The position numbers and the translations under genes were made by a program. Source: a virus (lineage: Duplodnaviria > Caudoviricetes). Taken from it: 64,000 nucleotides of DNA. The notes under the pieces are model-generated. The model saw nothing but the letters and a program-made list of their open reading frames with translations, was not told where the DNA came from and made no database searches. The first letter of the stretch is position 1; the number at the start of each line of letters is the position of its first letter. Location of the stretch: the IMG/VR virus record IMGVR_UViG_3300010391_000186, positions 1,947 through 65,946 of that record; one strand, given 5' to 3'. This document shows, one piece after another, positions 1 through 64,000 of this stretch.

Positions 1-285
1 TTTTTCTTGAACAAAGAGATCGTTGATCCAAAAGATGCAACAAAGAAGAAAACGCAGTATGGCGGCTTCGGCATATTTGTTGAGCCAGATGATATCAAGG
101 ATATCGGAAAGGACAGCGTTGTTTCAGTTCTTGGACACATATCTGGTCCCCAGAACATGAACGCACAATATATCCACCCAATACTGATAAAAGCTCCATT
201 AAAACCGAAAGACAGAATTCAGCCAGCAGGATCGACAGGAACATCTGGAATACCAGTGGGAGCAGTGAGCCCAGTTTCACTATAA
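1..285 (+). CDS. 5'-truncated protein, possibly the C-terminus of an OB-fold ssDNA-binding protein
   Basis: Frame is open from base 1. Beta-rich pattern (GIFVE...VVSVLGHI) with a flexible tail, upstream of a recombination ATPase. Confidence 0.3.
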   Translation, partial: FFLNKEIVDPKDATKKKTQYGGFGIFVEPDDIKDIGKDSVVSVLGHISGPQNMNAQYIHPILIKAPLKPKDRIQPAGSTGTSGIPVGAVSPVSL

Positions 286-294
286 GGAGAATAA

Positions 295-615
295 ATGGAA
301 CAAAAATCGGGGAGTGAGTTTTCATTCCCCGTCGCAAAAACACCGCGGCTTGAAACAAGACTGCTAGAACTGCCAAAAGAAATAAAGGATATGGAGATAA
401 AACTTTACAAAACAAAAGCAGGACAAATCAAAGACAACATAAAAATCGAAGAAATCAAAAAAGAAACACCAAATGATTTTCGTTCAAGTCCTAGATATCA
501 AATCTTGAAGGAAAAGCAAGAGAACGTAGAAGAAATTCTTAAACTTGGTGCGATAGAGCTTCGATTTCTGAACAATTACTTTACAGCTTGCAAAGCTGTT
601 TCAAGGATGATATAA
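295..615 (+). CDS. Hypothetical coiled-coil protein
   Basis: 106-aa ORF with AGGAG RBS, tightly packed between neighbours. Confidence 0.6.
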   Translation: MEQKSGSEFSFPVAKTPRLETRLLELPKEIKDMEIKLYKTKAGQIKDNIKIEEIKKETPNDFRSSPRYQILKEKQENVEEILKLGAIELRFLNNYFTACKAVSRMI

Positions 616-1628
616 TGAGCGGAATATTACCAGTTGATGGTTCGGGAGGAGTTAATCTTGATGATTTCAGCAACGTTAAATTCGATTTCACTCCAGATAC
701 ATCACAAGGAAAAATCGTAATAACAGCGCACGGTCCCAAGAATGCAGGAAAATCAACCGCAGTATTCTTAATAACTACAGGAAGAATCGGTGGCTTTCAT
801 TCTGGAAAAACACTTGCAATATCCTTTGATGATAAGACAAAAACAACATATGATCAATTCTTCAAAGGAGAAGACATTGTTATTCAAGACGGAACAAAGT
901 GTTATTCTGAAGATCCATTAACAAAAACAAAATCTGGATACATGTCTTATCTATATCTTCAGAAATTACTTGAACACGAAGCACCTAAAAAATATGACTG
1001 GGTATTCTTTGATGGATTAACTGTTCTATCAGAGATGCTTGAAATGTCCATGCGATATATTAATGGACTAAAACCTACTCAAGGATTCGCAAATCGTAAC
1101 ATCTGGAAAGATAGAGGTTCAATGCTTCGAACACTGCATAACCTAGCAGTAAAGATGGCAAATATTGGAGTCATCTACAGCACTTATTCTGAAAAGGATG
1201 AAATATTAAAAGACGGAGAAACAGTTAGTAAAGAAGATATTCCAAAGTATATTGATGTTGTTATGATCAAGACAGATGTTGTCATAAAAGCAACAAAAGC
1301 AAAAGGCAAATCTGGAAATCTATTCTTCCTCACAGTTGAAGGAACAAAATTCAAGCAATATTATGACAATGGAAAACTTCTTCCAATAACAGACAGGACT
1401 TTAAAAGAAGGAACTGTTTTCGATGTAACAGGAATGTCTGACCAAAAGAAACCGGATACTGCTATTGTTGCAGACACAAAAGTGACCATACAAGCAGCAG
1501 CGCAAGCAATAAAAACCGAACCAACGCAAGTCTTACAAGCAGTACCAGCAGCAGAAAAAAAGATCGAAGCAAAACCAGCAGAAACAATAATTGTAAACAA
1601 GAAACAAAATATAGTAAACTTACTATGA
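615..1628 (+). CDS. RecA/Sak4-like (AAA_24-type) P-loop ATPase
   Basis: Walker A HGPKNAGKST, Walker B FFDGLT, Ala/Lys/Pro-rich tail. The ATG at 615 overlaps the upstream stop. Confidence 0.7.
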   Translation: MSGILPVDGSGGVNLDDFSNVKFDFTPDTSQGKIVITAHGPKNAGKSTAVFLITTGRIGGFHSGKTLAISFDDKTKTTYDQFFKGEDIVIQDGTKCYSEDPLTKTKSGYMSYLYLQKLLEHEAPKKYDWVFFDGLTVLSEMLEMSMRYINGLKPTQGFANRNIWKDRGSMLRTLHNLAVKMANIGVIYSTYSEKDEILKDGETVSKEDIPKYIDVVMIKTDVVIKATKAKGKSGNLFFLTVEGTKFKQYYDNGKLLPITDRTLKEGTVFDVTGMSDQKKPDTAIVADTKVTIQAAAQAIKTEPTQVLQAVPAAEKKIEAKPAETIIVNKKQNIVNLL

Positions 1629-1789
1629 AAGAAAAGAGAACATGCAGTAAATCTGTAGAATGTAAAATAGTCAAGTGCATTCATCACGGAGAACATACTG
1701 AAACAGAATTCTGTGATGAAATATGTGAAACATTCACAAAAGCAGTCTGCATCAAAATGAACAAAACATTAATTGAAGGATAGGATAAA

Positions 1790-2743
1790 ATGGACGCAAG
1801 ACACATATTATATCAGAATTTTGACAGAAAGGTTGGAGATCCAAGACAGTATATAATTCATAATACTGCTGAAATGAATCATTTCATAGAAATCAACTCT
1901 GGTCAAAATGATGAATGCTATGCGTCTTCGTGTCTATATATCAACGGAAAACCTATATTCGATGATCTATTTTTAGAGGAGGACAACAAAAATATTAAAG
2001 CAATAGCAACAATCGGACAGTATTATTCCGACAACGATATACCGTGGATACCTGTTTATTCTGCAAGCAGAAGTTTTCATATACATGCACCTTTTCAAGC
2101 AGAAAATGTTTCACACGAAACAGTTAAAAAGTTCGCAGCAACAGTATTGAAAGAAACGCACAACGAAGCAACTATGGATGAACACGTTACTGGGGATCTT
2201 CAACGCTTACACAGAATACCAAATACACAGCGCATTAATGGACGATGGTGCATACCACTTTCACACGAAGACGTTCTTAATCAGCTTCCATTATCACATT
2301 TTGTAGAACTTTCAAAATCACCGCAATTTGTAGATTATAATATCACATACAGACCAAGAATTACAGAGTTCGTAAAAGATTGCAGTCCTGACAATACATC
2401 ACAGATCCTTCATAAATATCTGCCCTGTCAAAATCCCACAAAATTTTTACTGAAGGATTTCATTAGGGGTTGCATCTATGAAAAACTTTGCAGTCCTAAT
2501 CCGTCTAATATGATAAGAAACGCTGCAACAAGAGACGCTCTCCTTTTAGGATTAACACCGCTGCAACTACTTGAAGGATATAGTGAACTTAATTGGGTAG
2601 ACTTTGACCCATCTTACAGTAAAGAGCGCATAGACTATATTAAAGACAGAATTTCTCAAGGATATGTAAGACACTTTGGAAAAGAAAGACTAGGATGCAC
2701 AAAAAATAATAATTGCTTGAAGTGCTTGCTTGGAGCAGCATAA
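1790..2743 (+). CDS. Archaeo-eukaryotic primase (PriS catalytic domain plus Cys-containing PriL/PriX-like C-terminal domain)
   Basis: AEP motifs FLEED, SASRSFHIH and GDLQRLHRIPNT. C-terminal GCIYEKL...R and CTKNNNCLKC. Confidence 0.8.
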   Translation: MDARHILYQNFDRKVGDPRQYIIHNTAEMNHFIEINSGQNDECYASSCLYINGKPIFDDLFLEEDNKNIKAIATIGQYYSDNDIPWIPVYSASRSFHIHAPFQAENVSHETVKKFAATVLKETHNEATMDEHVTGDLQRLHRIPNTQRINGRWCIPLSHEDVLNQLPLSHFVELSKSPQFVDYNITYRPRITEFVKDCSPDNTSQILHKYLPCQNPTKFLLKDFIRGCIYEKLCSPNPSNMIRNAATRDALLLGLTPLQLLEGYSELNWVDFDPSYSKERIDYIKDRISQGYVRHFGKERLGCTKNNNCLKCLLGAA

Positions 2744-2980
2744 ATGGCGATTACACTGGAACATTATCAGTCTGTAAGACAACATTTTATTACTCTTCTA
2801 GGCGGAAAATGTGCTGTGTGTGGAACTGTTGAAAGTCTTGAGCTTGATCATATAGTTTCAAATGGTTGGTATGTTGGAAGGGGTCGTGGTCGAGATATTC
2901 GTATGTGGGAATGGTTTGAATCACAAGCTGAAGGAAATCTTCAAATTCTTTGCAGTAAACACAATCAAGAAAAACGTTAA
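2744..2980 (+). CDS. Small HNH endonuclease
   Basis: LGGKCAVCG...LELDHI...NLQILCSKHN. Confidence 0.85.
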   Translation: MAITLEHYQSVRQHFITLLGGKCAVCGTVESLELDHIVSNGWYVGRGRGRDIRMWEWFESQAEGNLQILCSKHNQEKR

Positions 2981-2995
2981 TAGAGGACATATCAT

Positions 2996-3703
2996 ATGGA
3001 AATTACTATGGATTATCGAGAATTTATGGACAATCCACTTATAGTGAACTTGCTTAAAGACAGCGGAAAAAATACAATAATTTCAAAACCACTAGCAGTT
3101 GCAGATTATTTCTTCCCACCAGTTCTAGCTGAACACAAAACACTTATCAATTATATGGATGACGTAACAAACGGTCATATTTTTCAGCAAGCTCAGGACA
3201 TGCTTTACAGCAAAGAAGAGCATCCTGAAATGGAGCTTTACATTCTAATATCTGGGAACATTACAGACATCTTTAAGCAAGTTCGACCACTAAAGATAAA
3301 TGGACAGCAAATCTATGAAAACGGAAGACCTAAATGGGTTCCTGTTCACGCAAATGCAAAAGGACTCATAGCAGCATTTTCATCGCTCAACAGACAAGGA
3401 ATAAAAACTTCTTTTGTTGGGGATCAAGGATTTATGGTTCAAGCACTGCTATATCTCTTCGAAAAATACAACGATGGAAAAGTACGCACATATAATCCAA
3501 TTCGTGCCCCAATAACTAATGAAGACGCAGTGCTTACGAACTACATGAGCATAACAGGTGTCGGTGAAGAGAACGCTAAAAAGCTCAGAGAAAGATTCCC
3601 TCTACCAAGACAGCTTTACAACGCAGGACTTATTGATTTTGAAGCTATCATGGGATTCCAGCACGGAAGAAGACTATACAATTTCATTAACGGAATAAAG
3701 TGA
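2996..3703 (+). CDS. ERCC4/XPF-like nuclease with C-terminal helix-hairpin-helix
   Basis: ADY...AEHKTLINY (variant of GDY...ERKxxxD) and HhH SITGVGEENAKKL. Confidence 0.75.
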   Translation: MEITMDYREFMDNPLIVNLLKDSGKNTIISKPLAVADYFFPPVLAEHKTLINYMDDVTNGHIFQQAQDMLYSKEEHPEMELYILISGNITDIFKQVRPLKINGQQIYENGRPKWVPVHANAKGLIAAFSSLNRQGIKTSFVGDQGFMVQALLYLFEKYNDGKVRTYNPIRAPITNEDAVLTNYMSITGVGEENAKKLRERFPLPRQLYNAGLIDFEAIMGFQHGRRLYNFINGIK

Positions 3704-3848
3704 AACTATGACAACATATTACCTAAAAACAAAAGATGTATCAGCAAACAATCATAATCTAAACGACTTAGAAGAAATTAGGGCGTACATCAAGAAAAAT
3801 TATAAATCACTTGATGTTTCAATAGTAAAAAGACAATATATTTCATAA

Positions 3849-3876
3849 AAGTCTTAAACTTTAAATAACTATAAAA
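3849..3876 (+). promoter_or_regulatory. AAGTCTTAAAC motif plus TATA box
   Basis: Motif at 3849-3859, TATA-like ctataaaa about 20 nt from the motif start, ATG at 3912. Confidence 0.6.
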
Positions 3877-3911
3877 ATAAAAAGCAATATTAAGAGTATG
3901 AGGACACAGCT

Positions 3912-4217
3912 ATGGAAAAAAATAACTACAAAGTAAACATAAAAATAGATAGGACGCTATTTATTGAAGGAGTAAATAATTCAGAAGAAGCGATTGAAAA
4001 TGCAACGCTATATCTTGATAATCTTCTTCTTGCAGGAGTCAAACCTTATGCAAGAGCAATCGCAGTAAAAACAAGCACAACAGAACAATCAGAAGAAATA
4101 CATGTTGAACAACTTGAAGAAGTAAAGAAACTATCTCTGCAGATTTCAAACATTTTCAACAAAGCAGAATTAAAACTGCTTGCAGAAGACATAAAATTCT
4201 ATATTGGAAGCGATTAG
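3912..4217 (+). CDS. Hypothetical protein
   Basis: ORF preceded by the promoter motif and a GAGGACA RBS. Confidence 0.6.
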   Translation: MEKNNYKVNIKIDRTLFIEGVNNSEEAIENATLYLDNLLLAGVKPYARAIAVKTSTTEQSEEIHVEQLEEVKKLSLQISNIFNKAELKLLAEDIKFYIGSD

Positions 4218-4556
4218 ATGACGAATAAAGTTGTAAAAACAGCAGAAGTAGAAGTTATTCCTCTTCGTGAACTTCGTTTTGGAGATTTTATTCTATGGGG
4301 AAGATATAAAGTTCTTATTGTCAGTATTGATTATCAAAACAAAATCGTTACAGCAGCGCATCCAGTAGATACACTTAAACAAGTTTCTTCATATTATAGA
4401 ATCATAAACTGCATTGAAGAAAGACCAAATACAACATGTCCCGGGTGCGGAAAAATCATAGAAAGCCTTACTGATTCTGAATTTGATGAATTCTGTGCTC
4501 CAAGATGCAAAGATCTATACGAAGAAGGTATTTCAAAAGGAGAAATTTATGGTTGA
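4218..4556 (+). CDS. Hypothetical protein with C-terminal Zn-ribbon
   Basis: CPGC...FCAPRC. Confidence 0.55.
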   Translation: MTNKVVKTAEVEVIPLRELRFGDFILWGRYKVLIVSIDYQNKIVTAAHPVDTLKQVSSYYRIINCIEERPNTTCPGCGKIIESLTDSEFDEFCAPRCKDLYEEGISKGEIYG

Positions 4557-5586
4557 AGAATCAAAATCAGTTCAATGGTGTGATAAATACGAACCACATA
4601 CGCTTGATGAATATATTGGTCATGAAGAGCTTGTTGCAGCATTTAAAGCATATGTAGCAATACATCATATTCCAAATATGACTCTTGGAGGAGTGCCCGG
4701 CACAGGAAAAACAGCATTGGTCAAATGCTTCGCCCACGATCTTGGATACTTAGGATGGGATTTAGAAAATCCTGGAAAGTGGTATCCAATGCAAGCAGGA
4801 CAGTTTCAATTTCTTGATGCATCAAACGAACGTGGAATAGACATGGTACGTACCACACTCAAAGGACTTTCAGAAGATCCAACACTTGGCGGAGAAGTGC
4901 GTCTAATATGCTTGGATGAAGGAGATAATGTTACAGGAGACGCTCAAGCTGCAATGCGTGGAGTCATACAAAACAGTTCAAGCAATTCTCGTTTCATTCT
5001 CACAGGAAACTATCCAGAAGAATTTATTGCTGCAATCAATAGCAGATGTCCACTCAAAACAGTTCCACCACTTACAAGAAACGACCTAGCTACAATGATA
5101 AAGCGCATACAAATATCTGAGAAGTTTACTATAACAGACGAAGCTACCGAGTTTCTAATCACTGTTGCAAATGGTGATATGCGCTTAATGATAAATAAAT
5201 TGCAGGACGCAGCAATAACATCAGCTATGAACATAACAAAAAAAGATATAGGTTCAACTGTTGCAGACATTGAAATAGCAAAGAAAATCATAGAAGCAGC
5301 ACTTACAGACTTCAATAAAGCAAGAGAAATCCTCATAACAATTTATCAAAGCACAAAGAATCCAGGAGATATTCTCTCGAAGCTATACGATGCCACGTAT
5401 CTTGTTCCTTTTGTTCAGGATGCACAGCGCAACGAAATCCTTCAGCTCAAGCTTCGAACAAGAATGTCAGATGTTGATTATTACTTGTCTCAGAAAGGAA
5501 TAAATCACATAGTCCAGCTTGACGCTCTTCTAAGCTATATCAGGCTTCTTCCTTATATTTCAGTAAAGTGTCCAAAGGTGAGTTAA
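4549..5586 (+). CDS. rfcS: Replication factor C small subunit (clamp loader)
   Basis: WCDKYEP, GVPGTGKT, DASNERGID, LDEGD, AAMR and SRC motifs. Start chosen at the ATG after AGGAG. Confidence 0.92.
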   Translation: MVEESKSVQWCDKYEPHTLDEYIGHEELVAAFKAYVAIHHIPNMTLGGVPGTGKTALVKCFAHDLGYLGWDLENPGKWYPMQAGQFQFLDASNERGIDMVRTTLKGLSEDPTLGGEVRLICLDEGDNVTGDAQAAMRGVIQNSSSNSRFILTGNYPEEFIAAINSRCPLKTVPPLTRNDLATMIKRIQISEKFTITDEATEFLITVANGDMRLMINKLQDAAITSAMNITKKDIGSTVADIEIAKKIIEAALTDFNKAREILITIYQSTKNPGDILSKLYDATYLVPFVQDAQRNEILQLKLRTRMSDVDYYLSQKGINHIVQLDALLSYIRLLPYISVKCPKVS

Positions 5587-5587
5587 T

Positions 5588-6001
5588 ATGGAAAGTATGG
5601 ATGGAATAAATGAACTAAATAATGAAATTGCAATGCAAAGACAGCACGAAAACAGATGTTCAACTTGCAACGGAACAGGTCGTGTCATAATAAAGTTTCC
5701 AGTTCCTTTTTCAAATGGAGAACAGCTTGAAGAAAGCGAAGAACAGTGTCCTGTTTGTAATGGAAAATCAAAAAAAGAAAAAGTATATACACTTCGCTTC
5801 CCGCCCGGAGAAGATGTGCCACAGCACACAGATAAAGAAGTCCTGAAAAAGATTCTATATAAAAGAGATTATGATGGATGCACAAATCAAGAAATTTCTG
5901 ATGAACTTAAAAAGATAAGACTAGGATTAAGTTCAGCATTCTTCCCAGAAGAAAAAGAAATCATAATACAAGCTGAAAAACGTCTTACAAGGAGAGATTA
6001 A
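5588..6001 (+). CDS. DnaJ-type zinc-finger protein
   Basis: CSTCNGTG and CPVCNGK. Confidence 0.6.
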   Translation: MESMDGINELNNEIAMQRQHENRCSTCNGTGRVIIKFPVPFSNGEQLEESEEQCPVCNGKSKKEKVYTLRFPPGEDVPQHTDKEVLKKILYKRDYDGCTNQEISDELKKIRLGLSSAFFPEEKEIIIQAEKRLTRRD

Positions 6002-6002
6002 A

Positions 6003-6555
6003 ATGATACTTTCAGATGTAGATATCAAAAATTACATAAAACTTGAAAAGCTCAAAATAAGTTCACCAAGAAGTCATTTACTTAATACTGATGGACTTTC
6101 AATACAACAGAATGGACTGGATTGCAGAATAGGAGATACAATAGCAGTAGATATCAAACTTGAAGAAGGAACTGTTATTGATACTCATAATCAGGAATCC
6201 ATTAACAGCAGATTCATGCAAATGGAATTTGAGAACTTTGTTGTCCCACCACACACGAATATCCTTCTTGTTACAGAAGAAGAATTTGAATTTCCTGATG
6301 ACTTAATGGCATTCTGTGGACTGCGTTCTTCGGTTGCAAGAAATGGATTCATTGCACCGATAACGATTGTAGATGCCGGCTTTAAAGGAACATTAACAAT
6401 AGAACTCAATAATGGTGGACACAATCCTATTAGAATATATAGAGGAGACAGATTCTTGCATGTAATATTTGCAAAGACAAACAGTCCAGTTCCCCTATAA
6501 TGGATTCTACACAGGACAAAGAATAGTTCATCTTCCAAAAACACTGGGTGATTAA
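6003..6555 (+). CDS. dcd: dCTP deaminase, interrupted by a +1 frameshift at CCCC 6492-6495
   Basis: MILSD, LRSSVARNG and VDAGFKGTLTIEL motifs. The 0-frame stops at 6500, but the +1 frame gives the canonical tail PYNGFYTGQ ending at 6555, directly before the next ATG. Confidence 0.85.
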
Positions 6556-6695
6556 ATGAGACACAAAATAGAAAAAAATAATACTACAGTATGCGGATTA
6601 TGGTTCAATCCTAAAACACATGGAATAATCTCAGAATATGTTATAGTTGATATAGAAAATCGTTGTAAAAAATGTTATCCTGATAAGGAGTAAAA

Positions 6696-7493
6696 ATGAT
6701 TCCTCCACTTGCAGAAGCAACAGTATCAACAACAATGCTGAATCTATATGATGGATGTAATCATGCCTGTAAACTGAAATATGTTGATAAACAAACCGCA
6801 GTCCATATTGATGATACTCCACTTAGAGTCGGAAAATCAGGACACAAAATATTTGAACATTTCTACGAAAAGTTAGATCTCAACGCACCAGATATCGATA
6901 AAGAATTCAAAGACAAAATTACAGCAAGTGCATTCCAGCACTGGGATAGGACTATTGACAGTAGAAAGCGTGAAGAAATAGAACCAGCATTCTTTATCTG
7001 GCTCAAGTATGAACTTGAAAGATATTTCATCTATAAGAAACAAAATAGACTTGATATCTTTAAGCCAATTGAAGTTGAACAGGACTTAACAGACTATAAA
7101 AATCGAATGAGAGCAGTATCGGATAAACGCTGCATAGGAATCTCTGGAATTAACTATGTTATGGACTACAAGTTTGACAAAAAGCTGCCAGCAGGTAGAA
7201 ATTTCACAAACATTCTATCAGAAATAGATATGAAGTACAAAATCCAAGCAGCACTCAACGCTCAAGTTCTAAAAGCACACGATCATCCGATTGATGGATT
7301 CTACTTTCAGTTTGTTCGCTATCCAGAAAAACTGTTACCTATACCGCTCAACAGACAGCTTTTTGATGAAGTAAATAACTTGATCAATAAGCTTAGAACT
7401 GATACAGTATTCGAAAAGAATAAAAAGTCTTGCTTCTTATGCAATTTTAAGATGTATTGCAACATGCGAGAAGCGAGTATAAACTGTCTATAG
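6696..7493 (+). CDS. Cas4-like PD-(D/E)xK exonuclease with Fe-S cluster
   Basis: N-terminal Cys (GCNHAC), D...DYK catalytic motif, C-terminal CFLCNFKMYC. Confidence 0.8.
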   Translation: MIPPLAEATVSTTMLNLYDGCNHACKLKYVDKQTAVHIDDTPLRVGKSGHKIFEHFYEKLDLNAPDIDKEFKDKITASAFQHWDRTIDSRKREEIEPAFFIWLKYELERYFIYKKQNRLDIFKPIEVEQDLTDYKNRMRAVSDKRCIGISGINYVMDYKFDKKLPAGRNFTNILSEIDMKYKIQAALNAQVLKAHDHPIDGFYFQFVRYPEKLLPIPLNRQLFDEVNNLINKLRTDTVFEKNKKSCFLCNFKMYCNMREASINCL

Positions 7494-7868
7494 GAAATGA
7501 TAATATGGATTTAAAAATTGGAGATGAAGTTCTTTTTAGAAAAGAAACAAATCTATATAAAGGCAGAATAAAATCTATATTCAAAAATAAAATTGAAATA
7601 GATGATGATACTATCGAGCTTGTTATAGCAGCAGTTTCAAAGGGTACTGTTGCTGATAATATATCTTTTATATGCAAAAACAAAGGTGAAATATCATGAA
7701 GATAATATGGGAAGAAACAGACACAGCAATCAAAGAAAAATATGATGCACGCAAAAAGCACTTCGTAAGCAACAAACATCTTATCAAACCGAAAATGGTT
7801 TCTGAAGATGAATCTTTTGTGATGGCATTAATAGCATCATACTGGACGATGTGGGTGCAGGAAAAGAA

Positions 7869-8264
7869 ATGACAAAGTATCATTTTATTAATATTGAATA
7901 CAGAACAGAATTCAATCAAGCAGTTATACTTCTATGGGGAAGAGATATAGAAACACTCGAAAAGAAAATGTTCAGAGTAATTGGATTCAGACCACGTTTT
8001 TATGTTCCAGAAAATGAACCAGTTCCACAGTCAAGCGCAATAACAGAAATAAAAAGTGGATTTACTTCTATATATGGTGAAAAATTCAAACAGCTATTCA
8101 CACAAATTCCTTCTGACATTCCGAAACTACGTCAATACTTCACGAAAACATGTCAAGCGGATATACCATTTACAAGAACATTTCTAATTGAATCCGGTAT
8201 CCTTACGAAGTTTACTACACCAGATAAAGATGAAATACATTTTAACGAACTAACAGGAGAGTAA
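7869..8264 (+). CDS. Stand-alone N-terminal domain of family B DNA polymerase
   Basis: ILLWGR...GFRPRFYV...QADIPFTRTFLIE, matching the PolB NTD signature (GFxPYFY; EADIPFxxRFLID). Confidence 0.85.
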   Translation: MTKYHFINIEYRTEFNQAVILLWGRDIETLEKKMFRVIGFRPRFYVPENEPVPQSSAITEIKSGFTSIYGEKFKQLFTQIPSDIPKLRQYFTKTCQADIPFTRTFLIESGILTKFTTPDKDEIHFNELTGE

Positions 8265-8266
8265 AA

Positions 8267-10603
8267 ATGAAAACACAATTTAGTCCTATGGCAATACAGA
8301 TCCTAGAGAAAAGATATCTTCTAAAAAACAAAGAAGGAACAATAACAGAAACACCGGAAGAACTGCTTGAAAGGGTAGCAAAATATGTTTGTAGTGAAGA
8401 TAAAAAGCTTCTTGCAGCAGTGTTGAAGCTGATGAAAGAATTAAGATTTCTTCCTAACACACCAACACTTATGAACGCAGGAACGACAAACATGCTTTCT
8501 GCTTGCTTTGCAATACCAATATCAGATTCTCTTGAATCAATAATACACGAAGCACTCTGGCAGCAAGCAGCGATCCATAAAAAAGGTGGTGGAACTGGAT
8601 TAAATTTTTCTAGTCTTAGACCAAAAGGAGACACAATTTCATTAACTGGTGGAGTAACATGCGGAGTATTGTCGTTCATGGAAAACTTTGATACACTGTC
8701 AAAATCCATTCAGCAAGGAGGAAAACGTGCGGGTGCAAACATGTCAATCCTCAGTGTCTATCATCCAGAAATAGAAGAATTCATCAAAATCAAAACAACA
8801 AATAACACTGATTATGAAAATATGAATCTTTCCGTGCTTGTTGATGATGTGTTCATGCTTGCAGTTAAAAACAACAAAACAATATTTCTTTCATTTCCAA
8901 TAAAAAGTGAAAACAAAAGAAGAGAAATAAGGGCGAAATATCTCTGGGAACTAATATGTGATTCTGCTCATAAATGCGGCTGTCCAGGAATCCTGTTTGA
9001 AGATACAATAAATTCTAACAACACGCTAGACAAACATGGATTTCATATCACAACGACAAATCCTTGTGGAGAGCAGCCTTTATTCTGTGGAGAATATAAT
9101 GGAAATATAACTGCGGAAAGCTGCAATCTTGGTTCACTCAATCTTTTAAAATTTGTGAATGACAAAAACAACGGAATGGACTATAAAAAACTAGAAGAAG
9201 CAGTGTTGGTAGCAACAGCTTTTCTGGATCGTGTTATAGACAAAAATGTATATCCTTTCAAATTTATCGAAGAAGGAACAAAACTTACAAGAAAGATTGG
9301 TCTAGGAGTAACAGGATTTTCCGATTATCTAATAAAAATTGGAGTTCCTTACAGTTCTGAAAAAGCAATAACCGAAGCAGAAGAAATAATGAAATTCATA
9401 ACAAACAAATCACATCTTGAAAGCTTTGATCTTGCTGCTGAGTTTGGAAAATATCCACTTGCAGAACTTGTTGGGGATAAAAAAAGAAATAATATGTGTA
9501 CCACTATTGCTCCAACAGGAACTATCGGAAGACTCATGCTAGGACACGGATATTCTTCTGGAATAGAACCACCATTTGCACTATATATGAAAAGTAACAT
9601 TATCGAAACAACAATCGAAGATGGAATTCATCCGTTGCTTCTAGAAAAGATAAATGAAGTATGTTTGGGTCTACCAGATAGAAAAAAAGAAACTATCGAT
9701 TTAATAAAACAGAATGGAAGCAGCATACAGAATATCCCGTTACTTAGCGCAGAAATAAAAAGATTGTTTCTAACAGCTAATGAAATTCCTATTGAACAAC
9801 ACATTAAAATCCAAGCAGCGTTCCAGAGCTATACTGATAACGCAGTATCAAAAACAATAAATCTAAATAATAAAGCAACTGTAGAAGATGTTTCAAAAGC
9901 GTTCATGCTTGCATATGATCTTGGATGTAAAGGAACCACCATATACAGAGACGGAAGTAAAAGCAATCAGGTTCTAAATTCTATCAAGGAAACACATAAA
10001 ACAACAAGCGTAGAATCATTTAAAGATCTAGCACCAAGACCAGCAATACTTCCAGCATTAAGCTTCGTGAAACAGACCGCTTGCAACACATTATTTATAA
10101 ATCCTACATATATGGGCGTTATAGATAAAAGCGCCCTTGAGCATTTCATAGATGCTCATGGAGGATGCCTTGCTATGAGAACAGGTCTTGCTATGTCTGT
10201 TTCGCTATATCAAAGAATAATAGAGGAAATAAATCCAGAGTATGCAAGAAATGCACTGCAAATAGTAACAACGCATCTACTTAAAGTAGAATGTCCTGTC
10301 TGTAAGATGAGAATAAGAGATGAAAAACAAAAGATAAAAAACGGAGAGACTGTTATAGATCCAGTGGATTCCATAAGCTGTCCAAACGCTCTTGCTCAAG
10401 TTATGGAATATATGCTCAAACACAAAGTTGAAACATATATTGACGGAATCAAGTTTCAAGCGGAACTATATAAGATTAAATCATACGAAGAAATAGAAGC
10501 AGTAGATAAAACAAAGTGCCTAGACTGCGGGACAGTCCTCATCAAACAAGGAGGATGCTCTTCATTCCAATGCCCAAAATGCATGACCGGGGGGTGTAAT
10601 TAA
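8267..10603 (+). CDS. nrdJ: Class II (adenosylcobalamin-dependent) ribonucleotide reductase
   Basis: PNTPTLMNAG, SACF, GGGTG, TNPCGEQ, SCNLGSLNL, TIAPTGT, SKTIN and YRDGS motifs. C-terminal SCP and Zn-ribbon. Confidence 0.95.
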   Translation: MKTQFSPMAIQILEKRYLLKNKEGTITETPEELLERVAKYVCSEDKKLLAAVLKLMKELRFLPNTPTLMNAGTTNMLSACFAIPISDSLESIIHEALWQQAAIHKKGGGTGLNFSSLRPKGDTISLTGGVTCGVLSFMENFDTLSKSIQQGGKRAGANMSILSVYHPEIEEFIKIKTTNNTDYENMNLSVLVDDVFMLAVKNNKTIFLSFPIKSENKRREIRAKYLWELICDSAHKCGCPGILFEDTINSNNTLDKHGFHITTTNPCGEQPLFCGEYNGNITAESCNLGSLNLLKFVNDKNNGMDYKKLEEAVLVATAFLDRVIDKNVYPFKFIEEGTKLTRKIGLGVTGFSDYLIKIGVPYSSEKAITEAEEIMKFITNKSHLESFDLAAEFGKYPLAELVGDKKRNNMCTTIAPTGTIGRLMLGHGYSSGIEPPFALYMKSNIIETTIEDGIHPLLLEKINEVCLGLPDRKKETIDLIKQNGSSIQNIPLLSAEIKRLFLTANEIPIEQHIKIQAAFQSYTDNAVSKTINLNNKATVEDVSKAFMLAYDLGCKGTTIYRDGSKSNQVLNSIKETHKTTSVESFKDLAPRPAILPALSFVKQTACNTLFINPTYMGVIDKSALEHFIDAHGGCLAMRTGLAMSVSLYQRIIEEINPEYARNALQIVTTHLLKVECPVCKMRIRDEKQKIKNGETVIDPVDSISCPNALAQVMEYMLKHKVETYIDGIKFQAELYKIKSYEEIEAVDKTKCLDCGTVLIKQGGCSSFQCPKCMTGGCN

Positions 10604-10761
10604 TGGTAATTCATTTACTAGATTCAAAGAATAATAAAACATACTGCGGATTGACACACTTAATAGTTCTAAGTGTTATATCTGATAAGATGTTGTTTGA
10701 TAAATTTGGTGTTGATTGTAAAAACTGTAAGAGAGTAATTTTATCGATCAAGAAAAAAATC

Positions 10762-10791
10762 AAGTCTTAAACAAAGCAAATCACTATATAA
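10762..10791 (+). promoter_or_regulatory. AAGTCTTAAAC motif plus TATA box
   Basis: Motif at 10762-10772, ctatataa at 10784, ATG at 10823. Confidence 0.65.
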
Positions 10792-10822
10792 CAAGAGAAC
10801 ATTATAAGAAAAGAGGACATAA

Positions 10823-11341
10823 ATGACATTATACACGCTGCATATTAAATCTGGAATGCATGATATAACTCCAGAAATACTAAATACTTTTCTACGATTG
10901 TCTGGATATGATGCAAGTATTTTTGAAGATATAAAGTTCAAAGGAAATGAACCAAAAGTAACACACGAATATAATATAATAGAATTTCACAACTTAGAGG
11001 AAGCACAAAAAGCTGAAAAAGAGCTTCGAGAAATGTTCTACTGTTATATTGTAAGGGAAGCTGAATTTGATAAAACTGGAATGACAAAAGCCAGACTATT
11101 AAATCTAACTTCTTTCAAAGAAAGTGGAAAATACTACGATAATTTCGATGTTGAAATATCATCAGATATTGATTTTGAACATGATTTTAATATTGTAAAA
11201 GCTATCCTCGATAAATATGAAAAGCTTCCAGAACACTTTATGTATCACGGTCACTATGCAAACAACGTTCCATTCATTATTCCGGCGCATATGAAAGCAT
11301 CGGATATGAAACCATATGTAAAAATCGGAGAATCAAAATGA
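10823..11341 (+). CDS. Hypothetical protein
   Basis: 172-aa ORF with promoter and RBS, overlapping the start of the clamp gene. Confidence 0.6.
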   Translation: MTLYTLHIKSGMHDITPEILNTFLRLSGYDASIFEDIKFKGNEPKVTHEYNIIEFHNLEEAQKAEKELREMFYCYIVREAEFDKTGMTKARLLNLTSFKESGKYYDNFDVEISSDIDFEHDFNIVKAILDKYEKLPEHFMYHGHYANNVPFIIPAHMKASDMKPYVKIGESK

Positions 11342-12228
11342 AAGCAAAAATATCAATATTAGTTCTACAAGAACTGATAAGAAAGACAAAGTGTAATAGC
11401 TTGATAAGTTCAGCAGTTATTAAACTTGAAGACAATGCGATATCCACAAAAGGTTCTGGAGTGGAACTTGCAGGAAAAATTGATGGACGTTTGTCCTTTG
11501 AAGTATCGTATCCGTGTGTCGTAGAAGAATCAGGAATCCTGCCAATTAAAGACATTTCAGACTTATTATCTAAGACTGAAGTCTTTGAAAAGGAAGATGT
11601 TGTTGATGCTTCTGTTGTGGACAATAAACTCATCATGGAAAGAGAAATTCCTCATAGAGTTATCACATACGATCTTGGAGATGCAAAAAACATTCCAACA
11701 TCATATAAAGGAAAAACAACCGTATTATTCAACAAGACCATACCAGCAGCAGAACTTACCCCCGAACAGCTTGCAGCGGGAGCAATCCCGGAATATAAGA
11801 TTCCTTCAGTAGTAATAGTCAATCCGTCTGGCAAGACAAAAGCAATTGAATTCACTGCAGAAGCAATTCTTGATTCAAATCAGCTTAAAGGATTTGCATC
11901 AGCAGCAGAAAAGATCTCGCCGCTCAAGATACCAATACAAATCAAAGAAGGACACTTGAACAGCGCAATAAAAGGAACTGGCACAGATATGGCAGATGAA
12001 ATCCGTGTTGATAAAGCAGAAGGTGAAGCACTTTCAAAATATGGAGTCCAGCTACTTGAACTATTCAAGGTTGGATTCGGAAACGCAACACTACGACTTG
12101 GAAATGAAACGTCGATCCATGTTCAATATCAACAGGATGAACAAAGATCAAATTATTTACTGGTTCCAAGCGGAAACACAGCACCACCAGCCCCGGCAAC
12201 TCCAGCAGCAAAGGAAAAAGCAAAATAA
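11338..12228 (+). CDS. PCNA-like sliding clamp
   Basis: About 300 aa with a two-domain alpha/beta pattern, SKYGVQLL and terminal YLLVP (PCNA S-x-Y...YxLAP). RFC and PolB are nearby. Confidence 0.7.
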   Translation: MKAKISILVLQELIRKTKCNSLISSAVIKLEDNAISTKGSGVELAGKIDGRLSFEVSYPCVVEESGILPIKDISDLLSKTEVFEKEDVVDASVVDNKLIMEREIPHRVITYDLGDAKNIPTSYKGKTTVLFNKTIPAAELTPEQLAAGAIPEYKIPSVVIVNPSGKTKAIEFTAEAILDSNQLKGFASAAEKISPLKIPIQIKEGHLNSAIKGTGTDMADEIRVDKAEGEALSKYGVQLLELFKVGFGNATLRLGNETSIHVQYQQDEQRSNYLLVPSGNTAPPAPATPAAKEKAK

Positions 12229-12235
12229 GAGGAAC

Positions 12236-12574
12236 ATGAGTGAACAACTGAAACAGAAACTCCTGGAACAACCAGGAGTTATTCTAGCTCAAGAACTTGG
12301 GTTTATTGAAATGTCTCAGAAGCAAGCGGATGATAGAAGAGTATCTGAAGAAATAAAAACACTTGCAAGAAATGAAGCTGCAATGAATCTAAACTTCAAA
12401 AATGAAGGTCAGAGAAATGCTTCCGTAGAAACAGCACTTCGAGACAATGTGCTTTATCAGGAAATTCAGAAACGTGTTCCTGAACAGGACAAGCAAATTA
12501 GGATAGCTCAGGTTCAGTTGTCATATCAAAAAGACTTACTAAAATCATATCTTACTATTGCAGGAACGGAGTAA
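12236..12574 (+). CDS. Hypothetical coiled-coil protein
   Basis: ATG after a GAGGA RBS. The longer ORF-track start overlaps the clamp gene. Confidence 0.6.
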   Translation: MSEQLKQKLLEQPGVILAQELGFIEMSQKQADDRRVSEEIKTLARNEAAMNLNFKNEGQRNASVETALRDNVLYQEIQKRVPEQDKQIRIAQVQLSYQKDLLKSYLTIAGTE

Positions 12575-12577
12575 ACT

Positions 12578-12844
12578 ATGTCAGGCATATTTGACGAAGA
12601 TATTGGAGATGGATTAATCATCCCCGAACGCCCTGACTTTTCTGATGATATCAGAAAGTTTGGAGCGCATACTGTATCAGAAAAAAGAGAAAATCTACAC
12701 TGCTGGTTTTATCTTGACTTCTATGCTGATCCTAAAAGATTTGCAGAAATAACCAGTATGCTCAAATCACATATAAACGGAACGCATCAGATAGATTCAG
12801 AATTCTTCTATAACATGATTAAGGAAAGATTCAATAAAGAATAA
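12578..12844 (+). CDS. Hypothetical protein (N-terminal SGIFDE motif)
   Basis: 88-aa ORF with a GGAG RBS. Confidence 0.6.
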   Translation: MSGIFDEDIGDGLIIPERPDFSDDIRKFGAHTVSEKRENLHCWFYLDFYADPKRFAEITSMLKSHINGTHQIDSEFFYNMIKERFNKE

Positions 12845-13144
12845 AATGAATAGGAAACAAATAACAGAATTCTTCCTAGATCAAAGCTATGTGTTAGGAA
12901 TGAATCCTTGGATATATAAAACACCAGAAGGATATTTCATAATACAAACATTACAACATGTAAAATCAGAATGGAAAGCAAGTGGAACAGAATATATTTT
13001 TGGAGAATAATATGAGATGCAGATATTCAGTATTGGTCAGTGGTATTGGAGAACCTTTTAACTTTTGCTTTCTAGCAACACTAACAGGAGTAAAACTGCC
13101 AGAATGCAACGGATTAAAAGACTGCTTCCAAAAGAGGACATAAC

Positions 13145-13435
13145 ACGGAATTTATAGATGATATTTCAGAAGCAAAGTGCAGAAAAATTGTTGAAGATAT
13201 AAGAAACTGCTGCGAAGAAACAGAGATCAAAAATATAGCTTCAATACTTTTAATACAATTTAGACAGAATGAAATCGATCCAATAACTGAAGAATATAAG
13301 CAAAAACTAATAGATGAATTCCTTGCATCTCCAGTATGGTTATCTTCAATTTCTGCACTGCATAAACCATTCTGTTCAAATCAAAAAGTATTTCAGTTTG
13401 AAATAAAGCTTAATTGTTTGGAGAAATCTGATTAA
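13145..13435 (+). CDS. Hypothetical 96-aa protein with apparent ACG start
   Basis: Stop-free frame fills the gap before the radical SAM gene. ACG follows the GAGGACA RBS and there is no in-frame ATG. Confidence 0.55.
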   Translation, partial: TEFIDDISEAKCRKIVEDIRNCCEETEIKNIASILLIQFRQNEIDPITEEYKQKLIDEFLASPVWLSSISALHKPFCSNQKVFQFEIKLNCLEKSD

Positions 13436-13436
13436 A

Positions 13437-14873
13437 ATGACAATAACACTTCGACCAAGATATATGTATAGAGATTCCTGTAAAGAATGTAAAGGACACA
13501 GATCAAACTGTGGTGGAAAGAATGTTTGCGCTCCAGTAAAAAAGAAGCTGCGATCATACAACGGAATAAGACTTACAGCAGACGGTTTTGACTGTGCTTT
13601 ACCTGTCACGATAGACAGTCATAGTCAATGTTCATATGCTTGTATATACTGTTTCAGTCCTAATATCAGTGGACATAGAGAAGGTGAAGACCTTCTTACA
13701 GGACAAACATCACTTAACGATATCGAAAACATGTTCTCTGGAAAAGGTAAAAACATGGAAAATCTGTTCACAGCACTGAAGTTTAAAAACAGAATGAATG
13801 GTTATCCTTGTCCGGTGCAACTTGGAGGACTTACAGATCCACTTGATAACATCGAAAGAAATCAGGGATGGTTCTTAGAGTTTGTTCGTCTTGCTCAAAA
13901 ATACAAGCAACCAGTCCGTATAAGCACAAAAGGAAATATGTTTCTAGAACAAGAATACTTGGATGCTGTAGCAAAGACGCCAGAGCTATTCTGGGTAAAC
14001 TTTTCAATTATTAGTCCAGATGATAAACTGATGAAACTTGTTGATATCGGGGCACCACCACCTTCAGAAAGAATTCAGTGTATGAAAAACTTAACTGATA
14101 TCAAAGTTAAAACCGGACTTCGCTTCAGACCGATTATTCCTGGAATCAGCGATGCTACAAAAGATTATCCAAAAGCATTCTCGGACTTAATAAATATGGC
14201 TGCTGATGCTGGTGCAAGAAACATTTCATACGAAGTTGTATTTCTTCCACTACTTGATCCTAAAGCAGTTCCAAAATGGGAAGCAATAGAAAAATTAACA
14301 GGAATTCCGTATTGGGAGATATATCGAAAGTTTGGAAAGAAGCTACCATGTAATAGAGCATCATATATCTGGACAGAACAGATAATGTTCGCTATACATA
14401 GAGCAGCAAAGAAAAGAGAAATGTTCGTTGGTATTAGTGATCCTTTATGGAAGCAACTAAATGATGGTGGATGCTGCTGTGGAATTCCTCCAACAGATCC
14501 AGTATTCGGAAACTGGCAAAGAGAAAGCGCAACAAATCAGTTGATTGAAGCACGAGATACAGGAAAGCTTCTAACATCAAAAGACGTAATTCCAGCATGG
14601 GCATTAATGACAAAAGCAGATCAAATGTATCGACCACCGATAGGTCCCGCTGGTGCTACATTCCGTCAATACTTTATGTGGGGAGATAAAATGCAGGAAC
14701 AGTGGAATGATTTAACCTGTGAAAGAGGTCCCTTACAATACTTCCAGGGTGCGCTTAGACCAGTTGAACGTAAAGAAGACGGAGAAGTTGTTTTCAAGTA
14801 TGTTGGTCTTGAACGTAGAAATCCAAAAGAAACATCATACTGGAATATTAAGGAAGATGAAGATGAAAAGTGA
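13437..14873 (+). CDS. Radical SAM enzyme (spore photoproduct lyase-like clade) with extra Cys clusters
   Basis: CSYACIYC, DPLDNIER, RISTK, N-terminal CKEC..C..C and internal GCCCG. Confidence 0.85.
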   Translation: MTITLRPRYMYRDSCKECKGHRSNCGGKNVCAPVKKKLRSYNGIRLTADGFDCALPVTIDSHSQCSYACIYCFSPNISGHREGEDLLTGQTSLNDIENMFSGKGKNMENLFTALKFKNRMNGYPCPVQLGGLTDPLDNIERNQGWFLEFVRLAQKYKQPVRISTKGNMFLEQEYLDAVAKTPELFWVNFSIISPDDKLMKLVDIGAPPPSERIQCMKNLTDIKVKTGLRFRPIIPGISDATKDYPKAFSDLINMAADAGARNISYEVVFLPLLDPKAVPKWEAIEKLTGIPYWEIYRKFGKKLPCNRASYIWTEQIMFAIHRAAKKREMFVGISDPLWKQLNDGGCCCGIPPTDPVFGNWQRESATNQLIEARDTGKLLTSKDVIPAWALMTKADQMYRPPIGPAGATFRQYFMWGDKMQEQWNDLTCERGPLQYFQGALRPVERKEDGEVVFKYVGLERRNPKETSYWNIKEDEDEK

Positions 14874-15053
14874 AACAAAAGTCTATATATATTTTTTATG
14901 TGCAGCACTTACATTCTATATAGGTATCGCACTTGCAATAGATAATCATAATATTATTTCAATTTCAATTATTGCTATTGCAACAGTATCAATTTCATCG
15001 TTTTTACTGTGGAGAATCACAAAGATTAAATTTGATATTAAGAAGAGAAAAAC

Positions 15054-15449
15054 ATGAATCCAAAATTCAAGGGATGGGATACAAAAAGAAATAAAATGTA
15101 TTCAGCATCGGAACTAGGTATTGACGAACTAACTATTAATCCAGATGGTCGAGGATTTGTAAATGTAAGCAGCACGGATCAAAAACTAAGTCAATACATG
15201 CAGCATATAATTCCTCTTCAGTTTACTGGACTGAAAGACAAAAACAACACAGAAATATATAAAGGAGATGTATTACAATCAAACGACATGAGTATTCATG
15301 TTGTGGAATATAACATATGCAGATGGTCAGCACGTTTAATAAGAAGAAGAATGGAAAGGTGGCCTGCTCAATTCCTAGACTGTGATTATATGGGATGGAT
15401 AGTAATCGGAAACATATATGAAAATCCAGAATTAATCAAAGGTGTTTGA
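15054..15449 (+). CDS. YopX-family phage protein
   Basis: KFKGWD...LQFTGLKDKNNTEIYKGD...VIGNIYENPEL. Confidence 0.9.
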   Translation: MNPKFKGWDTKRNKMYSASELGIDELTINPDGRGFVNVSSTDQKLSQYMQHIIPLQFTGLKDKNNTEIYKGDVLQSNDMSIHVVEYNICRWSARLIRRRMERWPAQFLDCDYMGWIVIGNIYENPELIKGV

Positions 15450-15451
15450 AT

Positions 15452-16639
15452 ATGGAAAGCATGTTTGATGAACCACTATATGAACAAGAATGTAAATGGG
15501 CACTTATTGAAGCTCCAATACCAAACGCACCTGAAGGAAAATATATCTCTCAGATACCAAGCCCAAACAATCTTCTTACAGTATCAAGCGCATTGAAAGC
15601 AAGTGGACATACAGATATAAAATTATATCAGTTCTTACAAGAAAGACATCCAAGAATAGTCGTTGCAGAGAACATCGTTTACAATCTAGGTGAAGCTACA
15701 TGCATGGATTATCTCTACAACTATGCTCTAGAATATCTTGAATTACTAAGAAGAACAAATCCACATTCAAAAATATACTTAACTGGATATCATGCATGGT
15801 TGCACCTTGAAAACTTCAACGACTTCATAGTAACTTCACCACAGTCTTTTGAAAATGATATTGTTGGAACTGTATCAACAACAGAATGGCATAATGACTG
15901 GTCAGTAAACGACTGGGAATTTATGAAATCCAAAGTGAGTTCAACAAGCAGTGGAATTAGATGCACTTTTAGATCAACAAGAAGATGTCCGCATCACTGC
16001 AGAATGTGTCCAGTAAATACCGTATATGGTCACACCAATATTCGATATTCTACCGAATGGGTCATGGAAGAAATAAAAACACTATACAACAAATACAATA
16101 TCCGTGAAATAGGATTTCTTGATGATAACCTGTTCTATAATCGTGTTTGGGGAAAAGAACTTCTCAACAAAATAATAGCAGCAAACTTAAAAGGTCTTAA
16201 ATTTACATTTGAAGAAGGACTGGATGTTCCAACAGCACTTGATGAAGAACTAATAATACTTCTAAAGAGAGCGCATTTTCATCATATAAAACTTGGTGTT
16301 GAGGCACTTGATTCAAAAACACTTGACTTTATACAAAAGCCTTATAGAGATCCAGAAGATGCTATCAAAGCGATAAAACTGCTTCAAAAACATGAACTTA
16401 ATCCAACCTGCTTTATCTGTATTGGATTCCCAACAAACACTGAAGAAAGCATTCAGCATGATATTGATATACTTGTAAATTTAAAAGTGAAACTAAGAGT
16501 TCAAATTTTATGGGCATATCCCGGTATTGATTTTGCAGGAAAATCTCTATCACATGAAAAACTAAAACACTTCCAAAAAGAAGCAATGGATAGAACTGGA
16601 AGTAGTTCGTGGAGCCACAAACATGATAAGTCTATTTGA
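15452..16639 (+). CDS. B12-binding-type (class B-like) radical SAM enzyme
   Basis: N-terminal B12-binding-like region, STRRCPHHCRMC, GFLDDNLF, LGVE and IGFP motifs. Confidence 0.8.
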   Translation: MESMFDEPLYEQECKWALIEAPIPNAPEGKYISQIPSPNNLLTVSSALKASGHTDIKLYQFLQERHPRIVVAENIVYNLGEATCMDYLYNYALEYLELLRRTNPHSKIYLTGYHAWLHLENFNDFIVTSPQSFENDIVGTVSTTEWHNDWSVNDWEFMKSKVSSTSSGIRCTFRSTRRCPHHCRMCPVNTVYGHTNIRYSTEWVMEEIKTLYNKYNIREIGFLDDNLFYNRVWGKELLNKIIAANLKGLKFTFEEGLDVPTALDEELIILLKRAHFHHIKLGVEALDSKTLDFIQKPYRDPEDAIKAIKLLQKHELNPTCFICIGFPTNTEESIQHDIDILVNLKVKLRVQILWAYPGIDFAGKSLSHEKLKHFQKEAMDRTGSSSWSHKHDKSI

Positions 16640-17729
16640 TGAACCGTTATCTGAAGATGAACCTTGTAGAATATATGGTAACAAAATCATTTTCACAAAA
16701 ACTTTTTCAGAACAATCAGAAACAGAAAAAGAAGTTTCGTTACAGTATATTCTAGACAATGTCTTCGCAGGAGACTTCTGGTATGATTATATCAACGAAG
16801 AATTTTCACACGAAGTCAGAAAACTAGATATGTTCAAACCAAAAGAAATTCTTCATGGAACAACAATAAGCAGAAATAATCTTTGTTCACCTGTTGCAAG
16901 TAGTTTTCATCCACACATCTTGGAAATCAATAATGGAAAGTATAATTCTCCAAATGAAACTTTAGAAGATACAGTTCATCTTAAAAAATGTATTTCAAAT
17001 TATCTTAAAATTACTTCTGGGTCAATAAATTGTTCCGATGCTATACATATATTGAGAACAGCTCGGAAAACGCAAATGGTGAGTAATTTCCGACCTACTG
17101 TTGCAAAGCTAATATACGAAACGTATGGTAACAATGGCTCAGTTCTAGATCCTTGTATGGGTTATGGAGGAAGATTGCTAGGAGCATGGTGTAGTAATAT
17201 CAGCAGCTACACAGGAATAGATCCATGCACAAAAACTTTTGACGGAAATATAAAACTTCAAAACCGTTTGATAGAACTTACTTCTTACAAAGGAAGTATC
17301 ACAGAAATTATACCCAGACCAACAATAATACTACACAAACTTCCATTCGAAGACTTTACCACTAACGAAAAGTTTGACCTTGTATTTACATCTCCACCAT
17401 ACTTCAACACAGAGAAATATTCTAATGAAGATACGCAGTCATGGAAAAGATATCCAACATATTACGTCTGGGTGGATAAATTCCTTGAAATTCTTATCCA
17501 CAACGCACATACATTTCTAAAACCGGGCGGAGTCTTTGCAATAAATATGAAAGATGATCCACTTGCAAAATACAACATCTGGCGAGATGTAATCCGTCTA
17601 AGTAAGAAGTATTTCGGAGAACCCGAAACAATATTGTATATGGAAATGCCAGCCCTACCACTGATTAAAAAGAACTGCGCCAACAGCATAAAAGGTGAAC
17701 CGATAGGAATATTCAGGAAGAAATTATGA
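16623..17729 (+). CDS. DNA amino-methyltransferase (m4C/m6A)
   Basis: SAM-binding VLDPCMGYGGRLLG and catalytic FTSPPYF. Confidence 0.85.
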   Translation: MISLFDEPLSEDEPCRIYGNKIIFTKTFSEQSETEKEVSLQYILDNVFAGDFWYDYINEEFSHEVRKLDMFKPKEILHGTTISRNNLCSPVASSFHPHILEINNGKYNSPNETLEDTVHLKKCISNYLKITSGSINCSDAIHILRTARKTQMVSNFRPTVAKLIYETYGNNGSVLDPCMGYGGRLLGAWCSNISSYTGIDPCTKTFDGNIKLQNRLIELTSYKGSITEIIPRPTIILHKLPFEDFTTNEKFDLVFTSPPYFNTEKYSNEDTQSWKRYPTYYVWVDKFLEILIHNAHTFLKPGGVFAINMKDDPLAKYNIWRDVIRLSKKYFGEPETILYMEMPALPLIKKNCANSIKGEPIGIFRKKL

Positions 17730-19786
17730 AGTATCTTAGAAGAAATATTCTGGACATTGAAGTCAAAGTTGATAAAGAATTTCCTCACCCAGAACAAGCA
17801 AGATATCCATTCAGTGCAATCACAATATGGGATTCTTTCACAAATCATTACTATTCTCTTGTTGTTCGTGATTCACCTCTACCACTTCAGAAAGTTGTAA
17901 TGAGTCCAGAATGGGATGTCTATTATTGTAACAACGAAGTGATTCTTGCAACAAATTTCGTCAAGCTCACTCAAATGCTTAATCCAGATACGTGGGAAGG
18001 ATTTTTTAGCAAAACATTTGACTTTCCATATATTTGTAATCGCTTGCGAAACATTGAAATTGATCCAAATCTATTATCACCAGGAGGACATTTCACTTGT
18101 AAAAACAGACCAAGTTCTTCTGGACTCCATTTGCTTGACATAGTTGAAGCTGACAAAAAGTTCAAACAGCGTTCAAGTTATTCCTTAAAATTAATAGCAG
18201 AAGAAGAAGATCTTCCAGTCAAGAAGCTAGAATTTGATATAGTTGGAAACAACTACACCCCCGAACAGCTTGCAGCATATAATAAAATAGATGTTGAAGT
18301 TCCTCTCGCTCTTGATAATAAAATGCAGCACATAAAACGATATGTTAATCGCTGGCAACTTGCAGGACTTGAAAGCATAGACAAAGCAATGTCAAATTCA
18401 ATTATTGTTGATACTGTAATGCTTCGAGAAGCTAAAAAAGCAGGAATACTTCTTCCGTCAAAACCAGACAAAACAGAACAAGCGCAAACAGAATCAGAAG
18501 CTGAAGACATAACTGGTGGAATGGTGTTTGAACCAATTATTGGGATTCACGATTGGGTAGCGGATGATGATCAGTCTAGATTTTATCCAAACTTAATATT
18601 CTTACTACGAATGTCTCCTGAAAATATTTCATCAGAAGGAACTCTAATTTCAGCAAATGGCACACGATTTATAGATAATACAGAAGCATTCTTACCACGT
18701 ATAATTAGACATTTCTTTAAAGAACGAGATAGAATTCAAGCAGAAAAAGCACTGCTTACACCCGACAATCCGTATTATTGGAAGCTGCACGAAGAAGATG
18801 AGAATGCAAAATTCCTTCTTAATAGTGTTGCAGGAGTCTTTGGACAACCATCTTTCCGTCTATACGAACCACGTATTATAGACAGCATAACAACATCTGG
18901 TCAATACTTAATGATAACAGGAAAAGCATATCTTGAATCACTAGGTGTTCAGGTTGTTTATGGAGATACAGATGCGCTTCATAGAAAATTGATGGGAGTA
19001 ACAAATATTGAAGAAGCAATAAAGCAAGGTAAAGAAATAAACGCAAAGCTTAATGAAAAGCTTCCAATATGGGCACAAGAAAAGTTTAATGTAAAAGATG
19101 CTTCCTCTATCAAAATCGTTTTTGAGAAAGTATTTAGACGCATCATGTATATCCCCAACGAAAAAGGAAAGCCTGTTAAAAAGCGATATGCAGCACGTCT
19201 AGTCTACGAAAAAGGAAAGATAACAGATCAGATTTATATTCGTGGGTTTGAAACAAGACGTTCTGATGCATCCATAATATCAAAAGACTTGCAGAACAAT
19301 ATCTTCAAGAAAATTCTATACGCAGAAGATGTTGAAGAAGTAAATAAAGAAATAATCACATACATTAGAGACTTAATTGCACAATTTCCAGATAGATCTT
19401 TATCAGAAATTGCAATCCCGTGCGGATTCTCAAAGGATCTTTCAGCATACGGTGGACTCAATAAAAATGGTGGAAAGAAAGGATTAGATCCAGAAGTTCG
19501 TGGAGCCATCTATAGCAACACGCATCTTTTCACAAATTTTGGATCAAACACAAAAGCAAAAATGCTATATATCAATAAAATAGAAGGAATAAATTCCATA
19601 GGAGAACCTTTACCACATACTGAAGTTATCGTTTTTGAAGATGAAGCAAAGCTACCAAAAGTTGAAGTAAACTACGAAAAGATGATAGATGCAACAGTAA
19701 GAAAGAAAATCGAAAGAATTCTCTCTGTTGCAGGAATAGACTGGAACCAAATAGTAGGTGAAGAACAATCAATGTTCAATTTCTAA
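17726..19786 (+). CDS. polB: Family B DNA polymerase (exonuclease and polymerase domains, lacking the NTD)
   Basis: ExoI DIEV, ExoII FDFPY, ExoIII YNKID. Motif A DQSRFYP, motif B KFLLNSVAG, motif C YGDTD, KKRY, GFETRRSD. C-terminal PIP-like EQSMFNF. Confidence 0.95.
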   Translation: MKYLRRNILDIEVKVDKEFPHPEQARYPFSAITIWDSFTNHYYSLVVRDSPLPLQKVVMSPEWDVYYCNNEVILATNFVKLTQMLNPDTWEGFFSKTFDFPYICNRLRNIEIDPNLLSPGGHFTCKNRPSSSGLHLLDIVEADKKFKQRSSYSLKLIAEEEDLPVKKLEFDIVGNNYTPEQLAAYNKIDVEVPLALDNKMQHIKRYVNRWQLAGLESIDKAMSNSIIVDTVMLREAKKAGILLPSKPDKTEQAQTESEAEDITGGMVFEPIIGIHDWVADDDQSRFYPNLIFLLRMSPENISSEGTLISANGTRFIDNTEAFLPRIIRHFFKERDRIQAEKALLTPDNPYYWKLHEEDENAKFLLNSVAGVFGQPSFRLYEPRIIDSITTSGQYLMITGKAYLESLGVQVVYGDTDALHRKLMGVTNIEEAIKQGKEINAKLNEKLPIWAQEKFNVKDASSIKIVFEKVFRRIMYIPNEKGKPVKKRYAARLVYEKGKITDQIYIRGFETRRSDASIISKDLQNNIFKKILYAEDVEEVNKEIITYIRDLIAQFPDRSLSEIAIPCGFSKDLSAYGGLNKNGGKKGLDPEVRGAIYSNTHLFTNFGSNTKAKMLYINKIEGINSIGEPLPHTEVIVFEDEAKLPKVEVNYEKMIDATVRKKIERILSVAGIDWNQIVGEEQSMFNF

Positions 19787-19994
19787 CTATGACAAAAATC
19801 TACATGGATAGATTTGGTTCAATGAGACAAAAAACAGAGCATCACGAAAAAGTGCTGCTTAAAGATGGACTTCATTTTGTACGTCAATGGATAAACTGTC
19901 CTCATAATCGAAAAGGAATATGCAAGTGTATAATTTTAGAAGATTCTATCCATGTTATATACTGTTTCTGTGGATGATACAATCGTGATACAAT

Positions 19995-20489
19995 ATGATA
20001 CATAAAGTAAACGGAATACTAGAAATAAATCATGTTTGTCGTGGATACTGTAAGCTTCCTTATCCTAATCATACAGAAGGATGTCCAAACTTCAATAAAA
20101 ATATAGAATGTCCTCCAAAATCATCCGTGGTGGAAGATGTTTTTGATTTAAATCGCGAACTGTTCTTTGTTGTTGAAGAATTCAATTTGAAAGAACATAT
20201 TACACATATGAAGTTTAATCATCCACCGTGGACAGAATTACAGCTTAGAAATCTTTTATACTGGCAAGGCGGTGTCCGAAAAAGACTTAAAGAAAAAGTA
20301 GAACAGTTTATGCAGCACGATATGATTTATACGCTGCTGCCAGAGTCTATGGGTGTAATGGTAATTAACACAGCACTTAAACTCAGAATACCAATTGAAA
20401 GAAATCCAAAAGAAAAAGTGTTTAAAATCGCTCTTGTTGGATATCCAAAAATAGAGCAGCGTAATGAGGAATCAATGTTTGAATTTTAA
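19995..20489 (+). CDS. DUF2284-like Cys-rich metal-binding protein
   Basis: C..YC...GCPNF...CPP and PESMGV..INT. Ends with EESMFEF. Confidence 0.6.
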   Translation: MIHKVNGILEINHVCRGYCKLPYPNHTEGCPNFNKNIECPPKSSVVEDVFDLNRELFFVVEEFNLKEHITHMKFNHPPWTELQLRNLLYWQGGVRKRLKEKVEQFMQHDMIYTLLPESMGVMVINTALKLRIPIERNPKEKVFKIALVGYPKIEQRNEESMFEF

Positions 20490-20500
20490 GGAGAAAAGAT

Positions 20501-20773
20501 ATGAGTAATTTAGTAAACTATAAAAAAGAATTTGATGTATTCAAAGAAGAACAGTGGAATAAAATTCTATCAGTTCAGCATAAGAATTATTCTCCAGATT
20601 ATGCATTTACAAAAGGTCATTTTATAGAAGAAATTCTTGAATGCTTTCAAATAAAAGGAACTGCTGAAGGAGAAACAGTAAAAAATATTCTTATGTCTAA
20701 AGAAATAGATGATACTGAACTTGTAGATACTGCAAATATGTCTTTCGCAGTAAAGATATTTAGACCAAAATAA
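20501..20773 (+). CDS. MazG/DUF550-like all-alpha NTP pyrophosphohydrolase
   Basis: HFIEEILE ... ELVDTANM (ExxE...ExxD). Confidence 0.55.
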   Translation: MSNLVNYKKEFDVFKEEQWNKILSVQHKNYSPDYAFTKGHFIEEILECFQIKGTAEGETVKNILMSKEIDDTELVDTANMSFAVKIFRPK

Positions 20774-20990
20774 AATGATTCAAACCATGACAATATTTAT
20801 AGACTATCTATTAACATATCTGCTTATAGGATATGCTCTTTCCATAACAGTATGCTATAAACAGATAATTGAATCTATCAAAATATGTTGGTTTAATATT
20901 TTTTCTGAAATATTTGCTGTTTCAGTATTATCTTTTATATATCCACTTGCTATCGTTTCATACTTGTATTTCATAATAAGATATCCAAAT

Positions 20991-21019
20991 AAGTCTTAAA
21001 CAAAAGCAGTATTTAAATA
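20991..21019 (+). promoter_or_regulatory. AAGTCTTAAAC motif plus TATA box
   Basis: Motif at 20991-21001, tttaaata at about 21012, ATG at 21051. Confidence 0.65.
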
Positions 21020-21050
21020 AACATAAAACATAAAGCTAAAAGAGGACATA

Positions 21051-22028
21051 ATGCTAGTTGATAAATATGCATCACAAACACTAAATGATATCAAGCTGGA
21101 CGATAAAGCTATAGATACTATTATTGCTTGGATCAATAGCTGGAATCGTGGATTACCTTCACAGGAAAAACCAGCTCTTCTTTTAACAGGATTCCCAGGA
21201 ACAGGAAAGACAACTGCTGCTCGCTGCATATGTAATGATGCTGAATGGCTTCTTCTAGAACTCAATGCTTCCGATTCACGAAGAAAAGAAGATTTATCTA
21301 AATTTACTCCTGAAAGATCGCTTATGGGAAACATTACTTGCATACTATTTGATGAAGCAGATTCTTTTGGGGATAAAAAAGAAGATAAAGAAAAAAATGA
21401 AAGTAGTGAAATCAAAGAAAAAAGCGAAAGGAACAAAGATAAAACAGGAATTCCTTATGTTGTAGCAATGATAAGAGAAAGGAGATTTCCAATAATACTT
21501 ACTGCAAACAACGCTTTTAAAGTACCAAAAGAAATTAAAGCACTGTGTGAATCATTGCAGATCTATCGTCCTTCTGTAAATGCATTAAAAGCTTATCTAT
21601 ATGATATTTGTAAGAAGGAAGGACTCAACCCGACAAACGATATTCTTAATGCAGCAGCGCAATGCCAAGACTATAGAATGGGTCTAAGCATGATAGAGAA
21701 CAATATAATTCTATCTAAAAATATCATAAAAACTGGAATTGAGGAAACTGTTAGAAATCTATTGCTGAATAATGAAGCAAATATAGAAAACCCAAAAAAG
21801 ATTCTATACAATCTAGATGCAAACATTTCAAGATTATACAGTCCATTAGAACTATATGAAACATATAATATTCTTTCTCGTGTTGATATTCTTAGAAGAC
21901 GTGGTCAAACAAAACACGCTATAACATTATTGAAAACTATTCCAAAAACAACACTTGAAGAATTTGAATTGATTCCCCCAATTTATATTGAAAGAAAGAA
22001 AGCTGTGATCAAAAATGATAACTTGTGA
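21051..22028 (+). CDS. rfcL: Replication factor C large subunit
   Basis: LVDKY, GFPGTGKT, ELNASDSR, FDEAD and PIILTAN motifs. Confidence 0.88.
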   Translation: MLVDKYASQTLNDIKLDDKAIDTIIAWINSWNRGLPSQEKPALLLTGFPGTGKTTAARCICNDAEWLLLELNASDSRRKEDLSKFTPERSLMGNITCILFDEADSFGDKKEDKEKNESSEIKEKSERNKDKTGIPYVVAMIRERRFPIILTANNAFKVPKEIKALCESLQIYRPSVNALKAYLYDICKKEGLNPTNDILNAAAQCQDYRMGLSMIENNIILSKNIIKTGIEETVRNLLLNNEANIENPKKILYNLDANISRLYSPLELYETYNILSRVDILRRRGQTKHAITLLKTIPKTTLEEFELIPPIYIERKKAVIKNDNL

Positions 22029-22222
22029 AAACTGCTTAAATGTTGAAGGATGTGCTGGCAACGATTCAGGAATATTTCCTTGTCCAGATTTTGAACGTAT
22101 GTATCATGTATTAAATGAAACAACAGGAAAATTTATAAGAGATTCATATTCATCTCCTGTTGAAGCATGGAGAAATTATATGTATGTTAGTAAAGGAATA
22201 TTTGACTGGATAGCGTGAAAAT

Positions 22223-23938
22223 ATGCAGATTGAAATTCAGTATCATGGATTCCGAGCAACACATGATAATATAGTTGTTGATATTAAACAAGAAAAAGAT
22301 ATCTGGAAGTACGATTTTAGTGCTGTGCATGACGAAAATGGAAAACCAACCGCAAGACCTATTTGCGCTCCATTTACAACAAGAACACTTCCTTGGATAC
22401 AGCAAAGATATAAAGATACACTTATAATTAGATCACTACAAAGTGAAATGGATCAAACAGACGCAGAAATATTCGCAACACATCTCACGTTTGAACTTTA
22501 CAAAGTTTCTGATGCATATCTTGAACTGCAAGCAACACGATCTGGTTACAGCTATGCAACAAACATTCAAGGAATACCAACATGCAACATAAAGGGAAAA
22601 CTTCATCCAGCAATGGATATTTATAATGGAGTATTCTATCTTGGATATCGTTTCGTAGACGAACTTGGAAATAAAAAAGAATGGATGATAGATAATGAAA
22701 GACATGTTCATACTCCAGAAGGATTACTGCAAGACGGACTTATTCTTAAGGATAAAGCAATAGTAGGCGAACAGAGATGGATAAATCTAACATACTTAGA
22801 ACAGAAGCCTATAAATGCACTGAATTTATATAAAACAATCAAGCATAAAGCAGTTAATCATATCTGGTTTTCAAATCCGCTTGCATATGATATTCTTACA
22901 TTGTGGATAATGGGAACATATCTTTATTGGGGATTTTCATCTTATCCATACTTTCATTTAAGTGGAACACCCGATAGCGGAAAATCAACAGTTCAAAGAC
23001 TTACTTCGTGTATTGCATTCAACGGATACTTTACAGAATCAATAACAGGTTCTTCAATATTTAGATATGTTGAAGAAATGCGTTCTACAATGTGTATAGA
23101 TGAACAAGAATTTCTTGCTAATGAAAACAACTTAGAAGCAATATCAATCCTTAACAGTGGATATCATAGAGCAGGAAACGCAACAAGACAAGAGCAACAA
23201 ACAAACAGTAACGGTGATAAGAAATTTGTTACCATGTCGTTTTCTACGTTCTCTCCAAAGATGCTTTCTGGTATAAGAGGACTAGATAGGACACTTAAAA
23301 CAAGAAGTATAAGTGTTCCAATGAAACCATCTTCTGATCCAAAATATAGTAGGAGACCTATTGATGATACAGACCCATCATGGCAAGCTATGCGAGATGA
23401 ACTTTATATCTGGGCAATAGATTCTTTTGAAAAGATTCAGGAATGCTATTCTGATGCAAGGGGTCAGAAAAGTGTTGATATTAAAAACAGAATGTGGCAG
23501 AAATATCATGCACTTTTATCACTAGCAATATACTTTAAAGAAATAAATCCCCAGTCTGATATTTATGATAATGTAATAAAGTTCATCCAGGAAGATCAAG
23601 AACCAACACTTGAATATGATGATTATTTAATAGATTTATGTTACAAAGTTCTTTGGTTCTGTCTAAATAAGTTTCCAAATCCATCTGATCATTATTCTTT
23701 CGAATTAATTAGAACCGAAGCTGCTACAATGCTAGGAGCGCATCCTCCTTATGATTTTAAGTCAGAAGATTCTCCACTACACTTCCTTAAAGATATTAAT
23801 AAAATGTATAATACTTTAGGATATAAATCTATAAAACTTGGTGGAAACTATCGTGGAATAAAAGCAACAAAATCACTTATAGAAGAAGAAGCTAAGTCTA
23901 GAGGAATAGCACTGAATACACCGTTAATCAGATTATAA
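22223..23938 (+). CDS. P-loop ATPase, putative replicative helicase
   Basis: SGTPDSGKST, CIDEQE, LNSGY and TLKTRS (arginine finger). Confidence 0.65.
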   Translation: MQIEIQYHGFRATHDNIVVDIKQEKDIWKYDFSAVHDENGKPTARPICAPFTTRTLPWIQQRYKDTLIIRSLQSEMDQTDAEIFATHLTFELYKVSDAYLELQATRSGYSYATNIQGIPTCNIKGKLHPAMDIYNGVFYLGYRFVDELGNKKEWMIDNERHVHTPEGLLQDGLILKDKAIVGEQRWINLTYLEQKPINALNLYKTIKHKAVNHIWFSNPLAYDILTLWIMGTYLYWGFSSYPYFHLSGTPDSGKSTVQRLTSCIAFNGYFTESITGSSIFRYVEEMRSTMCIDEQEFLANENNLEAISILNSGYHRAGNATRQEQQTNSNGDKKFVTMSFSTFSPKMLSGIRGLDRTLKTRSISVPMKPSSDPKYSRRPIDDTDPSWQAMRDELYIWAIDSFEKIQECYSDARGQKSVDIKNRMWQKYHALLSLAIYFKEINPQSDIYDNVIKFIQEDQEPTLEYDDYLIDLCYKVLWFCLNKFPNPSDHYSFELIRTEAATMLGAHPPYDFKSEDSPLHFLKDINKMYNTLGYKSIKLGGNYRGIKATKSLIEEEAKSRGIALNTPLIRL

Positions 23939-24263
23939 AATATGAGCAAATACGGAAAACTTATTAGAGTTCAATCTTGTAGCGAATGTCCAAAACTTAT
24001 GATTAAGTGGAATGATATAAGTAAAGGATATACTGATTATTGCTGCAGATTACAGCATAAAAAAGAAGAATCAGAACAAGATAAAATCATAAAGAACATA
24101 AAGAAAATTCCAAGATGGTGTCCATTGGAGGATTATCCATGATAAAGAATCGTGTCCAAATATTAAATCCAAGAACAAATCGCTGGACTAAAATAGACAC
24201 AAAAACTGGATTTATTATTAGTCACAAAAAAGATAAGTTGAAATACAAAGGAATTCAAATACT

Positions 24264-24938
24264 ATGAATCTAACACAAAAAGATATTGAAAAAGGAAAGC
24301 GCATACTTAAATTTGAAAAACTTTCAGAAGTAACTTCAGATTCTGTCTTTGCTGCTGGAATATACTGCATATTATCATCACGAGAATTCTTCAAAAAGCA
24401 AGTTCAAGTCTATCATAATTTAGAAATAAATGAAATGATAACACCAAAATCGATACTTGCCGATACGAAAAAACTGCGTGAATGTGTTGCTCATATTCGT
24501 GCTCCAAATCAAACACACGATAGACTTATTGGATATGCATACTGGTGGTCTCATTCTGATATTCCAAAGCGTCTTATAAAAGACGCAAATAATGGACACG
24601 ATAATGGAATGTTCCTTAGGAATAAACTAGCAGTAGAAGTTCCCGGGGTTGGTCTTAAAATTGCATCATTGATCCTAATCAAAGCAGGATACGAAAACGT
24701 TTCTGCGCTTGATGTCTGGCTTCTACGTTGGCTCAAGGATAAGTTTGGATTTATTCCTAGTGGAGGAAAAGAAAACATTACGAATCATAAAGAGTATATT
24801 AAAGCGGAAAAGCTACTCGAACCCATAGCAGAAGAATTCAATGCAACTCAAGCACTAACCCAATGCTCAATATGGGGCAAGTCTGCAAATTGGATGAGTC
24901 ATTATCAAAAACAGCCTGAAGAATTTCGAGTTGATTAA
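24264..24938 (+). CDS. HhH-GPD N-glycosylase/DNA lyase (archaeal Ogg2-like)
   Basis: CILSS...RNKL...VPGVGLKIAS...GYENVSALDVWLLR...Y...E. Confidence 0.75.
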   Translation: MNLTQKDIEKGKRILKFEKLSEVTSDSVFAAGIYCILSSREFFKKQVQVYHNLEINEMITPKSILADTKKLRECVAHIRAPNQTHDRLIGYAYWWSHSDIPKRLIKDANNGHDNGMFLRNKLAVEVPGVGLKIASLILIKAGYENVSALDVWLLRWLKDKFGFIPSGGKENITNHKEYIKAEKLLEPIAEEFNATQALTQCSIWGKSANWMSHYQKQPEEFRVD

Positions 24939-25052
24939 TAATGTGTGAATATAGAGATAGATGTGAATTATATAAATATGATTCAAAAACGTGTGATAAA
25001 AATCCTATGAATTATTGCACGCAGTATAAAAAATTTAAGAATATTCCAAAAA

Positions 25053-25158
25053 GTTAATCACTAGTTAATCACTTGTTAAGACAAAATCGTTGTCTTAACT
25101 ATATTAAAATCACGCAGCTAATAACAGAAGATTCAGTAAAAAGTTAATCAGTTAATCA
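25053..25158. repeat. Iteron-like cluster: 4x GTTAATCA plus a 10-bp inverted repeat (candidate origin)
   Basis: GTTAATCA at 25053, 25064, 25143 and 25151. GTTAAGACAA-N5-TTGTCTTAAC at 25075-25099. Intergenic and followed by AT-rich DNA. Confidence 0.7.
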
Positions 25159-25588
25159 AAAACATACATCAGCTATAGTATATACATAATATAATGATTT
25201 AATAGAGATACAAAATGGTAAAAAATAACGATCCGTTAAAACTATGCAGCGTTTGTTCTATAGACAATGGTAGAGAATGCGGTTACCATGGAAGTCTCCG
25301 TTGCAACTATAAAGAAAAGATAAAACACAAACAGACTTCTTTGAGTTAAGATATGAAAAACACCTGTAAGTATAAAGAAAGATGTGAAAAAGAACTTAAA
25401 ATAAATTGTAATGAAACAGAAGATAATATAAAATGTTATAATTATCTTGGATTCGAATATGTGTGGTTAGAATTATGACTGATAAATATTACTGCAAACT
25501 ATGCGCTCACAAACTTCTAGAAATCTGCAAGTTGTGTAGAAATAGAATAGGAAAAGTGCCAAGCATGTTCAAACCGTTTGAAGCTCCA

Positions 25589-25618
25589 AAGTCTTAAACA
25601 AAAACAATTATTATATAT
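25589..25618 (+). promoter_or_regulatory. AAGTCTTAAAC motif plus TATA box
   Basis: Motif at 25589-25599, ttatatat at 25611, GAGGACAT at 25641, ATG at 25652. Confidence 0.65.
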
Positions 25619-25814
25619 CATGCTGCTAATATTGTTTAAAGAGGACATATTATGACATCATCACAAGAATATATAATATCAAATCCTAGTATCTGGGATT
25701 TAAAATATGAAATTACATTAATGATTTTGCTTGTAGCTGCATTGATATTTATTATATGGCATTTTGCATACAAAGAAGGACAGGAATCAATGAGATTTAA
25801 TCCGCCGGTGTAAC

Positions 25815-26372
25815 ATGGAAACTGATTTCACAAAATTAAAAGAACTAAAATACTGCATACGCACGAAGCATTCAAAAGATATGCCTTTGAAGCAACCAAG
25901 AATGAATTGTGCATTCTTAGAAGGAAAAAAATGTTCTTTTCATCCAGCACACATTGATTATTTGGAAGCAAATAATATGATGAATAGTCGCAGTTTTCTA
26001 AAATTTAGATGTGTCTTATTCAACAGTGATGGATTAACTGCTTCTGAGCAAAAGGATTATGATAGAGCTTTCATAGCAGTCCAGAAAGAAGAACTTAGAC
26101 AATGTAAAAAGGATTATGATATTCTAGAAAAAGTTAAAAAGCTTGTTTCAAAAGAAGCGTTTGAAGACATAGAAAACGAGCTTGAAGAATCTGAACACTG
26201 GATAAATCTCCGTATAGTAGATGAACCTGAAGGAGACTTGCAAAAGTCAGAAAGCTGCTTCAAAGTATTTATAGATCAAAATTCTGGAGGCGTCTCCGGT
26301 GATTCTTATGCAGGGACGGTATGTATAGAACTGCCAAATGGAAAATATCTAATCTGGGACTATTGGATGTGA
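25815..26372 (+). CDS. Hypothetical phage protein
   Basis: 185-aa ORF with C-terminal GDSYAGTVCIEL..GKYL.W. Confidence 0.6.
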   Translation: METDFTKLKELKYCIRTKHSKDMPLKQPRMNCAFLEGKKCSFHPAHIDYLEANNMMNSRSFLKFRCVLFNSDGLTASEQKDYDRAFIAVQKEELRQCKKDYDILEKVKKLVSKEAFEDIENELEESEHWINLRIVDEPEGDLQKSESCFKVFIDQNSGGVSGDSYAGTVCIELPNGKYLIWDYWM

Positions 26373-26691
26373 TTATCAGAGATTTCATATACTATTATCT
26401 ACAATATGAAAGAGCAGCTTTCTAAACGCTGCATGAGGACATATATGTTGGAACAACTATCAAAAACAACAGGAAAATCAAGGAACTTGCTGCTGTTTGA
26501 GTTCCAAAAAGATAAGCATCCGATAACTTTTAAGAGATGGCTCAAAGAAGAACAGCTCCGTAAGACTGGAAAACTTACTTCTTTTGTGAATGGAAAAGTA
26601 GATAAATCTCCTATTATAGAGCTGATAAATAATCAGCTAGTAGAAGTTCCTTTTCCAGAAGGAATTCGTAACATGTGGGGGGTGATTTAAT

Positions 26692-27579
26692 ATGATAAAG
26701 AAGCCCATGCTTGCAGCAACGCTCGAACCAGAAGATCTTAGAACTGTCATATATCCTGTTTTCTGCACCCCAAAACTTGATGGGATACGCTGCTTAAAAA
26801 ACGAAGGAAGAGCAGTAACACGCAAGTTTAAACCCGTTCCAAATACATTTATAAGAACAACTATAGAAAAGTTTGCACTTGAAGGAATGGATGGAGAAAT
26901 CATAATTGAAGGAATGAACTGGAATGAACGTTCTTCAGCTATTATGTCAGAAGACGGTGAACCAAATTTCACATACATGGTCTTTGATTACTGTCAGGAT
27001 CCCTCTGAAGGATATAACAATCGTATGAGAAATCTATTTGGCTGCATACATGAATTCAAGTTTCCTCATATAAACTGTCTTTTCCCTGTTCAAATAAATA
27101 ATGAAGCTGAACTGCTTGTATTTGAAACACAGTGTTTATCAGAAGGACATGAAGGAGTCATGCTGCGTTCTCCAAGCGGTCCCTATAAGTTTGGGAGATC
27201 TACGCTTAAAGAAAGATATCTAATGAAGTTCAAGCGTTTCACTGATGGAGAAGCAGTTATTCTCAGTTTATATGAGAAGATGCACAACACCAACAAAGCT
27301 ACAATAGACGCACTTGGTCACAGCAAGCGTTCCTCTCATCTTGCAGGACAAGTCCCCGCTGGGACCCTTGGTGGATTCTGGGTTCGTGATTTAAAGTCTG
27401 GACAAGAATTTGGGGTTGGAACTGGAGAAGGACTTAACGATGAACTTCGTGCTACAGTATGGAACAACCAAACACAATATATCGGAAAGATTCTGAAGTT
27501 CAAATCACAGGAAAGTGGGGCAAAAGATAAACCACGATTTGGAACATTTATTGGATTCCGTGATGAGCGTGATATGTAA
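26692..27579 (+). CDS. lig: Minimal ATP-dependent DNA ligase
   Basis: Motif I KLDGIR, DGEI, FD, EGVMLR, YKFGRS, MKFK and terminal PRF...R. Confidence 0.93.
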   Translation: MIKKPMLAATLEPEDLRTVIYPVFCTPKLDGIRCLKNEGRAVTRKFKPVPNTFIRTTIEKFALEGMDGEIIIEGMNWNERSSAIMSEDGEPNFTYMVFDYCQDPSEGYNNRMRNLFGCIHEFKFPHINCLFPVQINNEAELLVFETQCLSEGHEGVMLRSPSGPYKFGRSTLKERYLMKFKRFTDGEAVILSLYEKMHNTNKATIDALGHSKRSSHLAGQVPAGTLGGFWVRDLKSGQEFGVGTGEGLNDELRATVWNNQTQYIGKILKFKSQESGAKDKPRFGTFIGFRDERDM

Positions 27580-27681
27580 TGGAACCACAGTGTCTTGGCA
27601 TAGGATGTAATTACGATTGTGGTAACTGTGTAAACATAACAAACAGAACGCATCCAGAACCATTTATACCGGAGGAAGAAG

Positions 27682-28026
27682 ATGAATAAATTCAGCAAAG
27701 TTGAACCAAAGCATGTAATATTCGTCATAGCACTACTTCTTATTTTAAACAGCTTTGACGCTATATTCACTCTATATGTAATGGATAAATATGCAGTTCC
27801 AGAATTAAGTGGACTTGTTGCAGCAACCATGAAACAAGGAACATTTCTTCTTATAAAAATTGGAATACCATTACTTATAGGACTGTTTCTGTTAAAAGAT
27901 GTAAAGAAGTTCACAATAGATCAACGCTTGCAGATGTTCGCAATAGGAAAACTTGGAATACTATTCTATACAGAAATCAACTTCTTCAATATCTGGTATA
28001 TATTTCATCGTTTTGGAGGATTATGA
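27682..28026 (+). CDS. DUF5658-like membrane protein
   Basis: LNSFDAIFTL...EL...LLIKIG with hydrophobic segments. Confidence 0.55.
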   Translation: MNKFSKVEPKHVIFVIALLLILNSFDAIFTLYVMDKYAVPELSGLVAATMKQGTFLLIKIGIPLLIGLFLLKDVKKFTIDQRLQMFAIGKLGILFYTEINFFNIWYIFHRFGGL

Positions 28027-29187
28027 AATCAATAATTGAAGACACAAAAAGAATAATAAAAGGATACAGACCAAAGAATAGAAGTCTGCAACCAATATAT
28101 GAAGTTTCTAAAGATATATATACGTTTATGAAAGAGCAGCAATGGACAATTATATTATCTGTTGCTCTCTTCTTAGTAGGAACAGCAAGAGCGAAATATT
28201 CAAATTCTATAGAAATGTTTGGAGGACTTATTGGAATATTCTTAATACTTTTCATAACAAAGAGAATAATTATATTCTTAATCAGCACAATAATTAAAGC
28301 AGTAAAATTCGCTTACAGAACAGATAGAAAGATATAATGAGGACAGCAAAATGAAAAATAAAAGTAAGATTATAGAAGATAAAGATCCAGACTGGATGTA
28401 TAAATCAATTCTAAATGGAGCGTTCAGTGGAAGATCAAAAACAGACAAAGATGTAATAGGAAATAATGATGGATCAGAATATCCTCAATAAAGGAAAGAC
28501 AATGAAAATCAATGTAGGAAACCTAACATATTATATCGGGTGGTTCTTACTTCCAGCGTGTCTTATTCTATGTTTACTAGAATTTATCTATCATTTAGAT
28601 GAAAACAGAGAAAAGTTCTATTATCTAGATTCGCTAAAATGGTTCATACATTTAGAAACATCACAAAAAGTTGTTAGAATAATATTTATTCTATTAATTA
28701 CTGTTGTTTGCACTATTGCAGCAATCTTAATATTTACAGCGCCAGTTCAGTTTATTGAACCAAGACGAATATAATTTGAAGTGATAAAATGGAAACAAAA
28801 TATAAATTAATGGTATTAACAGTATTTCTTCTAGGAATACTTGTTGGAATAGGAATTTCATTTGTAGCAATCATAATCGGAATAAACAGTCTAGGACACA
28901 CTATTTCTTCTGTCAATGTTACACTTGCAATAAATGAATCAAAAATTATTGATTTTATGAATGAATCTATTATTCAAGGTAACATACCTAAATCTATGTC
29001 ATATGATGGCATATCTCAAGACAAACTAAATTCTTACTGCAAGTATAAAGGATATGATAGAGGAGATCTTGAAAGCAAATGGGAAGCAAATAGCACAGAT
29101 ATCGTATGTTCTAACAATAAAGGCATGGCAAATTATCACTACACAAAATCAGACTATAACGAATGGATAAGTTTTGGAATAGGATAA
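28023..29187 (+). other. Run of small membrane proteins (28023-28337, 28466-28774, 28789-29187)
   Basis: ORF track plus 1-2 hydrophobic helices in each. Confidence 0.55.
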
Positions 29188-29670
29188 TTATGTGTGATGA
29201 ATTTATAGATATTCCAGAAAAATTAATTCCTTTTTATATTGAGATCCAAAAACTTTTTGAAGAGGAACAATGCAAGAAAGAGTTTTGGACAAAAACGATT
29301 TAAACGATACTTGCCCATTTAAAACTCGAAAACATAGTTCGCACTGTCTTGTTGGCGATTGTTATTTTTATGATGAAATCTGTCCGATATACGCACGATT
29401 TTTAAGAATAGTCTGTAAGAATAGCGTAATACCAAAAACAATTTATAATCCAGTAACCGAAACTTATTATGAAATAAAACATGTTTCTACAAAACACGGT
29501 AGAAAAGGAAAGATTGTTGGAATGTGGAAAAAATAATAAAAGGAGAATATTATGCCTAGAGATGAAGTAATCAACAGCGCAATAAAAAATTATAGAAAGA
29601 AAGCAAAGATGATTGAAGACTTACGAATACAAGAAATGGAAAAGCTTGCATACGATTTTAGACACAATGC

Positions 29671-29991
29671 ATGATAGACGATATACTGCAAAATCTAATT
29701 TATCAACGCAGCGATCATTTTCTATGCAATAACTGTGAACTTTCATACTGCATGGATTATACCGAAGGAACTAAAATTTGTTCTGGAACTGTCAAGCAAG
29801 TTAATCCAGAAGTTCCTTATGATGTGATAAGACTTTGTATAAACACTTCTTTAGAAGGAACTCAGGTTTATGATTATACTCCAGATGAAGCGCACTCTAT
29901 AATATCAGTTCTATCTCATTCCGTTGGAAACTGGTTAAATACAACAAAAGCGTATCAAAAATTTAGATCAAGCAAAAAGCAGCATACATAA
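29671..29991 (+). CDS. Hypothetical Cys-containing protein
   Basis: 106-aa ORF, the last + strand gene before the integrase. Confidence 0.5.
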   Translation: MIDDILQNLIYQRSDHFLCNNCELSYCMDYTEGTKICSGTVKQVNPEVPYDVIRLCINTSLEGTQVYDYTPDEAHSIISVLSHSVGNWLNTTKAYQKFRSSKKQHT

Positions 29992-30063
29992 ATCACTAAA
30001 TGTAAATGGAGTATCGCTATAAATTAAAATAAAGACAGCATATAAAAATATGCTGCGAACGAT

Positions 30064-31032
30064 TTATAATAAAACTATTTTTCCTTTATTTAACACGCTT
30101 TCAAAGTGTGGAACAAATTTTTTATATTCTTCCTTCAGTTTTTCTGGAGTTGCTTTAAAATACGCTGCTCTTGTCGCAGGAATCTTATGTCCCATAAAAT
30201 ATTCTGCAAGTTCACCCATTCCCCATCCTCCAATATTTAGGATTGTGTTGAAAAACATTTTTCTTAAATTATGTGAATGAAACTTATTGTACTCTCTAAA
30301 ACCGGGTTCTCTCATACCAAGATTCATAGCAGTTACACGATACATTTCTAGAAACACATTTTCATTTATTTGTTCACCTTTTTCCAAGCATATCAAATAA
30401 TCACTGTCTTCTAAGTTCATCCTAGTTATCTGATTTATAGATAATTCTGTTGCTGTGGGTGAAAAAAAAGTATGGAACTTTACATTAGTCTTCTGACGTT
30501 GCATGTTTAAGCATGTTATATGATCTTCAGTAAGATTTTCTATAATCATACCCGCTTTAAGTTCACGAGCATCAGACATAGAAATACCAGATGTATATTG
30601 TATCGCAACGATCATTTGCATCAGTGGATCTGATATACGCATAGCATTTGATATATGTTCATCAGTAAGACTGAAATCATTTTCGATGCTTATTGTTGGA
30701 GCAGCTTCTCTCTTCAAAAGCTTCTTGGAAAGTGTTATATCATTTGATGCATAGAACGAACTTACTGCGGCGAGGTATGTTACTCTCGATGTTCGAGACA
30801 TATTCTCTCTTAAGTAATTCTTAAAGGTACCTATGTGGATAGGAAGAGATTGCTTGCTGTAAACAAGTCCGGATTCTTTTTCACACTGCTCAATCAAGTT
30901 TGAAGGAGTAAGACCTATAATACTGCAATACTTCCGCATGACAGTTGTATAGAGTTCTCTTGTATTATTTGTCTTAGACAAACACACTTGATTAAGCCAG
31001 TTAATCAACTTAGGATCATTATCTATTTGCAT
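30064..31032 (-). CDS. int: Tyrosine recombinase/integrase
   Basis: SAM-like N-terminal domain, RQKT, HNLRK, FMGH...TRAAY. The first catalytic Arg position reads SGISMSD. Confidence 0.9.
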   Translation of the reverse strand: MQIDNDPKLINWLNQVCLSKTNNTRELYTTVMRKYCSIIGLTPSNLIEQCEKESGLVYSKQSLPIHIGTFKNYLRENMSRTSRVTYLAAVSSFYASNDITLSKKLLKREAAPTISIENDFSLTDEHISNAMRISDPLMQMIVAIQYTSGISMSDARELKAGMIIENLTEDHITCLNMQRQKTNVKFHTFFSPTATELSINQITRMNLEDSDYLICLEKGEQINENVFLEMYRVTAMNLGMREPGFREYNKFHSHNLRKMFFNTILNIGGWGMGELAEYFMGHKIPATRAAYFKATPEKLKEEYKKFVPHFESVLNKGKIVLL

Positions 31033-31148
31033 TAGTCTTCACCTTCTTTGGGCAAGCTTCATAAACACAGTCATCTGTCAAATGTTCACACGTTCTGCAT
31101 TCATCTGGAATATTAACAACAAGAGTTCCTGGAGATAGATGCTGCATA

Positions 31149-31343
31149 TTAAATCACCTTTAAATGATCATAACAATCTTTACAGATAGTGTGTTCACTA
31201 AATTCTGGTTTGAATACAGCAACACGGGTATCACGAACACGAACAGTTCTAAATTCATACCCAATAGGATGTCCTTCTTTATTCGGGTCTTCTGGGTACG
31301 ACATTCCGCACCATTCACAATCTATTGTCTTATCTTTACTCAT
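31149..31343 (-). CDS. Small Zn-finger protein upstream of the integrase
   Basis: CEWC ... ICKDC, with GGTGA RBS on the minus strand. Confidence 0.55.
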   Translation of the reverse strand: MSKDKTIDCEWCGMSYPEDPNKEGHPIGYEFRTVRVRDTRVAVFKPEFSEHTICKDCYDHLKVI

Positions 31344-31649
31344 AGGGTTGGATCACCGTGTGCTACAATGCAGTTCACACTCATAAATTTAATTACTTAT
31401 TTTTATTAGTAATTTTGAAACAGCGCACTTCCTTTTCACTCCCCTTATAATTACTTAACAAATTAAATAATCTTTTGGACTGAACAACACGATTATCATA
31501 TCATTCACTCACTGCATACTGATATCTCGACACAGCACCATGAGAGAAGGAGATTCTTCTCGCATCAGACCTTAACATGTTGATATAAAATAGATGAACA
31601 TCGATTCCGAACGAACGTTTATATCATCTATCAAACATAATAGTATCTT

Positions 31650-32129
31650 ATGGCTGAAAGTAAGGATAACATAATAACTCAAACACTTGAAATGCCTAAG
31701 AAAGAAGGTAAGATGGGTATCTTTGACTCTTACTTACAACTCCGATTAACTATTGCTCAAGTGATGAAAGATTCTAACTACTCCCCAACAGACACTAGGA
31801 TAAACGACATAGTCAATCTAATGATTTCTGGTATCCCTAATCTAAAAAAACAAGTAGCACTTAGAAAACATCGTGATGAACGCATCGAAAAAGAAACAAA
31901 AGATCTCACTACAAACGAAGAGAAAGGTAGGAAAACTCAGCAGATTCATATTGAACTAGCCGGAGAACTTGCTCCATATATGGACATGTACACTGGAGGA
32001 GAACGTTCAAATCGTATCTCATTTATCATCCCTATAAAAGAAATGCGTACCATTATGGAAGCAGCAAATCCAGAACATTTCAGAGAACATCTTGATCAAG
32101 AAATCCCTATTGACATGGATGAAGATTAA
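31650..32129 (+). CDS. Hypothetical protein (first gene of the morphogenesis module)
   Basis: TATA tttatat at about 31618, apparently leaderless, adjacent to the ATPase. Confidence 0.6.
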   Translation: MAESKDNIITQTLEMPKKEGKMGIFDSYLQLRLTIAQVMKDSNYSPTDTRINDIVNLMISGIPNLKKQVALRKHRDERIEKETKDLTTNEEKGRKTQQIHIELAGELAPYMDMYTGGERSNRISFIIPIKEMRTIMEAANPEHFREHLDQEIPIDMDED

Positions 32130-33017
32130 ATGCCACATATTGATTTCTGTTTAGAGATTGCAGAAGCAATCACATCAAAACATAATCAGCACGCAACATT
32201 AATGATCTGGGCACCTACAGGAAAAGGAAAATCATGGGCAGGTGGATCTATAGGAGAACGTGTTGCTCAACTTGTAGCTGAAATTAAGGGTGGCGATCAA
32301 GAAGATTATTTCACACCAGAAAACATTGCAGTCATAACTCAAAATGAAGTTCTTCGTGTCATGTCCACAAGAATGGATAAGAAGTTTGTAATAATTGGAT
32401 TCGACGATATAGGACTTGCATGGAACTCTCGTGACTTCATGTCTGAATTCAACAAGTGTATGAACGACATAGCGCAAACAATACGCACTCGCAATCTATT
32501 CGCATACTTCACACTTCCTGATCCAATGCTCATTGATAAAGTTCCTCGTGATCTAATCAAATACGTTATGAAGATTGAAAGTTCTAATTTTGACTTGGGA
32601 TATGTAGTTGCAAAAATCCAAGAACCAATGAAGAAAGTTCAGTGGGGAAAAAAGATTTATCCATATTTGCTTGATGAAGATGGACAAAGAATTGTTCGTC
32701 ATGTTATTTTCCGTCCTTCTCAAAAATGGGTGGAAAACTACGAACCTCGAAGACAAGAAATAGAACGTGTCAATACAAATGTTACAGTTGAAACAATGCA
32801 GCATATCGTAGACGATGAACAAACACCACAAGAACCACACGCTTCAAAACGTTCTGTCTTATCTAGAGCAGTAAAAATAGACTACAACAGCGGTGAAGGA
32901 CTTTCAATGGATAAGCTTGCAGAAAAATATGGAGTAGCAAAATCCACTATACATCAAGCACTTCTATTCCAAGATCCAAAATCAGTTCCAAACACAACAG
33001 AACCAAAGAAGATATAA
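32130..33017 (+). CDS. P-loop ATPase (putative packaging/extrusion ATPase) with C-terminal HTH
   Basis: APTGKGKS, IGFDD, IRTRN and IDKVPR motifs. HTH LSMDKLAEKYGVAKSTIHQAL. Confidence 0.75.
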   Translation: MPHIDFCLEIAEAITSKHNQHATLMIWAPTGKGKSWAGGSIGERVAQLVAEIKGGDQEDYFTPENIAVITQNEVLRVMSTRMDKKFVIIGFDDIGLAWNSRDFMSEFNKCMNDIAQTIRTRNLFAYFTLPDPMLIDKVPRDLIKYVMKIESSNFDLGYVVAKIQEPMKKVQWGKKIYPYLLDEDGQRIVRHVIFRPSQKWVENYEPRRQEIERVNTNVTVETMQHIVDDEQTPQEPHASKRSVLSRAVKIDYNSGEGLSMDKLAEKYGVAKSTIHQALLFQDPKSVPNTTEPKKI

Positions 33018-33113
33018 ATCTTCTATTTCCTTTCTGCTATGATTACTTTCTAAACAATATCTTCTTATACTATTGCACTAATAATATTATTAATAATTAC
33101 TGAAGTGATATTA

Positions 33114-33272
33114 ATGAACAAAGGAAAAGTAAATCGGGGTAAAATAGAAAAGTCAAAATCAACAACTTTTCTTGATGTCCATAGTGGAAGAGTACATGTA
33201 ACAACAGAACGAAATATGGAAGAAGAATTTGAGAAAGCAAGACAAATCTTTAAGAAGCACTATGGTTATTAA
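33114..33272 (+). CDS. Small basic protein, paralogue A
   Basis: MNKGKVNRGKIEKSKSTTFLDVHSGRVHVTTER..., similar to 34563-34709. Confidence 0.6.
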   Translation: MNKGKVNRGKIEKSKSTTFLDVHSGRVHVTTERNMEEEFEKARQIFKKHYGY

Positions 33273-33420
33273 AAAGAAAATCACAACGTTTAATCTAGAT
33301 GAAGCTCTAATAAAAGAGTTCGATAATTTTTGCGCTGCAGAAGACAAAAGCCGCTCAAAAGTAGTGAATCGAATTCTTACAAATTTTGTCCAAGCAAAGA
33401 GGAACGCAAAGAAAAGATAG
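33262..33420 (+). CDS. Ribbon-helix-helix (CopG-like) regulator
   Basis: ITTFNLDEALIKEFD...SRSKVVNRIL. Confidence 0.8.
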   Translation: MVIKKKITTFNLDEALIKEFDNFCAAEDKSRSKVVNRILTNFVQAKRNAKKR

Positions 33421-33482
33421 GAAAGATAATATGCCAAAAAATAAAAAGAAACAGGGGGTAAGTCATAAAACAAATTCATTTA

Positions 33483-33779
33483 TTGATGAATGGATTGAAG
33501 CGACTTATGGAAAAGAATACTTTGAAAAATCCAGTGGTGGAAGACACAGGCCGAGGTAAAACTATGGCAAAAGTAATAAACCGAAGAAGAAAAAACAACG
33601 TTGGATTACAGCTATTCGGCGATGAATATGAATTCTTAACACCTGGACAGAAAGCAGTTGTCAATAAGAATCTTAAATCAACTTCTCAGCAACTCGGATC
33701 TATAGAAAGTTCGATGTTTGAAAAAGAACAAGTCAAGAATCAGAAAATCTTGGATAGAGCAATGGGTACAAGGAGATAA
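33483..33779 (+). CDS. Hypothetical basic protein
   Basis: ORF track; K/R-rich. Confidence 0.5.
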   Translation: MMNGLKRLMEKNTLKNPVVEDTGRGKTMAKVINRRRKNNVGLQLFGDEYEFLTPGQKAVVNKNLKSTSQQLGSIESSMFEKEQVKNQKILDRAMGTRR

Positions 33780-33958
33780 AATATGCCAAGAAAACACTCT
33801 TTTAGAGTATATGAACCATCAGATTTTCCTGGTGGAATAGAACTTGGAACTTTTGACTTTGAACACACTGCAAGAGTATTCCAAGATGAATTTGAAAGGA
33901 AACACAGTTCTACTATGACTGGAAGAACAAGAATAATGAAAGTTAAAAGAACATAATC

Positions 33959-34195
33959 ATGCCTTATAGTTCCAAAGCAAAATATATCCATGATAGACAG
34001 CAACCACCTTCCAGATTTGTGAAAGGAACCATCAGAACAATCCCTATATCACATGCTAGAACACCAACCGGGCGAGAATACGAAAGAAACTTTCCGAAAG
34101 GAACGAAAGCTATAGTCGGAAAAGTAAAGCATCCTAAAGAAGGTCAGCGCAAGAATCAAACTCAAAGCATATTAATACCAAAGAAAAGGAAGTGA
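33959..34195 (+). CDS. Small highly basic protein (possible virion DNA-binding protein)
   Basis: K/R-rich 78 aa ending QSILIPKKRK. Confidence 0.55.
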   Translation: MPYSSKAKYIHDRQQPPSRFVKGTIRTIPISHARTPTGREYERNFPKGTKAIVGKVKHPKEGQRKNQTQSILIPKKRK

Positions 34196-34562
34196 AATAA
34201 AATGGCAAAAAAGAATAAAATATTTACATCGACAGATAGTATGGCAGCAGCGAAAGCAAAAGCAAAAAGCGCCGGATATGCAATAAAAGGAAGTAGCACT
34301 GTTGCATTTGGAAATTCTGCTGGATATGTTGTTTACGGACAACCAAGAAAAAGAAGATAATTATGTTTCCAGAAAGCAAAAACAAAAAGAGGTGAAGTAA
34401 AATGTCTAAATATACATTATATGTTTATCCATCAAAAAATGCAAAAACCTCAACTCAGATTATAAGAGATATAGAAAGTAAAAAAGAAGCAAATCGTTTA
34501 AAGAAACGATTTGGAAGTGTACCTACCGCACCTACTAGACACGCAAAAATAAGGAAGTGTTG

Positions 34563-34709
34563 ATGAATAAAAGATCTGGAGTAAGACGCAGTAGAATCGA
34601 AAAATTAAATTCAACAACGTTTATAGACGTTCATAGTCGTAGAGTCTATGTAACTACAGAAAGGAAAGTGCTTACAGAACATCTTAAAATAATAAAAGAT
34701 TATCTATAG
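34563..34709 (+). CDS. Small basic protein, paralogue B
   Basis: MNKRSGVRRSRIEKLNSTTFIDVHSRRVYVTTER..., similar to 33114-33272. Confidence 0.6.
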   Translation: MNKRSGVRRSRIEKLNSTTFIDVHSRRVYVTTERKVLTEHLKIIKDYL

Positions 34710-34856
34710 GATAAATATGCCAAAATCAAATCTTGATAAAATCTTAGACGGTATAAAAAATAGAACTGCAGAAGACATAAAAAGAATAGAAAAAGCATCA
34801 CATGAAAAGCAGGAATATTTAATGAAAAGCAGACCATTTCTACAATAGGACAAAAC

Positions 34857-37799
34857 ATGAATTCAAAAATAGTTCTTTTAATTCTTGCAGTAGTTGCAGC
34901 CATTTCATTAACATATCCAGTAGATGCTTTTGAAGAAACATTCCAGTGGTATCCGGATGGTGTTTTTACAAGTAATTGGGTTGGTGGTGGATCTATAATA
35001 GATGCTGGAACATACAATCGTCAGCATTCACAATCTGCTAGTATTGGTGGTGCGCCGTATTCTAGTTCTAATTATGTACAAAGTAAATACGTTTTTGATT
35101 CAAATTATATTGCTTTCAAAATGGTTACTTGTTCTGGCAGTGCATCGACAGGAAACGATGCTGCTTATGGACAGGTTATATTATATGATACCGATGGTGT
35201 TGCAATACTAACTTATACCATTTGCAGTCGCAGCACTGCAACAGCAAATTCAAATTTTGAATTTCTAAGAGATATTGGCACAAGTCAAGTCCAGCTAAAA
35301 ATAAATAGTGTTTCTCAGGGAAACGTAGGCACTTCTTCAAAAAACATTGGTTATATAAAATTTTATACTTATGCTTATATGTACTGGGTAACTTCAAGTG
35401 CTTCTGTTACACTAACAGTAGATGATATTACCACAACAGGATATATCTCAGGAATAGGTGTAGAAACACCATATCATTCACAAAATGAACTGAATCTAAA
35501 ACCAATGTCTTCTTCATTTTTAATGAAAACAATACCACAAGCAGATTTTGATAGTTCATATTTTGATATAATATGGCAAAAAGCAGCATCAAATGGAACA
35601 CTTCAAACATTATATTCAACAAGAGTGAAAAATGTAAGTGAATCTGTATATTCTGGAGTCAAATATTTAAATAGATACAACAATTTAACTGCCAACGATA
35701 CTAATTACGGATTATATTTTGAACGATTAACAAAAAATGATGTGATTCAATCTTCTGACTATTTCTTCTTAGTTCCAGCAGGAACAACGAATACAATAAC
35801 ATCAGATGCAACTGCAACCATCGGACAACAAGAAATTATTTCCTATTCAATAGGAGCACCTGATTTTGCTGGAAGTTCTTATACAATAAACGTATATTCA
35901 TATAATGCATTGGTTGTATCATTACCTATAGCAACAGGAGCAGCAACCGGAACAGTCACTTGGGATACAGCAGGTAATTCAGCAGGATTATATTTCATAA
36001 CACTATCTAAAACAACTTCTGGAATTCAAACAGATCTTGCTTATACTATAACCACACTTGTTTCAACATTATTGATAAGAGGAACTGTGTATGATGCTGT
36101 AAATGCAACACCTTTATCTGGAGTAAACATAAACTTTTCACAAGGTACAACATGGTATAATACCACTTCAAATGGAAACGGAAGCTACAATCTTTCTGGA
36201 TTAACAGTAGCACTTCTTACACGAATAAACGCTTCAAAATCTACGTGGATGCATAACAATTATTCTTTTACTCCTCTAGCTCCACAAATGTACACAATAA
36301 ATCTATATTTAATTTCTACAGGTTTCAACTGTTCTATAGCAGCAGGTGGTGGAAATTCAACAAACACTTGTATAAACGGGATGGTAGAAAACAATCCTTA
36401 TCATCAAGCAGTTGGCGGAGCAGCGGTTTTTCTTGGAAATGGTTCTTATTTCGCAAACACTACTTCAAACACCACAACCGGATATTATCAATTCTTGAAT
36501 CTTTCTGATGATAACCTGACTTATGTTGTTAATGCAACCAAGTCTGGATTTATGAATTCTCAAGATTACAATGTAACTACAATAAATCAAACAGACGTTC
36601 AGCAAATCATATTAATGAGTGAAATTTACACATTAACGATTCAAGCTCAGGATGCTTCAAATACAAACACCCTTCTAGATTTTCTGTTATTATTCAATCT
36701 AGCAAACTATAATACTACTGTTGGACAGATAACGATTTCAAATTTAGTTTATGGTCAATATCCAGCTATTGTATCTGCCACAGATTATATTTCATCTTCA
36801 CAAACAATTCTTATGGATTCAACAAAAACAGTAACTTTTCTTCTAACACCAATATCAGCAGCGCAAGCAAGCACAATATTCAAAACACTACCACACGATG
36901 TTGCTTTTATAGTTCAAGATCTTGCATTTAATAAAAAATCAGGGGTGTCTGTAACTGCTCAAGGATATAATACAACAGTTGGTTCTTGGACTTGGTTAGC
37001 AGATCTGATCGGAATAGACTTTGATTTAATTCCAATAAATAACATGAGTATGATTGGAATAACAGGAACAGACGGTTCTATTGACTTCAAGATGGATGGA
37101 AGCATTTACTACATTCTAACATTTTCTGGAGGAAATATATCTAATACAACCTGGAGAGGATATCCAACAAAATATGAATACTATATTATAGTGCCAACCA
37201 CCCTTTATGGAACATTCACGAACAACGTAGATCAATTTTCCACAATGATCACAACTGTTTCATCAAAGACAATAAATTCAACACACGCTTACATTAATGC
37301 AAGCCATAATGACAGTATGAATCAAACTTCTAGCATAATTATCTATCTTAACAAATCTATTGTCGGTGATCCAAACAATCAGACAAATCTACAAATTAAA
37401 AACGGCGGAACAAACGCAACATATAACGCATCATTCATAGTTAGTCCTTATGCAGGCAATGATTATATCATAAATTTCAACATGATACATTCTTCAGGAA
37501 CAGTTATTCGTTCTTATGGAGTATCATTTCCACAAACAGCAATATTATCCTATTTCAATCCAATTTCAATCTTAATGCTTTTAATTGGATTAATAATATT
37601 CTTTTCGGGAATATTTGGGCAAACAAGTACCGAACAAGGAGCAGGAATCATAGTAGGTCTCGTCTGGTTATTATCTGGAATGGGTCTATATGTAAATTTA
37701 AATCTAGGTGTATCATTCTATCTTGGATTGACACTTGCAACAGTTATCGCAATACTAATGAATATGAATGCTAGAGCAAGAAAAGAGGGAATGTCATGA
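34857..37799 (+). CDS. Large secreted, membrane-anchored glycoprotein (putative receptor-binding adhesin)
   Basis: Signal peptide, Thr/Ser/Asn-rich beta-sandwich repeats (carboxypeptidase-regulatory-like: IRGTVYDA...PLSGV...GSYNL), many NxS/T sequons and 3 C-terminal TM helices. Confidence 0.8.
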   Translation: MNSKIVLLILAVVAAISLTYPVDAFEETFQWYPDGVFTSNWVGGGSIIDAGTYNRQHSQSASIGGAPYSSSNYVQSKYVFDSNYIAFKMVTCSGSASTGNDAAYGQVILYDTDGVAILTYTICSRSTATANSNFEFLRDIGTSQVQLKINSVSQGNVGTSSKNIGYIKFYTYAYMYWVTSSASVTLTVDDITTTGYISGIGVETPYHSQNELNLKPMSSSFLMKTIPQADFDSSYFDIIWQKAASNGTLQTLYSTRVKNVSESVYSGVKYLNRYNNLTANDTNYGLYFERLTKNDVIQSSDYFFLVPAGTTNTITSDATATIGQQEIISYSIGAPDFAGSSYTINVYSYNALVVSLPIATGAATGTVTWDTAGNSAGLYFITLSKTTSGIQTDLAYTITTLVSTLLIRGTVYDAVNATPLSGVNINFSQGTTWYNTTSNGNGSYNLSGLTVALLTRINASKSTWMHNNYSFTPLAPQMYTINLYLISTGFNCSIAAGGGNSTNTCINGMVENNPYHQAVGGAAVFLGNGSYFANTTSNTTTGYYQFLNLSDDNLTYVVNATKSGFMNSQDYNVTTINQTDVQQIILMSEIYTLTIQAQDASNTNTLLDFLLLFNLANYNTTVGQITISNLVYGQYPAIVSATDYISSSQTILMDSTKTVTFLLTPISAAQASTIFKTLPHDVAFIVQDLAFNKKSGVSVTAQGYNTTVGSWTWLADLIGIDFDLIPINNMSMIGITGTDGSIDFKMDGSIYYILTFSGGNISNTTWRGYPTKYEYYIIVPTTLYGTFTNNVDQFSTMITTVSSKTINSTHAYINASHNDSMNQTSSIIIYLNKSIVGDPNNQTNLQIKNGGTNATYNASFIVSPYAGNDYIINFNMIHSSGTVIRSYGVSFPQTAILSYFNPISILMLLIGLIIFFSGIFGQTSTEQGAGIIVGLVWLLSGMGLYVNLNLGVSFYLGLTLATVIAILMNMNARARKEGMS

Positions 37800-38554
37800 A
37801 GAAATCAAAAACACATATGTTAATAAAAATAGAACCAGCAAAAGATTCTAGAGAACGTATAGAGTTCCTTACAAAATTTCCTCATACATACTGCAACGAA
37901 CTAGCTAATAATATGAGAACAGTTAATAAATTATCTGATGCAACGTGTAAAAATTGTATAAAGTCTTTCAAACATATAAGTAGGTTGCATCATGGATAAA
38001 CAACTTAAAAAAATAGAAGAAGCAGCAAAAGAATCTACACATAAAGCTATAGAAGAATTTGATAGAATGGATTCCTAGAGTATTTGGTGAAAAAAGACAT
38101 ACTGAAACTTTCCGTGTGAAAAGAAGAAGTAAAAAATATAATTGGTGAACCATGACAAGTAAATACGCAAAAGAATTCTGGACTGCTATGAGATTACAAA
38201 AGAAAATTGAGGAAGAAAAGACAGAAGAAATGTTCAAAGAAATAAAAGCTTCAAAGAAGTTGATGAAGTGAGAATAAATGATAATAGAAAAAGATCATAT
38301 TAAATATGAAATAACAGAAAAGACACTGAAAAGACGTGTTGCCAAGAATACATCTGGTTTTGGTATATCTCAAAAACAAGAAAATTATTTTGTAGTTAAA
38401 AGTTTAAAGACGCTTGGAACAATAGAAATGCCACAATCACAATTTGAAGGTATTTTTAAAAATGAACTTAAAAAACAAAAAGTAATCAAGTAAACGATAT
38501 TTTATATACTTTAAAATTAATAAAGTTATTAATCAAAAACATAGGAATAGCAGT

Positions 38555-38848
38555 ATGAAATATATCCAAAAGTTTCTTAATTCAGATTCAGCAGTTTCGT
38601 TTGGGCTTCTTGCTCTAGCTGCGTTTTTAATTGGAGCGACTGCAATCTGGATAGAATTCTCCCCAATATTCAACATGTTCTTTGCTGCATACAACGTAAA
38701 TATCGCAGCAGGAGAAGTAACACTTCAGAATCAAAAAGCTATGGAATTCCATCAAAATATGATCAGTATTGGAGCTGTAATTGCCCTTCTTATTGGAGCA
38801 GTAGCTTGGGGATATGTAAGAGCATTAGAAAAGAGAAACGATCTATGA
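38555..38848 (+). CDS. Two-TM protein with class III (prepilin-like) leader; putative minor virion protein
   Basis: KFLNSDSA|VSFGLLALAAF followed by a second TM. Confidence 0.65.
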   Translation: MKYIQKFLNSDSAVSFGLLALAAFLIGATAIWIEFSPIFNMFFAAYNVNIAAGEVTLQNQKAMEFHQNMISIGAVIALLIGAVAWGYVRALEKRNDL

Positions 38849-39147
38849 GTTCAATAGAATCATTATTCAAGAGTTTTATAATAATGTTGGTCTGCTTATT
38901 CTCAAGTGTAATGATTACGCAATTCATATTAATGCCCGCTGAACTTGTTAGAACAGAACTTGTAAAAACAGGAATAGCAGATGCACCACCAGAATGGGGA
39001 GGAATGGGTATATCTGATTTCACTTTAAGTCTTGGATACTTCTTAACATACTTCTTAGACTTCTTTGCAGTCGGACAATTTATTTGGACTGCGGTTCGTC
39101 GCCAGAAATACGATGTGTACGGCAATGTAATTTCAGAAGGTGACTAA
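38845..39147 (+). CDS. Two-TM putative virion protein
   Basis: Two hydrophobic helices; overlaps the upstream stop (ATGA). Confidence 0.6.
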   Translation: MSSIESLFKSFIIMLVCLFSSVMITQFILMPAELVRTELVKTGIADAPPEWGGMGISDFTLSLGYFLTYFLDFFAVGQFIWTAVRRQKYDVYGNVISEGD

Positions 39148-39149
39148 TC

Positions 39150-42100
39150 TTGGGATTATTTGATTGGTTCTTTTCGGGTGGACAGCAAACTTTTCAAAAT
39201 ATAATAACTCCTGTCGCACCACAAACAGGAACCATAGGAGCAGCAGTAGCGACGGCACAGCAAGCAACAAGACCACAAACAGCTACTCAACAATCTGTTG
39301 CACCTGCACCAACCCTATCAGTTCCTCTCCCAGAACAAATCCGTTTGATGACAACACAAGAAGCAGTATCTCCATTTTCTGGAATATCATCTTTCTTAAA
39401 AGATTCTGCTGAAAATGTATCCTCTCAATTATCTGGAATTCTTAGACCCATAATTGAAACTCCTCAAGTTCAAGCAGCAATAAAAGCAGTAACATCAACA
39501 GCAGCACCAGTGCAAACTCCTCAAACAGTAAGTGATATGTCACAATTTTCTAGAGATATTTATGGGGGAGCTTCAAGAATTGCAGCAGTTATCGGAACAG
39601 GAATGGGAATAGCTGACATTGGAGCAAGACGTATTGAAAGACAGCTTCCAGGAGGGCTATCAGAATTATATGGAGCAACATATGAACTAGGAAAAGGAAT
39701 ATTCTTGAGCGCACCAAGATTAACTGTTGATATGGCTGGAATGATTCCGGGCGGTGTTGAAACAATAGCAAAGAATATACCAATGTTACCAGCATTTGCA
39801 GCAGCAGGAGTCATATCTCAAGTATCAGGATTACAAGAAGGATTTTCTCAAAGACCCATACAAACAATAGGAGAACTTATTGGAATGGGAGCAATGGGTG
39901 AAGCTGGAAAAGTTGTTCGTTTTGGACAAGTCAAAATACCAACCGCTGCGGGAGAAGTTCCAGTATGGAAAGGAGCATATTTAGATATTGGAGCAACACC
40001 ACGTCCTATCGTAGGTTACGTTCCTGAATTTATTGCAAAACCTATCACAGAACCAATAGCAATAGGATTCCGTCCAGAAACATCTATTACTAAAGCAGTT
40101 GAAACAGCAAGAACAGCAAAAACAGTTTTCGGAACCCCTTCATCATTAGAAATCCCGCAAATAACAGATATAACAGCAGGATATTTCCCACGATCTGCAC
40201 TTGAAACAGCTATTGTCGCAAGACCCGAAATACTCACAAAACTTGGAATGGAACCAACAGCAGCAACAAAGATTTCTGTCGGAAGAGAACTTATTGGATT
40301 AACATCTGGACAAAAAACAGCGTTCCAACTTACAAGACCATATTCTTTCGAAATATTTGGAAAAGAAATAGTAACACCATTTAAAGTTCCAACACTCATA
40401 GCAGAAACAGAATCATTATCATCAGCGGGTGTATCAACAACACTACAATATTTAAAAACAGAGAAATTCAAACTAACTGATGTTCCAAAAGTTGGAGAAT
40501 TAACAGCACTAGAAAGACTTACTGAAATAAATAAAGAAATACTAAAAGCGAAAACACCTCTTGAAGGAGATTATTCTTTTAAATCCACAATGGAACTTGA
40601 AACATCTCCAGGAAAGAAAGTATCATATTATGATATTTTAGAGTCAGGAAAAACAATAGGAACAACTCTTATAGAAGCTTCTGGAAAAGATGTTAAAATT
40701 GGAACGTTTGAATTATCACCAGAATTTCGTGGCAAAGGCATAGGAACTGGTCTAGCAGAAAAAATCTTAAAAGAATTTGAACTGTCTGGTATGGAAAAAG
40801 TCAGTCTTATACCAAAAGATGTAAGAGCAGCAAACTTCTGGCAAAAAATAGGATTTGAATATTCTAGAGAAGTTACTGGAACAATGGAACTTAAATTACA
40901 AGGAAGAACAAAACTTCCAGAGTATTCAATTGAAGATCTATTAACTATTTCTAGACCGGTTTTTGAAAGAATGGGTATCGATTTATCTAGAGGAAAACTA
41001 ATAGAAGAAATAAGATACGCTGCTCCAGGAGAAATCCCAAAAGGTATATCAGATCAAACTAGAATTTCAGAAGTATCCATACAAAGAGCAGCATTCTCCA
41101 AAACTGAAACACCACTTACATACGAAATATTACTGCAAAAAGGAGAACCTCTAAAACAAACAATAGAAACACTAGCTCACGAAATAAGTCACGCTGTACT
41201 AGAAAAAGGATTTGAAGAAAGTTCATTTGTAGCTGAACCAACAGCAATAAAAGGTTCTGGAATATTTTTAAGTGAATTCTCAAAATACTATGCAGCCGCA
41301 AAGATTAAACCACAAGCCGGTTTTGGATTAATAAACTTAATTCAAAAAGAATATGCTCCATATGTTGTTGGAAAATATACATCAGAAATTCCTTATCGTC
41401 CAGCCATAAAATCAGAATACAGAACGCAGTATCCAACAGAAGTCAAACCATTAATCGAAAAAGTTATGGGTAGCTTTTCTGCTCAAGCACAAATGATGCC
41501 AGAATTTAGAAGAGTTGCTGGTGATATTGATATCCATACTCGTGGTACAACAGAACAAGCTGTTCAACTCGCAACAGGACTACAAGCAAAGCTAGCAGAA
41601 ATCGGAATAGAATCTCGTGTATCTGGATCAACTGTAGAAACAAGAGGTATATCTAAAGAATGGGTTCACGCAGTACAATTCCTTCCAAAAGAAGAACTTT
41701 CTTATATTGGAACTGAAGGAGCAGGACTTAGATACGGTATCAAAGTAGAGCAACCGCCCATGACTGTAGAAGGTATGCCAGTAATGAAATTGGGAGAACA
41801 AGCTACAAGAAAAATCACAGGAAGCTTAGAATTTAGAGAAGGAAAACTACAACCAGCAGAACATAGATTATTAAAAGATGTTCGTGATGCATATACAACA
41901 GCATTTACTCTTATTGAATCAAAATCAGCAAAAATTGGAATCCCTATACTAAAAGATATTGAAGTTGCTAGAGGAAGACAATTATTACAGCAGTGGAAAG
42001 AACTATATCCTGAAATTGATTGGATAAAAGTTGGTCAAGAACCAATAAAAATGGAAATTCAAATCGAAGGAATAAGTAAAGGAACAAAAAAAGCATCTCT

Positions 42101-42770
42101 AACAAGTGAAATAAATAAATATGCAGAAAGAATTTCAGAACAAAAACCATATACTTTTAGTGCTATATCTGAAGCAGCAAACGTTCCATATGTTCCTTCA
42201 ACATATGAAAAAACAGCGTCTGTCTATACAAGAGAGTTCACTCCATTTACAGAAGAAATATATCCGATTCAAGCAAAACCTGAAAAATATTCACCAGCTT
42301 TAATATACGGAGTAGATTATCCAATAATAAAAGAACCATCATATAGATTTCCTTTTACAGAAGTTCCAACATATAAAACAACAGAATATCCTCCAGATAA
42401 AGTTCCGTCTTACATCCCAACAGTTTATCCTCCAACAGATATTCCTAAATATCCAACCCCATACACTCCAGAAAAGGTTCCTCCATACGTTCCAACAGTG
42501 TACACACCAGAATTATATCCACCCGAAGTATATCCACCAGAAACATATCCGCCTTATGGTGGTATTGGAACTCCGTTTGATCCTATTAAAATAATCAAAC
42601 CATTGAAAGATGAGGTGTTTATAGGAAAAAGAAAAAAGACAATAAAAAGAAAATCAGTAGCATATACAATCAAAAATCCACTTGCAGACTTAGAAGATGT
42701 ACTTGGAATTATGGATGCAGATATTAGAAAAGAAATAAATCCGACAAAAAAGAAAAGGAAGTCAAAATGA
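39150..42770 (+). CDS. 1206-aa polyvalent protein: GNAT acetyltransferase, HExxH zincin and nucleotidyltransferase, with Pro/Tyr-rich tail
   Basis: FRGKGIG...AANFWQKIGF, LAHEISHA, MGSF...GDIDIH and YPPE/YVPT repeats. TTG start after GAAGGTGA. Confidence 0.75.
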   Translation: MGLFDWFFSGGQQTFQNIITPVAPQTGTIGAAVATAQQATRPQTATQQSVAPAPTLSVPLPEQIRLMTTQEAVSPFSGISSFLKDSAENVSSQLSGILRPIIETPQVQAAIKAVTSTAAPVQTPQTVSDMSQFSRDIYGGASRIAAVIGTGMGIADIGARRIERQLPGGLSELYGATYELGKGIFLSAPRLTVDMAGMIPGGVETIAKNIPMLPAFAAAGVISQVSGLQEGFSQRPIQTIGELIGMGAMGEAGKVVRFGQVKIPTAAGEVPVWKGAYLDIGATPRPIVGYVPEFIAKPITEPIAIGFRPETSITKAVETARTAKTVFGTPSSLEIPQITDITAGYFPRSALETAIVARPEILTKLGMEPTAATKISVGRELIGLTSGQKTAFQLTRPYSFEIFGKEIVTPFKVPTLIAETESLSSAGVSTTLQYLKTEKFKLTDVPKVGELTALERLTEINKEILKAKTPLEGDYSFKSTMELETSPGKKVSYYDILESGKTIGTTLIEASGKDVKIGTFELSPEFRGKGIGTGLAEKILKEFELSGMEKVSLIPKDVRAANFWQKIGFEYSREVTGTMELKLQGRTKLPEYSIEDLLTISRPVFERMGIDLSRGKLIEEIRYAAPGEIPKGISDQTRISEVSIQRAAFSKTETPLTYEILLQKGEPLKQTIETLAHEISHAVLEKGFEESSFVAEPTAIKGSGIFLSEFSKYYAAAKIKPQAGFGLINLIQKEYAPYVVGKYTSEIPYRPAIKSEYRTQYPTEVKPLIEKVMGSFSAQAQMMPEFRRVAGDIDIHTRGTTEQAVQLATGLQAKLAEIGIESRVSGSTVETRGISKEWVHAVQFLPKEELSYIGTEGAGLRYGIKVEQPPMTVEGMPVMKLGEQATRKITGSLEFREGKLQPAEHRLLKDVRDAYTTAFTLIESKSAKIGIPILKDIEVARGRQLLQQWKELYPEIDWIKVGQEPIKMEIQIEGISKGTKKASLTSEINKYAERISEQKPYTFSAISEAANVPYVPSTYEKTASVYTREFTPFTEEIYPIQAKPEKYSPALIYGVDYPIIKEPSYRFPFTEVPTYKTTEYPPDKVPSYIPTVYPPTDIPKYPTPYTPEKVPPYVPTVYTPELYPPEVYPPETYPPYGGIGTPFDPIKIIKPLKDEVFIGKRKKTIKRKSVAYTIKNPLADLEDVLGIMDADIRKEINPTKKKRKSK

Positions 42771-43156
42771 GATTCTATCACATAGCTCTTGGAGTATGGG
42801 TATTTATGCTTTGTTTAAGCATGGTTAATTCTCTTGGGATATTTGCATATAAGATGCCAACTGCTAATTTTGATACTTCAGCATCTGATGCACAAATAAC
42901 ACAATTAACAAACACAATGTCTCAATCACAGGACTCTGGTGGATTTTCAAGCATTGTTGCAGGAGCAGGACTTATAGCAAATTCTTTTTCCTATATGTTA
43001 AATGTGTTCTGGAAATCAATAAACATAATCGGACTTGGAAATGCATACGGTGTAGATATAAGAATTTCTGCACCGTTTCAAGCACTTTATGTCTTTACAT
43101 TAGTCTTCGGACTCTATCAATTCTTAACAGGAAGAGCCGCAAAAATAATGGAGTAA
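42767..43156 (+). CDS. Membrane protein, putative virion component
   Basis: N- and C-terminal TM segments; ends YQFLTGR. Confidence 0.6.
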   Translation: MRFYHIALGVWVFMLCLSMVNSLGIFAYKMPTANFDTSASDAQITQLTNTMSQSQDSGGFSSIVAGAGLIANSFSYMLNVFWKSINIIGLGNAYGVDIRISAPFQALYVFTLVFGLYQFLTGRAAKIME

Positions 43157-43160
43157 ACAC

Positions 43161-43940
43161 ATGGAAAAAATGTCGATGGGTCAAAGAATTACAGAAAATA
43201 AACTGCGTTCAAAATTAAAATATTACATTCCAGTGAGTTTTAGTATGAGTAAGAATATCCTTCTTGTATTAACTGTTATTATGTGCGCCATAATTCTTCT
43301 TACATTTATTGCATCAGCAGCACCACCAGTTATTTCAATAATAAATAATTCAAAAACAAATACTTCATCTTCATATGGAATATTTTTGAATAATTCAGAA
43401 TCAATTACATTTAGAGTAAATACTACAAACACTTCTAATACCTGGAACTGGTATAAAGACAGTGTTCTTGTAGTAAACAATTTCAATAATTACACAACAT
43501 CTTTCACCACTGGTTCTTATCATTATGTTAAAGTCAATACAACAAATTCAAGTGGAACTTCTAATAATTTAACTTGGGGAATCAATGTGTTCCCAGCGAT
43601 GGCAACATCTCCTGGAAACAAAATAAATCTATTAAATGAATCTCCTTCACAAGATCTTGCAACAGCAATAGAAAATAATGATATGCCCGGATTAGTGAAC
43701 TCACCAGTCAAAGTATATATAAATCTTATAGGGTTATCTTTCTATGCAGTAATATGGTTCATAGTGTTCGGAATGTTGTGGATAAAACAAGCATCAATAA
43801 ACATCCCTTCAATAGTTGGAGTCATCTTTGGCGGAATTCTAGTAACATTCCTACCCGCTCAATATCAGTTAGTATCACAAGCTCTAATCGTGTTTGGAAT
43901 ATTTGCTGTTATCTATGTATTCTACAAAGGAAGAGGATAA
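43161..43940 (+). CDS. Glycosylated Ig/PKD-like protein with 3 C-terminal TM helices (putative virion protein)
   Basis: Signal/TM segment, Asn/Thr-rich ectodomain (WNWYKD) and a three-TM tail like that of the adhesin. Confidence 0.65.
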   Translation: MEKMSMGQRITENKLRSKLKYYIPVSFSMSKNILLVLTVIMCAIILLTFIASAAPPVISIINNSKTNTSSSYGIFLNNSESITFRVNTTNTSNTWNWYKDSVLVVNNFNNYTTSFTTGSYHYVKVNTTNSSGTSNNLTWGINVFPAMATSPGNKINLLNESPSQDLATAIENNDMPGLVNSPVKVYINLIGLSFYAVIWFIVFGMLWIKQASINIPSIVGVIFGGILVTFLPAQYQLVSQALIVFGIFAVIYVFYKGRG

Positions 43941-44442
43941 ATATATGATTCAAACAAACAATATGAAGAAGTAAATATGAAAAAAAACTGCATTCACTGT
44001 AATCATCCAATGACACCAGCAAGTGAAGAATATTCTAAATACACAAAAGGATTTATTAAACTTGATGAATTAATCTGTAGAATTCACGGAACAAAACAAA
44101 TGCAGTTTGAACATTTATCAGAAAAAGAAAAAAGAAAATACAAATTGGAGATAATATGAATGAAATGGATTTAGAAAAAGCAAAAAAATCCTTAAAACAA
44201 CTTAAAAAGGATCAAGCAACAGTAAGAAAAAGTAGAGTAAAAGGATTTGATTCAAGCACTGTATCTGGAATGTTTGGAAATCTTAGAAGATCCGAAGAAA
44301 TTCGTTTCCATTTTGAACTAGAAAATGCAAAATCATTAGTAAAAGAAGAAGAAAAGAAACAGATAAAAGTTCCATATACTAATCAGGAATTGGTGTGGCT
44401 AGGATATAAAGATAAAAAAGATTATATAAAACAACATTTGAG

Positions 44443-44844
44443 GTGAAAAATATGAATGAAATACCACTTTCACTATTCAACATGCTTCTTGCATTGGATC
44501 TAATTATCATAGCATATTCTCTATACGGAATAGGTTTTGATAAACCAGTAAAAATAGATAAAATTCTGACATCAGTAATCGCATCTCCATTATCATTCAT
44601 TCTTGCAGGATATATTATCAATGGAGAAGTAGTTCAGACATATGTGGACACAACAGGATATCATTATATCCCGTTTCAGTCTTTACCAGTTCATTATTTT
44701 CTTCTAGGATTTGCTGTCCTTATGGGAGTAATAACAATTCTTCTTATAGTAAAATTCATAAGTGATCACTTTGAATCACTAGAGAAAAAATCAGCACTTG
44801 GAGACTGGCACCAAAGCAGCTTTTCAGAGAGGAAGATAAGATGA
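44443..44844 (+). CDS. Three-TM membrane protein
   Basis: Three hydrophobic helices. Confidence 0.6.
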   Translation: MKNMNEIPLSLFNMLLALDLIIIAYSLYGIGFDKPVKIDKILTSVIASPLSFILAGYIINGEVVQTYVDTTGYHYIPFQSLPVHYFLLGFAVLMGVITILLIVKFISDHFESLEKKSALGDWHQSSFSERKIR

Positions 44845-45062
44845 TAAGAAACAGTATAATCAAAAAGAAAAGAACAAAAAGATTCGGTACGCTTGATGAA
44901 GCAATGACAGCAGCAACAGGACTTGATAAGATTCAGCGTCAAACTTTTAGAGAGAACACTAATGAGATAATGAAAAATACTTCGTTATCTAGAGAAGAAA
45001 AAGTTAAGAAACTAATAGCGATCGGAGCATTACCAGTAGGTTCAAAATAGGAAGAGCAAAAT

Positions 45063-45347
45063 ATGTCAAAAGGAATAGGAATAATATTAACTGTTTCATT
45101 ACTAGCTGCTGCTCTAGTAATAGTCAATACATACATGACCACATCTCTATCTTCAACTTCTCAAGGAGTAAACTTATCAAGTTCTCCACAGGAAATTCAG
45201 GATGCATATAACGCAAGTCAAAACACAGCAATCGCATCAGTCGCAGTTTCACACTGGACAGTATATTTGATAGGAATATTTGCTGTAATAATAGTCCTTG
45301 TCGTCCTTATACTAATGGTTCAATTGAATAGAAGAAAAGCTAGATGA
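45063..45347 (+). CDS. Two-helix hydrophobic protein, putative minor capsid protein
   Basis: TM-loop(NLS, NAS sequons)-TM-basic tail, directly upstream of the MCP candidates. Confidence 0.6.
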   Translation: MSKGIGIILTVSLLAAALVIVNTYMTTSLSSTSQGVNLSSSPQEIQDAYNASQNTAIASVAVSHWTVYLIGIFAVIIVLVVLILMVQLNRRKAR

Positions 45348-45552
45348 TAATTCTTTTTTATTTAAAATCATCAACAGTAGCTCGTCTTTTAAACGATTTC
45401 AGCAAGGTTTCATTTTAGTTTTAGTATTAAGTATCGCTGCATTTTAGCTCAAAACTAAGTATATATACTGTTCTTCTTTATATACTCTAAAATCAATTAC
45501 TGGATAGTTGATTTATAAACTTGAACTCATAGTTCAGGAAGGTGATTTACAA

Positions 45553-45972
45553 ATGACAAAATCAATAACCAAGAAAGCAATCGCTTTTGGAAAGAAATTC
45601 TTGAAGAATGAAGATGCTCAGATGGGAGGTGTCGGTACTCTTTACGCAGTGTTCTTCGCTGCAATCGTAGTCCTAGCAATAATCATCATATTCACCTTCA
45701 TCCCAGGAATTGGCTCAACAGTTGAGCAGTCCACACCAGCAGCACCAGCATACGGAAAGCCCGGTGGAGCATGGAACGCATCTGACGCAGCTAATCCAAA
45801 TGCAGCAGCACTTCAGACATCAAGTGGCGCAGCAATCTGGACAAGCACTTCAGGAATGCTGAAAGTTGCGATGATCATAGGTATCGTCGTAATCATACTT
45901 GGCAGCTTGTTCGCAATCTTTGCAGCACGCAGAGCTGAAGCAGGCGGAGGGGGCGGCGGAGGTCCCATGTAA
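45553..45972 (+). CDS. Putative major capsid protein 1 (spindle-virus-type two-helix hairpin) with prepilin-like leader
   Basis: Own TATA promoter (about 45460-45485), GGAAGGTGA RBS, KNEDA|QMGG leader, two long hydrophobic helices, C-ending codon bias. Confidence 0.7.
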   Translation: MTKSITKKAIAFGKKFLKNEDAQMGGVGTLYAVFFAAIVVLAIIIIFTFIPGIGSTVEQSTPAAPAYGKPGGAWNASDAANPNAAALQTSSGAAIWTSTSGMLKVAMIIGIVVIILGSLFAIFAARRAEAGGGGGGGPM

Positions 45973-45995
45973 GTGTCTAAAGACACAGTTAGATC

Positions 45996-46022
45996 TGGGG
46001 GAGAAATCCCCCACAACTTTTT
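45996..46022 (+). terminator. GC-rich hairpin plus T-run between the capsid paralogues
   Basis: TGGGGGA-GAAA-TCCCCCA followed by caacttttt. A second hairpin GTGTCT-aa-AGACAC lies at 45973-45986. Confidence 0.6.
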
Positions 46023-46054
46023 CCAAAACAGTCATATTGGAGGTGAAAAATAAA

Positions 46055-46501
46055 ATGACAAAGTCAATAACCAAAAAGATTCAGAAATATACATCCAAAT
46101 TCATAAAGAATGATAAAGCCCAAATGGGCGGTGTAGGAACTCTCTATGCTGTGTTCTTCGCAGCTATTGTGGTACTTGCAATAATCATAATCTTTACATT
46201 CATACCCGGAATTGGAAGCACTGTTGAACAATCAACACCAGCATCTCCAGCTTATTGCACAAATACAACAAATGCGACAACGTGTGCGGCAAGCTTAGTC
46301 CGTGGTGGAGTGTGGAACGCAACAGACACAAACAACCCGAATCAGGCAGCACTTGCAACATCTAGCGGCGCAGCTATATGGACTTCAACAAGTGGAATGC
46401 TCAAAGTAGCTATGATAATTGGCATAGTAGTCATTATCCTCGGCAGCTTGTTCGCAATCTTCAGGACAAGACGTCAGGAAGGTGGCGGCGGAGGCATGTA
46501 A
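46055..46501 (+). CDS. Putative major capsid protein 2 (paralogue of MCP1)
   Basis: GGAGGTGA RBS, KNDKA|QMGG leader, helices identical to MCP1 with a different loop. Confidence 0.7.
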   Translation: MTKSITKKIQKYTSKFIKNDKAQMGGVGTLYAVFFAAIVVLAIIIIFTFIPGIGSTVEQSTPASPAYCTNTTNATTCAASLVRGGVWNATDTNNPNQAALATSSGAAIWTSTSGMLKVAMIIGIVVIILGSLFAIFRTRRQEGGGGGM

Positions 46502-46520
46502 AGTCTATGGAACAAACTTA

Positions 46521-46557
46521 TTCAGAGAGGATGCCAGAAATTCTCTCTGAAATTTTA
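46521..46557 (+). terminator. Hairpin after MCP2
   Basis: TTCAGAGAG...CTCTCTGAA followed by a T-rich stretch. Confidence 0.5.
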
Positions 46558-46623
46558 TAAAACTATTTTCAAACTCTTAAACAAAATCAAATTATATATA
46601 CTTATAACTCTATATTGAAATCC

Positions 46624-46971
46624 ATGGTTGTATTACTTCAGACCGGATTACCCAATATCGCAGTTTCCGCAATAGAGAACGGAACTATTCAAAAAATGTG
46701 GAATTCTTCTTATCATTTTCTACAACTTGCAGCACTTGAAAAACTACAACGTGAAGGTCTGATTAATTTTGACAACGTAATATTCATCCATTATTTCTGT
46801 CCTTCATGCAACAGACACATCTGCGTCCTTCCAGAAATTGCAGGACTCCACGAATGGTTATACTGTTCAAAATGTCATCCAAACGCAACTACAAAAGAAA
46901 ATTCTATGATTAGAAACGGAAGCGTTTTAGGAAAAGAGATACCTAAAGAAGCAGAAATAAGAAGGTGCTGA
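46624..46971 (+). CDS. Zn-finger protein
   Basis: FCPSC...YCSKC, preceded by an AACTCTTAAAC variant motif and TATA. Confidence 0.55.
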   Translation: MVVLLQTGLPNIAVSAIENGTIQKMWNSSYHFLQLAALEKLQREGLINFDNVIFIHYFCPSCNRHICVLPEIAGLHEWLYCSKCHPNATTKENSMIRNGSVLGKEIPKEAEIRRC

Positions 46972-47521
46972 TGAAGAAAATAGAATCTATTTCAAGAATA
47001 ATTATTTGGATATCATTTAATGTTTTCAATATATTTGTTTTGAATACAATTATGTTTACATTAATTAACTTTGCTCTATACACTACAAATGAAATTAATC
47101 CAAAAACAATATGGTATCCACTTTCAAGATTCCTTCAAATATATTTATTTATTTTGTCTTTTGCAGTGCTTTATTTTACATATGTTATCTACATAAAACC
47201 CTGTATGAAAAAGGTATCAAAAACATGAATTTCAAACAAACAAAATTGATTATGGAAGAACGTGTTGTGAGATTTTTCTTATACTTAATATCAAGCGCAC
47301 CAGAATGGAAAATAGAGAAATTTCTTAACGAAGTATATAATTCAGGATAAAAAATATGGAAATAATTAATCCACACATACTTTTAGAATTTAGAAGAATA
47401 AAAGTAGAACTTATTGCAAAAGGACATATAAAATCGAAATTGCCATTATCAGATGATGAACAAATGTTTGCTCATTTAATATCAATTTATGAAGCAACAA
47501 AAAATTTTATAGGAGAATAAA

Positions 47522-48046
47522 ATGCACATACCAATTATCAGCAATCTATTAAGTCCTAAAAATCAGGGAATGGAACAGTTGATGCCTTCACACAACATTA
47601 ATTTCTCAGGATCTCCTGGAGCAGATTATCCAGAATCATATTACAGAAATCAAACAGAAATTCGAAAAGTAAGTTCTCAAAAAGAAATGAATGACTGGGT
47701 AGAAGATGCACTGTTATCTAGAAGATGCAAGGATGCTTTCAAATCACTTATAGCAAACTTGTATGATGATAACATTATCTTATCTTATCATGCGCTTGAA
47801 ATACAAGCAGAGATCTCTTTTTTAAAAGCAAAAGTTTATCTGAAAGCTTTCGTTACAGCAAACTCTTATAGATCTGACGTATATAATCCAGTCTGGGGTC
47901 TCATAACAAATGAAATATTCTATCAGCTTGAACTTCGATTTACTAGAACGATTGCCGGTGATAGAGAAAGAATAGTTCAAGGAAAGATTCAGCAGGACTA
48001 CAACATAACTCAAAATATGTCAAGAGAAATTACTCCAATACGGTGA
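47522..48046 (+). CDS. Hypothetical protein
   Basis: 174-aa ORF with AGGAG RBS. Confidence 0.6.
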   Translation: MHIPIISNLLSPKNQGMEQLMPSHNINFSGSPGADYPESYYRNQTEIRKVSSQKEMNDWVEDALLSRRCKDAFKSLIANLYDDNIILSYHALEIQAEISFLKAKVYLKAFVTANSYRSDVYNPVWGLITNEIFYQLELRFTRTIAGDRERIVQGKIQQDYNITQNMSREITPIR

Positions 48047-48879
48047 TATTATGAATAAAATATTAGAAACCATTAAGAAAACTGTAAACAAAATCATAAA
48101 ACATGTTGCATATGAACAAAGAAGCGTTTCATACATAAGATTTATTGTTCTAGGCCTGTATCTTGCGGTATCTTTTCTAATAACTATACTATTTGCTTTT
48201 GGGAGTATGCTTAGAGAAGGGGTCTTAATAGTAAATCCATTTAGAACGCATCTTTCTAGCAAAGCAGTTTCTGATATTTATGGATTCTTAATAATAGATA
48301 AGATATTATTTATGCTTCTTATAGCATCATTCTTCCTTGTATTATCTAAAGAATATCAGGAATATCATGCACGAAAAATAATCAAGAAATATAAACTGGA
48401 TGTAATAGAATGAAAGCAGCAAAAGTTTCTTCAATTGACAATCCATCGATAAAAGATCTTCTAAATATGGAACACTGGGCACTTATGAATAATCTTCATG
48501 TTCATCCAGCTTTTATGAAAGCGTGTAAGAAGAAAAACAGCGTATTAATCATATCTTATTCTGTTGTAATGCTTGTGATCATAATTATAGCATTAGTGGT
48601 GAAATAAAATATGGAAATAATAAAACTATCAAAAATTATGGCGTTAAGACTATCTTCTATAAACGCAGGAATAGCAATTCTAACATTTTTTGCACTTGAA
48701 CTTTTTAATCATATACAGATACCAGTTTTTCAGTGGAATCTAGTATTTGGTTTTGATATGTCTGAAGGAGAAATACTTATCAATACAATTAGAATATTCG
48801 GTATCACTTCTGGACTATCTATGATTTTCATAGGATTGAGTTCAAGGTGTTGGATAACAGTAATGAAGGAGGATTAAAA

Positions 48880-49872
48880 ATGGCAGAAGTAGGACTTTTA
48901 GATATAGGATTGTCAATAACAATAATGGACTTAATAATTATAGTTATTCTTGCAATGTTAGTATCGCAGCTTCCACATCTTTATTTTTGGTTAGAAAGAA
49001 GAAGAATGAATCCAGAGGGACCAATCTTTATTTCTGCAAGAAAAAATGGATATCCAATTATTGAAAGAGTTGCAATGAGTGGATTCACGCGCTTTGAAAT
49101 AGGAGAAAAAGAAGTTAGAGGTGATCCAGTATTCAAAATGGATAGAAACACACGTCAAGGAGTCCATCTTGATCCTAGATTATCTTCCGGTGGAGTACCT
49201 AGAGAATTCCTTGCTGGTGGAGCTGAAATAATGCACTATTCAACATCTTCGCCAACTTCAATGTCTTCAAAAACTGCTCTAGCAATGAGTACAATAATCA
49301 AACACGTTCGAAAGAATTATCCATATCTAGATTTCCTTCCAGAACAACTTATTATTGAACTTATATATAGAAATCGTAAGGACTTGATACACGACTGTAA
49401 AAACATTATTGAGATGTATGACTTTGAAGGAAAGATAAACGTACCATTAACGATTCTTGCAGCATTCAAAGAAGACATTATAGAACAACTAAGAACAAGA
49501 TATATGGAAGAAGGAAAAACAGACGAACCTTCAAAAGATGATATTGATGCAGCGTATGAACAAAACGTAAAGTCGTATCAGAGAATGTATCAAGCGAAAA
49601 CACTTGCTGAAACACTACAAAAAATCCAAGATGAATCAGTTCAACTTCCAGTGGAAACAAATAGATTCTTCTCGTTCGTAGAAGCGTTCCAGAATTCACC
49701 AATAGCAACATTTGCAGCAGATCTTCAAAACTATCTTACAACCATAGAACTTATCGCAGAAAAGAAGAAATCACTTACAGAAAAGGATAAAATGATGATG
49801 TATGCAATGGCAGCACTTATAATCATAATAGGTGGAGCTGTTGCTATGAACATGCTACCAGCAAGGAAATAA
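48880..49872 (+). CDS. Membrane protein with N- and C-terminal TM and a large soluble domain
   Basis: GGAGG RBS; flanked by several small TM ORFs (48051-48877, 50558-51164). Confidence 0.65.
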   Translation: MAEVGLLDIGLSITIMDLIIIVILAMLVSQLPHLYFWLERRRMNPEGPIFISARKNGYPIIERVAMSGFTRFEIGEKEVRGDPVFKMDRNTRQGVHLDPRLSSGGVPREFLAGGAEIMHYSTSSPTSMSSKTALAMSTIIKHVRKNYPYLDFLPEQLIIELIYRNRKDLIHDCKNIIEMYDFEGKINVPLTILAAFKEDIIEQLRTRYMEEGKTDEPSKDDIDAAYEQNVKSYQRMYQAKTLAETLQKIQDESVQLPVETNRFFSFVEAFQNSPIATFAADLQNYLTTIELIAEKKKSLTEKDKMMMYAMAALIIIIGGAVAMNMLPARK

Positions 49873-50008
49873 AGGAGAAAACTATGAAAGAAGAAATAAA
49901 AATAACTGGAGATAATATCCAGATTGAAAGAACAGAACTTAAAGCAGAAGACACGGAAAAAGCAAAGAAGAAAGGAAGTGTGTTTGGAGATCCAGTGATC
50001 ATAATAGA

Positions 50009-50554
50009 ATGAAATATACCGGAAGTAAATCTTCAGACGCAGAAATAACTATGAACTTAATTAAGGGAACAATAGATTTTGATTATTCCCTTAATAAGTT
50101 CGGAAGAGCAGGAAATTCAAATTCTTCATGCATACTGCAAAAAGAACTTCGTGAAATATCTATATTAGAATCTATACTTGCTATTCCTTATGCTTATGCT
50201 GCAATTTTCGCAGCAATGGCATCTCTACCAGCACTTCAAAAAATAATTCCACAATACACTGCTCAAAAAATAGCGGTGTGGGGATATAAGCGTCTTCATG
50301 GATTACAGGAACAACAAGTCATTGGAAAACAAGAAACAAAAATCGTTTCATTTTTCATCCCTATAAATCTATGGTTTGACTATGAACTTGATGGAGATTA
50401 CAGCAACAAAATTCATAAAATAGAACTACGAAGACGATTTATTAGAAGAATATACTGGTATGGTTCTTGCTTACGACAACAAGGATGGAACGTTATATTT
50501 ACTTTTCTTGAACCGCCACAACACGGATATATAGTATTAAGATCGGTGCTATAA
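50009..50554 (+). CDS. Hypothetical membrane-associated protein
   Basis: 181-aa ORF with a central hydrophobic segment. Confidence 0.55.
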   Translation: MKYTGSKSSDAEITMNLIKGTIDFDYSLNKFGRAGNSNSSCILQKELREISILESILAIPYAYAAIFAAMASLPALQKIIPQYTAQKIAVWGYKRLHGLQEQQVIGKQETKIVSFFIPINLWFDYELDGDYSNKIHKIELRRRFIRRIYWYGSCLRQQGWNVIFTFLEPPQHGYIVLRSVL

Positions 50555-51166
50555 ATTATGACAAAAATAAAGGCAGTTAAAAATAAATTTGAAACACTGC
50601 TTGAAAAAGTATGGAACATCTACTATTTTTCTTTTTCGTTGGTATTTGACAGAACAATTTTAAAGATAATGTGGATAATTCTAGCAATAACAACATATTT
50701 CCGATTTGGATTAACAAAAGCTATTTTATTTACCGTTTTTTTTGCAGCACTAATGATATATATTGTAGCATTAATCCTAATAGGATTTAGATACGTGTTT
50801 CCAAGGAATCGTGATTGATATGAGTAAAGATTCATTTATAAAAGCATTGCTGATAACAGCAATAATAGCCGCAATTACAACCTTTATATTCAGCCCAAAA
50901 ACACTTGATTCAAATATAGTATTTCTTGGATTTTCCTTAACTTCTGCATTTTGGATTATATCATTATTAAAAAGTGATTTGAAACCATACACATGGTATT
51001 TATCTGCTATGGGATTAATGCTTTTTTCTAGTTATAATTCGATACACTATTCTCTAACCATGTCGTGGATTGCAGCTATTTTTTTCATAATATACACGTT
51101 TGCATTCCTATTAACATTTGAATATCAAAAACTATTTAAAATCAATATTAAGATGTGTGATTAAAT

Positions 51167-51514
51167 ATGCCAGATCCAGTAAGAAAAGAAATAGAAAGCA
51201 AACCACTTGTAGCTGAGAAAGATGAAACTGCCAGAAACTTAAATATCTGGTTAGCAGAATTTGAATCACTGCAAATAAGAAACTTTTATTCAGAAGATGC
51301 ATTTCACGCATTCTTCACAAATTTCAGAAGGTTGTGGACTATAACGCAGCACGAAAAAGATCTTCAAGATAAATTGTATGGAAAAGTCAAACTTCTTGAT
51401 CTTATAAATCATTATTTCACTTCAGATGTTAGAAATAATTATACTCTAGGAACGAAACTTGCAAGAGCATATTTGAAAGCACTTTTTGGATCTGGAATCC
51501 TCTCATTGAAATAA
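51167..51514 (+). CDS. Hypothetical protein
   Basis: 115-aa ORF. Confidence 0.55.
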   Translation: MPDPVRKEIESKPLVAEKDETARNLNIWLAEFESLQIRNFYSEDAFHAFFTNFRRLWTITQHEKDLQDKLYGKVKLLDLINHYFTSDVRNNYTLGTKLARAYLKALFGSGILSLK

Positions 51515-51591
51515 TATTGAACAGAAATTGAACAAATACTGAATCAACTTTATATATTTAAAAACTAATAGTGTTGTGGAGGCATATAAAA

Positions 51592-51771
51592 ATGGCTAAA
51601 CCAATAACAAAAGTTTTCCACGGTGGAAGATTCAAACAGATAGCAGCAGGTAAGTCAAAGTCTGTGGCTGAACAGGAAAAAGAAAGAATTCAGAACTCTG
51701 GTCATTCTGCAAGAGTAACCGCATCTATCGGTAGAGATAGAAGTAAAACCTATCAAGTGTGGAAGAAATGA
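51592..51771 (+). CDS. Small basic protein
   Basis: TATA at about 51549 and GGAGG RBS; K/R-rich. Confidence 0.55.
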   Translation: MAKPITKVFHGGRFKQIAAGKSKSVAEQEKERIQNSGHSARVTASIGRDRSKTYQVWKK

Positions 51772-52136
51772 GCTTCCTCACTAGGTTTGGGGGTAAAAAA
51801 GATCCTGATGTTGTTGCTGTGGAAAAAAGAGCGCATGATGAAGAAGCAGCTCGAGTTAAGCTTGATAAAAAGAACGCCGCAATGAGAGCCGCGGCAGCAA
51901 GAGGAAAAGCAAAAGCAAGAGGGGGTTCCAGCGTAGAAGCAAAAGCAGCGAAAGTCGGAAAAGGTATCATAAGTATCGGTGGAAGCATAATGAAACTTGG
52001 AAATTATGGTGCCGGACTTAACTGGGGAAATGAAATTCCAACGCAGCAGCCAGCAGCACAGAAAGGAAAAAAAGGAAAGAAACAAAAGCAGCAACCACAG
52101 CGAGATCCATTCGAAATGCCAGACTTTCCGTTCTAA
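51768..52136 (+). CDS. Ala/Lys-rich basic protein
   Basis: ATGA overlap; basic low-complexity sequence. Confidence 0.55.
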   Translation: MSFLTRFGGKKDPDVVAVEKRAHDEEAARVKLDKKNAAMRAAAARGKAKARGGSSVEAKAAKVGKGIISIGGSIMKLGNYGAGLNWGNEIPTQQPAAQKGKKGKKQKQQPQRDPFEMPDFPF

Positions 52137-52463
52137 GAATTATGGCAACTAAGAAACAAGCAATAAATAAAGCTTTTCGTGAACTTGGGGCTATAGATAA
52201 TAAACATGAATCCGGTAGCTTTACAAAGAAGCAGCACGATCAAAAATCAAAGAAAGTCTTAGAAAGGTTAATGAAGGTGAGAATCTGAAGCAGATGATTT
52301 TCATAAAACCTAAAGTAAGTTATTCTCCTTGGTTCAACGATTGTTATCTGCTTTTTGACTTTTTCATTCAGGATATAGTTTTCTCGTATATTCCAATTAT
52401 AAAATTATTCAGATATCAACAGCAGCAAAAGCAAATTCGTTTCAGTATAGGCGAAACAAATAT

Positions 52464-52790
52464 ATGAAACATCCTGTCAAAATTGTTCGAAGAATAACTT
52501 CTAAAGAAGAAACAGCGCATAAAAAGAAAGCTTATCCTCATGCCCATAGACTCGCAAATATAGCAGAAATAGAACACTTTGGCAGAGAACAGTTTGAATA
52601 TATCAATAATAAAATTCAACTGTTACATAAAGGTCACTGGGCTGCAACACATACTCCAAGACATCACATTCATATCTCACAAGAACTAATTAACTTAATA
52701 CCAGAAGACAAACGAAAAACAGTCTTTTCAGAACTAAAAATTCATGAGATAACAGAAGATATTGAGATGAGTAAACGGAGAAGGAAATGA
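52464..52790 (+). CDS. His-rich hypothetical protein
   Basis: 108 aa with an HEITE motif. Confidence 0.5.
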   Translation: MKHPVKIVRRITSKEETAHKKKAYPHAHRLANIAEIEHFGREQFEYINNKIQLLHKGHWAATHTPRHHIHISQELINLIPEDKRKTVFSELKIHEITEDIEMSKRRRK

Positions 52791-53686
52791 AAATAAAAAT
52801 CAAGATTTATATATTTTTAGTTGTATTGCTGTTAATACCATCATCTTCCGCATTTTTTGGAAGTGATGATATGTCCACAGTTGTTTCGAATGCTGTTTCA
52901 TTCTGGATAAAAGTATCCGGACAACCACAGCTTAACGAAAGTGTAACCTTGGTTCCAGGGCAGAACATAGAACTTACTCAAGATACCATAAACAAAACAA
53001 TAACTATAACAGGTGCAGCAACATGGACATTATCAGGACTTACAACAGATGATTTTTACGTTAATAATATTATTGGGCGCAAAAATACAAGCAGAGATAA
53101 TGTAATCGAATTTACAAATTATTCCCTATGGATATATAATTTTGATAATATTTCAGGTGATTTATCATACATTATATTGGAAAATGTTGGTGGGGGAACA
53201 CAAGCTATAAAAATGAAAGTTTGTAATTATTATGTTAGTGGTGAAGATTCTTGTTTAACAAAAGGAGATGGTTCACAACCGCCTGAAATTGAAATAAGAA
53301 AAAACCAAGTAAAAATACTGGGTAAAGATATTGAAAAGGAGCTTGTAAAAACCTCTATAAAATCTTTTCAAGCAGATCATCTAAACTCTTCTCAGATTCA
53401 TTCGGATCTGATCCTCGTTCCCCAGGACATCAGCTTAACAAACATCACGGTAATCATCGAAAATTCAGTGAATACCACGAACTTTACACTGAACTTTTCG
53501 CTTGAAAGATTCACAAATTATCCCACAACAAAAGAAACAATCCTCGAAAGATCTTTCAACAGCAGTACAAATTATATCAACGATCTTGATTATTCTTTCA
53601 ACAATAACGATATCCTGCTACTGAATTATACAACTTACATTAATGTTTCAAAATCATCGTCCCTGTTCAAGTTTAAGGTTCGGTAG
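52787..53686 (+). CDS. Secreted glycoprotein (possible fibre/adhesin)
   Basis: Signal peptide, VTLVPGQNIELTQ fibre-like motif and many sequons. Confidence 0.6.
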   Translation: MKIKIKIYIFLVVLLLIPSSSAFFGSDDMSTVVSNAVSFWIKVSGQPQLNESVTLVPGQNIELTQDTINKTITITGAATWTLSGLTTDDFYVNNIIGRKNTSRDNVIEFTNYSLWIYNFDNISGDLSYIILENVGGGTQAIKMKVCNYYVSGEDSCLTKGDGSQPPEIEIRKNQVKILGKDIEKELVKTSIKSFQADHLNSSQIHSDLILVPQDISLTNITVIIENSVNTTNFTLNFSLERFTNYPTTKETILERSFNSSTNYINDLDYSFNNNDILLLNYTTYINVSKSSSLFKFKVR

Positions 53687-54091
53687 ATGCAAATGACCAA
53701 AACAATACGAGTCCTATCCGCTCTATTAGTTATTTCTATAGTGTTTGTGTCTACTGCTACTGCTTATGATATTTCAGGATACGTGACGAACAACAGCGCA
53801 GGAATCAACGGGGCAACAGTAAACTACAACCTGAACAGCACATCCAGCAACGACACAGGATACTATTTCATGAATAATCTGACAGGAAATATAATAATAA
53901 ATTTCACTAGCAACCCAGTCTATTACTCAAATTCAACCTCTATCAACATGGACAGCAACAAAACTCTTAACATAAATCTCATAAAAAAACCCACAGGAAC
54001 GATAACCGGACGTGTATGTTCCTTTCCTGGTTGTCAAATTGAACAAGCAATACAAATCATTTCATCAAATCGGATACGGTGGTTTTTCTAA
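53687..54091 (+). CDS. Secreted carboxypeptidase-regulatory-like domain protein
   Basis: Signal peptide, ISGYVTN...GINGATV...GYY...PTGTITGRV. Confidence 0.6.
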   Translation: MQMTKTIRVLSALLVISIVFVSTATAYDISGYVTNNSAGINGATVNYNLNSTSSNDTGYYFMNNLTGNIIINFTSNPVYYSNSTSINMDSNKTLNINLIKKPTGTITGRVCSFPGCQIEQAIQIISSNRIRWFF

Positions 54092-54378
54092 AATCAGGAT
54101 TTATGAAATCTAAAGTTCAGGTTTTAAGATATTGTATTTGTGGAAAAATTTTACATCAAGGTAAAATGTGTTCTATTTGTTGGAATTCTCCAAAAATTAG
54201 AAAGCAACGTAAGGATAATTCGTCAGCAGCAATAAATCGTCCTGTTTAAAGTTTACAAAGTTCTCGTATATCACTATTTTTATAAATTTCTACAGATAGT
54301 GGAATTTAACTTTATCAAATATAAGTCTTAAACATTCTTTGAACTTTATATACTACAACGTAGTAGTTATAGAATTAT

Positions 54379-54936
54379 ATGAAAAAAATAACAGCGAAAA
54401 GATCAAAACAAAAACCCACTGTAGAAAGTTTAGAATTAAGAAAATTATACAGAGATGGTAAGATACTACGAACAGAACTTGAAGAATACCACTATATTAG
54501 ATATGGTTTTAAAAGCAAAGAAGATTTTCATTCTAAAATGCGGAAAGTAGTAATGACAATGATTCAGCTAGGAATTGATTGTGAACCCACACTATCAACT
54601 GAAACAAGAATCGGAAGAGTTATGAAATTACTTGGATGTTTACCTAATATTAAACTTTGCTGCGCTTGCTGTCCAGAAAACTCAGAATCTCAACAACATT
54701 TAGAATTCATGACTATTGATCATGTTAATTGTGGTGGAAGAAAACACAGGAACGAAAATAAATCTGGTCATAGTGATTATCTTTTATTAAAACAGGGATT
54801 CAAAGCCTCAGATTACCAAGTAATCTGTTATAATTGTAATTGCTCACTTGGTCATCGTGGCTATTGCCCACATAAACCTGAGATAAAAAGAAGCACTAAG
54901 TTTGAACATACTTCTAAGTGTAACGAAAAGACATGA
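54379..54936 (+). CDS. HNH endonuclease (homing-type)
   Basis: CCACC...FMTIDHVN.GG..HR...YQVICYNCN...CPH, preceded by AAGTCTTAAAC (54323) and TATA. Confidence 0.8.
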   Translation: MKKITAKRSKQKPTVESLELRKLYRDGKILRTELEEYHYIRYGFKSKEDFHSKMRKVVMTMIQLGIDCEPTLSTETRIGRVMKLLGCLPNIKLCCACCPENSESQQHLEFMTIDHVNCGGRKHRNENKSGHSDYLLLKQGFKASDYQVICYNCNCSLGHRGYCPHKPEIKRSTKFEHTSKCNEKT

Positions 54937-55034
54937 TTTTTAAATTCTAATGATATAAATAGTTCGTTTTGTATTTGAAGCTATGATAATGTTAGAAAAC
55001 ATCAACTATATATACTAAGGAATCTATAATAGAT

Positions 55035-55440
55035 ATTGCAGGTGACAAAACTAAATAGACCAAACCACTAAGAAAAACTTAGAACCAACGATAAGACTCC
55101 GATAGGGGCATTGGAATCCCCAGAAGCAGAAGTGCGTAATACTAAAATCTTCTCATATACGAGGTAGAAGTCCGAAACTGAGCAATCAGCATATAAGCGA
55201 CTTTGTTAGACGGCGTTAAGATGAGTATCAAACAAGATGAACAAGACATCTATAAAAAAGTCATGCTAGACTAAAAACAGCAAATCATTTTTCTAAATGC
55301 TATTAAGCAGTTCTAAGCGAAAACCAGCACTAATATAATACGCTGCAATAAACTCGGATAAAGAAGCATGTAGCTTCGTTTAATAGCATTTTCAGAATGC
55401 TTGCAAGATTGGGTTCAAATCCCGCGGCAAGCTGCAAATC
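55035..55440 (+). ncRNA. Candidate structured RNA or long leader ending in a tRNA-like domain
   Basis: About 400 nt with no long ORF after a TATA at about 55007. T-arm GGG-TTCAAAT-CCC at 55411-55423 and several hairpins. Confidence 0.4.
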
Positions 55441-55458
55441 ATAACGGAGGACACTAAT

Positions 55459-56636
55459 ATGAAGCAAACAAAAGCAGAATTAATAAAAGAAATTGAAGAC
55501 ACATGTATAAAGCTGATTGGAACAAGATTCAAATATAATCTACTTAATGGATTCCGTGGATATAAACACTGGAATATAAAGCAGTTGATAGAGTTCAAAA
55601 CACTCTATCTTTCTGATGAAACAGTCCAGAGCAAAGAGATTCGTGAAGAAGATGGAACGCTCGTAATTACAGATAATGAAGTTCCTGCCGGAATGGGAAA
55701 TATTTGTTACGATTAAGGAGGATATAACTATGGAAAATCATAAAGACGCACAGGAATTAATGGAAGCTGGAGTCGATATAGAAGATCTAAAAGCAAAGCA
55801 TTCATATCTAACTGATCAGAATAATACAAGATGGAAGTATGTGAAAAGCTACAATAATCCAGTCGGCATAGAAGTCTTAATACTAGAATCATTCTAAAGG
55901 AGGACATAAACATGACAACAATTGGTGAATCAGTTGAACAGTGGAAGAAAGAATACGAAGCTGGAGACATAGTACATAAGTATCTCGCAAAAGTAATTCT
56001 TACACTTGAAAAGTTTGAAGCAGATAAGAAGCAAGAATTTCTTAACACGCAGCCAGAAATCACAAGAGAACAGTATTTGGAAGCACTGGATAAGCATTAA
56101 AGGAGGACTATTATGACAACAAAAGATGAAGTAAAAAGCTTACTTGAAGAAGCAAAGCAGAAAGTTGAAGAAGCATCTGATTTAATGCAACAAGCAGCAA
56201 GATCATCAGACGAACTTGATTCTGGATATAATATGTCCGGTAATATGCGAGCATACGTGATAAATTATCTTACAGGAGGAATGGATTGCATAGCAGATAA
56301 GATCGATAAGTACATGGAACAGATCGATGAAATTGAAGACAGTGAAGATGAAGAAGAAAGTGAAGAGGAGGAAACAGTATGAGCAAGACAATTAAAGTTG
56401 AAGAAGTTAGACATTATGCAAACAAGCTTCTAAAGAACCCAAAGCTTTCACAGGAATTCAAGCAAGGTGTAGAAGCAATGATAGAGCATATTCTGCATAC
56501 TACAGACAACTATGGCGGATTCTCATACACTTACTGGAATGAAATAGGATATAAACTGTGGAAAGAAGCAGGAGAACCAGGATTTCCAGAGAAGCAGAAG
56601 TTCATCGGAAACGAACACGATAGATATTACTCTTAA
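55459..56636 (+). other. Array of small early genes (55459-55716, 55912-56100, 56113-56382, 56379-56636 and others)
   Basis: Each ORF has a GGAGGA-type RBS. Confidence 0.6.
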
Positions 56637-56653
56637 CTTTTTGGAGGACACAT

Positions 56654-57097
56654 ATGTCAAAATACAAAGAGTCAGAAAACTATAGGAATTATATGCAGTG
56701 GATAGCGGAAACAGAGAGTAGACCAGCAGTATCACAGCCAGAAGACGCTGCAAGGACAGCCATTCCTATGATAGAAGACATAACAAAAGAGTATTTCATA
56801 CTTCTCTGTTTAGACACTAAAAACAAAGTTATAAACAAGCAAGTTATCAGCATAGGATCTCTAAATGCAAATACTGTTCATCCTAGAGAAGTATTCAAAG
56901 CAGCATTATTAAGCAGTGCAGCGCATATAATAGTCTTGCATAATCATCCTAGTGGTGATCCAATTCCTAGTAGAGAGGACATTGAGATAACTAAGAAGCT
57001 GCATGAAGCTGGTAAGATGATGGGAATAGATCTTTGTGATCATGTAATCATTGGAGCAGGAAAGAATTTCAGTATGAAAGAGGCTGGACACATATGA
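56654..57097 (+). CDS. radC: RadC-like JAB domain protein
   Basis: VHPREVFKAA...HNHPSGDPIPSREDI...DHVII. Confidence 0.92.
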   Translation: MSKYKESENYRNYMQWIAETESRPAVSQPEDAARTAIPMIEDITKEYFILLCLDTKNKVINKQVISIGSLNANTVHPREVFKAALLSSAAHIIVLHNHPSGDPIPSREDIEITKKLHEAGKMMGIDLCDHVIIGAGKNFSMKEAGHI

Positions 57098-57382
57098 CAG
57101 AAATTGCTGTTGGAGAAAAAAGACTGCTTAAGATATGTGGATGCGGATACGAGAAAATCGTTAGTAAAGAAAGATGGACAAAGTGTCCAGAATGCGGTGA
57201 TGATAGGAACTGGGAGTTCGTTCCTGTTGTCAAAGGAAAGAGCGGACTATGGATTTAATGAGATGATAAAACATGGAAGACACAACAAAATTAAAAATAG
57301 TTCTGACAGTAATTGGATTAATATCAATTCTAGGACTGTCAGTTGTAGGACTGTTAATAGGAAAATAAACGGAGAAACAAAC

Positions 57383-57628
57383 ATGACAAAACAAGGAATT
57401 TCATCAATTACAGTTGCAGCACTTATAGAGATGTTGCAGGAACAGGATCAGAATCTACCAGTTGTCTTTGCATACGATTATGGAGATCACTGGCACACAA
57501 AAGTCGCCGGAACAATATCACAAGCAGACGTTCAGAACGTTCGCTACAGCGACTACCACAGGATGAATAAGATCTGTGATGGAGAAGAAGGCGAAGAAGC
57601 AGGAATAGAAGCAGTAGTTCTAGAGTGA
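57383..57628 (+). CDS. Hypothetical phage protein
   Basis: TVAALIEMLQEQDQNLPV motif. Start chosen at the ATG after GGAG. Confidence 0.55.
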   Translation: MTKQGISSITVAALIEMLQEQDQNLPVVFAYDYGDHWHTKVAGTISQADVQNVRYSDYHRMNKICDGEEGEEAGIEAVVLE

Positions 57629-57633
57629 TATAA

Positions 57634-57870
57634 ATGACAAGCAGAGCAGATAGATTCCAAGAAATAAAAGAAAAGATCATAACAGCAAAAGAAGAAATGG
57701 AAACACTAAAAGAAGAACTTCAAAACTGGCTTGATAATATGCCAGAGAACTTGCAGTCAAGCAGCAAAGCGGACACACTGCAAGAAGCAATAGACAATCT
57801 TGACAGCATAACAAGCTCTTTAGAAGATGTTGAAAGCACAGATGTAGAATTCCCAGGAATGATGAGATAA
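57634..57870 (+). CDS. Hypothetical helical phage protein
   Basis: DNMPENLQSS.K motif. Confidence 0.55.
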   Translation: MTSRADRFQEIKEKIITAKEEMETLKEELQNWLDNMPENLQSSSKADTLQEAIDNLDSITSSLEDVESTDVEFPGMMR

Positions 57871-57889
57871 AATAAAGGAGAAGATAAAT

Positions 57890-58969
57890 ATGAGATATAA
57901 AGATATGCAGCAGTGCATCACAATACTGAAGAATAGAGAAGAGAAACAGTCCGACCTAGTTGTGAAACCAGTGGACATTTTTATGAATGAAGATGCAAGC
58001 GTTGAAATTCCAACGCTAAGTCCAGCATCCATACCAATGACAGCATGGGCTCATAATCAAATGTCGAAAAAGCTAGACATTCCAACTGGATATTATAACA
58101 GGATGCTTGAAAGCGATAAACCGCTATTAAGCAACAATGTTAATCGCTGGCTACAGGATGCAAACAGTCTCATGATAAGGACAGAATCAGGAACAGCAAG
58201 AGCAGTTCTGAGCAGTAAATACAAAGTAGTTCAGAATCGTCTTGTTCTTCTTACTGTCCTTAACACGCTTACAGACATGCATAGACCGTTCATAACACGT
58301 TCATTATCTGAAAGTGATACCACGTTCTATGCAAAGTTTGTCGGACAAGAGACCTATGATATGGGCAAAGGAGATCTACACCGGGGCGGAATAGTCATAC
58401 GCAACTCGGAAGTAGGTGCAAGCAGACTCCAAGTGGATTTCTTCACATGTCGCTTATCATGCGGAAACGATGCAATATTCGGCGGAGAAGGAATCAGCAA
58501 AGTCCATATAGGGCGCAAGCTTGACGCAGGACTTATTGACTATGCATCCGATACAGTTGAAGCGGATAATGTTGCAATGATGAAAGCGATTCGTGACATA
58601 GTTCACACAGCGTTTGATCCTGCTGGAATACAAGTAATATATGACAGAGTGAAACTTTCAAAAGAAAATGTCATAAGCGAAACAGCACAAGTCATCCGGC
58701 AAATACAAGCACAGCACAAACTATCGGATCAGCTTACAGATAGACTTCTTGTATCACTACAAGGAAACACGCAATTCGATGTCGCTCAAACACTTACATT
58801 AAACGCACAATATATCACGAATGAAGACAAGCGTATTGAGATGGAAGAACTTGGTGGAGAACTGCTAATAATGCCCAAGACAACTTTCAACACAGCATTC
58901 AAAGTCAATGGAAAGGAACTTAGAATAGCTGCACCCGATGAAAACATAGATATGTCGGAATTTGCTTAA
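57890..58969 (+). CDS. DUF932/DUF945-family protein
   Basis: RAVLSSKY...IRNSEVG...RLSCGN...H.G. Confidence 0.75.
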   Translation: MRYKDMQQCITILKNREEKQSDLVVKPVDIFMNEDASVEIPTLSPASIPMTAWAHNQMSKKLDIPTGYYNRMLESDKPLLSNNVNRWLQDANSLMIRTESGTARAVLSSKYKVVQNRLVLLTVLNTLTDMHRPFITRSLSESDTTFYAKFVGQETYDMGKGDLHRGGIVIRNSEVGASRLQVDFFTCRLSCGNDAIFGGEGISKVHIGRKLDAGLIDYASDTVEADNVAMMKAIRDIVHTAFDPAGIQVIYDRVKLSKENVISETAQVIRQIQAQHKLSDQLTDRLLVSLQGNTQFDVAQTLTLNAQYITNEDKRIEMEELGGELLIMPKTTFNTAFKVNGKELRIAAPDENIDMSEFA

Positions 58970-59039
58970 AGCTTGGAAAAGTTTAAGACTAGGAATCTTT
59001 AAATATGAAGGATTCTAATGTAGTGAATTGTAGCAATGC

Positions 59040-59200
59040 AACAAGCAACAATAAGGAAAGGAACACCTTCAGCAAGTGTTCCACCTCCAAACCTATTGAA
59101 CATCTTCACAAGATGTCCTCTGCGAAGTCTTAGAGGAAAGGAACTAAGTTCTGTCACCTGCAATGCCAGACTTTTCTAACTTGTCAATAGGAAGCACCCC
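59040..59200 (+). ncRNA. Candidate multi-stem structured RNA or 5' leader
   Basis: GGAACAC/GTGTTCC hairpin. CCTATTGA/TCAATAGG encloses ACATCTT/AAGATGT, CCTCT/AGAGG and GGAAC/GTTCT. TATA at 58998. Confidence 0.5.
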
Positions 59201-59230
59201 ACAATTAAAAAAATAAAGGAGAAATCTAAA

Positions 59231-59902
59231 ATGAGTAAAAATAAGTCAAACACAGTAAGCGGAAACGCAGCAAAGACCGGAAAGAAAACAAAGACCAGCG
59301 AAGACCATCTTACAGCAGCAATGAAGGACGTAACCAAGATCCTGGAACTTAGTGAGAAAGGAATGGATACAAGTGAAATCGCTTCAAAAGTCAAGGTCGG
59401 AGTATCGTATGTCGCAGAAGTTGTTTCAAAAGGTGCGGACACAATGGAAGATCAGCTTCGTACAGGATACGGCATGCCAGCAAAGGATGCAAGTGTCGGA
59501 GCAGATCCTGGAACAGGCGCTGAGACCGTTAATACAAGCCCCATTGACACAGTAACAGAGACAAAGGCGGAGAAAGCTACAAGAGTCAAAGCGGAAAAAG
59601 CCGCTGCAAAGGAAAAAGCAAAAGCTGATAAAGAAGCAGCAAAAGCAGCAAAGAAAGCAGATAAACCTGAGAAAGTTTCTGCAGAGCCCAAAGCCCCGAA
59701 GGAAAAGAGAACAAGAGAGAACGCAATTCTCAAAGCACTTGAAGAATCTAACGGAGCAGGTCTAACACTGGAAGCAACTGGTGCAAGAGCCTGTGAAATC
59801 CTGAACATCACCAGAAAGTCCTGGACTGGAACACTTGGCGCAATGAAGAGAGCAAATGAGATCACATATAACAAGGAAAGCAAGCTCTACAATCTTCCTT
59901 AA
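59231..59902 (+). CDS. DNA-binding protein: HTH, histone H1-like Lys/Ala tract and winged-helix-like C-terminus
   Basis: GMDTSEIASKVKVGVSYV, KAEKAAAKEKAKADKEAAKAAKKA and ILKALEE...LT.E motifs. Confidence 0.65.
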   Translation: MSKNKSNTVSGNAAKTGKKTKTSEDHLTAAMKDVTKILELSEKGMDTSEIASKVKVGVSYVAEVVSKGADTMEDQLRTGYGMPAKDASVGADPGTGAETVNTSPIDTVTETKAEKATRVKAEKAAAKEKAKADKEAAKAAKKADKPEKVSAEPKAPKEKRTRENAILKALEESNGAGLTLEATGARACEILNITRKSWTGTLGAMKRANEITYNKESKLYNLP

Positions 59903-59926
59903 GACCGCTGCAAGTACAAACACTTA

Positions 59927-59960
59927 GGCGAGGAATAAAAACCTCGCCAACACTTTTTAT
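59927..59960 (+). terminator. Hairpin plus T-run
   Basis: GGCGAGG-N8-CCTCGCC followed by aacacttttt. Confidence 0.6.
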
Positions 59961-60098
59961 ATCGTTTTTATGGAGGACACAGCATGGATACTTCCGATCA
60001 TATTCTAACAGGAATGTTTATAAGTCTAATTATTATAGTTGTTTGTGAACTTATAAACATTGGATTAATTCTTAACTTGATATAAACGGAGGACATAT

Positions 60099-60434
60099 AT
60101 GGATGAACAAAGAAGAATATGGCTTAATGGACTCAAAATTGGTGATGAAGTTTGTGTTGAATCTAGTGGAACGCTAGGAACTTTTTACGATATTACAACA
60201 GTTGAAAAAGTAACTCACAAAGGACAGTTCCGAGTCAAAGAAAACTTATACAACAGTAATGGAGAACGCAGAGAAGGCTGGTCATACAGTAGTATAATAC
60301 CAGCAACAGATGAAATCAAACAAGGAATCAAAGATAGAAATAGACGCTATAGAGTTAAGAAAACAGACTTTGACAGCTTGACACAGGACAAAATAAATCG
60401 CATTTACAGCATACTTATGGAGGATAAATCATGA
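60099..60434 (+). CDS. Hypothetical SH3-like phage protein
   Basis: LKIGDEV...VEKVT.KG; GGAGGACA RBS. Confidence 0.55.
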   Translation: MDEQRRIWLNGLKIGDEVCVESSGTLGTFYDITTVEKVTHKGQFRVKENLYNSNGERREGWSYSSIIPATDEIKQGIKDRNRRYRVKKTDFDSLTQDKINRIYSILMEDKS

Positions 60435-61357
60435 GTGAAAAAGATGATATAATAAACACAGTGCAAGATTCCCTCGAAAACTTCTTTGAACCAAGAGGAA
60501 TAAAACCAACGCTGCGAACCATGTTCTATCGTTTGTATTCTCTTGGAATAATAGCGAACACAAAGTATTCCTATCATAGACTAGGAAAGTTCCTGGTAGA
60601 AGCAAGGAAAGACGGAATCATTTCATGGGAAGCTTTTTCTGATGGAGCGAAGCGTGAAGTCCTTGGAGACTATAAGAAAGCAGATAATATCACAGATCCA
60701 ATAGAAGATGCAAAAGATATAGTAAATTCCGTAGAATATCTAAGAACGCATCACACTTATAAGATAGGACGCTGGTATAATCAACCAGACTATGTTGAAG
60801 TATGGATTGAAAAGGATGCAATGTCTTCTACATTTGAAAAAGTATTGGAAGGCACAGAAGTACCTATTGCAGTAAACAAAGGATACAGTTCCTGGACATT
60901 CCTATACAACAATGCACAAAGACTTCTTCAGCATCAACATCAAAACATTCACGTTCTATATCATGGAGACTTTGATCCAAGCGGGCTGGATATGGAAGAA
61001 GGACATCTTGCTGAAGGTATGCAGTTCTTTGGACTAGATATAGATTTCCATAGGGTATCAGTTAATTTGGAACAGATAAAGCAATATAAACTTCCAGAGA
61101 TGCCTGGCGAAAAAGAAACCGTGGAAAAAGCTATGCGTGATCCAAGACTAAAGAAGTTCGTTGCAGAATATGGACGCTTGCTGCTTGTAGAACTTGATGC
61201 CATGCTTGCAATAGTTCCAGATGAATTCATAGAAATTATAAAGGATTCTGTGGATGAATACTTCGATCATGATATATACGAAGAAACGCTGCAACTACAA
61301 AAAGAGAACGCAGAAAAGAAGCGTGCATACTTACATGATCATATAGAAATCGTATAA
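60431..61357 (+). CDS. Topo VI-A/Spo11-like TOPRIM protein
   Basis: TLRTMFYRL (CAP-like Tyr), EVWIEKD, GDFDPSG and ELDA motifs. Confidence 0.7.
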   Translation: MSEKDDIINTVQDSLENFFEPRGIKPTLRTMFYRLYSLGIIANTKYSYHRLGKFLVEARKDGIISWEAFSDGAKREVLGDYKKADNITDPIEDAKDIVNSVEYLRTHHTYKIGRWYNQPDYVEVWIEKDAMSSTFEKVLEGTEVPIAVNKGYSSWTFLYNNAQRLLQHQHQNIHVLYHGDFDPSGLDMEEGHLAEGMQFFGLDIDFHRVSVNLEQIKQYKLPEMPGEKETVEKAMRDPRLKKFVAEYGRLLLVELDAMLAIVPDEFIEIIKDSVDEYFDHDIYEETLQLQKENAEKKRAYLHDHIEIV

Positions 61358-61377
61358 AACACAGTAAGGAGGACACT

Positions 61378-61776
61378 ATGAGTATGGATGATTTGATAAA
61401 GCTAGTTAAAATTCTAGCGTACACAACAAGCGCAAACGACAACGAAGCTCTTAATGCTTGTAGAAGAGCAAACACTCTTATGAAGTCAATGAACTTGACT
61501 TGGGAGCAGCTAATAAAAGATAAGACAATCGTTGTCAATGAAATAATAAACAACGAAGTGATTCCCATAGCAAAAGCAGCAAGTCCAAGCGGATTTAGAT
61601 CTGAAAACGTTGAAGTGGAATTAATGCTGCAAGTATGTATGAGCAGAACGAATTTCGCTCGCATGAATCCAACAGGACAAGCTTTTATCCGATCATTAAA
61701 CGATTGGTATCAGCGTAATCGTAGTCTAACAGATAAGCAAAAAGAAGCACTTAGAAACTGGTATAGCAGGATATAA
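61378..61776 (+). CDS. DUF2786-like protein
   Basis: KLVKILA..TSANDNEALNA..RA. Confidence 0.5.
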   Translation: MSMDDLIKLVKILAYTTSANDNEALNACRRANTLMKSMNLTWEQLIKDKTIVVNEIINNEVIPIAKAASPSGFRSENVEVELMLQVCMSRTNFARMNPTGQAFIRSLNDWYQRNRSLTDKQKEALRNWYSRI

Positions 61777-61786
61777 AGGTGATAAC

Positions 61787-62350
61787 ATGTCAGAAAATAA
61801 ACTAACTGTAATCGGAAACAATAAACTGGAAATAAAAGCAACAAAAATAATGAAATTCACTGGAGATAGATTTAAGGATGCAACTCCAGTCGTCCTTTTT
61901 GATATTTCTGGAAGCATGAATAATGACGATTGTCCGAGTGGAGAATCACGGATAGATGTCGTAAACAGAATCTCTAAGAAGATGCAGAACTTTCCTGTGT
62001 ATGCGTTTAGTGATAAAGTGCAACGCACAGAATATAGTGATCTTGTAGCTTCGGGTTCAACAGACTTAACTCAAGCACTTGAAGTCTGCAAGCACTATCC
62101 AAAAGTCATTCTAGTAAGTGATGGATGTCCAGACGATAAAGTATCAACAATGGTAAAAGCAATATCACTTGGAATTCCATTCGATACTATCTTAATTGGA
62201 AGTGAAGAATCAGGTAAAAAGTTCATGGAAGAACTGTCAAAGCGCACAGGAGGAAAGTTTTCCACAATAGCAACTTCTGATCTACAGTTCCAGGAAAAGC
62301 TAGAATCAGGAATCAATACGCTTCTTCTATGTGAGAGTGATAAAAAGTAA
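61787..62350 (+). CDS. von Willebrand factor A domain protein
   Basis: MIDAS motif DISGSM, GST and LVSDG.P. Confidence 0.85.
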   Translation: MSENKLTVIGNNKLEIKATKIMKFTGDRFKDATPVVLFDISGSMNNDDCPSGESRIDVVNRISKKMQNFPVYAFSDKVQRTEYSDLVASGSTDLTQALEVCKHYPKVILVSDGCPDDKVSTMVKAISLGIPFDTILIGSEESGKKFMEELSKRTGGKFSTIATSDLQFQEKLESGINTLLLCESDKK

Positions 62351-63280
62351 AAGCAAAAGTCAAGCACCAGAAAAATGGAACAGTTTTATTTATTTGTGTT
62401 GAGGACACACTGTTCTGGATAGGCGTGGTGGTTTGATGCTTGACTCTAATACTAACTATCACAGCATAATATTTAAAGATTTTTGTCTTAAACGAATTTA
62501 AACGGAGGAAAACATATGAGCTTGAATGCAAATAAGCGATATTTGTGGATTCCGTGTATAACTTGCATAATGACATTAACACAGGACAGTCAAGATAGAG
62601 TTCATCCAGAAGAAATAAATAAAATGTTGCAGAATGATCGTGCTGTCAGTTGGGGATGATAATCATGCCTGTAAACATGGATAAAGCTAGTGGAAAAAGA
62701 GGACTGGATCAGATAATGAAAAGTCTTCTTATGATTAGGATAGGAGCAAGGCAAAGCGAAATCACAGGAGAAACAGAGGACGCAATAGAAACATATGAAC
62801 GTCATTCCAAACACTTTCAGGAAAGATGTTCTTTTAATAAAGGAGATGAAAAAGATGCAGATGTTTTGTAAAGCTTTAATAATACAACTTCCAGACGGAA
62901 CAATAAGACTTTCTGCTCTGGTAGTTCATGGATCAGTATTGACAAATGAATACAAAAAAATGCTTGAAAAATCTGGTGTGGATGAAAAGGGAACGTATGA
63001 TACTAGATACAACGTATCTACACCCAACGACAAAATCCATATCATAGTGATGGAATGAGGAAACAAATATGAATATAGAAAGAGTCCAAGGATGCGCTAA
63101 TAGAAGCAACATTCTTAGAATACTTTTTGATGAAAATGAAATAGAGCATATCGTACCTCTAAAGATAAAAGCATGTAAAAACAAGTACGATTCAAATTGT
63201 AGTATGGAAGGGTGCCATAGATACAGAATAGGAACAAGAGGAACATTGAAGATTTCCTGGGACTGTAAAGGAAAAAGGAT

Positions 63281-63550
63281 GTGATTATGGATACGATAGA
63301 AATGAACATTGAAGAATTAACAAAGTCTTATGGAAGACATATTCGTGATCATGTTATAATATACTTGAGAACGCAGTATCGAGCATTTAAAGACGAAGAA
63401 CTACTGATAAAACACATAACAAAAACAATCGCGCACGAAGAACTTCACATTATTCTAAGACGCATAGGAATCGGATACACTATAAACGAAGAACAAGTTT
63501 TCAAAAGATTACAGCAGTATCTTTATCCAGAACTTTATTCAAAGAAGTAA
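63281..63550 (+). CDS. Minimal HExxH zincin-like protein
   Basis: TIAHEELHIIL...EE. Confidence 0.55.
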   Translation: MIMDTIEMNIEELTKSYGRHIRDHVIIYLRTQYRAFKDEELLIKHITKTIAHEELHIILRRIGIGYTINEEQVFKRLQQYLYPELYSKK

Positions 63551-63556
63551 AAAGAG

Positions 63557-63760
63557 GTGAACAAAATGAGAAGACAATTATATGAAGTTATTATCGAAGT
63601 GGATCATATCGTAAAAGAAAATCCTTTTGGTGTACATCAATCTGAAGTTGCATATATTGCAAGCATAGATATGTATAAATCAAAAAGAATTCTTGAAGGA
63701 TTGGTATCTATTGGTCGAATAACAAAAGAAGGAAGAATATATCTAGCAGGGGTGGATTAA
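63557..63760 (+). CDS. Small winged-helix protein
   Basis: GVHQSEVA...ILEGLVSIGRITKEG..Y. Confidence 0.55.
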   Translation: MNKMRRQLYEVIIEVDHIVKENPFGVHQSEVAYIASIDMYKSKRILEGLVSIGRITKEGRIYLAGVD

Positions 63761-63915
63761 AGGAGATTCTAGTATGAGCAAAAAGATGCCAGTACACAAA
63801 AGACTATTCAAGCAGTATAAAGCAGGATTCTTCAATAAAGTTCCTATGACTGAAGAGCAGGAAGCAACGCTTAAAGCACATTATCCATTTTTATTTGTGG
63901 GGGAAAGTCAAAATA

Positions 63916-63999
63916 GTTAATCAAAGTTAATCAATAGTTAATCAAAATATTCAGTCTTAACTGTTCAACTCGTAGCGAAAAAACGATGAAAGTTAAGAT
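63916..63999. repeat. Second iteron-like cluster: 3x GTTAATCA plus inverted TCTTAACT/AGTTAAGA
   Basis: GTTAATCA at 63916, 63926 and 63937. TCTTAACT at 63955-63962 and AGTTAAGA at 63991-63998. Confidence 0.7.
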
Positions 64000-64000
64000 A

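What the first reader, a model, noticed from the sequence alone, without database searches (positions are those of the whole stretch)
13437..20773. Candidate new DNA base-modification system built around the viral polymerase
Seen: an SPL-clade radical SAM enzyme, a B12-type radical SAM enzyme and an amino-MTase lie directly upstream of polB. The last two form an overlapping chain with it (16623/16639, 17726/17729). A DUF2284-like Cys protein and a MazG/DUF550-like hydrolase follow polB. Established: viruses that substitute a base pair biosynthetic enzymes with an all-alpha pyrophosphohydrolase that removes the competing canonical dNTP. I recognise no PurZ, DpdA/Que or hmU/hmC genes here. Inference: a radical/cobalamin-dependent nucleotide or DNA modification outside the known pathways, consistent with a B12-rich host (the RNR is also B12-dependent).
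Basis: partly seen in the sequence, partly recalled or inferred. Interest (0 to 1): 0.9.

Follow-up and report, generated by a model that had tools for sequence, protein, structure and literature searches.

The report
Radical SAM enzymes beside viral polymerase
A complete 66-kb virus from sediment, probably of an archaeon, packs two iron-sulfur "radical SAM" enzymes, a DNA methyltransferase and a metal-binding protein around its DNA polymerase; they look like separately acquired enzymes that work on DNA and may ride on the virus's sliding clamp, not one new pathway for replacing a base.

Summary
All the genes are present at the stated coordinates. The SPL-clade radical SAM (rSAM1), the SPPY amino-methyltransferase, PolB, the DUF2284-like protein and the B12-dependent RNR are confirmed.

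rSAM2 has class-B ("B12-type") architecture by fold only; cobalamin binding is unproven. The "MazG-like" 90-aa protein matches only a recalled motif and fails every HMM and fold test.

The genes are not one conserved pathway:
- rSAM1 travels with a small partner (12578-12844). In tailed phages that partner is fused to a ParB domain and sits beside the terminase.
- rSAM2 is an accessory gene of a family found only in viral and metagenome contigs. It is absent from the whole 96%-complete sister genome. It lies next to a DNA methyltransferase in 3 of 11 contexts.
- The DUF2284-like protein occurs in 80 viral loci, beside varied polymerases.

What unites them here is one block between promoter-like motifs, plus a shared terminal S-[LM]-F-[DN]-[EF] peptide on rSAM2, the methyltransferase, PolB and the DUF2284-like protein. 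This peptide resembles the T4 polymerase clamp tail.

Most likely these are clamp-tethered enzymes that modify or repair DNA after replication, not a dNTP-pool substitution. No chemistry is shown.

This scan had already noted ParB-partnered SPL-like cassettes and clamp-docking tails on other DNA.

The parts
10762..10772 (+). Promoter-like motif AAGTCTTAAAC opening the block. The next copy is at 20991-21001, with none between.
   Evidence: 8 matches at <=1 mismatch against a mean of 2.37 in shuffles; 0 of 100 shuffles reached 8.
11338..12228 (+). Viral PCNA-like sliding clamp (296 aa).
   Evidence: the Atlas model has TM 0.81-0.83 (by row) to archaeal PCNA clusters. No Pfam or PHROG hit.
12578..12844 (+). 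88-aa partner of rSAM1. It equals the C-terminal domain of the ParB_N-fused partner found in tailed phages.
   Evidence: tblastn finds it directly upstream of the rSAM1 homologue in 7 of 12 other loci (L002-L013) at E<=1e-4, 8 at 1e-3. Alignment A5 shows the shared motif RPDF..NWFYVEFY..H.ID. ParB_N was found in 4 of 8 partner ORFs tested.
13118..13435 (+). Conserved open frame of about 100 codons ending 1 nt before rSAM1. It has no ATG/GTG/TTG start; ACG stands where the sister genome has ATG.
   Evidence: 83% aa identity to L001 over 101 residues.
13437..14873 (+). rSAM1: SPL-clade radical SAM enzyme, 478 aa. Cluster motif CSYACIYC, four invariant N-terminal Cys, and an invariant GCCCG / DPVFGNWQ C-terminal region.
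   Evidence: 306 homologues at E<=0.001 (48-89% identity in the best 120 listed). hhalign to phage M6 gp53: probability 85.7%, E 5.5e-6, 172 columns.
15054..15449 (+). YopX-family protein, function unknown. Only 52% identical to the sister genome, where its neighbours are about 90% identical.
   Evidence: E 1.2e-21.
15446..16639 (+). rSAM2: radical SAM enzyme of class-B architecture (N-terminal Rossmann-like domain plus core, CPHHCRMC). Probable start is ATG 15452. The N-terminal tail reads MESMFDEPL.
   Evidence: Only three Cys are invariant in 27 aligned sequences. Residues 1-10 have mean pLDDT 49.
16623..17729 (+). Amino (N4-C or N6-A) DNA methyltransferase. Motif I (VLDPCMGYGG) lies before motif IV (SPPY). 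The N-terminal tail reads MISLFDEPL.
   Evidence: A homologue with the same motif order and SPPY abuts the rSAM2 homologue in L019.
17726..19786 (+). Family B DNA polymerase; C-terminus ...EEQSMFNF.
   Evidence: The T4 gp43 C-terminus reads ...ASLDFLFG.
19789..19977 (+). 62-aa Cys-rich protein, unknown function. Conserved in the sister genome (90%).
   Evidence: no family hit.
19995..20489 (+). DUF2284-like metal-binding protein (invariant C19, H26, C30, C39, H76). C-terminus ...ESMFEF.
   Evidence: The C-terminal S[LMI]F[DN]F-type tail is present in 7 of the 25 aligned sequences (window protein included).
20501..20773 (+). 90-aa four-helix acidic protein with invariant K21, H40, E44, E47, F49, E73, D76. 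A metal site is likely. It was not shown to be MazG-like.
   Evidence: (pLDDT 93).
20775..20999 (+). 74-aa hydrophobic protein closing the block.
   Evidence: 89% identity in L001.

Best explanation
The stretch is the core of one replication block (promoter-like motifs at 10762 and 20991) of a complete 65.9-kb sediment virus with archaeal-type replication genes. Around PolB it holds four separately inherited accessory modules that act on DNA, not one pathway.

1. The SPL-clade radical SAM enzyme rSAM1 with its 88-aa partner. In tailed phages this pair exists as a ParB-fused partner plus the enzyme, beside the terminase.
2. rSAM2, an accessory radical SAM enzyme of class-B architecture. Its family is found only in viral and metagenome contigs and recurs beside DNA methyltransferases.
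3. An SPPY amino-methyltransferase.
4. A DUF2284-like Cys/His metal protein that accompanies many phage polymerases.

rSAM2, the methyltransferase, PolB and the DUF2284-like protein carry the same terminal peptide, S-[LM]-F-[DN]-[EF], of the kind that tethers T4 polymerase to its clamp.

Most likely mechanism (inferred): these proteins dock on the virus's own PCNA-like clamp and act on freshly replicated DNA. That would mean amino-methylation plus one or two radical-SAM reactions (modification or repair) on the polymer.

Shown here: gene content, family or fold assignments, which genes travel together, and the peptide pattern.
Inferred: clamp docking, DNA as the substrate of both radical SAM enzymes, and any chemistry. 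A dNTP-pool base substitution is unlikely.
For: Families and folds.

One block: motif copies at 10762 and 20991 with none between. GC3 is uniform across the genes, rSAM2 included.

rSAM1 and its partner:
- The partner is found upstream in 7 of 12 other loci at E<=1e-4; L012 and L013 give identical hits and look like one virus.
- ParB_N is present in 4 of 8 partner ORFs tested.
- TerL lies downstream in 4 of 4 tested.
- Alignment A5 places the 88-aa protein on the partner's C-terminal domain.
- rSAM1 is distantly homologous to M6 gp53, an SPL-like enzyme that modifies DNA (PMC8989533 passages).
- An Asn_synthase (PP-loop) domain is fused to a family member (P0287) and is encoded next to one in L008. 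This points to biosynthesis more than repair.

rSAM2:
- 36 full-family relatives, none with a source name that places it in a cell.
- 0 close hits among 185,579 species genomes.
- A DNA MTase is adjacent in 3 of 11 contexts: the window, L019 (SPPY N6_N4, E 2e-20) and L025 (C5 MTase, E 4e-69, followed by a PolB exonuclease domain). The other neighbours are a weak TS-like protein, DnaG, HD, a 5'-3' exonuclease, EndoVII and a GIY-YIG endonuclease.
- Contigs of 13,136 and 3,869 bp appear in both the 68% rSAM1 cluster and the 76% rSAM2 cluster. So a more distant relative probably keeps both genes close together.

Peptide:
- 6 motif hits in 114 ORFs; 5 are terminal and all lie in 12578-20489.
- 2000 shuffles gave a mean of 0.056 terminal hits and a maximum of 2.
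- All are kept in the sister genome.
- The tail is kept in 7 of the 25 aligned DUF2284-like sequences, window protein included.
- The T4 gp43 tail is ...ASLDFLFG; that it binds the clamp is recalled knowledge.
- The rSAM2 tail is modelled as flexible.
Against: - rSAM2 is missing from the whole 68-kb, 96%-complete sister genome, which keeps every other gene. Whatever rSAM2 does is therefore dispensable, and the MTase works without it.
- The rSAM2 and MTase N-terminal peptides are copies of one another: window 15458-15490 and 16629-16661 both align to L001 11900-11932. They count as one event.
- The partner's N-terminal SGIFDED aligns with a [ST]G[FY]xxxE[IL] segment of the ParB-fused partners. 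It may be inherited rather than a clamp tail.
- The motif was defined after it was seen.
- 24 of 27 aligned rSAM2-family proteins have no such tail.
- Two of the 11 rSAM2 contexts hold RNA-repair genes: RtcB and cREC_REC.
- No HMM recognises a cobalamin domain in rSAM2 or its 36 relatives. By my recollection the best structural match, AprD4, uses no cobalamin.
- rSAM1 relatives are named only 'DNA repair photolyase' by a source (17 of 120 listed).
- There is no measurement of any DNA modification.
Confidence: 0.5

Rival explanations
1. One reading: one coherent pathway, dependent on radical chemistry and cobalamin, that makes a non-canonical nucleotide. A MazG-like pyrophosphohydrolase removes the competing canonical dNTP and PolB inserts the new base.
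For: The genes lie in one block with overlapping stop and start codons. The 90-aa protein family has invariant [DE]ExxE...ExxD residues on helices 2 and 4. A dCTP deaminase and a B12-dependent RNR lie upstream. No known pathway genes are present.
Against: - The 90-aa protein has no MazG, MazG-like or DUF550 HMM hit in it, in 0 of 14 relatives, or anywhere in the genome. It has no fold match either.
- rSAM2 is absent from the sister genome.
- rSAM1, the DUF2284-like gene and rSAM2 each have their own unrelated sets of neighbours elsewhere.
- The 90-aa gene is found beside none of the 79 other DUF2284-like loci.
- No enzyme that handles nucleotides (kinase, synthetase, TS-like) is present in the block.
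Confidence: 0.07
2. A repair and maintenance set. rSAM1 with its partner is an SPL-like lyase that reverses a DNA lesion (for example a photoproduct-type or radical cross-link in packaged DNA). The DUF2284-like protein and the downstream OGG-type glycosylase are repair factors. The MTase is ordinary anti-restriction, and rSAM2 is an unrelated accessory gene.
For: - The SplB-type families are the best hits for rSAM1, and the only name any source gives is 'DNA repair photolyase'.
- The block is surrounded by repair and replication genes: PD-(D/E)XK nuclease, ERCC4-like protein and an N-glycosylase/DNA lyase at 24264-24938.
- The DUF2284-like gene sits beside PolA-UDG fusions in 6 loci and beside Mre11-like phosphoesterases.
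- rSAM1-like genes abut DUF2284-like genes in L078 and L096.
Against: - rSAM1 is 478 aa and carries invariant extra Cys motifs (C15, C18, C25, C31, C305, C346-348). By my recollection canonical SPL (about 340 aa) lacks them.
- It scores far below the cut-offs of the SplB-type equivalogs (74 against 360 bits).
- The fusion to, and adjacency with, an Asn_synthase PP-loop enzyme suggests biosynthesis.
- The habitat is sediment, where UV damage is unlikely.
Confidence: 0.2
3. rSAM2 does not act on DNA. It methylates or otherwise alters RNA (tRNA or rRNA), a cofactor or a protein, as most class-B-type enzymes do. It sits near PolB only because accessory genes collect in a variable spot of the replication module.
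For: - The nearest named models are BchE, PhpK, lipid and hopanoid enzymes and MiaB-type enzymes. Structural matches include MiaB and RimO with RNA bound.
- RtcB and cREC_REC are neighbours in 2 of 11 contexts.
- The YopX-to-rSAM2 interval is the least conserved part of the block.
- rSAM2 is dispensable in the sister genome.
Against: - There is no MiaB-type auxiliary cluster: only the three core Cys are invariant.
- All scores are far below every family cut-off.
- The family is absent from 185,579 species genomes.
- DNA MTases of two different classes are directly adjacent in 3 of 11 contexts.
- In this virus it bears the same tail as the MTase and PolB.
Confidence: 0.2

Closest known systems
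Pseudomonas phage M6 gp53, an SPL-like radical SAM N-alpha-glycinylthymidine isomerase (Lee et al. 2021, PMC8989533; abstract and 10 passages read)
   Same: A phage-encoded SPL-clade radical SAM enzyme of almost the same length (480 against 478 aa) that acts on DNA after replication. The core aligns with the cluster motifs in register. In M6 it also sits next to a terminase subunit gene, as rSAM1 relatives do in tailed phages.
   Different: Only the core is homologous (hhalign probability 85.7%, 172 columns; BLASTP E 0.048). M6 needs 5-hmdU made by a TS-like hydroxymethylase. This virus has no TS-like gene, and neither do any of 11 rSAM1-bearing viral records. rSAM1 has its own invariant Cys motifs and a ParB-type partner.
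Spore photoproduct lyase SplB and the PA0069 / Rv2578c 'DNA repair photolyase' families (COG1533)
   Same: Best HMM hits (E 8.3e-21 and 3e-14); CX3CX2C cluster; DNA is the known substrate of SPL (recalled).
   Different: Scores of 74 and 53 bits against cut-offs of 360 and 430. About 140 extra residues with an invariant GCCCG / DPVFGNWQ region and four N-terminal Cys. No PDB sequence match.
Class B (cobalamin-dependent) radical SAM enzymes (TsrM, MgmA, TokK, CysS, OxsB) and the look-alike AprD4
   Same: The full-length predicted fold matches: AprD4 E 6e-17 (TMq 0.70), MgmA 1.2e-15, TsrM 1.4e-13. The domain order is an N-terminal Rossmann-like domain followed by the core.
   Different: No PF02310 hit in rSAM2 or its 36 close relatives, whereas 29 of the next 30 distant hits have one. 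All known substrates are small molecules, peptides or proteins. A DNA substrate would be new. Cobalamin use cannot be tested here.
Clamp clients with terminal docking peptides: T4 gp43 on gp45, and archaeal/eukaryotic PIP-box proteins including replication-coupled DNA methyltransferase (recalled knowledge)
   Same: A short terminal hydrophobic/aromatic peptide shared by the polymerase and other DNA enzymes encoded beside a PCNA-like clamp and two clamp-loader genes.
   Different: Two of the tails are N-terminal. The clients would include a radical SAM enzyme. Binding is untested.
Z-genome cluster PurZ / DatZ / MazZ
   Same: Accessory genes placed next to the polymerase gene (phiVC8 annotation).
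   Different: No PurZ-type gene, no MazG-type HMM hit, and no sign of chemistry at the nucleotide-pool level.

Membership tests
SPL clade of radical SAM (COG1533 / SplB-like) | CX3CX2C cluster and significant similarity to SplB-type models | tested here: met
   CSYACIYC; PF04055 at 32.2 bits, above the 29.5 cut-off; PA0069 E 8.3e-21 and Rv2578c E 3e-14.
PA0069 / Rv2578c equivalogs | Score above the curated NCBIfam cut-off | tested here: not met
   74.4 against 360 bits; 52.8 against 430 bits.
M6 gp53-type thymidine-hypermodification isomerase | Orthology to gp53 | tested here: inconclusive
   hhalign probability 85.7%, E 5.5e-6, core only; BLASTP E 0.048.
M6 gp53-type thymidine-hypermodification isomerase | Co-occurrence with a 5-hmdU supply (TS-like hydroxymethylase) | tested here: not met
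   PF00303 is absent from the genome and from 0 of 11 rSAM1-bearing records.
Class B cobalamin-dependent radical SAM | N-terminal Rossmann-like (B12-type) domain followed by the radical SAM core | tested here: met
   Model pLDDT 90.9; full-length Foldseek matches to MgmA, TsrM, TokK, CysS, OxsB and AprD4.
Class B cobalamin-dependent radical SAM | Recognisable B12-binding domain (PF02310) | tested here: not met
   No hit in rSAM2 or in the precomputed domains of its 36 close relatives.
Class B cobalamin-dependent radical SAM | Binds cobalamin | not testable with these tools
   Needs purified protein.
MiaB / RimO methylthiotransferases | Three conserved N-terminal Cys for an auxiliary cluster | tested here: not met
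   Only C181, C185 and C188 are invariant in 27 sequences.
N6/N4 amino DNA methyltransferase | Motif IV (S/D/N)PP(Y/F), SAM motif I and a Pfam score above the cut-off | tested here: met
   FTSPPYF and VLDPCMGYGG; PF01555 at 31.9 against 26.7 bits.
MazG / all-alpha NTP pyrophosphohydrolase (including DUF550) | EExxE...ExxD metal motif (recalled) | tested here: met
   E44, E47, E73 and D76 are invariant and position 43 is D or E in 14 sequences.
MazG / all-alpha NTP pyrophosphohydrolase (including DUF550) | HMM or fold similarity | tested here: not met
   Pfam gave none at E<=10; 0 of 14 members hit; PF03819, PF12643 and PF04447 are absent genome-wide; best Foldseek E is 1.8 (PDB) and 1.6 (BFVD).
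DUF2284 (PF10050) | Pfam score above the cut-off | tested here: inconclusive
   The window protein scores 21.8 against 25 bits over 22 residues; 34 of 85 homologues have a precomputed PF10050 hit.
Clamp (PCNA / gp45) client | Terminal docking peptide shared with the polymerase | tested here: met
Clamp (PCNA / gp45) client | Physical binding to the clamp | not testable with these tools
   Needs a binding assay.
Z-genome (PurZ) and 7-deazaguanine (DpdA) systems | PurZ-type synthetase or TGT-type transglycosylase | tested here: not met
   PF00709 and PF01702 are absent at E<=1.

The most novel reading that the evidence does not exclude
This virus decorates its DNA by radical chemistry at the replication fork. 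rSAM2 would be the first radical SAM enzyme of cobalamin-type architecture to act on DNA, for example by C-methylating or extending a base that the neighbouring methyltransferase marks. The widespread rSAM1-partner pair would be a second radical DNA modifier, carried along DNA by a sliding protein: ParB in phages, PCNA here. Both products would be DNA modifications not yet described.
Probability: 0.2. Interest if true: 0.9.

Novelty: new variant of a known kind. Interest (0 to 1): 0.58.

Why it matters
To my knowledge only one radical SAM enzyme (M6 gp53) has been shown to install a DNA modification (the 2021 paper, PMC8989533, calls it the first).

This stretch points to two uncharacterised radical SAM families of viral and metagenome contigs whose gene company suggests DNA as the substrate:
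- a very well conserved SPL-like enzyme (306 relatives at E<=0.001; 48-89% identity in the best 120 listed) with a ParB-type partner;
- a class-B-type enzyme that keeps turning up beside DNA methyltransferases.

Nature also supplies a control. A sister genome with about 90% protein identity in the shared neighbouring genes (YopX 52%) lacks rSAM2. Native long-read kinetics from one sediment sample could therefore show whether rSAM2 leaves a mark on DNA.

The shared terminal peptide gives a simple, testable model of DNA modification coupled to replication in an archaeal-type virus.

Tried and rejected
Searches and tests that gave nothing useful:
- tblastn of rSAM2 against 50,697 phage records found no match. 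rSAM1 gave one weak partial hit. PolB gave only hits of about 25% identity to haloarchaeal tailed viruses and T4-like phages.
- Single-protein scans of viral contigs with rSAM2 and with PolB found nothing beyond the sister contig.
- The genome-contig scan with the rSAM2 profile gave one 24%-identity hit only.
- The ESM Atlas had no usable hit for the 90-aa protein.
- I fetched phiVC8 as a possible MazG-type comparison, but PF03819 does not match it, so no positive control was obtained.
- Complex prediction with the clamp (1-285) and rSAM2 residues 1-40 gave no verdict: score 0.00, controls not run. This is no evidence either way.
- The look-up of sequencing runs found only the likely source sediment metagenome, kept as contigs, and no RNA holder was listed. 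Read laying was not used, so there is no evidence on expression or modification.

Literature. Searches found no paper in the held library on a B12-type radical SAM in viral DNA modification, on a ParB plus SPL-like pair, or on clamp-tethered viral modification enzymes. I saw the listings only. DUF2284 occurs in two papers (listing only). Supplements are closed; Supplementary Figure S15 of PMC8989533 (gene co-occurrence) might bear on how far gp53 relatives were surveyed.

Readings rejected:
- MiaB-type methylthiotransferase: no auxiliary Cys.
- M6-type pathway: no TS-like gene.
- Recent foreign origin of rSAM2: its GC and GC3 match its neighbours.

Full report
WHAT THE GENOME IS

The window is bases 1947-65946 of a 65,946-bp virus record with direct terminal repeats, rated 100% complete. 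Nearly all long ORFs are on the + strand and there are no tRNA genes.

Its replication genes are of the archaeal or eukaryotic type:
- two RFC-like clamp loaders (4483-5586 and 21051-22028);
- a protein whose Atlas model matches archaeal PCNA clusters at TM 0.81-0.83 (11338-12228);
- a family B polymerase;
- an adenosylcobalamin-dependent RNR, NrdJ (TIGR02504, 564.6 bits against a cut-off of 400);
- a dCTP deaminase (phrog_1663, E 2.4e-37).

The only sequencing run that holds the stretch is a sediment metagenome, probably its source. An archaeal host is an inference.

CHECK OF THE OBSERVATION

rSAM1 (13437-14873) has CSYACIYC. It hits Radical_SAM, and its best NCBIfam hits are the SplB-type families PA0069 (E 8.3e-21) and Rv2578c, far below their equivalog cut-offs.

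rSAM2 (15446-16639; probable start ATG 15452) has CPHHCRMC. It hits only the core of BchE, PhpK and other B12-rSAM models, and has no PF02310 hit. With a 27-sequence alignment it folds confidently (pLDDT 90.9). The model matches over its full length:
- AprD4 (E 6e-17, TMq 0.70);
- MgmA (1.2e-15);
- TsrM (1.4e-13);
- MiaB and RimO;
- OxsB, CysS and TokK.

So the class-B architecture (an N-terminal Rossmann-like domain plus the core) is real, but cobalamin binding is not shown. By my recollection the top match, AprD4, does not use cobalamin. Only the three core Cys are invariant, so it is not a MiaB-type enzyme.

The methyltransferase passes the Pfam N6_N4_Mtase cut-off. It has motif I (VLDPCMGYGG) before motif IV (SPPY). 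That SPPY is commoner in N4-cytosine enzymes is recalled; the target base is open.

The Cys protein falls just short of the DUF2284 cut-off (21.8 against 25 bits), but 34 of its 85 homologues carry a precomputed PF10050 hit.

The 90-aa ORF is the weak point of the observation:
- It has 13 relatives in 1.84 billion representatives.
- Invariant residues are K21, H40, E44, E47, F49, E73 and D76. This reads [DE]ExxE, 25 intervening residues, ExxD, on helices 2 and 4 of a confident four-helix model.
- This looks like the MazG signature as I recall it.
- Pfam finds nothing at E<=10.
- None of the 14 family members hits a MazG-type family.
- PF03819, PF12643 and PF04447 find nothing in the genome at E<=10.
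- Foldseek finds nothing in PDB or BFVD; the best E-values are 1.8 and 1.6.

There is no TGT/DpdA, no PurZ-type synthetase, no ThyA-type enzyme and no ThyX. There are exactly two radical SAM genes.

DO THESE GENES TRAVEL TOGETHER?

The closest relative is IMG/VR contig L001 (68,011 bp, 96% complete). It is syntenic at 75-98% protein identity, with YopX at only 52%, and it lacks rSAM2: YopX runs straight into the methyltransferase. The rSAM2 family profile finds nothing anywhere in that record.

The gap is bounded by a repeat. Window 15458-15490 (the start of rSAM2) and 16629-16661 (the start of the MTase) both align to L001 11900-11932. So the two N-terminal peptides, MESMFDEPL and MISLFDEPL, are copies of one another. 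The difference is either a deletion between the repeats or an insertion that duplicated them.

Cluster tables favour a loss:
- Contigs of 13,136 and 3,869 bp appear both among the 68%-identical rSAM1 relatives and among the 76%-identical rSAM2 relatives. A more distant relative therefore probably keeps both genes within 3.9 kb.
- The >=90% rSAM1 cluster sits on five contigs (139,940, 71,465, 15,478, 5,757 and 65,946 bp), while the >=90% rSAM2 cluster sits on this genome only.

rSAM2 is thus a patchy accessory gene. Its GC and GC3 equal those of its neighbours.

THE rSAM1 MODULE

rSAM1 has 306 relatives at E<=0.001. The 120 listed are mostly about 440-550 aa (two are about 805 aa) and 48-89% identical. 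Seventeen of the 120 are named 'DNA repair photolyase' by JGI, and none has any other name.

Twelve other viral loci, L002-L013, were fetched; L012 and L013 look like one virus. Across these:
- None encodes a relative of PolB, the MTase, rSAM2 or any other window protein except the 88-aa ORF 12578-12844. That ORF lies directly upstream in 7 loci at E<=1e-4, or 8 at 1e-3.
- There the match is the C-terminal end of an ORF of about 210 aa, which carries a ParB_N domain in 4 of 8 tested.
- The alignment shows the shared RPDF..NWFYVEFY..H.ID domain.
- A terminase large subunit lies downstream in 4 of 4 tested.

So the conserved unit is [ParB-type partner][SPL-like enzyme] at the head of the packaging module. 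In this virus the partner has lost its ParB domain, and the genome has no ParB_N at all.

rSAM1 has invariant extra cysteines: C15, C18, C25, C31, C305 and C346-348 in GCCCG. It has no PDB sequence match.

The closest characterised protein is phage M6 gp53. This is an SPL-like enzyme that isomerises N-alpha-glycinylthymidine in DNA, described as the first radical SAM enzyme that installs a DNA modification (PMC8989533, passages read). The homology is distant: hhalign probability 85.7%, E 5.5e-6, 172 columns. The 5-hmdU supply that M6 needs is absent here and in 0 of 11 rSAM1-bearing records.

Two observations lean towards biosynthesis rather than repair. One family member is fused to an Asn_synthase PP-loop domain (P0287). 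L008 encodes such a protein between the partner and the enzyme (E 6.8e-12).

THE rSAM2 FAMILY

The family has 36 close relatives (38-76% identity). Most are full-length (P0036 and P0037 are short fragments), all are from metagenome sources, and none has PF02310. Of the next 30 hits, most cover about half of the query and 29 carry PF02310. The profile found one IMG/VR locus, 14 metagenome loci and no close hit in one genome from each of 185,579 species.

Eleven contexts have at least one flanking ORF:

| Context | Neighbours of the rSAM2 homologue |
|---|---|
| Window | SPPY methyltransferase, overlapping downstream |
| L019 | SPPY N6_N4 methyltransferase (E 2e-20; 30% identical to the window's) abutting upstream |
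| L025 | C5 methyltransferase (E 4e-69) overlapping downstream, then a PolB exonuclease domain |
| L028 | weak thymidylate-synthase-like ORF (E 6e-4, below the cut-off) |
| L023 | 2-hydroxyacid dehydrogenase and a DnaG-like primase |
| L024 | RtcB |
| L017 | cREC_REC |
| L021 | HD_4 |
| L029 | 5'-3' exonuclease |
| L022 group | GIY-YIG endonuclease and endonuclease VII |
| L020 | flank not searched |

A DNA methyltransferase is therefore the immediate neighbour in 3 of 11 contexts, in both gene orders and from two enzyme classes. This is suggestive but not proof, because methyltransferases are common in such modules. Two contexts point instead to RNA repair.

THE DUF2284-LIKE PROTEIN

Its invariant residues are C19, H26, C30, C39 and H76, plus an LLYWQG motif. 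The profile found 80 viral loci. Of the 79 that are not the sister contig:
- 1 holds a relative of this PolB;
- 3 hold an rSAM1-like gene, adjacent in L078 and L096;
- 2 hold the MTase (E<=1e-5; 3 at E<=1e-3);
- 0 hold the 90-aa gene.

The commonest neighbours are a PolA-UDG fusion (6 loci), an HD protein (6 loci) and an Mre11-like phosphoesterase (5 loci). It is a general protein of replication modules, not a marker of base modification.

WHAT TIES THE GENES TOGETHER IN THIS VIRUS

Two things tie them together.

So the clamp, the partner, rSAM1, YopX, rSAM2, the MTase, PolB, the Cys protein and the 90-aa ORF form one block.

- [SG][LMI]F[DEN][EFD] occurs 6 times in 114 ORFs.
- Five occurrences are at a terminus, all within 12578-20489: the partner (N), rSAM2 (N), the MTase (N), PolB (C) and the Cys protein (C).
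- 2000 residue shuffles gave a mean of 0.056 terminal hits and never more than 2.
- The tails are kept in the sister genome.
- Seven of the 25 aligned DUF2284-like sequences (the window's own protein included) keep the tail.
- The rSAM2 tail is modelled as flexible.
- T4 polymerase ends in ...ASLDFLFG; that this tail binds the gp45 clamp is recalled knowledge.

Cautions:
- The motif was chosen after it was seen.
- The rSAM2 and MTase tails are one duplication.
- The partner's SGIFDED aligns with a [ST]G[FY]xxxE[IL] segment of the ParB-fused partners, so it may be inherited rather than a clamp tail.
- 24 of 27 rSAM2-family proteins have no tail.
- Binding is untested.

READING

The best-supported picture is a replisome block that has collected independent enzymes acting on DNA. 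Several of them share the polymerase's docking peptide and so probably work on new DNA from the sliding clamp.

It is a parallel, not a demonstration, that the rSAM1 partner is fused in phages to ParB. ParB is itself a DNA-loading, sliding protein (recalled).

The single-pathway picture, the dNTP-clearing hydrolase and the cobalamin dependence are not supported.

I found no paper on any of this in the held library.

The scan itself has earlier notes on other DNA. One describes a ParB-partnered SPL-like cassette (e1-1283956), which my reproduce independently. Others describe clamp-docking tails on viral modification enzymes (e1-6122746, e1-5542279, e1-6003495), which I did not check.

VERDICT

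This is a new variant of a known kind: viral DNA-modification and repair enzymes, with M6 gp53 as precedent. Two uncharacterised radical SAM families are worth testing, and a natural rSAM2-minus control genome is available.

Noticed in passing
L001:14543-15704 (sister contig); window 18966-18968 is the matching point: The sister genome's PolB carries an insert of about 1.16 kb, read in frame, inside motif C (YGD|TD). It ends in ...HN before T, which looks like an intein. The window's PolB has none.
   Followed up: partly
window 13118-13435: A conserved frame of about 100 codons ends one base before rSAM1. It is 83% identical to the sister genome but has no ATG/GTG/TTG; the window has ACG where the sister has ATG. 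It is either a non-canonical start or a recently silenced small gene.
   Followed up: partly
window 12846-13010: A 54-aa ORF lies in a stretch of about 165 bp that the sister genome lacks.
   Followed up: no
window 6003-6500: The virus encodes a dCTP deaminase (phrog_1663, E 2.4e-37) and a B12-dependent RNR, but has no ThyA-type or ThyX thymidylate synthase anywhere in the complete genome.
   Followed up: partly
P0287 (809 aa) and L008:9139-9957: Relatives of rSAM1 are fused to an Asn_synthase (PP-loop) domain or encoded next to one. This hints that the family takes part in an ATP-dependent biosynthetic step.
   Followed up: partly
L078:5129-6930, L096:8676-10414, L107:1492-4796: Distant rSAM1-like genes (22-28% identity, near full length) lie directly before or close to DUF2284-like genes in three unrelated viral contigs. 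There may be a functional link between these two families.
   Followed up: partly
L076:6374-9106 and five further loci: The DUF2284-like gene often follows a fused uracil-DNA-glycosylase / family A polymerase gene.
   Followed up: partly
window 15054-15449 and 14719-15057: The interval between rSAM1 and the methyltransferase is the variable spot of the block. YopX is 52% identical to the sister genome (its neighbours are about 90%). A small membrane ORF is only partly shared, and rSAM2 is present or absent.
   Followed up: no
   Followed up: no

Follow-up and report, generated by a model that had tools for sequence, protein, structure and literature searches.

The family B DNA polymerase (PolB) encoded by an uncultured and probably archaeal virus carries an alanine (Ala369) in place of the motif B tyrosine. 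On balance we favour the view that its base-pair pocket has been remodelled, so that this tyrosine would be dispensable in an active replicase and Ala369 would reflect drift and not a response to neighbouring genes. The motif B tyrosine is a textbook example of a residue that determines fidelity in B-family replicases. To our knowledge it has until now been investigated by means of engineered mutants only, and all B-family enzymes studied use it to read the minor groove. The observations counted in favour of a remodelled pocket are the lability of the site, the recurrence of the replacement, its restriction to one lineage, the intact catalytic and exonuclease residues and the absence of a link with a neighbouring gene.

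The window, i.e. the whole 64,000-nucleotide stretch of DNA that was analysed, belongs to a virus genome of roughly 66 kb, which is complete, has terminal repeats and contains archaeal-type replication genes. PolB loci were looked for in this genome and only one was found. A sequence search of sequencing runs gave one match, a sediment metagenome, which may be the source. The features considered are collected in Table 1.

Table 1. Features of the window, with positions numbered from its first nucleotide
Feature	Position	Strand	Basis or remark
ERCC4 nuclease	2996-3703		
N-terminal-domain homologue of full-length PolBs, separate 137-aa ORF	7851..8264	+	blastp and phmmer
Second radical SAM protein, PA0069/Rv2578c (SplB-like) family	13437..14873	+	NCBIfam NF033668, E 8.3e-21, below cut-off
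Class-B-like (B12-type) radical SAM gene	15446..16639	+	Pfam Radical_SAM, E 4.6e-18
SPPY-type DNA methylase-like gene	16623..17729	+	Pfam N6_N4_Mtase, E 1.7e-07
Family B DNA polymerase core (exonuclease, palm, fingers, thumb), 686 aa	17726..19786	+	first residues abut Exo I
Exo I, D10-I-E12	17753..17761	+	same in 15/15 clade members; outgroup conservation >=99%
Exo III, Y185-N-K-I-D189	18278..18292	+	unchanged in 15/15 clade members
Motif A, DQSRFYP, D282..P288	18569..18589	+	codons gat cag tct aga ttt tat cca
Motif B, D358-E-N-A-K362-F-L-L-N366-S-V-A369-G370	18797..18835	+	sequence, alignments, tally, codons in relatives
Motif C, Y412-G-D-T-D416, intact	18959..18973	+	sequence and alignment
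KKRY motif, K485 K486 R487 Y488	19178..19189	+	alignment and clade conservation
8-oxoguanine glycosylase-like protein	24264-24938		
ATP-dependent ligase	26692-27579		

The polymerase and its motifs

The product of the polymerase gene exceeds the curated cut-off (23 bits) of two Pfam families, DNA_pol_B (PF00136, E 3.7e-25, 89.1 bits) and DNA_pol_B_exo1 (PF03104, E 7.2e-09, 35.8 bits), as is characteristic of family B, and it matches PHROG 262 (E 1.4e-83). Its best solved matches, obtained with phmmer, are the archaeal PolB structures 5mdn_A (E 9.4e-27), 4ahc_A and 1qht_A (up to E 1.8e-25). The alignment with them extends over the exonuclease domain through the thumb, every motif being in register; they differ in having the N-terminal domain in the same chain and in reading Gln-x-x-x-Lys, N[AS]xYG and S/A-L/M-Y-P. 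A369 is placed under the Tyr of N[AS]xYG, D358 under the Gln four residues ahead of the Lys, and D282, Y287 and P288 under D..(S/A)(M/L)YP.

Direct reading of the DNA confirmed the pocket residues listed in the initial annotation. Motif A indeed reads DQSRFYP: the metal ligand D282 and the pair Y287-P288, Y287 being the steric gate, are kept, with R285 at the usual Ser position and F286 at the usual Leu position. Motif B was correctly given as KFLLNSVAG (K362 to G370, 18809-18835). It retains K362, N366, S367 and G370 of the family pattern KxxxNSxYG, and the Tyr is replaced by Ala369, whose codon GCA lies at 18830-18832; the upstream Gln is Asp, as had been claimed (D358, gat at 18797). The catalytic Asp residues, the steric-gate Tyr and the exonuclease carboxylates, described there as intact, turned out to be invariant: D10, E12, D99 (the Exo II carboxylate), Y185, D189, D282, Y287, K362, D414, D416, K485, K486 and Y488 are identical in 15/15 members of the clade to which the polymerase belongs, and motif C, the KKRY motif and the Exo carboxylates are those of family B. 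Ala369 is a departure at one residue of one motif, and family B membership stands.

NSVAG is common to five distinct proteins with 81-100% identity (P0151, P0001, P0152, P0153 and P0154), and the GCA codon is also found in a sister virus (L002; 68,011 bp, 96% complete) despite a synonymous divergence of about 0.52 between the two genes; Ala369 is therefore not a sequencing slip. The sister polymerase, which likewise reads NSVAG, is 94% identical. Comparison of the two genes gave a dN of 0.024 and a dS of 0.52 (dN/dS about 0.05), i.e. strong purifying selection, and the best reading of the gene product is a putative active replicative family B DNA polymerase. A model of it, computed by AlphaFold2 on the 11-row alignment A2, had a mean pLDDT of 68.0 and a pTM of 0.49, and was poor around motif B (below 50 for residues 367-384).

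The N-terminal domain is not part of this polypeptide, whose reading frame starts nine residues ahead of Exo I. The product of the separate 137-residue frame upstream matches the first 120 residues or so of more than 100 of 167 relatives (best E 2.8e-23) and is conserved in the sister virus (85%) and in another relative, L003 (40%). It is likely to be the second piece of the polymerase.

Distribution of motif A and motif B residues

The distribution of residues at the Tyr column was analyzed on 165 aligned rows, 15 of them clade members and 150 outside the clade; of the 6004 matches of the underlying search, the best 150 were covered. Among the matches listed, an Arg is present at the motif A Ser position in 54/165 relatives and a Phe or Tyr at the Leu position in 52/165 (Phe in 22/165), and most relatives with DxxR[FY]YP retain the motif B Tyr. 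In a large lineage this is the usual form of motif A, typical and not special. The idea that both motifs hold unusual pocket residues has accordingly to be given up for motif A; it stands for the loss of the motif B Tyr, which is kept in 136 of the 150 out-of-clade relatives among the matches listed.

Inside the 15-member clade the same position is occupied by Ala (5), Pro (5), Phe (4) and Tyr (1). On a 21-row maximum-likelihood tree, whose outgroup is entirely Tyr, the ingroup branches as P0004 (P), a pair with F, then P/P, P+(F,F) and P+(Y+(A x5)), and site 369 needs a minimum of five changes, four of them within the ingroup. Of the 70 columns with at least 80% conservation among the 150 relatives outside the clade, six have lost the consensus residue within it, and position 369 alone shows four different states; the flanking N, S and G of motif B are fixed in the clade. 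Hypervariability of the site was ruled out, since its four ingroup changes are equalled or exceeded by 229 of 668 columns. As judged from these alignments, site 369 behaves as an unconstrained position.

Outside the clade, a residue other than Tyr was found in 14/150 of the matches listed. Ten of these were inspected by eye, and motif C was located 54-57 residues downstream in nine; the tenth, P0127, has no motif C downstream of its non-Tyr motif B. Two others (P0075 and P0132) were rejected as intein-junction artefacts, and the last two (P0067 and P0123) were left out of the inspection. Inteins (Pfam intein/LAGLIDADG) interrupt motif C between D and T in P0001 and P0156. On a wider 165-row FastTree, non-aromatic replacements occur at four places (the window clade, P0119+P0127, P0085+P0163 and P0080), all within one 56-row lineage with Arg or Lys at the motif A Ser position, and in the remaining 109 rows the motif B Tyr is replaced only by Phe or Trp. 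Non-aromatic replacement thus arose at least four times, always inside the lineage with the R-type motif A. In an independent-pairs test of the motif A/motif B correlation on the 165-row tree none of six pairs was informative, so that the correlation has no statistical support beyond clade membership. The aromatic motif A would be at best permissive, because it coexists with the motif B Tyr in most of the lineage. A limited literature search on the motif returned no paper on natural loss of this tyrosine; we do not claim that such loss is unpublished.

Comparison with characterized polymerases

RB69 gp43 belongs to the same family and has the same motifs, A369 falling at its motif B Tyr and F286 at its motif A Leu position. 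Both RB69 residues are named as pocket-forming in PMC3564110 and PMC2475618. Y567 is a minor-groove fidelity residue of motif B (PMC3564110) and L415F lowers fidelity (PMC2475618); the RB69 triple and quadruple mutants with relaxed selectivity include Y567A (PMC3799440), so the literature agrees with the earlier statement that Y567A and L415F affect selectivity. As substitutions at both positions lower fidelity in RB69, lowered fidelity is the default expectation. In-vivo mutator work on RB69 Y567A was reportedly published by Bebenek and colleagues (2001). The changes in the window lineage differ in being natural and fixed under purifying selection, whereas those of RB69 are engineered, and they are accompanied by further ones (R285, D358, F363, N295R, G321A, R393Q). 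Moreover, similarity to RB69 is low (PDB E about 1e-15 to 1e-17).

The closest named viral polymerases are the PolBs of the cultured haloarchaeal tailed viruses HATV-2 (gp46), HRTV-27 and HGTV-1, which share about 25% identity over 98-99% coverage (tblastn E 1e-49 to 8e-37). HATV-2 (locus L031) differs by its canonical DYASLYP and KQVCNSVYG and by its single 909-residue PolB. An Ala substitution in the active site is also known from the pol3-Y708A allele of yeast Pol delta, Y708 being presumably the counterpart of the motif B Tyr. That allele is engineered and leads to slow growth, hydroxyurea sensitivity and a Pol zeta-dependent mutator phenotype (PMC3874155), whereas the viral enzyme, as far as its sequence tells, bears no sign of being compromised.

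These comparisons lend some weight to another explanation, a natural replicase with relaxed selectivity or lesion tolerance, although we regard it as rather unlikely; the initial annotation had suggested, as an alternative, that the enzyme may be a natural mutator. Loss of the minor-groove Tyr together with the motif A Phe would lower base discrimination and ease insertion opposite 8-oxoG and abasic sites, which may suit a virus without translesion polymerase but with repair genes. RB69 L415F indeed shows more misinsertion and mismatch extension, less proofreading and better insertion opposite 8-oxoG and abasic sites (PMC2475618). Y567 is described as important for fidelity (PMC3564110) and Y567A as one of the substitutions of RB69 mutants used to capture mismatches (PMC3799440). 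The yeast allele is viable, replication-impaired and mutator; the same source, however, attributes its mutator effect almost entirely to recruitment of Pol zeta and not to errors of Pol delta (PMC3874155). The single PolB locus, and the 8-oxoguanine glycosylase-like protein, ATP-dependent ligase, ERCC4 nuclease and SplB-like radical SAM protein encoded in the window, would fit such a replicase, but the polymerase gene is under strong purifying selection with an intact exonuclease site. Furthermore, site 369 has returned to Tyr in P0155 and has twice become Phe, a pattern that resembles a neutral site and not one selected for a single relaxed state.

Neighbouring genes

Related loci were searched in several collections. 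In viral contigs, the protein query gave one locus and the alignment A1 gave 13, two of which are clade members. In genome contigs, none of the 42 stretches obtained with A2 was a relative, and P0152 retrieved only a 23%-identical locus of a Thermoproteota MAG; in metagenome contigs, A2 gave nine loci, adding L018 and the fragment L017. Gene neighbourhoods were read for four clade genomes (window, L002, L003 and L018) out of the 15 proteins, P0152-P0158, P0160 and P0161 being left out.

According to the initial annotation, genes close to the polymerase, here those of the radical SAM protein and the methylase, may supply a modified dNTP or template to which the pocket is adapted, an explanation we now consider improbable. 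Modification-type genes do adjoin the polymerase in 4/4 clade genomes with a readable neighbourhood: the methylase-like gene and two radical SAM genes in the window; the methylase-like gene (90% identical) and the SplB-like radical SAM gene (93% identical) in the sister virus; a QueD/QueE/FolE cluster in the corresponding position, a glycosyltransferase and a weak TGT-like protein in the Phe-type relative L003; and two ordinary DNA methylases (N6_N4 and Dam-type) in the 38%-identical Pro-type relative L018. In the window, the methylase-like gene and the start of the polymerase gene share 4 nt, and S[ML]F[DEN] peptides can be seen in the translations of PolB, methylase and radical SAM protein. 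DNA methylases are, however, commonplace in viral genomes, so adjacency of polymerase and methylase is weak evidence; no match to the methylase-like gene was found in genome G002.

The expected co-occurrence of NSxAG/RFYP with the radical SAM cluster breaks down in the sister virus. A homologue of the class-B-like radical SAM gene, whose NCBIfam matches (BchE, PhpK and HpnJ types) are partial and all far below cut-off, was sought in the sister genome (G001) and in G002 without a match, and its absence from the former is a clean 1.14-kb indel. As the sister virus has the same NSVAG, the polymerase variant has no link to this gene, and the tempting connection between the two is now removed as unsupported. 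Nor was a dNTP- or base-modification pathway, of the kind that accompanies polymerases dedicated to modified genomes, found with it: TGT/DpdA, FolE, QueC, ThyA-family, ThyX and PurZ-family genes were sought in the window virus and its sister (G000, G001) and none was detected. The modification genes also differ among the Ala, Phe and Pro types, and the most conservative change (Phe) goes with the most elaborate pathway. From their chemistry, N6/N4 methylation and 7-deazaguanine would affect the major-groove or Watson-Crick edge and leave unchanged the minor groove, which is the side read by the motif B Tyr. Phage 7-deazaguanine is reportedly the subject of literature by Hutinet and colleagues (2019). 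The known products of these enzyme types would be placed away from the minor groove, and after replication.

It is hardly credible that we are dealing with a decaying or non-catalytic paralogue: the polymerase lacks a near-universal motif B residue and an N-terminal domain of its own, but the complete genome has no other PolB, the metal ligands, steric gate, K362, N366, KKRY and exonuclease residues are all intact, dN/dS is about 0.05 and inteins are retained in relatives.

Discussion

The remodelled pocket that we favour may be pictured as follows. The polymerase would be encoded as a core plus a separate N-terminal-domain gene. In the DxxR[F/Y]YP lineage the nascent base-pair pocket would have a differently built floor, with an aromatic ring at the motif A Leu position (F286) and, in the window clade, a second one after the motif B Lys (F363). 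Given these aromatic residues, the motif B Tyr, the minor-groove sensor in RB69, would no longer be required, and site 369 of the window clade would then vary as ordinary positions do (Pro, Phe, Ala, Tyr). F286 and F363 may compensate for the missing Tyr and, jointly with the backbone at Gly370 and an intact proofreading site, keep base selection adequate. The Phe introduced in RB69 L415F places its ring in a cavity already present beneath the pocket, and catalytic efficiency is kept (PMC2475618).

A wider reading can be put forward tentatively: a natural viral PolB lineage may have abandoned the motif B Tyr, at least four times on DxxR[F/Y]YP, and either reaches normal accuracy through another pocket or is relaxed. 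If the second branch were true, these would be the family's first natural replicases with relaxed selectivity or lesion tolerance, and ready-made scaffolds for unnatural nucleotides. The natural Ala/Pro/Phe/Tyr series at site 369, in backgrounds otherwise 50-95% identical, constitutes a comparison set which could show the share of the motif B residue in accuracy, lesion bypass and acceptance of modified nucleotides. Should the enzymes prove accurate, the lineage would have an alternative way of checking base-pair geometry; if they are not, some viruses would replicate with an intrinsically relaxed B-family enzyme.

Genomic context and integrity of the polymerase

The source record, an IMG/VR virus of 65,946 bp, has direct terminal repeats and a completeness rating of 100%; the window covers its bases 1947-65946. 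The polymerase ORF (P0151) matches Pfam DNA_pol_B (E 3.7e-25) and DNA_pol_B_exo1 (E 7.2e-09), PHROG 262 (E 1.4e-83) and solved archaeal family B polymerases (PolBs), headed by 5mdn_A (E 9.4e-27). Among named viruses, the nearest PolBs come from tailed viruses of haloarchaea and share about 25% identity (HATV-2, E 1e-49). The replication genes of the window are of archaeal type, and an 8-oxoguanine-glycosylase-like protein, an ATP-dependent ligase and an integrase are also encoded. The complete genome has a dCTP-deaminase/dUTPase-like gene, but searches for both thymidylate synthase families came back empty. The repair set is unusually rich: ERCC4-like nuclease, PD-(D/E)XK nuclease, SplB-like radical SAM, Ogg-HhH and ATP-dependent ligase. 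Similar short peptides were observed at protein ends: MNMESMFDEPL (15446-15480) starts the class-B-like radical SAM protein and MISLFDEPL (16623-16650) the methylase, while PolB ends in EEQSMFNF (19760-19783) and a downstream 164-aa protein in NEESMFEF (20465-20486).

Coordinates of the features discussed (window positions unless another contig is named)
Feature	Position	Strand	Remark
RFC small subunit	4483-5586
dCTP-deaminase/dUTPase-like protein	6003-6500	+
Ribonucleotide reductase	8267-10603
SplB-like radical SAM protein	13437-14873
YopX	15054-15449
Class-B-like radical SAM protein	15446-16639	+
SPPY-type methylase-like protein	16623-17729
Family B polymerase ORF	17726-19786	+	686 aa; sole family B polymerase locus in record
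Motif A DQSRFYP	18569-18589	+	DNA reading
Asp358	18797	+	archaeal PolBs have Gln here
Motif B KFLLNSVAG	18809-18835	+	Ala369 = GCA at 18830
Motif C YGDTD	18959-18973	+
RFC-large-like AAA protein	21051-22028
Repair set	2996-3703, 6696-7493, 13437-14873, 24264-24938, 26692-27579
Intein-bearing polymerase P0001	L002 10001-13228		sister virus

The DNA encodes motif A, motif B and the Asp-for-Gln replacement exactly as the initial annotation had read them, and HMMER alignments to three solved PolBs place the window motif residues in register. As had been claimed, no catalytic or exonuclease residue has been lost, and all are invariant across the clade described below. Comparison with the polymerase gene of the sister virus (L002/G001) gave dN 0.024 and dS 0.52 (ratio ~0.05), with an identical GCA codon at residue 369. 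In the relatives P0001 and P0156, an intein of ~390 aa with homing-endonuclease domains interrupts motif C after YGD and before TD (PF14528 in both, PF14890 also in P0001); the window copy is intein-free. The low dN/dS, the shared codon and the motif C inteins of its relatives are all consistent with an essential, active gene.

The polymerase ORF starts at Exo I, and the N-terminal ~120 residues of full-length relatives have a homologue in a separate 137-aa ORF (7851-8264, + strand; E down to 2.8e-23), so the window polymerase appears to be split over two genes that lie 9.5 kb from each other. Both L002 (85%) and the Phe-type virus L003 (40%) keep the small ORF. The Tyr-bearing outgroup proteins P0005, P0008, P0010 and P0162 are likewise short forms; the split therefore does not track Tyr loss.

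Variation at the motif B tyrosine

Relatives were collected by scanning 1.84 billion cluster representatives with HMMER (the best 150 of 6004 matches with E no higher than 0.001) and by querying a word index of 5.8 billion proteins, which brought in the close relatives, with 20 at E up to 1e-30. After profile alignment of 167 proteins, 165 were tallied, two fragments without the region being left out. The motif B Tyr column reads Y 137, F 9, A 5, P 5, S 3, W 2, T 2, V 1 and I 1, and the upstream Gln position Q 80, R 26, D 20 and E 10. Motif A had been singled out as a notable substitution; it is ordinary for the lineage, with Arg at the Ser position in 54 of the 165 (S 76) and Phe or Tyr at the Leu position in 52 (L 77, Y 30, F 22, M 15).

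The clade of the window comprises 15 proteins (42-100% identity). Ala occupies the Tyr site in five, all at least 81% identical (P0151, P0001, P0152, P0153, P0154); Pro in five (P0156, P0002, P0157, P0158, P0004); Phe in four (P0159, P0160, P0161, P0003); and Tyr only in P0155 (70% identity), where Asn366 is replaced by His (LHSVYG). The Phe-type P0159 of L003 carries DMTRFYP and DENIKFLVNSIFG. On the maximum-likelihood tree, all six outgroup rows have Tyr and the site changes at least five times, four of them within the clade. Among the 150 relatives outside the clade, seventy columns reach at least 80% conservation; the clade departs from consensus at six (W93F, Y143D, N295R/C, G321A, Y369, R393Q), and only position 369 among these shows four residue states. 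Since 229 of 668 columns equal or exceed the Tyr site in changes within the clade, it is not hypervariable. It is best described as having lost constraint and varying freely. In alignment A1 the motif C Tyr of P0158 and P0160 is replaced by Ala (AGDTD).

Outside the clade, 14 of the 150 relatives are non-Tyr, and inspection covered 12 of these (P0067 and P0123 left out). In P0075 and P0132 the apparent change is an artefact, caused by an intein directly after the Asn. Ten look genuine: Phe in P0049, P0081, P0097 and P0107, Trp in P0118, Ser in P0085 and P0163, Thr in P0080, Val in P0119 and Ile in P0127, the last with no recognisable motif C downstream. A FastTree phylogeny of the 165 rows, with trait columns masked, puts non-aromatic replacements in four places (the window clade, P0119+P0127, P0085+P0163, P0080), all inside one 56-row lineage (support 89; inner 53-row part 98). 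In that lineage the motif A Ser position holds Arg or Lys, and the Leu position mostly Phe or Tyr. Replacements in the other 109 rows are Phe or Trp only. This distribution suggests that a derived motif A may be a permissive background for Tyr loss, a lead and not a result because an independent-pairs test of motif A against motif B had no informative pairs (0/6).

Readings of the tyrosine loss

Published mutants of other family B polymerases offer a comparison. RB69 L415F keeps catalytic efficiency, with more misinsertion and mismatch extension, less proofreading and better bypass of 8-oxoG and abasic sites, the Phe ring fitting a pre-existing cavity (PMC2475618). The RB69 nucleotide binding site comprises K560, L415, Y416, L561, Y567 and G568, and Y567 makes a water-mediated minor groove contact important for fidelity (PMC3564110); Y567A is among the changes in mutants with which mismatches have been captured (PMC3799440). 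In yeast, pol3-Y708A strains are viable, but their replication is impaired and they show a mutator phenotype that depends on Pol zeta (PMC3874155). By these analogies, lowered selectivity of the window polymerase would be a fair expectation. The natural enzymes, however, have numerous further changes specific to their lineage and are under strong selection. A relaxed-fidelity or lesion-tolerant enzyme seems to us rather unlikely.

The initial annotation had also looked to neighbouring genes. The window and its sister G001 (68,011 bp, 96% complete) are collinear; proteins of the replication module are ~75-93% identical, and G001 retains the SplB-like radical SAM (93%) and methylase-like (90%) genes. 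G001 entirely lacks the class-B-like radical SAM gene, a positive-control Radical_SAM search giving two loci in the window's record and only the SplB-like one in G001. By blastn, ~1.14 kb (roughly 15491-16629) is missing from the sister between YopX and the methylase gene (L002 ~8590). The gene is a clean presence/absence difference between two otherwise collinear viruses; its product has a CxxxCxxC motif, and its matches to B12-type radical SAM methyltransferases are partial and far below cut-off. The proposed co-occurrence of an NSxAG polymerase with this gene breaks down, as the sister has NSVAG without it.

Neither this gene nor the methylase-like one has a match in the 60% complete record of the Phe-type virus (G002), whose polymerase is 51% identical to the window's. 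Directly upstream of that polymerase (L003 3004-9860) lie QueD-like, QueE-like, FolE, group-1 glycosyltransferase and HD proteins and a 459-aa protein that matches TGT weakly. By its PHROG and Pfam labels this cluster resembles a 7-deazaguanine pathway of the kind described in phages and suggests 7-deazaguanine-type DNA modification; QueC was not found in this 60% complete record. On the metagenome contig L018, the Pro-type polymerase (38% identity) is followed downstream by two DNA methylases of ordinary type. Upstream of it (80-6545) lie a radical SAM/SPASM gene, glycosyltransferases, methyltransferases and an AglB/STT3 oligosaccharyltransferase; this stretch could represent either a glycosylation module of the virus or host DNA. 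Searches of G000 (the window's record) and G001 for TGT, FolE, QueC, thymidylate-synthase-family, ThyX and adenylosuccinate-synthetase-family (PurZ-like) proteins found none, with working controls. Because the neighbouring modification genes differ across the window, G001, G002 and L018, no single modification system accompanies the polymerase variant; as the expected modifications would also leave untouched the minor groove read by Tyr, a pocket adapted to modified nucleotides made by neighbouring genes is quite improbable.

Natural loss of the motif B Tyr is genuine; it is rare and has occurred repeatedly. We consider it somewhat probable that a remodelled pocket makes this Tyr dispensable.

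Follow-up and report, generated by a model that had tools for sequence, protein, structure and literature searches.

Pilin-type leaders on putative hairpin coat proteins of a divergent archaeal virus, and the host prepilin peptidase as a candidate maturation enzyme

The maturation of spindle-shaped and other archaea-specific virions is poorly understood. In the virus SSV1 the major coat protein VP1, the most studied of the two-helix capsid proteins, and the minor one, VP3, are encoded as two paralogues in tandem; both are small, have two hydrophobic helices and a loop that bears a sequon, and end in a short basic stretch. The cut site of VP1 was reportedly mapped in the 1980s. The two-helix hairpin is also the fold of conjugative pilins (VirB2/TraA, Ced/Ted), which are processed at the N-terminus as well. 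For SSV19 VP1 the structure is described as a hydrophobic alpha-hairpin (PMC9351363). According to a 2017 account, mature SSV1 VP1 starts at a conserved Glu and the five residues upstream of it are essential, a poorly conserved N-terminal extension being removed directly before the first helix (PMC5748691). The same account calls the protease unknown, leaves viral, cellular and autocatalytic cutting open, and states that SSV1 has no ORF that is clearly similar to proteases. For the archaeal prepilin peptidases (PibD, FlaK, EppA) a charged residue at position -2 is critical, the published sites are RAQI, KGQV/L/I (EppA), KAIS, RALS, DAVS and RAVS, and the substrates of EppA carry a Glu at +5 (PMC4371748, Table 1).

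The stretch of DNA that we analysed, the window, comprises 64,000 of the 65,946 bp of an IMG/VR record classed as a complete virus with direct terminal repeats, and represents almost the complete genome of an archaeal virus that is new and uncultured. The sequencing run behind the record is labelled as a sediment metagenome. The lineage is independent and very divergent, with its own replisome: unlike SSV1, whose genome is four times smaller, it encodes a polymerase, an RNR, clamp-loader-like ATPases and a ligase, and its RNR shares about 41% identity with named sequences from Archaeoglobi and other archaea. No provirus form was found in 185,579 species genomes. A search with the Pfam model Phage_capsid gave no match that would point to a capsid of HK97 type, and the 50 ORFs scanned against Pfam had no match to any capsid, portal or terminase family, nor to an FtsK/HerA-type family. 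In the explanation that we favour, the virion module would instead be composed of membrane proteins.

Two tandem genes on the + strand, 45553..45972 and 46055..46501, encode two-helix hairpin proteins of 139 and 148 aa, old paralogues under strong constraint. The first has a basic leader of 22 residues (45553-45618) that ends in KKFLKNEDA and is followed by QMGG, with a predicted cut between A22 and Q23; after it, helix 1 and helix 2 are joined by a loop that holds a single N-x-S/T sequon (NAS at residue 75), and the protein closes with a basic, Gly-rich tail whose last residues are G-P-M. In the second, the leader is likewise 22 residues long (46055-46120) and ends in SKFIKNDKA, so that K-A stands before the Q of QMGG, and the longer loop carries three sequons and two Cys. 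The two proteins are identical over residues 23-63. An AF2 model of the 139-aa protein (mean pLDDT 71.5) predicts helices at 5-18, 25-60, 84-89 and 92-130. Both start codons are preceded by SD-like sequences, read by eye: GGTGA 7 nt upstream in the first gene (45541-45545) and GGAGGTGA 8 nt upstream in the second (46039-46046). Between the genes lies a terminator-like G+C hairpin with a T-run (45996..46013, + strand; folding of 45966-46030 gives an MFE of -19.3 kcal/mol, z -2.49), and another terminator-like hairpin follows the second gene (46521..46551, + strand). The tandem pair is present in 3/3 related loci with enough sequence, namely the window, a close relative (G001) and a more distant virus (L016).

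A third leader is found on a two-helix membrane protein of 97 aa (38555..38848, + strand), whose first 13 residues (38555-38593) end in QKFLNSDSA, with S-A before V-S-F-G. All three N-termini read in the translations as the original prediction had quoted them, and the two hydrophobic helices that it placed after each leader appear in every case as an uncharged hydrophobic stretch and another one near the C-terminus. It had also called all three proteins capsid-like, which is weaker for the 97-aa protein because no homology to the two paralogues was detected with the hairpin profile. The 97-aa gene belongs to a conserved trio, together with that of a neighbouring 113-aa membrane protein (38806..39147, + strand) and that of a 1206-aa protein (39150..42770, + strand) that has a basic C-terminus rich in Pro and Tyr and contains a GNAT domain and an H-E-x-x-H motif; the L016 homologue of this large protein has 798 aa. 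A fourth candidate, of which the original prediction made no mention, is a 94-aa protein (45063..45347, + strand) that starts M-S-K-G and continues I-G-I-I-L, so that its leader would be four residues long, with K and G at -2 and -1; two sequons and a helix at the C-terminus are present, and no homologue was found in L016, nor in G001, where an assembly break falls.

The same region encodes a 980-aa secreted, sequon-rich protein (34857..37799, + strand) that contains CarboxypepD_reg-like domains and has three hydrophobic helices toward its C-terminus; it is kept in L016 and is probably a receptor-binding or terminal virion protein. A 129-aa protein with an N-terminal signal-like helix (42767..43156, + strand) has an L016 counterpart of 49% identity, and a 259-aa protein (43161..43940, + strand), in which a low-confidence model gives an N-terminal helix, a beta-sandwich and three C-terminal hydrophobic helices, is 61% identical to its L016 homologue. 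Downstream of the paralogues, at 46615..49872 on the + strand, the module continues with conserved genes for a Cys-rich protein of 118 aa and for proteins of 174, 120 and 341 aa, none of the four with a Pfam match.

Judged from the sequences, the leaders resemble pre-sequences that can be detached, and they stop directly before the first helix. Between the two paralogues, codons 1-22 hold 13 differing codons, nine with a replacement and four silent only, and codons 23-66 hold 27, of which a single one is a replacement and 26 are silent only; the shift in constraint falls at A22/Q23 (Fisher p 2.3e-5). The unrelated 97-aa protein, compared with its orthologue in G001, has five replacements and two silent changes in the 13-codon leader and two replacements and 20 silent changes in the other 84 codons (p 0.0032). 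In a 21-row alignment (A1) the share of the majority residue is 0.57 over leader positions 1-21, 0.95 at A22, 1.0 at Q23 and 0.95 over positions 24-62. There are also homologues that do without the leader. The L016 homologue of the 97-aa protein (88 aa, 46% identity, E 3e-22) starts M-V-S-F-G, that is with a Met and then the predicted +1 residue, the stop of the preceding gene being 3 nt upstream of its start, and the family member P0034 has only two residues ahead of the helix motif, in the place of the 21-residue leader of P0033.

The strongest competing explanation is that the N-terminal segment is retained, as a basic amphipathic arm in the cytoplasm or the virion interior that would touch DNA or membrane, with the G/A-Q/N at the site acting as a helix-breaking hinge. 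In the AF2 model the first helix is followed by a break at 19-24, where the conserved small residue could be such a hinge, and the leader of the 139-aa protein has a net charge of +4. If perhaps only the charge pattern matters, this would explain the relaxed leader sequence; the leaderless 88-aa homologue in L016 is preceded by a separate, very basic protein of 82 aa that may substitute for the arm, and pilin HMMs are without a match. The charge of the leader is not conserved, however, since that of P0033 is acidic and that of P0025 is only six residues long. A hinge moreover leaves unexplained why leaderless homologues start exactly at the site, and why cleavage of SSV1 VP1 does take place at the corresponding position, as the 2017 account describes (PMC5748691). 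We regard a retained arm as rather unlikely, if still a serious contender.

If the leader is removed, its form at the cut site should be compared with that of class III signal peptides, as which the original prediction had read it, with a FlaFind-type prediction as the proposed check. Our own loose rule of that type (K/R/D/E at -2, G/A/S at -1 and a hydrophobic run within 8 residues) flags 12/435 Met-started frames on the + strand, in nine distinct ORFs, but is unspecific, as it fires on the almost gene-free - strand too (5/117 frames, four ORFs), and the site at 38555, with S at -2, fails it. The leader motif alone is no more than chance; it is the conservation pattern around the site, not the motif, that exceeds chance. 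We read by eye 36 sequences of the hairpin family, 34 of them with a leader. A short charged region precedes the hydrophobic domain, the leaders being 6-30 residues long, and the uncharged hydrophobic run begins 0-6 residues past the site across the family. Position -1 is G or A in 34/34, and A in both paralogues and in the 97-aa protein. At -2, which is D in the first paralogue, K in the second and S in the 97-aa protein, the residue is charged in 23/34 family sites and otherwise S (8), N (2) or Q (1), and where it is S, position -3 is E or D in 8/8. Position +1 is Q in 23 to 24 of the 34, as in EppA substrates, and the tetrads K-A-Q-M and D-A-Q-M are similar to the published RAQI, KGQV and DAVS.

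The class III reading stands as far as the charged leader, the G/A at -1 and the hydrophobic domain directly after the predicted cut are concerned, all of which are shared with archaeal type IV pilins and archaellins, but it lacks support from HMMs, and 11/34 family sites as well as the 97-aa protein have no charged -2. The Glu at +5 that is typical of EppA substrates is absent. Pilin_N (PF07790) hits 4/18 family members with a best E of 0.013, and Flp1_like (PF16982) 2/18 with a best E of 0.011, in both cases under the curated cut-offs; N-terminal fragments of five proteins matched no pilin family, and nothing relevant was matched among the NCBIfam models. The proteins also differ in architecture from type IV pilins and archaellins, which have a single N-terminal membrane helix, a globular domain and an assembly ATPase and platform: here a globular domain is missing and a second membrane helix lies at the C-terminus, and the virus has neither T2SSE nor platform genes.

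That the window contains no prepilin peptidase or pilus ATPase, as had been stated, holds for the complete record. Six-frame searches found no Peptidase_A24 in the whole record or in G001, the same search being positive in 12/14 control genomes, and neither a T2SSE pilus ATPase nor an AAA_10 VirB4-like ATPase in six frames of the 65,946 bp. Because VirB4-like and pilus ATPases were not found, the alternative that the proteins form a conjugative pilus is without support. The genes differ from those of conjugative hairpin pilins in their context too, which resembles viral morphogenesis.

The VP1 precursors of fuselloviruses in GenBank give a further comparison. In 6/6 full-length cases (SSV1, SSV2, SSV19, ASV1, SSVRH and SSVK1) the form [K/R][G/A] stands directly before the conserved Glu; SMF1 VP1, which is annotated from inside the helix, was left out of this count. 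The predicted cut sites in the window have the same form as the mapped one of SSV1, and the poorly conserved leader, here predicted to be removed, lies at the same place before helix 1. The +1 residue is however Q, N, D or V here, against a universal Glu in VP1. A protease other than the prepilin peptidase, either viral or an unrelated one of the host, could make such a cut, and the virus offers two candidates, a RadC-like JAB domain protein (56654-57097, E 1.3e-44 for the RadC/JAB domain) and the 1206-aa protein, in the translation of which the H-E-x-x-H is visible. The residue at -2 is often uncharged, and for SSV1 viral, cellular and autocatalytic options are left open. We nevertheless find this improbable, as the H-E-x-x-H was not seen by eye in the 798-aa homologue of L016, as SSV1 has the same form of site and, by the 2017 account, no clear protease ORF (PMC5748691), and as cutting after G/A just N-terminal of a membrane helix is how class III peptidases behave (PMC4371748).

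By analogy with VP1/VP3 of fuselloviruses and with VP21, the major capsid protein of His1 (Halspiviridae), the paralogues at 45553 and 46055 are most likely the pair of major shell proteins. A capsid role is suggested by context, by architecture and by a profile that matches the His1 coat family weakly. The traits of hairpin capsid proteins of spindle-shaped viruses are found in both: a length of about 70-150 aa, a pair of hydrophobic helices with a loop that can be glycosylated, a basic C-terminus and, as is often the case, paralogues in tandem. The genes lie within a conserved module of membrane and glycoprotein genes, and we also count the strong SD sequences before them and the terminator-like hairpins after them toward a coat role. 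In His1 VP21, as in these proteins, there are two helices, the first followed by a Pro and the second preceded by a second W, a loop sequon with W-N/S behind it, and a basic end; the His1-like family has a variable N-terminus of 4-10 residues before a nearly invariant G-V.

The comparison of profiles and structures that had been proposed gave a divided result. Alignment of the family (A3) with a 17-row alignment of His1 coats (A6) in hhalign gave a probability of 42.8%, a score of 27.1 and E 2.5e-4, and this score was reached by 0/200 column and 0/200 local shuffles (maxima 17.5 and 23.8), but no capsid HMM matched: His1_capsid (PF25665) had no match in the genome and VP1_VP3 (PF06281) none at E <= 10 in six frames, and the AF2 model of the 139-aa protein found nothing at E <= 0.001 with Foldseek in the PDB or BFVD. 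In the ESM Atlas the named cluster closest to the 139-aa protein (0.83) and to the 97-aa protein (0.80) is the His1 coat; these scores serve as leads only. VP21 differs in having about half the length of the proteins here, which carry a long leader and a Gly tail, and homology to VP21 is not established by these alignments. To SSV1 VP1 the hhalign probability is 16.8%, and compared with VP1/VP3 the loop is of 35-50 residues and the tail Gly-rich; both paralogues here have a leader, which VP3 does not. That the proteins are instead no part of the shell, but subunits of a pilin-like filament (type IV or conjugative), a vesicle protein of a plasmid-like element, a holin or an exclusion protein, would fit the lack of capsid HMM matches, the hairpin fold of conjugative pilins and the weak Pfam rows with pilin, holin and TrbL names, but is improbable in view of the missing ATPases and peptidase, the module shared with large secreted, sequon-rich proteins, the classification of the record, an extreme purifying selection and conserved tandem pairing as for VP1/VP3, and a His1 coat similarity above all 400 shuffles.

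A pilin-type cut site on coat-like proteins makes the host prepilin peptidase a candidate for the enzyme that matures the coat. In the mechanism that we propose, the two paralogues would be made as precursors with a Lys-rich leader of 22 residues, and the first helix would insert so that the leader stays in the cytoplasm and the sequon-bearing loop comes outside. The class III signal (prepilin) peptidase of the host, which cuts on the cytoplasmic face and of which the virus encodes none, would then clip the leader at [D/K]-A|Q just before the helix, and the mature hairpin would be assembled into the virion with its basic, Gly-rich tail toward the DNA. The unrelated 97-aa protein, and possibly the 94-aa protein, would carry the same kind of leader. 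We infer that the proteins form the capsid, how they are oriented in the membrane, that they are cleaved and by which enzyme, and taken together this full mechanism falls, in our judgement, a little short of an even chance. The idea of the original prediction, that virion maturation borrows the host peptidase, is supported in part, by leaders that look detachable, by a virus that lacks a peptidase and by the form that the cut site takes in SSV1 VP1, but a strict class III reading has the HMMs, the -2 and +5 positions and the second helix against it.

The leaders in the window and the lack of a viral peptidase, together with the 6/6 fusellovirus VP1 sites, turn one concrete enzyme into a testable candidate, and Sulfolobus pibD mutants exist (PMC7217056). 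In the full-text literature, with subscription journals and supplements outside the scope, we found no statement that links the prepilin peptidase to the maturation of viral coats. What is new is that two unrelated virion-module proteins of a divergent lineage share detachable-looking leaders with the same kind of site, in a virus without a peptidase of its own, as a variation on the SSV1 type of coat maturation. It is a more doubtful thought that the host prepilin peptidase is the general maturation protease of hairpin coats in spindle-shaped and related archaeal viruses, SSV1 VP1 included, the leader and first helix being a borrowed or ancestrally shared module of pilin/archaellin type that ties virion assembly to host pilus biogenesis. 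If the mechanism is true, pilus biogenesis would be linked to the assembly of virions, mutants in the prepilin peptidase would be predicted to block the virus both at entry and in its production afterwards, and the leader would provide a sequence signature for coat proteins in unclassified archaeal viruses.

The three N-termini quoted in the original prediction, those of the products starting at 45553, 46055 and 38555, match the sequence exactly, and in all three a first hydrophobic helix follows the leader, the segment before the predicted cut, and a second one comes later. The genes at 45553 and 46055 are tandem paralogues whose products of 139 and 148 residues share 84% identity. Their ATGs are the true starts, since homologues begin there, Shine-Dalgarno-like motifs precede them (GGTGA at 7 nt and GGAGGTGA at 8 nt, respectively), and each gene is followed on its 3' side by a terminator-like hairpin. 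In both products a 22-residue lysine-rich leader is followed by a long hydrophobic helix; a loop, which carries one or three N-x-S/T sequons, connects this to another hydrophobic helix, and a basic, glycine-rich tail comes last. The 97-residue product at 38555 shows this arrangement on a smaller scale, and since a profile of the hairpin family does not detect it even at E <= 10, it forms a separate family. Judged from its sequence, a 94-residue protein (45063-45347) is a further class III-like candidate that the original list did not include; its four-residue leader (K at -2, G at -1) precedes a hydrophobic helix, and the protein also carries two sequons, with a membrane helix at its C-terminus.

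In archaea, prepilin peptidases cleave ahead of the hydrophobic domain and after G, A or S, usually with a requirement for a charged residue at -2 (PMC4371748). The same source gives RAQI and KGQV/L/I as sites of EppA, for which Q at +1 is obligatory, KAIS, KGIS and RALS for PibD of Sulfolobus, and DAVS and RAVS for Haloferax. The sites found here, D-A|Q-M (45553), K-A|Q-M (46055) and S-A|V-S (38555), have the same form, but differ in the uncharged -2 residue of the 38555 protein and in lacking the Glu at +5. The motif alone does not exceed chance. The FlaFind-type prediction that had been proposed as a check was made with a loose home-made rule on Met-started frames of both strands, and it does fire on the coding strand (12 of 435 frames, in 9 ORFs), but also on the opposite strand (5 of 117).

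What speaks for the sites is instead the way in which the sequence around them has been conserved. The two paralogues are old duplicates, and in codons 23-66 they differ at 27 of 44 codons but in only one amino acid, whereas 13 codons differ in codons 1-22 and 9 of these replace the residue, so that constraint shifts at the predicted cut (Fisher p 2.3e-5). A similar pattern is seen when the 97-residue protein is compared with its orthologue in a close collinear relative of the virus (G001), where five of the seven replacements lie within the 13-residue leader, against 20 of the 22 silent changes after it (p 0.0032). The hairpin family is small, with 20 proteins in a set of 5.8 billion and 16 representatives in one of 1.84 billion. 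We scored 36 family sequences by eye, leaving aside the long repetitive matches P0027 and P0031, and found a leader in 34 of them, in every case with G or A directly before the helix region (34/34). At +1 these sequences most often have Q (23, or 24 with P0030 in an alternative register), then N in six, and D, V, T and G/I in one each; at -2 there is K, R, D or E in 23, S in eight, N in two and Q in one. At the other end, counted over 45553-45972, 46055-46501, P0001-P0035 and L016:4587-5560, a basic stretch leads to a terminal G-G-(P/A)?-(M/L) in 28 of the 36 members, and a further member finishes in G-M. This glycine run with its single terminal hydrophobic residue might mark a second place at which the protein is processed or cross-linked.

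The main rival explanation is that the leader is never cut off and serves as a basic arm, with a conserved hinge, and the AF2 model, in which the leader is a helix with a break at residues 19-24, agrees with it. It leaves unexplained, however, that some homologues have no leader and start at the site itself. On L016, a distant 13-kb metagenome contig, the homologue of the 97-residue protein (46% identity, E 3e-22) has the N-terminus M-V-S-F-G, and thus starts at the predicted +1, with the stop of the upstream gene three bases before its start. Likewise, the database protein P0034 starts where the 21-residue leader of P0033 ends. The arm does not account for the acidic or very short leaders of some members either. 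In P0024, a database protein of 247 residues, two hairpin units share a single frame, each with a leader and a G|N site of its own; the protein is an artefact of gene calling or else a natural polyprotein, which would require internal cleavage. Directly 5' of the leaderless homologue on L016 lies a very basic protein of 82 residues (L016:9372-9620), possibly a DNA-binding virion protein.

A further fact that the uncleaved arm leaves unexplained is that VP1 of the spindle-shaped virus SSV1 is actually cleaved at the equivalent position. According to PMC5748691, mature VP1 begins at a universally conserved Glu, its extension is poorly conserved save for a patch just before the cut, and loss of the five residues upstream of the Glu is lethal to SSV1. 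In the GenBank precursors the two residues before this Glu are K-G in SSV1 and ASV1, K-A in SSV2, R-A in SSV19 and SSVRH, and R-G in SSVK1, that is [K/R][G/A] in six of six fuselloviruses; VP1 of SMF1 was excluded from the count as its annotation starts inside the helix. Read from the first ATG of the SSV1 frame, the Glu is residue 72 and the remaining product has 73 residues. A strain with disrupted pibD fails to support SSV9, for which the authors blame the loss of pilins required for infection (PMC7217056). In full-text literature that takes in few subscription journals, we found no paper that ties the maturation of fusellovirus coats to a prepilin peptidase. Among coat proteins of the His1 type, 16 of 17 aligned sequences have a variable N-terminus of 4-10 residues that leads to an almost invariant G-V, with the first helix next, and one starts inside the helix region; the Halspiviridae may follow the same logic of leader and site.

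We infer a coat role for the hairpin proteins, and the pair at 45553 and 46055 is likely to form the main shell or envelope protein. The description of these proteins as capsid-like gains support from their gene module, their tandem pairing and their profile likeness to His1, but not from the Pfam capsid models His1_capsid and VP1_VP3, neither of which matched in six frames of the whole record. L016 (40.8% G+C), with hairpin proteins about 37% identical to those of the window, shares a module that comprises a large protein rich in sequons and with three helices at its C-terminal end, proteins of 129 and 259/359 residues, two tandem hairpin genes, a Cys-rich 118-residue protein, proteins of 174 and 341 residues, and the trio of the 97-residue, 113-residue and giant proteins. 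Tandem hairpin pairs are found at all three loci of sufficient length (the window, G001 and L016), as VP1 and VP3 are arranged in tandem in fuselloviruses. The giant protein (1206 residues, 39150-42770) has a GNAT domain (residues 489-572), an H-E-x-x-H motif, a Pro/Tyr-rich repeat region and a basic end, and its homologue on L016 has only 798 residues.

The comparison with spindle-virus capsids and pilins, by profile and by structure, had a mixed outcome. With hhalign, the family profile matched an alignment of 17 His1 coat proteins with a probability of 42.8%, E 2.5e-4 and a score of 27.1, which was reached by none of 200 column-shuffled and none of 200 locally shuffled controls (maxima 17.5 and 23.8) nor by the reversed alignment (23.9). 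The nearest named neighbours of the hairpin protein in the ESM Atlas are His1-capsid (0.83) and VP1-like (0.82) clusters, a level that serves as a lead only. On the other side, Foldseek with the hairpin model returned one match in PDB and 49 in BFVD at E <= 10 and none at E <= 0.001. The best relevant hit when PDB sequences were searched with the family profile was 8fj5, a "Pilin_N domain-containing protein", at a non-significant E of 0.19, and the 259-, 980- and 129-residue neighbours had no match in PDB sequence searches. For the hairpin proteins and their neighbours, no family in Pfam, PHROGs or NCBIfam passed the cut-offs. We suspect that the 259-residue protein resembles the adaptor protein of SSV19, described as a beta-sandwich with a three-helix bundle (PMC9351363); its AF2 model, from a two-row alignment, is poor (pLDDT 47.9) and found only generic beta-sandwich matches in Foldseek, none at E <= 0.001.

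The virus itself is new and almost certainly archaeal as judged from its genes, because its family B DNA polymerase (17726-19786, 686 residues) shares only about 25% identity with the polymerases of haloarchaeal tailed viruses, and the named cellular relatives of its class II-type ribonucleotide reductase (8267-10603), from Archaeoglobi, Methanosuratincola and others, are archaeal at about 41% identity; one partial match of 54% is labelled Patescibacteria. Several relatives of the reductase carry intein/Hint and homing-endonuclease Pfam domains. The polymerase of G001 (39281-42508) has 1075 residues and is 94% identical over 415 aligned residues, and its extra length is probably an intein or other insertion. 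IMG/VR classes the 65,946-bp record, of which the window takes in bases 1947-65946, as having direct terminal repeats and a completeness of 100%. Nearly all genes are on the plus strand, the sole large minus-strand gene being a tyrosine integrase (30064-31032). A Pfam scan of 50 ORFs also identified two RFC/Rad17-like AAA ATPases, an ATP-dependent ligase, PD-(D/E)XK and ERCC4-like nucleases, an Ogg-type glycosylase, and two radical SAM proteins (478 and 397 residues) directly 5' of an N6/N4 DNA methylase (13437-17729), possibly a cassette for modifying DNA or nucleotides. Among these 50 ORFs, no match was to a family of capsid, portal or terminase proteins, of pilus ATPases or of A24 peptidases. 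The hairpin and 1206-residue proteins had no tblastn match in 50,697 phage and archaeal virus records, no provirus was found in scans of one genome per species (185,579 species), and scans of viral contigs recovered a single close relative. The stretch is present in one DNA run labelled sediment metagenome, a possible source, and no RNA run is listed.

A six-frame search of the whole record for Peptidase_A24, T2SSE, Phage_capsid and AAA_10 was empty, which bears out the statement that the virus brings no prepilin peptidase or pilus ATPase of its own. The leaders are probably removed, and if they are, the enzyme is quite likely the class III signal peptidase of the host; one of the EppA type would suit the Q at +1. 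A viral protease, either the RadC-like JAB protein (56654-57097, Pfam E 1.3e-44) or the 1206-residue protein through its H-E-x-x-H motif, is a minor alternative, and it is speculative to tie the JAB protein to leader removal or to C-termini of the Gly-Gly type. A role of the hairpin proteins outside the virion is likewise a minor alternative to their coat role. Signal peptidase I was rejected since no part of the protein is better conserved than the hydrophobic domain that follows the site, which thus cannot be a discarded signal core, and a conjugative or type IV pilus was rejected because every ATPase search of the record (T2SSE, AAA_10) was empty.

If coat role, leader removal and host class III signal peptidase were independent links to be multiplied, the whole chain would be rather unlikely; we hold it at only slightly below an even chance, because the links are connected and the evidence for cleavage also supports the coat role. 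The original interpretation is in this way partly supported, by the conservation at the site and the leaderless homologues and not by the motif. It can in part be regarded as coat maturation of the SSV1 type, in a variant found in a new virus lineage. The protease of SSV1 VP1 is given as unknown in the 2017 paper on that protein (PMC5748691), and the finding strengthens a directly testable hypothesis on its nature.

Follow-up and report, generated by a model that had tools for sequence, protein, structure and literature searches.

Entry and early take-over are barely understood for archaeal viruses without icosahedral heads, and almost all of their large proteins are without an assigned activity. 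The locus described here raises the question of whether one such protein is an enzyme-bearing effector that travels with the virus particle. The window is a stretch of 64,000 nucleotides (positions 1,947 to 65,946) from IMG/VR record IMGVR_UViG_3300010391_000186, a complete virus record of 65.9 kb with direct terminal repeats (DTR). It contains an open frame of 1206 aa, here called P0001. A first-pass annotation of the sequence had seen in it a GNAT acetyltransferase, a zincin and a nucleotidyltransferase (NTase) between an Ala/Gly-rich amphipathic N-terminal part and a basic tail of Pro/Tyr repeats, and had read it as a polyvalent effector of the virion. That observation is confirmed for the frame, the motif positions, the GNAT and the NTase, while the zincin fold is putative. 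P0001 is composed of the following parts.

39150-42770, + strand: whole open reading frame of P0001, 1206 aa, TTG start
39150-39494, + strand: aa 1-115, variable N-terminus enriched in Gln, Thr, Ala and Pro (alignment)
39495-40019, + strand: aa 116-290, N-module, conserved, Gly/Ala-rich and moderately hydrophobic (Kyte-Doolittle), found also in proteins lacking the NTase
40020-40469, + strand: aa 291-440, middle region, which many family members have immediately before the NTase
40470-40904, + strand: aa 441-585, GNAT acetyltransferase domain (Pfam), first half of a clade-specific insertion
40905-41249, + strand: aa 586-700, HExxH region (motif HEISH), second half of the insertion, probable minimal zincin with a putative fold
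41250-41444, + strand: aa 701-765, NTase lead-in, shared by some relatives (dN/dS 0.084)
41445-42074, + strand: aa 766-975, predicted Pol-beta-fold nucleotidyltransferase module, family core (AF2 model and conservation; dN/dS 0.059)
42180-42569, + strand: aa 1011-1140, Pro/Tyr-rich repeats (YPP, PxY; sequence composition)
42570-42767, + strand: aa 1141-1206, basic stretch and conserved C-terminal motif, ending in KKKRKSK (dN/dS 0.115)

The orthologue in locus L008 carries an ATG at the position homologous to the TTG start. The stop of the upstream ORF lies 3 nt before this start, and the downstream ORF begins with an overlap of 4 nt. Conservation of the first ~50 aa extends to P0003, P0004 and P0005 in the alignment, and aa 1-115 share 72% amino acid identity with L008 at a dN/dS of 0.30. 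Measured against an 86%-identical orthologue, every segment of P0001 stays below a dN/dS of 0.4. The NTase is the most constrained at 0.059; the tail is at 0.115, the HExxH region at 0.31 and the GNAT at 0.37. The N-terminal part is rich in Gly and Ala as first described (27 G and 25 A in aa 101-300). It is hydrophobic and not a predicted transmembrane helix, since no 19-residue window reaches a Kyte-Doolittle value of 1.6 and the maximum is 1.46. A PDB search with the N-module profile (A5) returned no sequence match. The description of the tail is borne out by 35 Pro and 22 Tyr in aa 1001-1200 and by the KKKRKSK terminus; relatives have Pro/Ser-rich tracts at the position of the repeats. The conserved C-terminal motif, AYTIKNPLADLEDVLG at aa ~1171-1186, is also present in P0005 and P0008, which have no NTase.

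The acetyltransferase, placed at about 40.6-40.9 kb by the first-pass annotation, is confirmed. Pfam PF00583 (Acetyltransf_1) matches aa 489-569 (nt 40614-40856) with an E value of 1.4e-8, its 35.4 bits lying above the cut-off of 20.7, and PF13508 and PF13673 also exceed their own cut-offs on P0001. Motif A of GNAT enzymes, which binds acetyl-CoA, reads R/Q-x-x-G-x-G/A. The RGKGIG at aa 527-532 fits this pattern, and P0003 and P0004 have the same motif. A Tyr in motif B serves as general acid, although it is not universal in GNATs. This Tyr is not present in P0001: phmmer alignments place W564 opposite the Tyr of 8iym and YpeA, and the residue is Trp in all three orthologues. Among the 63 family members the GNAT Pfam match is found in three only, P0002, P0003 and P0004.

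The HExxH motif, HEISH at aa 677-681 (nt 41178-41192), is the sole one in P0001. It is non-random, because a protein with only 5 His is expected by composition to contain 0.0018 occurrences, and it is kept in 3/3 orthologues (HEISH here, HEVSH and HEIGH in the other two). Family scores in this region fall below the respective cut-offs: Peptidase_M78 (PF06114) gives E 0.034 and 14.4 bits under a cut-off of 22, and SprT-like (PF10263) gives E 0.17 and 12.2 bits under 25.6. Atlas feature scores are at chance level, at most 0.80. The zincin claimed at about 41.18 kb is thus upheld as a conserved, non-random motif and not as a matched family, and the region is a probable minimal zincin of putative fold. 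Domain-wise structure prediction, proposed as a check together with the original claim, gave an NTase fold with a pLDDT of 81.4 (pTM 0.75), whereas the AF2 model of aa 577-767, built on 3 sequences, reached only 31.9 and is unusable.

Pol-beta NTases share the pattern hG[GS] ... Dh[DE]h. In the excerpted text of PMC7450476 these elements are given as motifs I and II. P0001 has GS at aa 774-775 and, after a 16-residue spacer, DID at aa 792-794 (nt 41469-41531). In 57 aligned relatives the motif columns hold G in 56, S in 52 (plus T in 3), D in 57 and D/E in 57. Further conserved residues of the module are E883, R887, K888, P902, H905, R906, K909, D910 and D913, with K888 and D910 near-invariant. 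Curated sequence families do not register the module: there is no NTase match in Pfam (0/57 members), NCBIfam or PADLOC, and a PDB profile search found no NTase family. With the model, all of the 40 best-listed Foldseek matches in the PDB are NTase-fold proteins by description, with probabilities up to 0.99; with a best E value of 1.7e-3 none of them reaches 1e-3, and TM-scores stay at only 0.3-0.4. In BFVD, three matches have E values of at most 1e-3. The best PDB and BFVD neighbours comprise MenT1/MenT3, JHP933, poly(A) polymerases, the CCA enzyme, OAS1 and CdnD (probabilities to 0.97-1.0), and among solved structures, NTases of the MenT/AbiEii type and poly(A) polymerases of viruses come closest. 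From the model, its neighbours and the near-invariant motifs, we predict with confidence that aa 766-975 adopt a Pol-beta-type nucleotidyltransferase fold, in agreement with the original claim of a GS...DxD NTase at about 41.47-41.54 kb.

The active site is canonical in the family at large and altered in the clade of P0001. On a later strand lies the third catalytic carboxylate, whose column holds D in 46, E in 6 and Q in 5 of the 57 relatives. In P0001, P0003 and P0004 the expected acid is absent and Gln843 stands in its place. E830, which is kept here and is E in 45/57 relatives, could substitute for it. Because Q843 and W564 replace residues that are usually catalytic, enzymatic activity of P0001 is not to be assumed, and judged by these residues its NTase or GNAT could be weak or inactive.

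Of the proteins with solved structures, the DUF1814 or AbiEii-MenT toxins (PF08843; PDB 8an4, 6y5u) match the NTase model best. The toxins and the NTase share GS...DxD, an acidic residue further along and, downstream, a conserved pair of Lys and Asp. The 22-residue spacing of K888 and D910 equals that of K189 and D211 in MenT3 (numbering from the excerpted PMC7450476). At the sequence level, P0001 and the family members leave PF08843 unmatched at E<=0.1-1, and an hhalign comparison of the module with 31 archaeal AbiEii homologues falls short of significance (Prob 0.84%, E 0.066, 109 columns), with the DxD, third-acid and E...K motifs in register. In contrast to these toxins of ~250-300 aa, the NTase here is embedded in proteins of 700-1400 aa, and the third acid is Gln in the P0001 clade. 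The neighbours of P0001 are small membrane proteins.

The new finding here is a large, previously unannotated family that has this NTase as its conserved core. An exhaustive search collects 86 proteins at E<=1e-3 and a profile search 63, and this family of 63-86 relatives has no Pfam, NCBIfam or PHROG model. In 128 related proteins, the N-module and the NTase occur together in 15, while 91 contain just the NTase and 13 just the N-module; P0005 and P0008, which lack the NTase, retain the N-module as well as the C-terminal motif. The distance from N-module to NTase is 62-142 aa in 12 two-module relatives compared to 489-492 aa in the P0001 clade. In P0009, query residues 328-420 align to target residues 436-521 and query residue 765 follows at target residue 524, leaving query residues 420 and 765 two residues apart. 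P0042, P0067, P0045, P0019 and P0015 align from about query residue 690-720, sharing the NTase lead-in. According to these alignments, the GNAT and the HExxH region together are an insertion of ~300 aa directly upstream of the NTase, found only in this clade. P0001 is no free assortment of cassettes, its NTase being part of a conserved scaffold common to dozens of relatives. The comparison of orthologues for variable domain content, likewise proposed beforehand, reveals the GNAT/HExxH insertion and NTase loss. Variation is limited to these two events, since scans of 7 long family members and of 56 others found no further Pfam enzyme domain.

The annotated setting among membrane structural genes holds only partly. 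The gene is tightly packed among genes of predicted transmembrane (TM) proteins, listed below.

34857-37799, + strand: upstream protein of 980 aa, hydrophobic in an N-terminal segment and ending in three TM segments, with CarboxypepD_reg repeats and numerous NxS/T sites
38555-39147, + strand: two small membrane proteins immediately upstream, of 97 aa (38555-38848; two hydrophobic helices) and 113 aa (38806-39147)
42767-43940, + strand: two membrane proteins immediately downstream, of 129 aa (42767-43156) and 259 aa (43161-43940)

The family gene is present in 40 loci examined in addition to the window and sits, on virus-like contigs, in a block of membrane-protein genes that is itself conserved; proteins of the same build as the 980-aa protein lie near it in other loci. 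Downstream genes shared between loci encode a 4-TM protein (8 loci), a ~180-aa protein (5), a ~260-aa 2-TM protein (4) and a giant secreted protein (4). Integrase and PolB genes are near the family gene in L004 and L005. Solo RadC and DUF932 genes are found in the same genome as P0001. The membrane-protein block is most likely a putative particle-gene block that builds the virion. However, none of the flanking genes matches a known virion protein, with 0 structural matches for 9 flanking proteins in PHROGs. A tblastn search with one capsid candidate found nothing, and no capsid, portal or terminase family was matched among the 30 window ORFs scanned. The putative assignment to a spindle-type virus agrees with the architecture and with one structural match to a Nitrosopumilus spindle-shaped virus (NSV) protein, but the candidate capsid proteins are unlike His1 VP21 (hhalign probability 0.2%, not significant).

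The best known comparison is with the polyvalent proteins of bacterial phages and plasmids, in which GNAT, zincin peptidases and Pol-beta NTases recur and for which delivery with the DNA has been predicted (Iyer, Burroughs, Anand, de Souza, Aravind 2017, excerpts of PMC5512222). P0001 resembles them in joining several unrelated enzyme domains in one polypeptide of a mobile element, each of the three types (RimI-like GNAT, zincin metallopeptidase, Pol-beta NTase) being listed in these excerpts, and in lying among putative particle genes. With a GNAT and an NTase fold, plus a probable zincin, it contains at least two domains of disparate activity, as polyvalent proteins do. It differs in lacking MuF, portal, ArdC and any other hallmark domain, in coming from a virus that, by the 30 window ORFs scanned, is not of the terminase-portal type, in its archaeal host, and in an NTase that is a fixed family core instead of a shuffled cassette; its delivery is only putative. 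The excerpts of the survey describe a paucity of polyvalent proteins in archaea, with examples above 1000 aa almost all bacterial. Domain searches found no MuF, portal, T4SS or other known packaging domain. The polyvalent effector of the virion that was first proposed is thus plausible, though supported only in part: the unrelated enzyme folds speak for it, the missing packaging domain and the unmatched flanking genes against it.

Because an acetyltransferase, a probable metalloprotease and a nucleotidyltransferase are joined on a common scaffold, P0001 is a candidate for a virus-delivered modifier of host molecules. The scaffold consists of the Gly-rich hydrophobic N-module, the highly constrained Pol-beta-fold NTase, a Pro-rich spacer and a basic tail with a short conserved motif, and this clade has inserted the cassette of ~300 residues just before the NTase. 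The constant N- and C-terminal parts may serve to load the protein into the particle and to target it to the membrane, and it would enter with the DNA or act at the entry site. There, the NTase may transfer nucleotides to the 3' end of a host RNA or to a host protein, the GNAT may acetylate a host or viral protein, and the HExxH domain may cleave the polypeptide into working parts. We tentatively favor this explanation as a whole, in which P0001 is a clade-specific elaboration of a conserved family of large proteins in uncultivated archaeal viruses, and rate it somewhat short of an even chance with the mechanism included.

An unlikely alternative is that P0001 has a structural or morphogenetic role, for instance as a tail, terminal-complex or tape-measure-like protein, and stays with the particle or envelope. 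Its enzyme-like domains would serve assembly, for example by acetylation or processing of virion proteins, or be inactive scaffolds, and no host target would be modified on entry. The conserved gene position among membrane-protein and giant secreted-protein genes would suit such a component, as would the Gly-rich hydrophobic N-module, the long Pro-rich spacer, the docking-like C-terminal motif, the 13 relatives with an N-module and no NTase, and the non-canonical Q843 and W564 at usually catalytic places. An inert scaffold is harder to reconcile with an intact AcCoA-binding RGKGIG and with an NTase that is the most constrained segment (dN/dS 0.059) and retains GS, DxD, K888 and D910 near-invariantly in 57 relatives, with D/E at position 843 in 52/57. 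This near-invariance of active-site residues speaks for a catalytic function across the family as a whole.

Quite unlikely, in our estimate, is a non-packaged protein that is made after infection and acts inside the cell as a take-over, anti-defence or genome-end-processing enzyme, for example by adding nucleotides to host defence proteins or to tRNAs, or by tailing nucleic-acid ends, the position among membrane genes being a matter of operon layout. The closest solved folds, tRNA-modifying NTases of the MenT/AbiEii type and viral poly(A) polymerases, are indeed active inside cells, and AbiEii-family NTases occur in 87 of 301 sampled genomes of one candidate host phylum (including one unpublished, G246). 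The solo RadC and DUF932, typical of conflict regions, and the domain searches that found no packaging domain are compatible with it as well. A soluble cytoplasmic enzyme is, however, hard to fit to conserved N- and C-terminal frames that persist without the NTase and to the tight coupling with membrane-protein genes, and 700-1400 aa with long low-complexity spacers are unusual for such enzymes. Very improbable is the reading that chance motifs in a long low-complexity ORF mimic enzyme domains: the HExxH region without significant family match or usable model and the NTase without sequence family would allow it, but it is contradicted for the GNAT by the Pfam score above cut-off and for the NTase by the confident model, consistent NTase-fold neighbours and catalytic motifs conserved in 57 relatives, and it is at odds with the HExxH expectation of 0.0018 and a dN/dS below 0.4 in all segments.

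The outcome is a widespread, unannotated family with a confidently predicted NTase core in a putative particle-gene block, to which one clade adds two further enzyme-like domains. If P0001 is packaged, the strategy of polyvalent delivered effectors would extend to a virus class and a host domain in which the excerpts of the defining survey (PMC5512222) report rarity. Among the matches listed in our literature searches, no title or abstract combines polyvalent protein and archaeal virus, and the matches listed on spindle-shaped archaeal viruses, nucleotidyltransferase and metagenomes (including PMC9796341, in excerpt) do not describe such a protein. T4 Alt, the N4 virion RNA polymerase and DarA/DarB of P1 are examples of proteins that phages package and inject along with their DNA (excerpts of PMC5512222). 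The proposed logic of a particle-borne enzyme with host targets at entry is the same, yet there is no homology and the packaging of P0001 is only putative. A more specific version of the favored explanation, which we hold to be distinctly unlikely as a whole, sees a particle-borne 'pilot' protein in a family of non-tailed (spindle-type) archaeal viruses that includes relatives of NSV. The Gly-rich N-module would engage the host membrane, the MenT-like NTase would, as the virus enters, modify tRNA or defence proteins of the host, and the clade would have added an acetyltransferase and a self-processing zincin. If true, it would be the first polyvalent injected effector beyond terminase-portal phages and conjugative elements.

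Among viral proteins, the NTase model has its best structural matches in two BFVD entries: A0A514K2U2 of NSV, 1125 aa and labelled 'IgA FC receptor' (E 7.9e-5, probability 1.0), and the unnamed A0A5P9U643 (E 1.5e-5, probability 1.0). They are similar to P0001 in overall size, and the likeness is one of predicted structure only, at 14% identity. The NSV genome is linear, 27-29 kb long and encodes a protein-primed PolB (PMC8491892), in contrast to the 65.9 kb with DTR found here. NSV, a spindle-shaped virus of a low-GC archaeal host, has been cultured; if P0001 is packaged, this cultured relative would gain a concrete enzyme to test.

The 1206-aa protein under study (P0001) is encoded in the window, which spans bases 1947–65946 of an IMG/VR virus record. 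That record, rated complete, is 65,946 bp long and carries direct terminal repeats. Nearly all genes of the window lie on the plus strand, and its GC content is about 34%. The first-pass annotation had assigned to this protein a GNAT, a HEISH motif and a GS...DxD nucleotidyltransferase (NTase), and the recomputed positions place all three motifs where it had put them.

Features of the open reading frame
39150–42770, plus strand: whole ORF, 1206 open codons, with a TTG start 3 nt past the stop of the upstream ORF
40614–40856, plus strand: GNAT, aa 489–569, Pfam match
41178–41192, plus strand: HEISH motif, aa 677–681
41469–41531, plus strand: GS (aa 774–775) and DID (aa 792–794) motifs

The orthologue at locus L008 has an ATG at the position homologous to the TTG start, and the stop is overlapped by the next ORF, 42767–43156. 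The described Ala/Gly-rich N-terminal part and Pro/Tyr-rich, basic tail are also found: aa 101–300 contain 27 Gly and 25 Ala, aa 1001–1200 contain 35 Pro and 22 Tyr, and the terminus reads KKKRKSK. P0001 contains no Cys and five His. No TM helix is indicated in it, as the Kyte–Doolittle maximum of 1.46 (19-residue windows) stays under the usual threshold throughout.

For the NTase module (aa 766–975), a matching sequence family is absent from Pfam, NCBIfam and PADLOC, and the family alignment (A2) used as a profile against PDB sequences returns low-complexity matches only; the family is new to the sequence-family libraries searched. At E ≤ 1e-3, an exhaustive HMMER search yields 86 proteins, the majority of which match aa ~770–926. 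In an alignment of 57 sequences D792, G863 and D910 are invariant, and G774, S775, Q781, R788, D794, E883, R887, K888, P902, R906, K909 and D913 are each conserved in at least 90%. The AlphaFold2 model built from this alignment of relatives reaches a pLDDT of 81.4 and a pTM of 0.75; in its predicted strand–helix order GS opens a helix and DID lies on the next strand. The best 40 Foldseek matches listed against PDB, judged by their descriptions, all have the NTase fold, with probabilities up to 0.99, weak E-values (best 1.7e-3, none at ≤1e-3) and TM-scores of 0.3–0.4. They include MenT1, JHP933, MenT3/TglT, a fungal NTase-like antigen and the Mimivirus and Megavirus poly(A) polymerases, and further LinB, CCA-adding enzymes, OAS1, CdnD and NF90/NF45. 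Three viral models match at ≤1e-3, namely an unnamed 1041-aa model (E 1.5e-5), a 1125-aa protein of a Nitrosopumilus spindle-shaped virus (NSV; E 7.9e-5) and an unnamed 298-aa protein, and poly(A) polymerase subunits of Asfarvirus and giant viruses follow. Predicted structure, fold neighbours and conserved motif residues agree with the NTase assignment of the first-pass annotation, and an NTase fold is supported for the module. The column of the third acid (HAVDIH in relatives) holds Asp in 46 and Glu in 6 of the 57 sequences, and Gln843 in P0001 and its orthologues P0003 and P0004. E830, which P0001 retains, might stand in for the missing acid.

Gln843 notwithstanding, the NTase is the most constrained segment of the protein. 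In a single pairwise comparison of P0001 with the L008 orthologue (overall dS 0.32), dN/dS is 0.059 for the NTase, 0.084 for its lead-in, 0.115 for the C-terminal tail, 0.24 for the Gly/Ala-rich N-module (aa 116–290), 0.31 for the HExxH region (aa 586–700), 0.37 for the GNAT and 0.39 for the Pro/Tyr spacer. All segments are under purifying selection.

The likeness of the module to the AbiEii/MenT toxins is one of resemblance, not of membership. Compared by hhalign with 31 archaeal homologues of AbiEii (PF08843), the module gives no significant match (Prob 0.84%, E 0.066), although the DxD, the third acid and an E...K motif are aligned in register. The spacing of 22 residues between K888 and D910 equals that of the toxin-specific K189 and D211 in MenT3, as given in the portion of PMC7450476 used here. 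AbiEii/DUF1814 NTase genes above cut-off occur, often in multiple copies, in 87 of 301 sampled genomes from the phylum of genome G001, a tally that takes in the unpublished genome G246. Kinship to the 1125-aa NSV protein is suggested by the BFVD structural match, its single line of evidence.

The GNAT is borne out: Pfam Acetyltransf_1 scores 35.4 bits (cut-off 20.7), and two more GNAT models exceed their cut-offs. PHROG acetyltransferase families, the only ones found in a PHROGs scan of P0001, and GNAT chains in PDB also match it. A GNAT subfamily cannot be named because the NCBIfam matches, ArsN2 and RimI, are weak and far under their cut-offs. The acetyl-CoA loop RGKGIG is intact. Trp564, kept as Trp in all three orthologues, occupies the position of a Tyr in the aligned GNATs 8iym and YpeA; a Tyr at this position is the usual, though not universal, general acid. 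The zincin claim stands in part. The HExxH motif lies at the site first proposed, occurs once where 0.0018 are expected by composition, and is kept in 3/3 orthologues (HEISH, HEVSH, HEIGH). When aa 577–767 are searched alone, Peptidase_M78 reaches 14.4 bits (E 0.034; cut-off 22) and SprT-like an E-value of 0.17, each centred on the motif and each under threshold. With three input sequences AlphaFold2 yields no usable model of the region (pLDDT 31.9), and an ESM Atlas look-up of aa 586–765 gives a best score of 0.80, which is chance level. Since the motif is non-random and conserved, yet the profiles stay under threshold and the model is unusable, we regard the region as a likely, unproven zincin.

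Close orthologues are few: P0003 (86%), P0004 (82%), and the loci L002 and L008. The wider, distant family counts 63 proteins in a profile search, all annotated as hypothetical, in which precomputed Pfam domains are limited to this clade's GNAT and to spurious matches in the relative P0110; two matches in P0110 were dismissed, each lacking any stretch that passes alone. A Pfam scan of seven long relatives (1252–1508 aa) reveals no credible extra domain, and no homologues are found among proteins of 1702–4860 aa. With tblastn, P0001 and its relative P0009 have no match in 50,697 records of phages and archaeal viruses. The N-module alignment (A5), used as a profile against PDB sequences, likewise gives no matches, and an ESM Atlas look-up of aa 1–440 stays at chance level (best score 0.87). 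In genome contigs, a profile of the full-length alignment finds nothing and one of the NTase alignment finds two loci.

When P0001 is mapped on its relatives, most pass directly from the equivalent of aa ~300–420 into the NTase. The equivalents of residues 420 and 765 lie 2 residues apart in P0009, and P0012 and P0020 have gaps of 17 and 26 residues. With our own HMMs, N-module and NTase lie 489–492 aa apart in P0001, P0003 and P0004, against 62–142 aa in 12 other two-module proteins. Because the gap is so much shorter in the relatives, GNAT and HExxH (aa ~421–700) are, by sequence comparison, an insertion specific to this clade. Among 128 related proteins, 15 have both modules, 91 the NTase only and 13 the N-module only, and P0005 (791 aa) and P0008 (645 aa) combine the N-module and the C-terminal motif with absence of the NTase; on this distribution the two are separable modules. 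At the C-terminus of many members, a basic stretch precedes either [YW]x[VI]xNP[LIV]xxLxxxLG or a second ending type, Y.PSL...TG.GIRP. Constant ends around a variable centre would be expected of a docking protein.

The family gene is found in 40 loci in addition to the window. Its common downstream genes encode a 4-TM protein of ~175 aa (8 loci), a protein of ~180 aa (5 loci), a 2-TM protein of ~260 aa (4 loci) and giants of 742–1426 aa (4 loci), and in some loci paralogous two-helix proteins of 97–146 aa are encoded upstream. A 980-aa protein encoded near ORF 39150–42770 starts with a signal-like segment, contains CarboxypepD_reg repeats and numerous NxS/T sites, and has three TM segments in its C-terminal part; small two-helix and multi-TM proteins are encoded nearby as well.

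The observations comprise a GNAT, an NTase fold with active-site-like residues conserved family-wide, a non-random HExxH, modularity and a conserved setting among membrane-protein genes in virus-like contigs. Our tentative first choice is a multi-enzyme protein that is targeted to particle or membrane and is delivered or acts at entry. Its N- and C-terminal frames would provide the targeting. The NTase, if it works like MenT and poly(A) polymerases, would nucleotidylate proteins or the 3' ends of RNA, and the GNAT would acetylate a protein. The probable zincin might process the P0001 polypeptide, a role that the portion of the survey PMC5512222 used here proposes in bacterial polyvalent proteins. 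That P0001 is itself a structural or morphogenetic component is less likely, though a serious contender. Less likely still, P0001 would be an intracellular enzyme that is not packaged. With the GNAT above its cut-off and the NTase residues conserved, chance matches are a barely credible source of the enzyme motifs.

A multi-enzyme protein of this architecture fits the polyvalent class, and all three domain classes of P0001 appear in the survey as far as it is used here (PMC5512222). The same portion describes a paucity of polyvalent proteins in archaea, those above 1000 aa being almost all bacterial, and names terminase–portal phages as the class deploying them. P0001 differs from the surveyed range by a family-specific scaffold and by the absence of a known packaging domain. 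At title and abstract level, the literature searched reports no P0001-like protein in archaeal viruses; the supplementary list of archaeal polyvalent proteins of PMC5512222 possibly includes a relative.

The virus is at most a putative spindle type: two-helix proteins match spindle-virus capsid proteins by architecture alone, and the candidates from related loci reach a probability of 0.2% against His1 VP21 (hhalign). The 94-aa two-helix protein of 45063–45347, with NxS/T sites in its loop, is weakly like the family-gene-adjoining paralogues of L004, L017, L019 and L020 (hhalign P 9e-4, prob 23%), and on sequence it is the best, unproven, capsid-protein candidate. The tandem paralogues 45508–45972 and 45899–46501 have N- and C-terminal hydrophobic helices, a common Ala/Ser-rich centre and Gly-run C-termini (GGGGGGGPM), show no tblastn matches in phage records, and possibly are abundant membrane or capsid proteins. 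Capsid, portal and terminase families give no Pfam matches among 30 window ORFs scanned. Genomes measure 27–38 kb in one published collection of putative ammonia-oxidiser spindle viruses, and the portion of PMC10866085 used here does not mention a P0001-like protein.

Candidate hosts are Nitrososphaeria and DPANN. Two loci come from MAGs labelled Woesearchaeota and Campylobacterales; an integrase adjoins the family gene in both, and one of them also encodes a PolB. The phylum of the Woesearchaeota-labelled MAG is not established as host, as only 1 of 401 sampled genomes, that MAG itself, has the family. The Campylobacterales-labelled locus (L004, 1–16628) encodes an integrase, the 1026-aa family protein, membrane proteins and a 1066-aa DUF2341 protein. 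Its gene order is that of archaeal-virus-like loci, and the contig probably represents viral DNA that was mis-binned.

Pfam scans place the replication module in the left half of the genome, with RFC-like AAA+ proteins, ERCC4-like and PD-(D/E)XK nucleases, ribonucleotide reductase, two radical-SAM proteins, a DNA methylase, family-B polymerase, Ogg, ATP-dependent ligase and tyrosine integrase. The nearest viral PolBs are from haloarchaeal tailed viruses (25% identity), and the gene set is compatible with an archaeal virus. The integrase (30064–31032, minus strand) is the sole sizeable minus-strand gene and lies at the border of the replication and membrane halves, at a GC skew dip; ARAGORN finds no tRNA gene or fragment in the window as a possible attachment site. 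A PHROGs scan of ten neighbours returns only the P-loop ATPase 32130–33017 (DnaA-like, E 2.2e-6), whose BLASTP comparison with His1 ORF16 is not significant. This gene, the one preceding it (31650–32129) and 48847–49872 (341 aa, 2-TM) are the sole other window genes with homologues in the distant loci L010, L022 and L025, which suggests a small conserved core of the virus group. The radical-SAM genes (13437–14873, 15446–16639) and the class-II-like ribonucleotide reductase gene (8267–10603) of the replication half form a metabolic complement that is unusual in an archaeal virus of 66 kb. Two further genes belong to families that typically occur in the leading regions of plasmids and ICEs: a solo RadC-like JAB gene (56654–57097; Pfam E 1.3e-44) and, at 57890–58969, a DUF932 gene. 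The portion of PMC5512222 used here counts RadC among the domains of bacterial polyvalent proteins, and the virus may have a second conflict-related region here.
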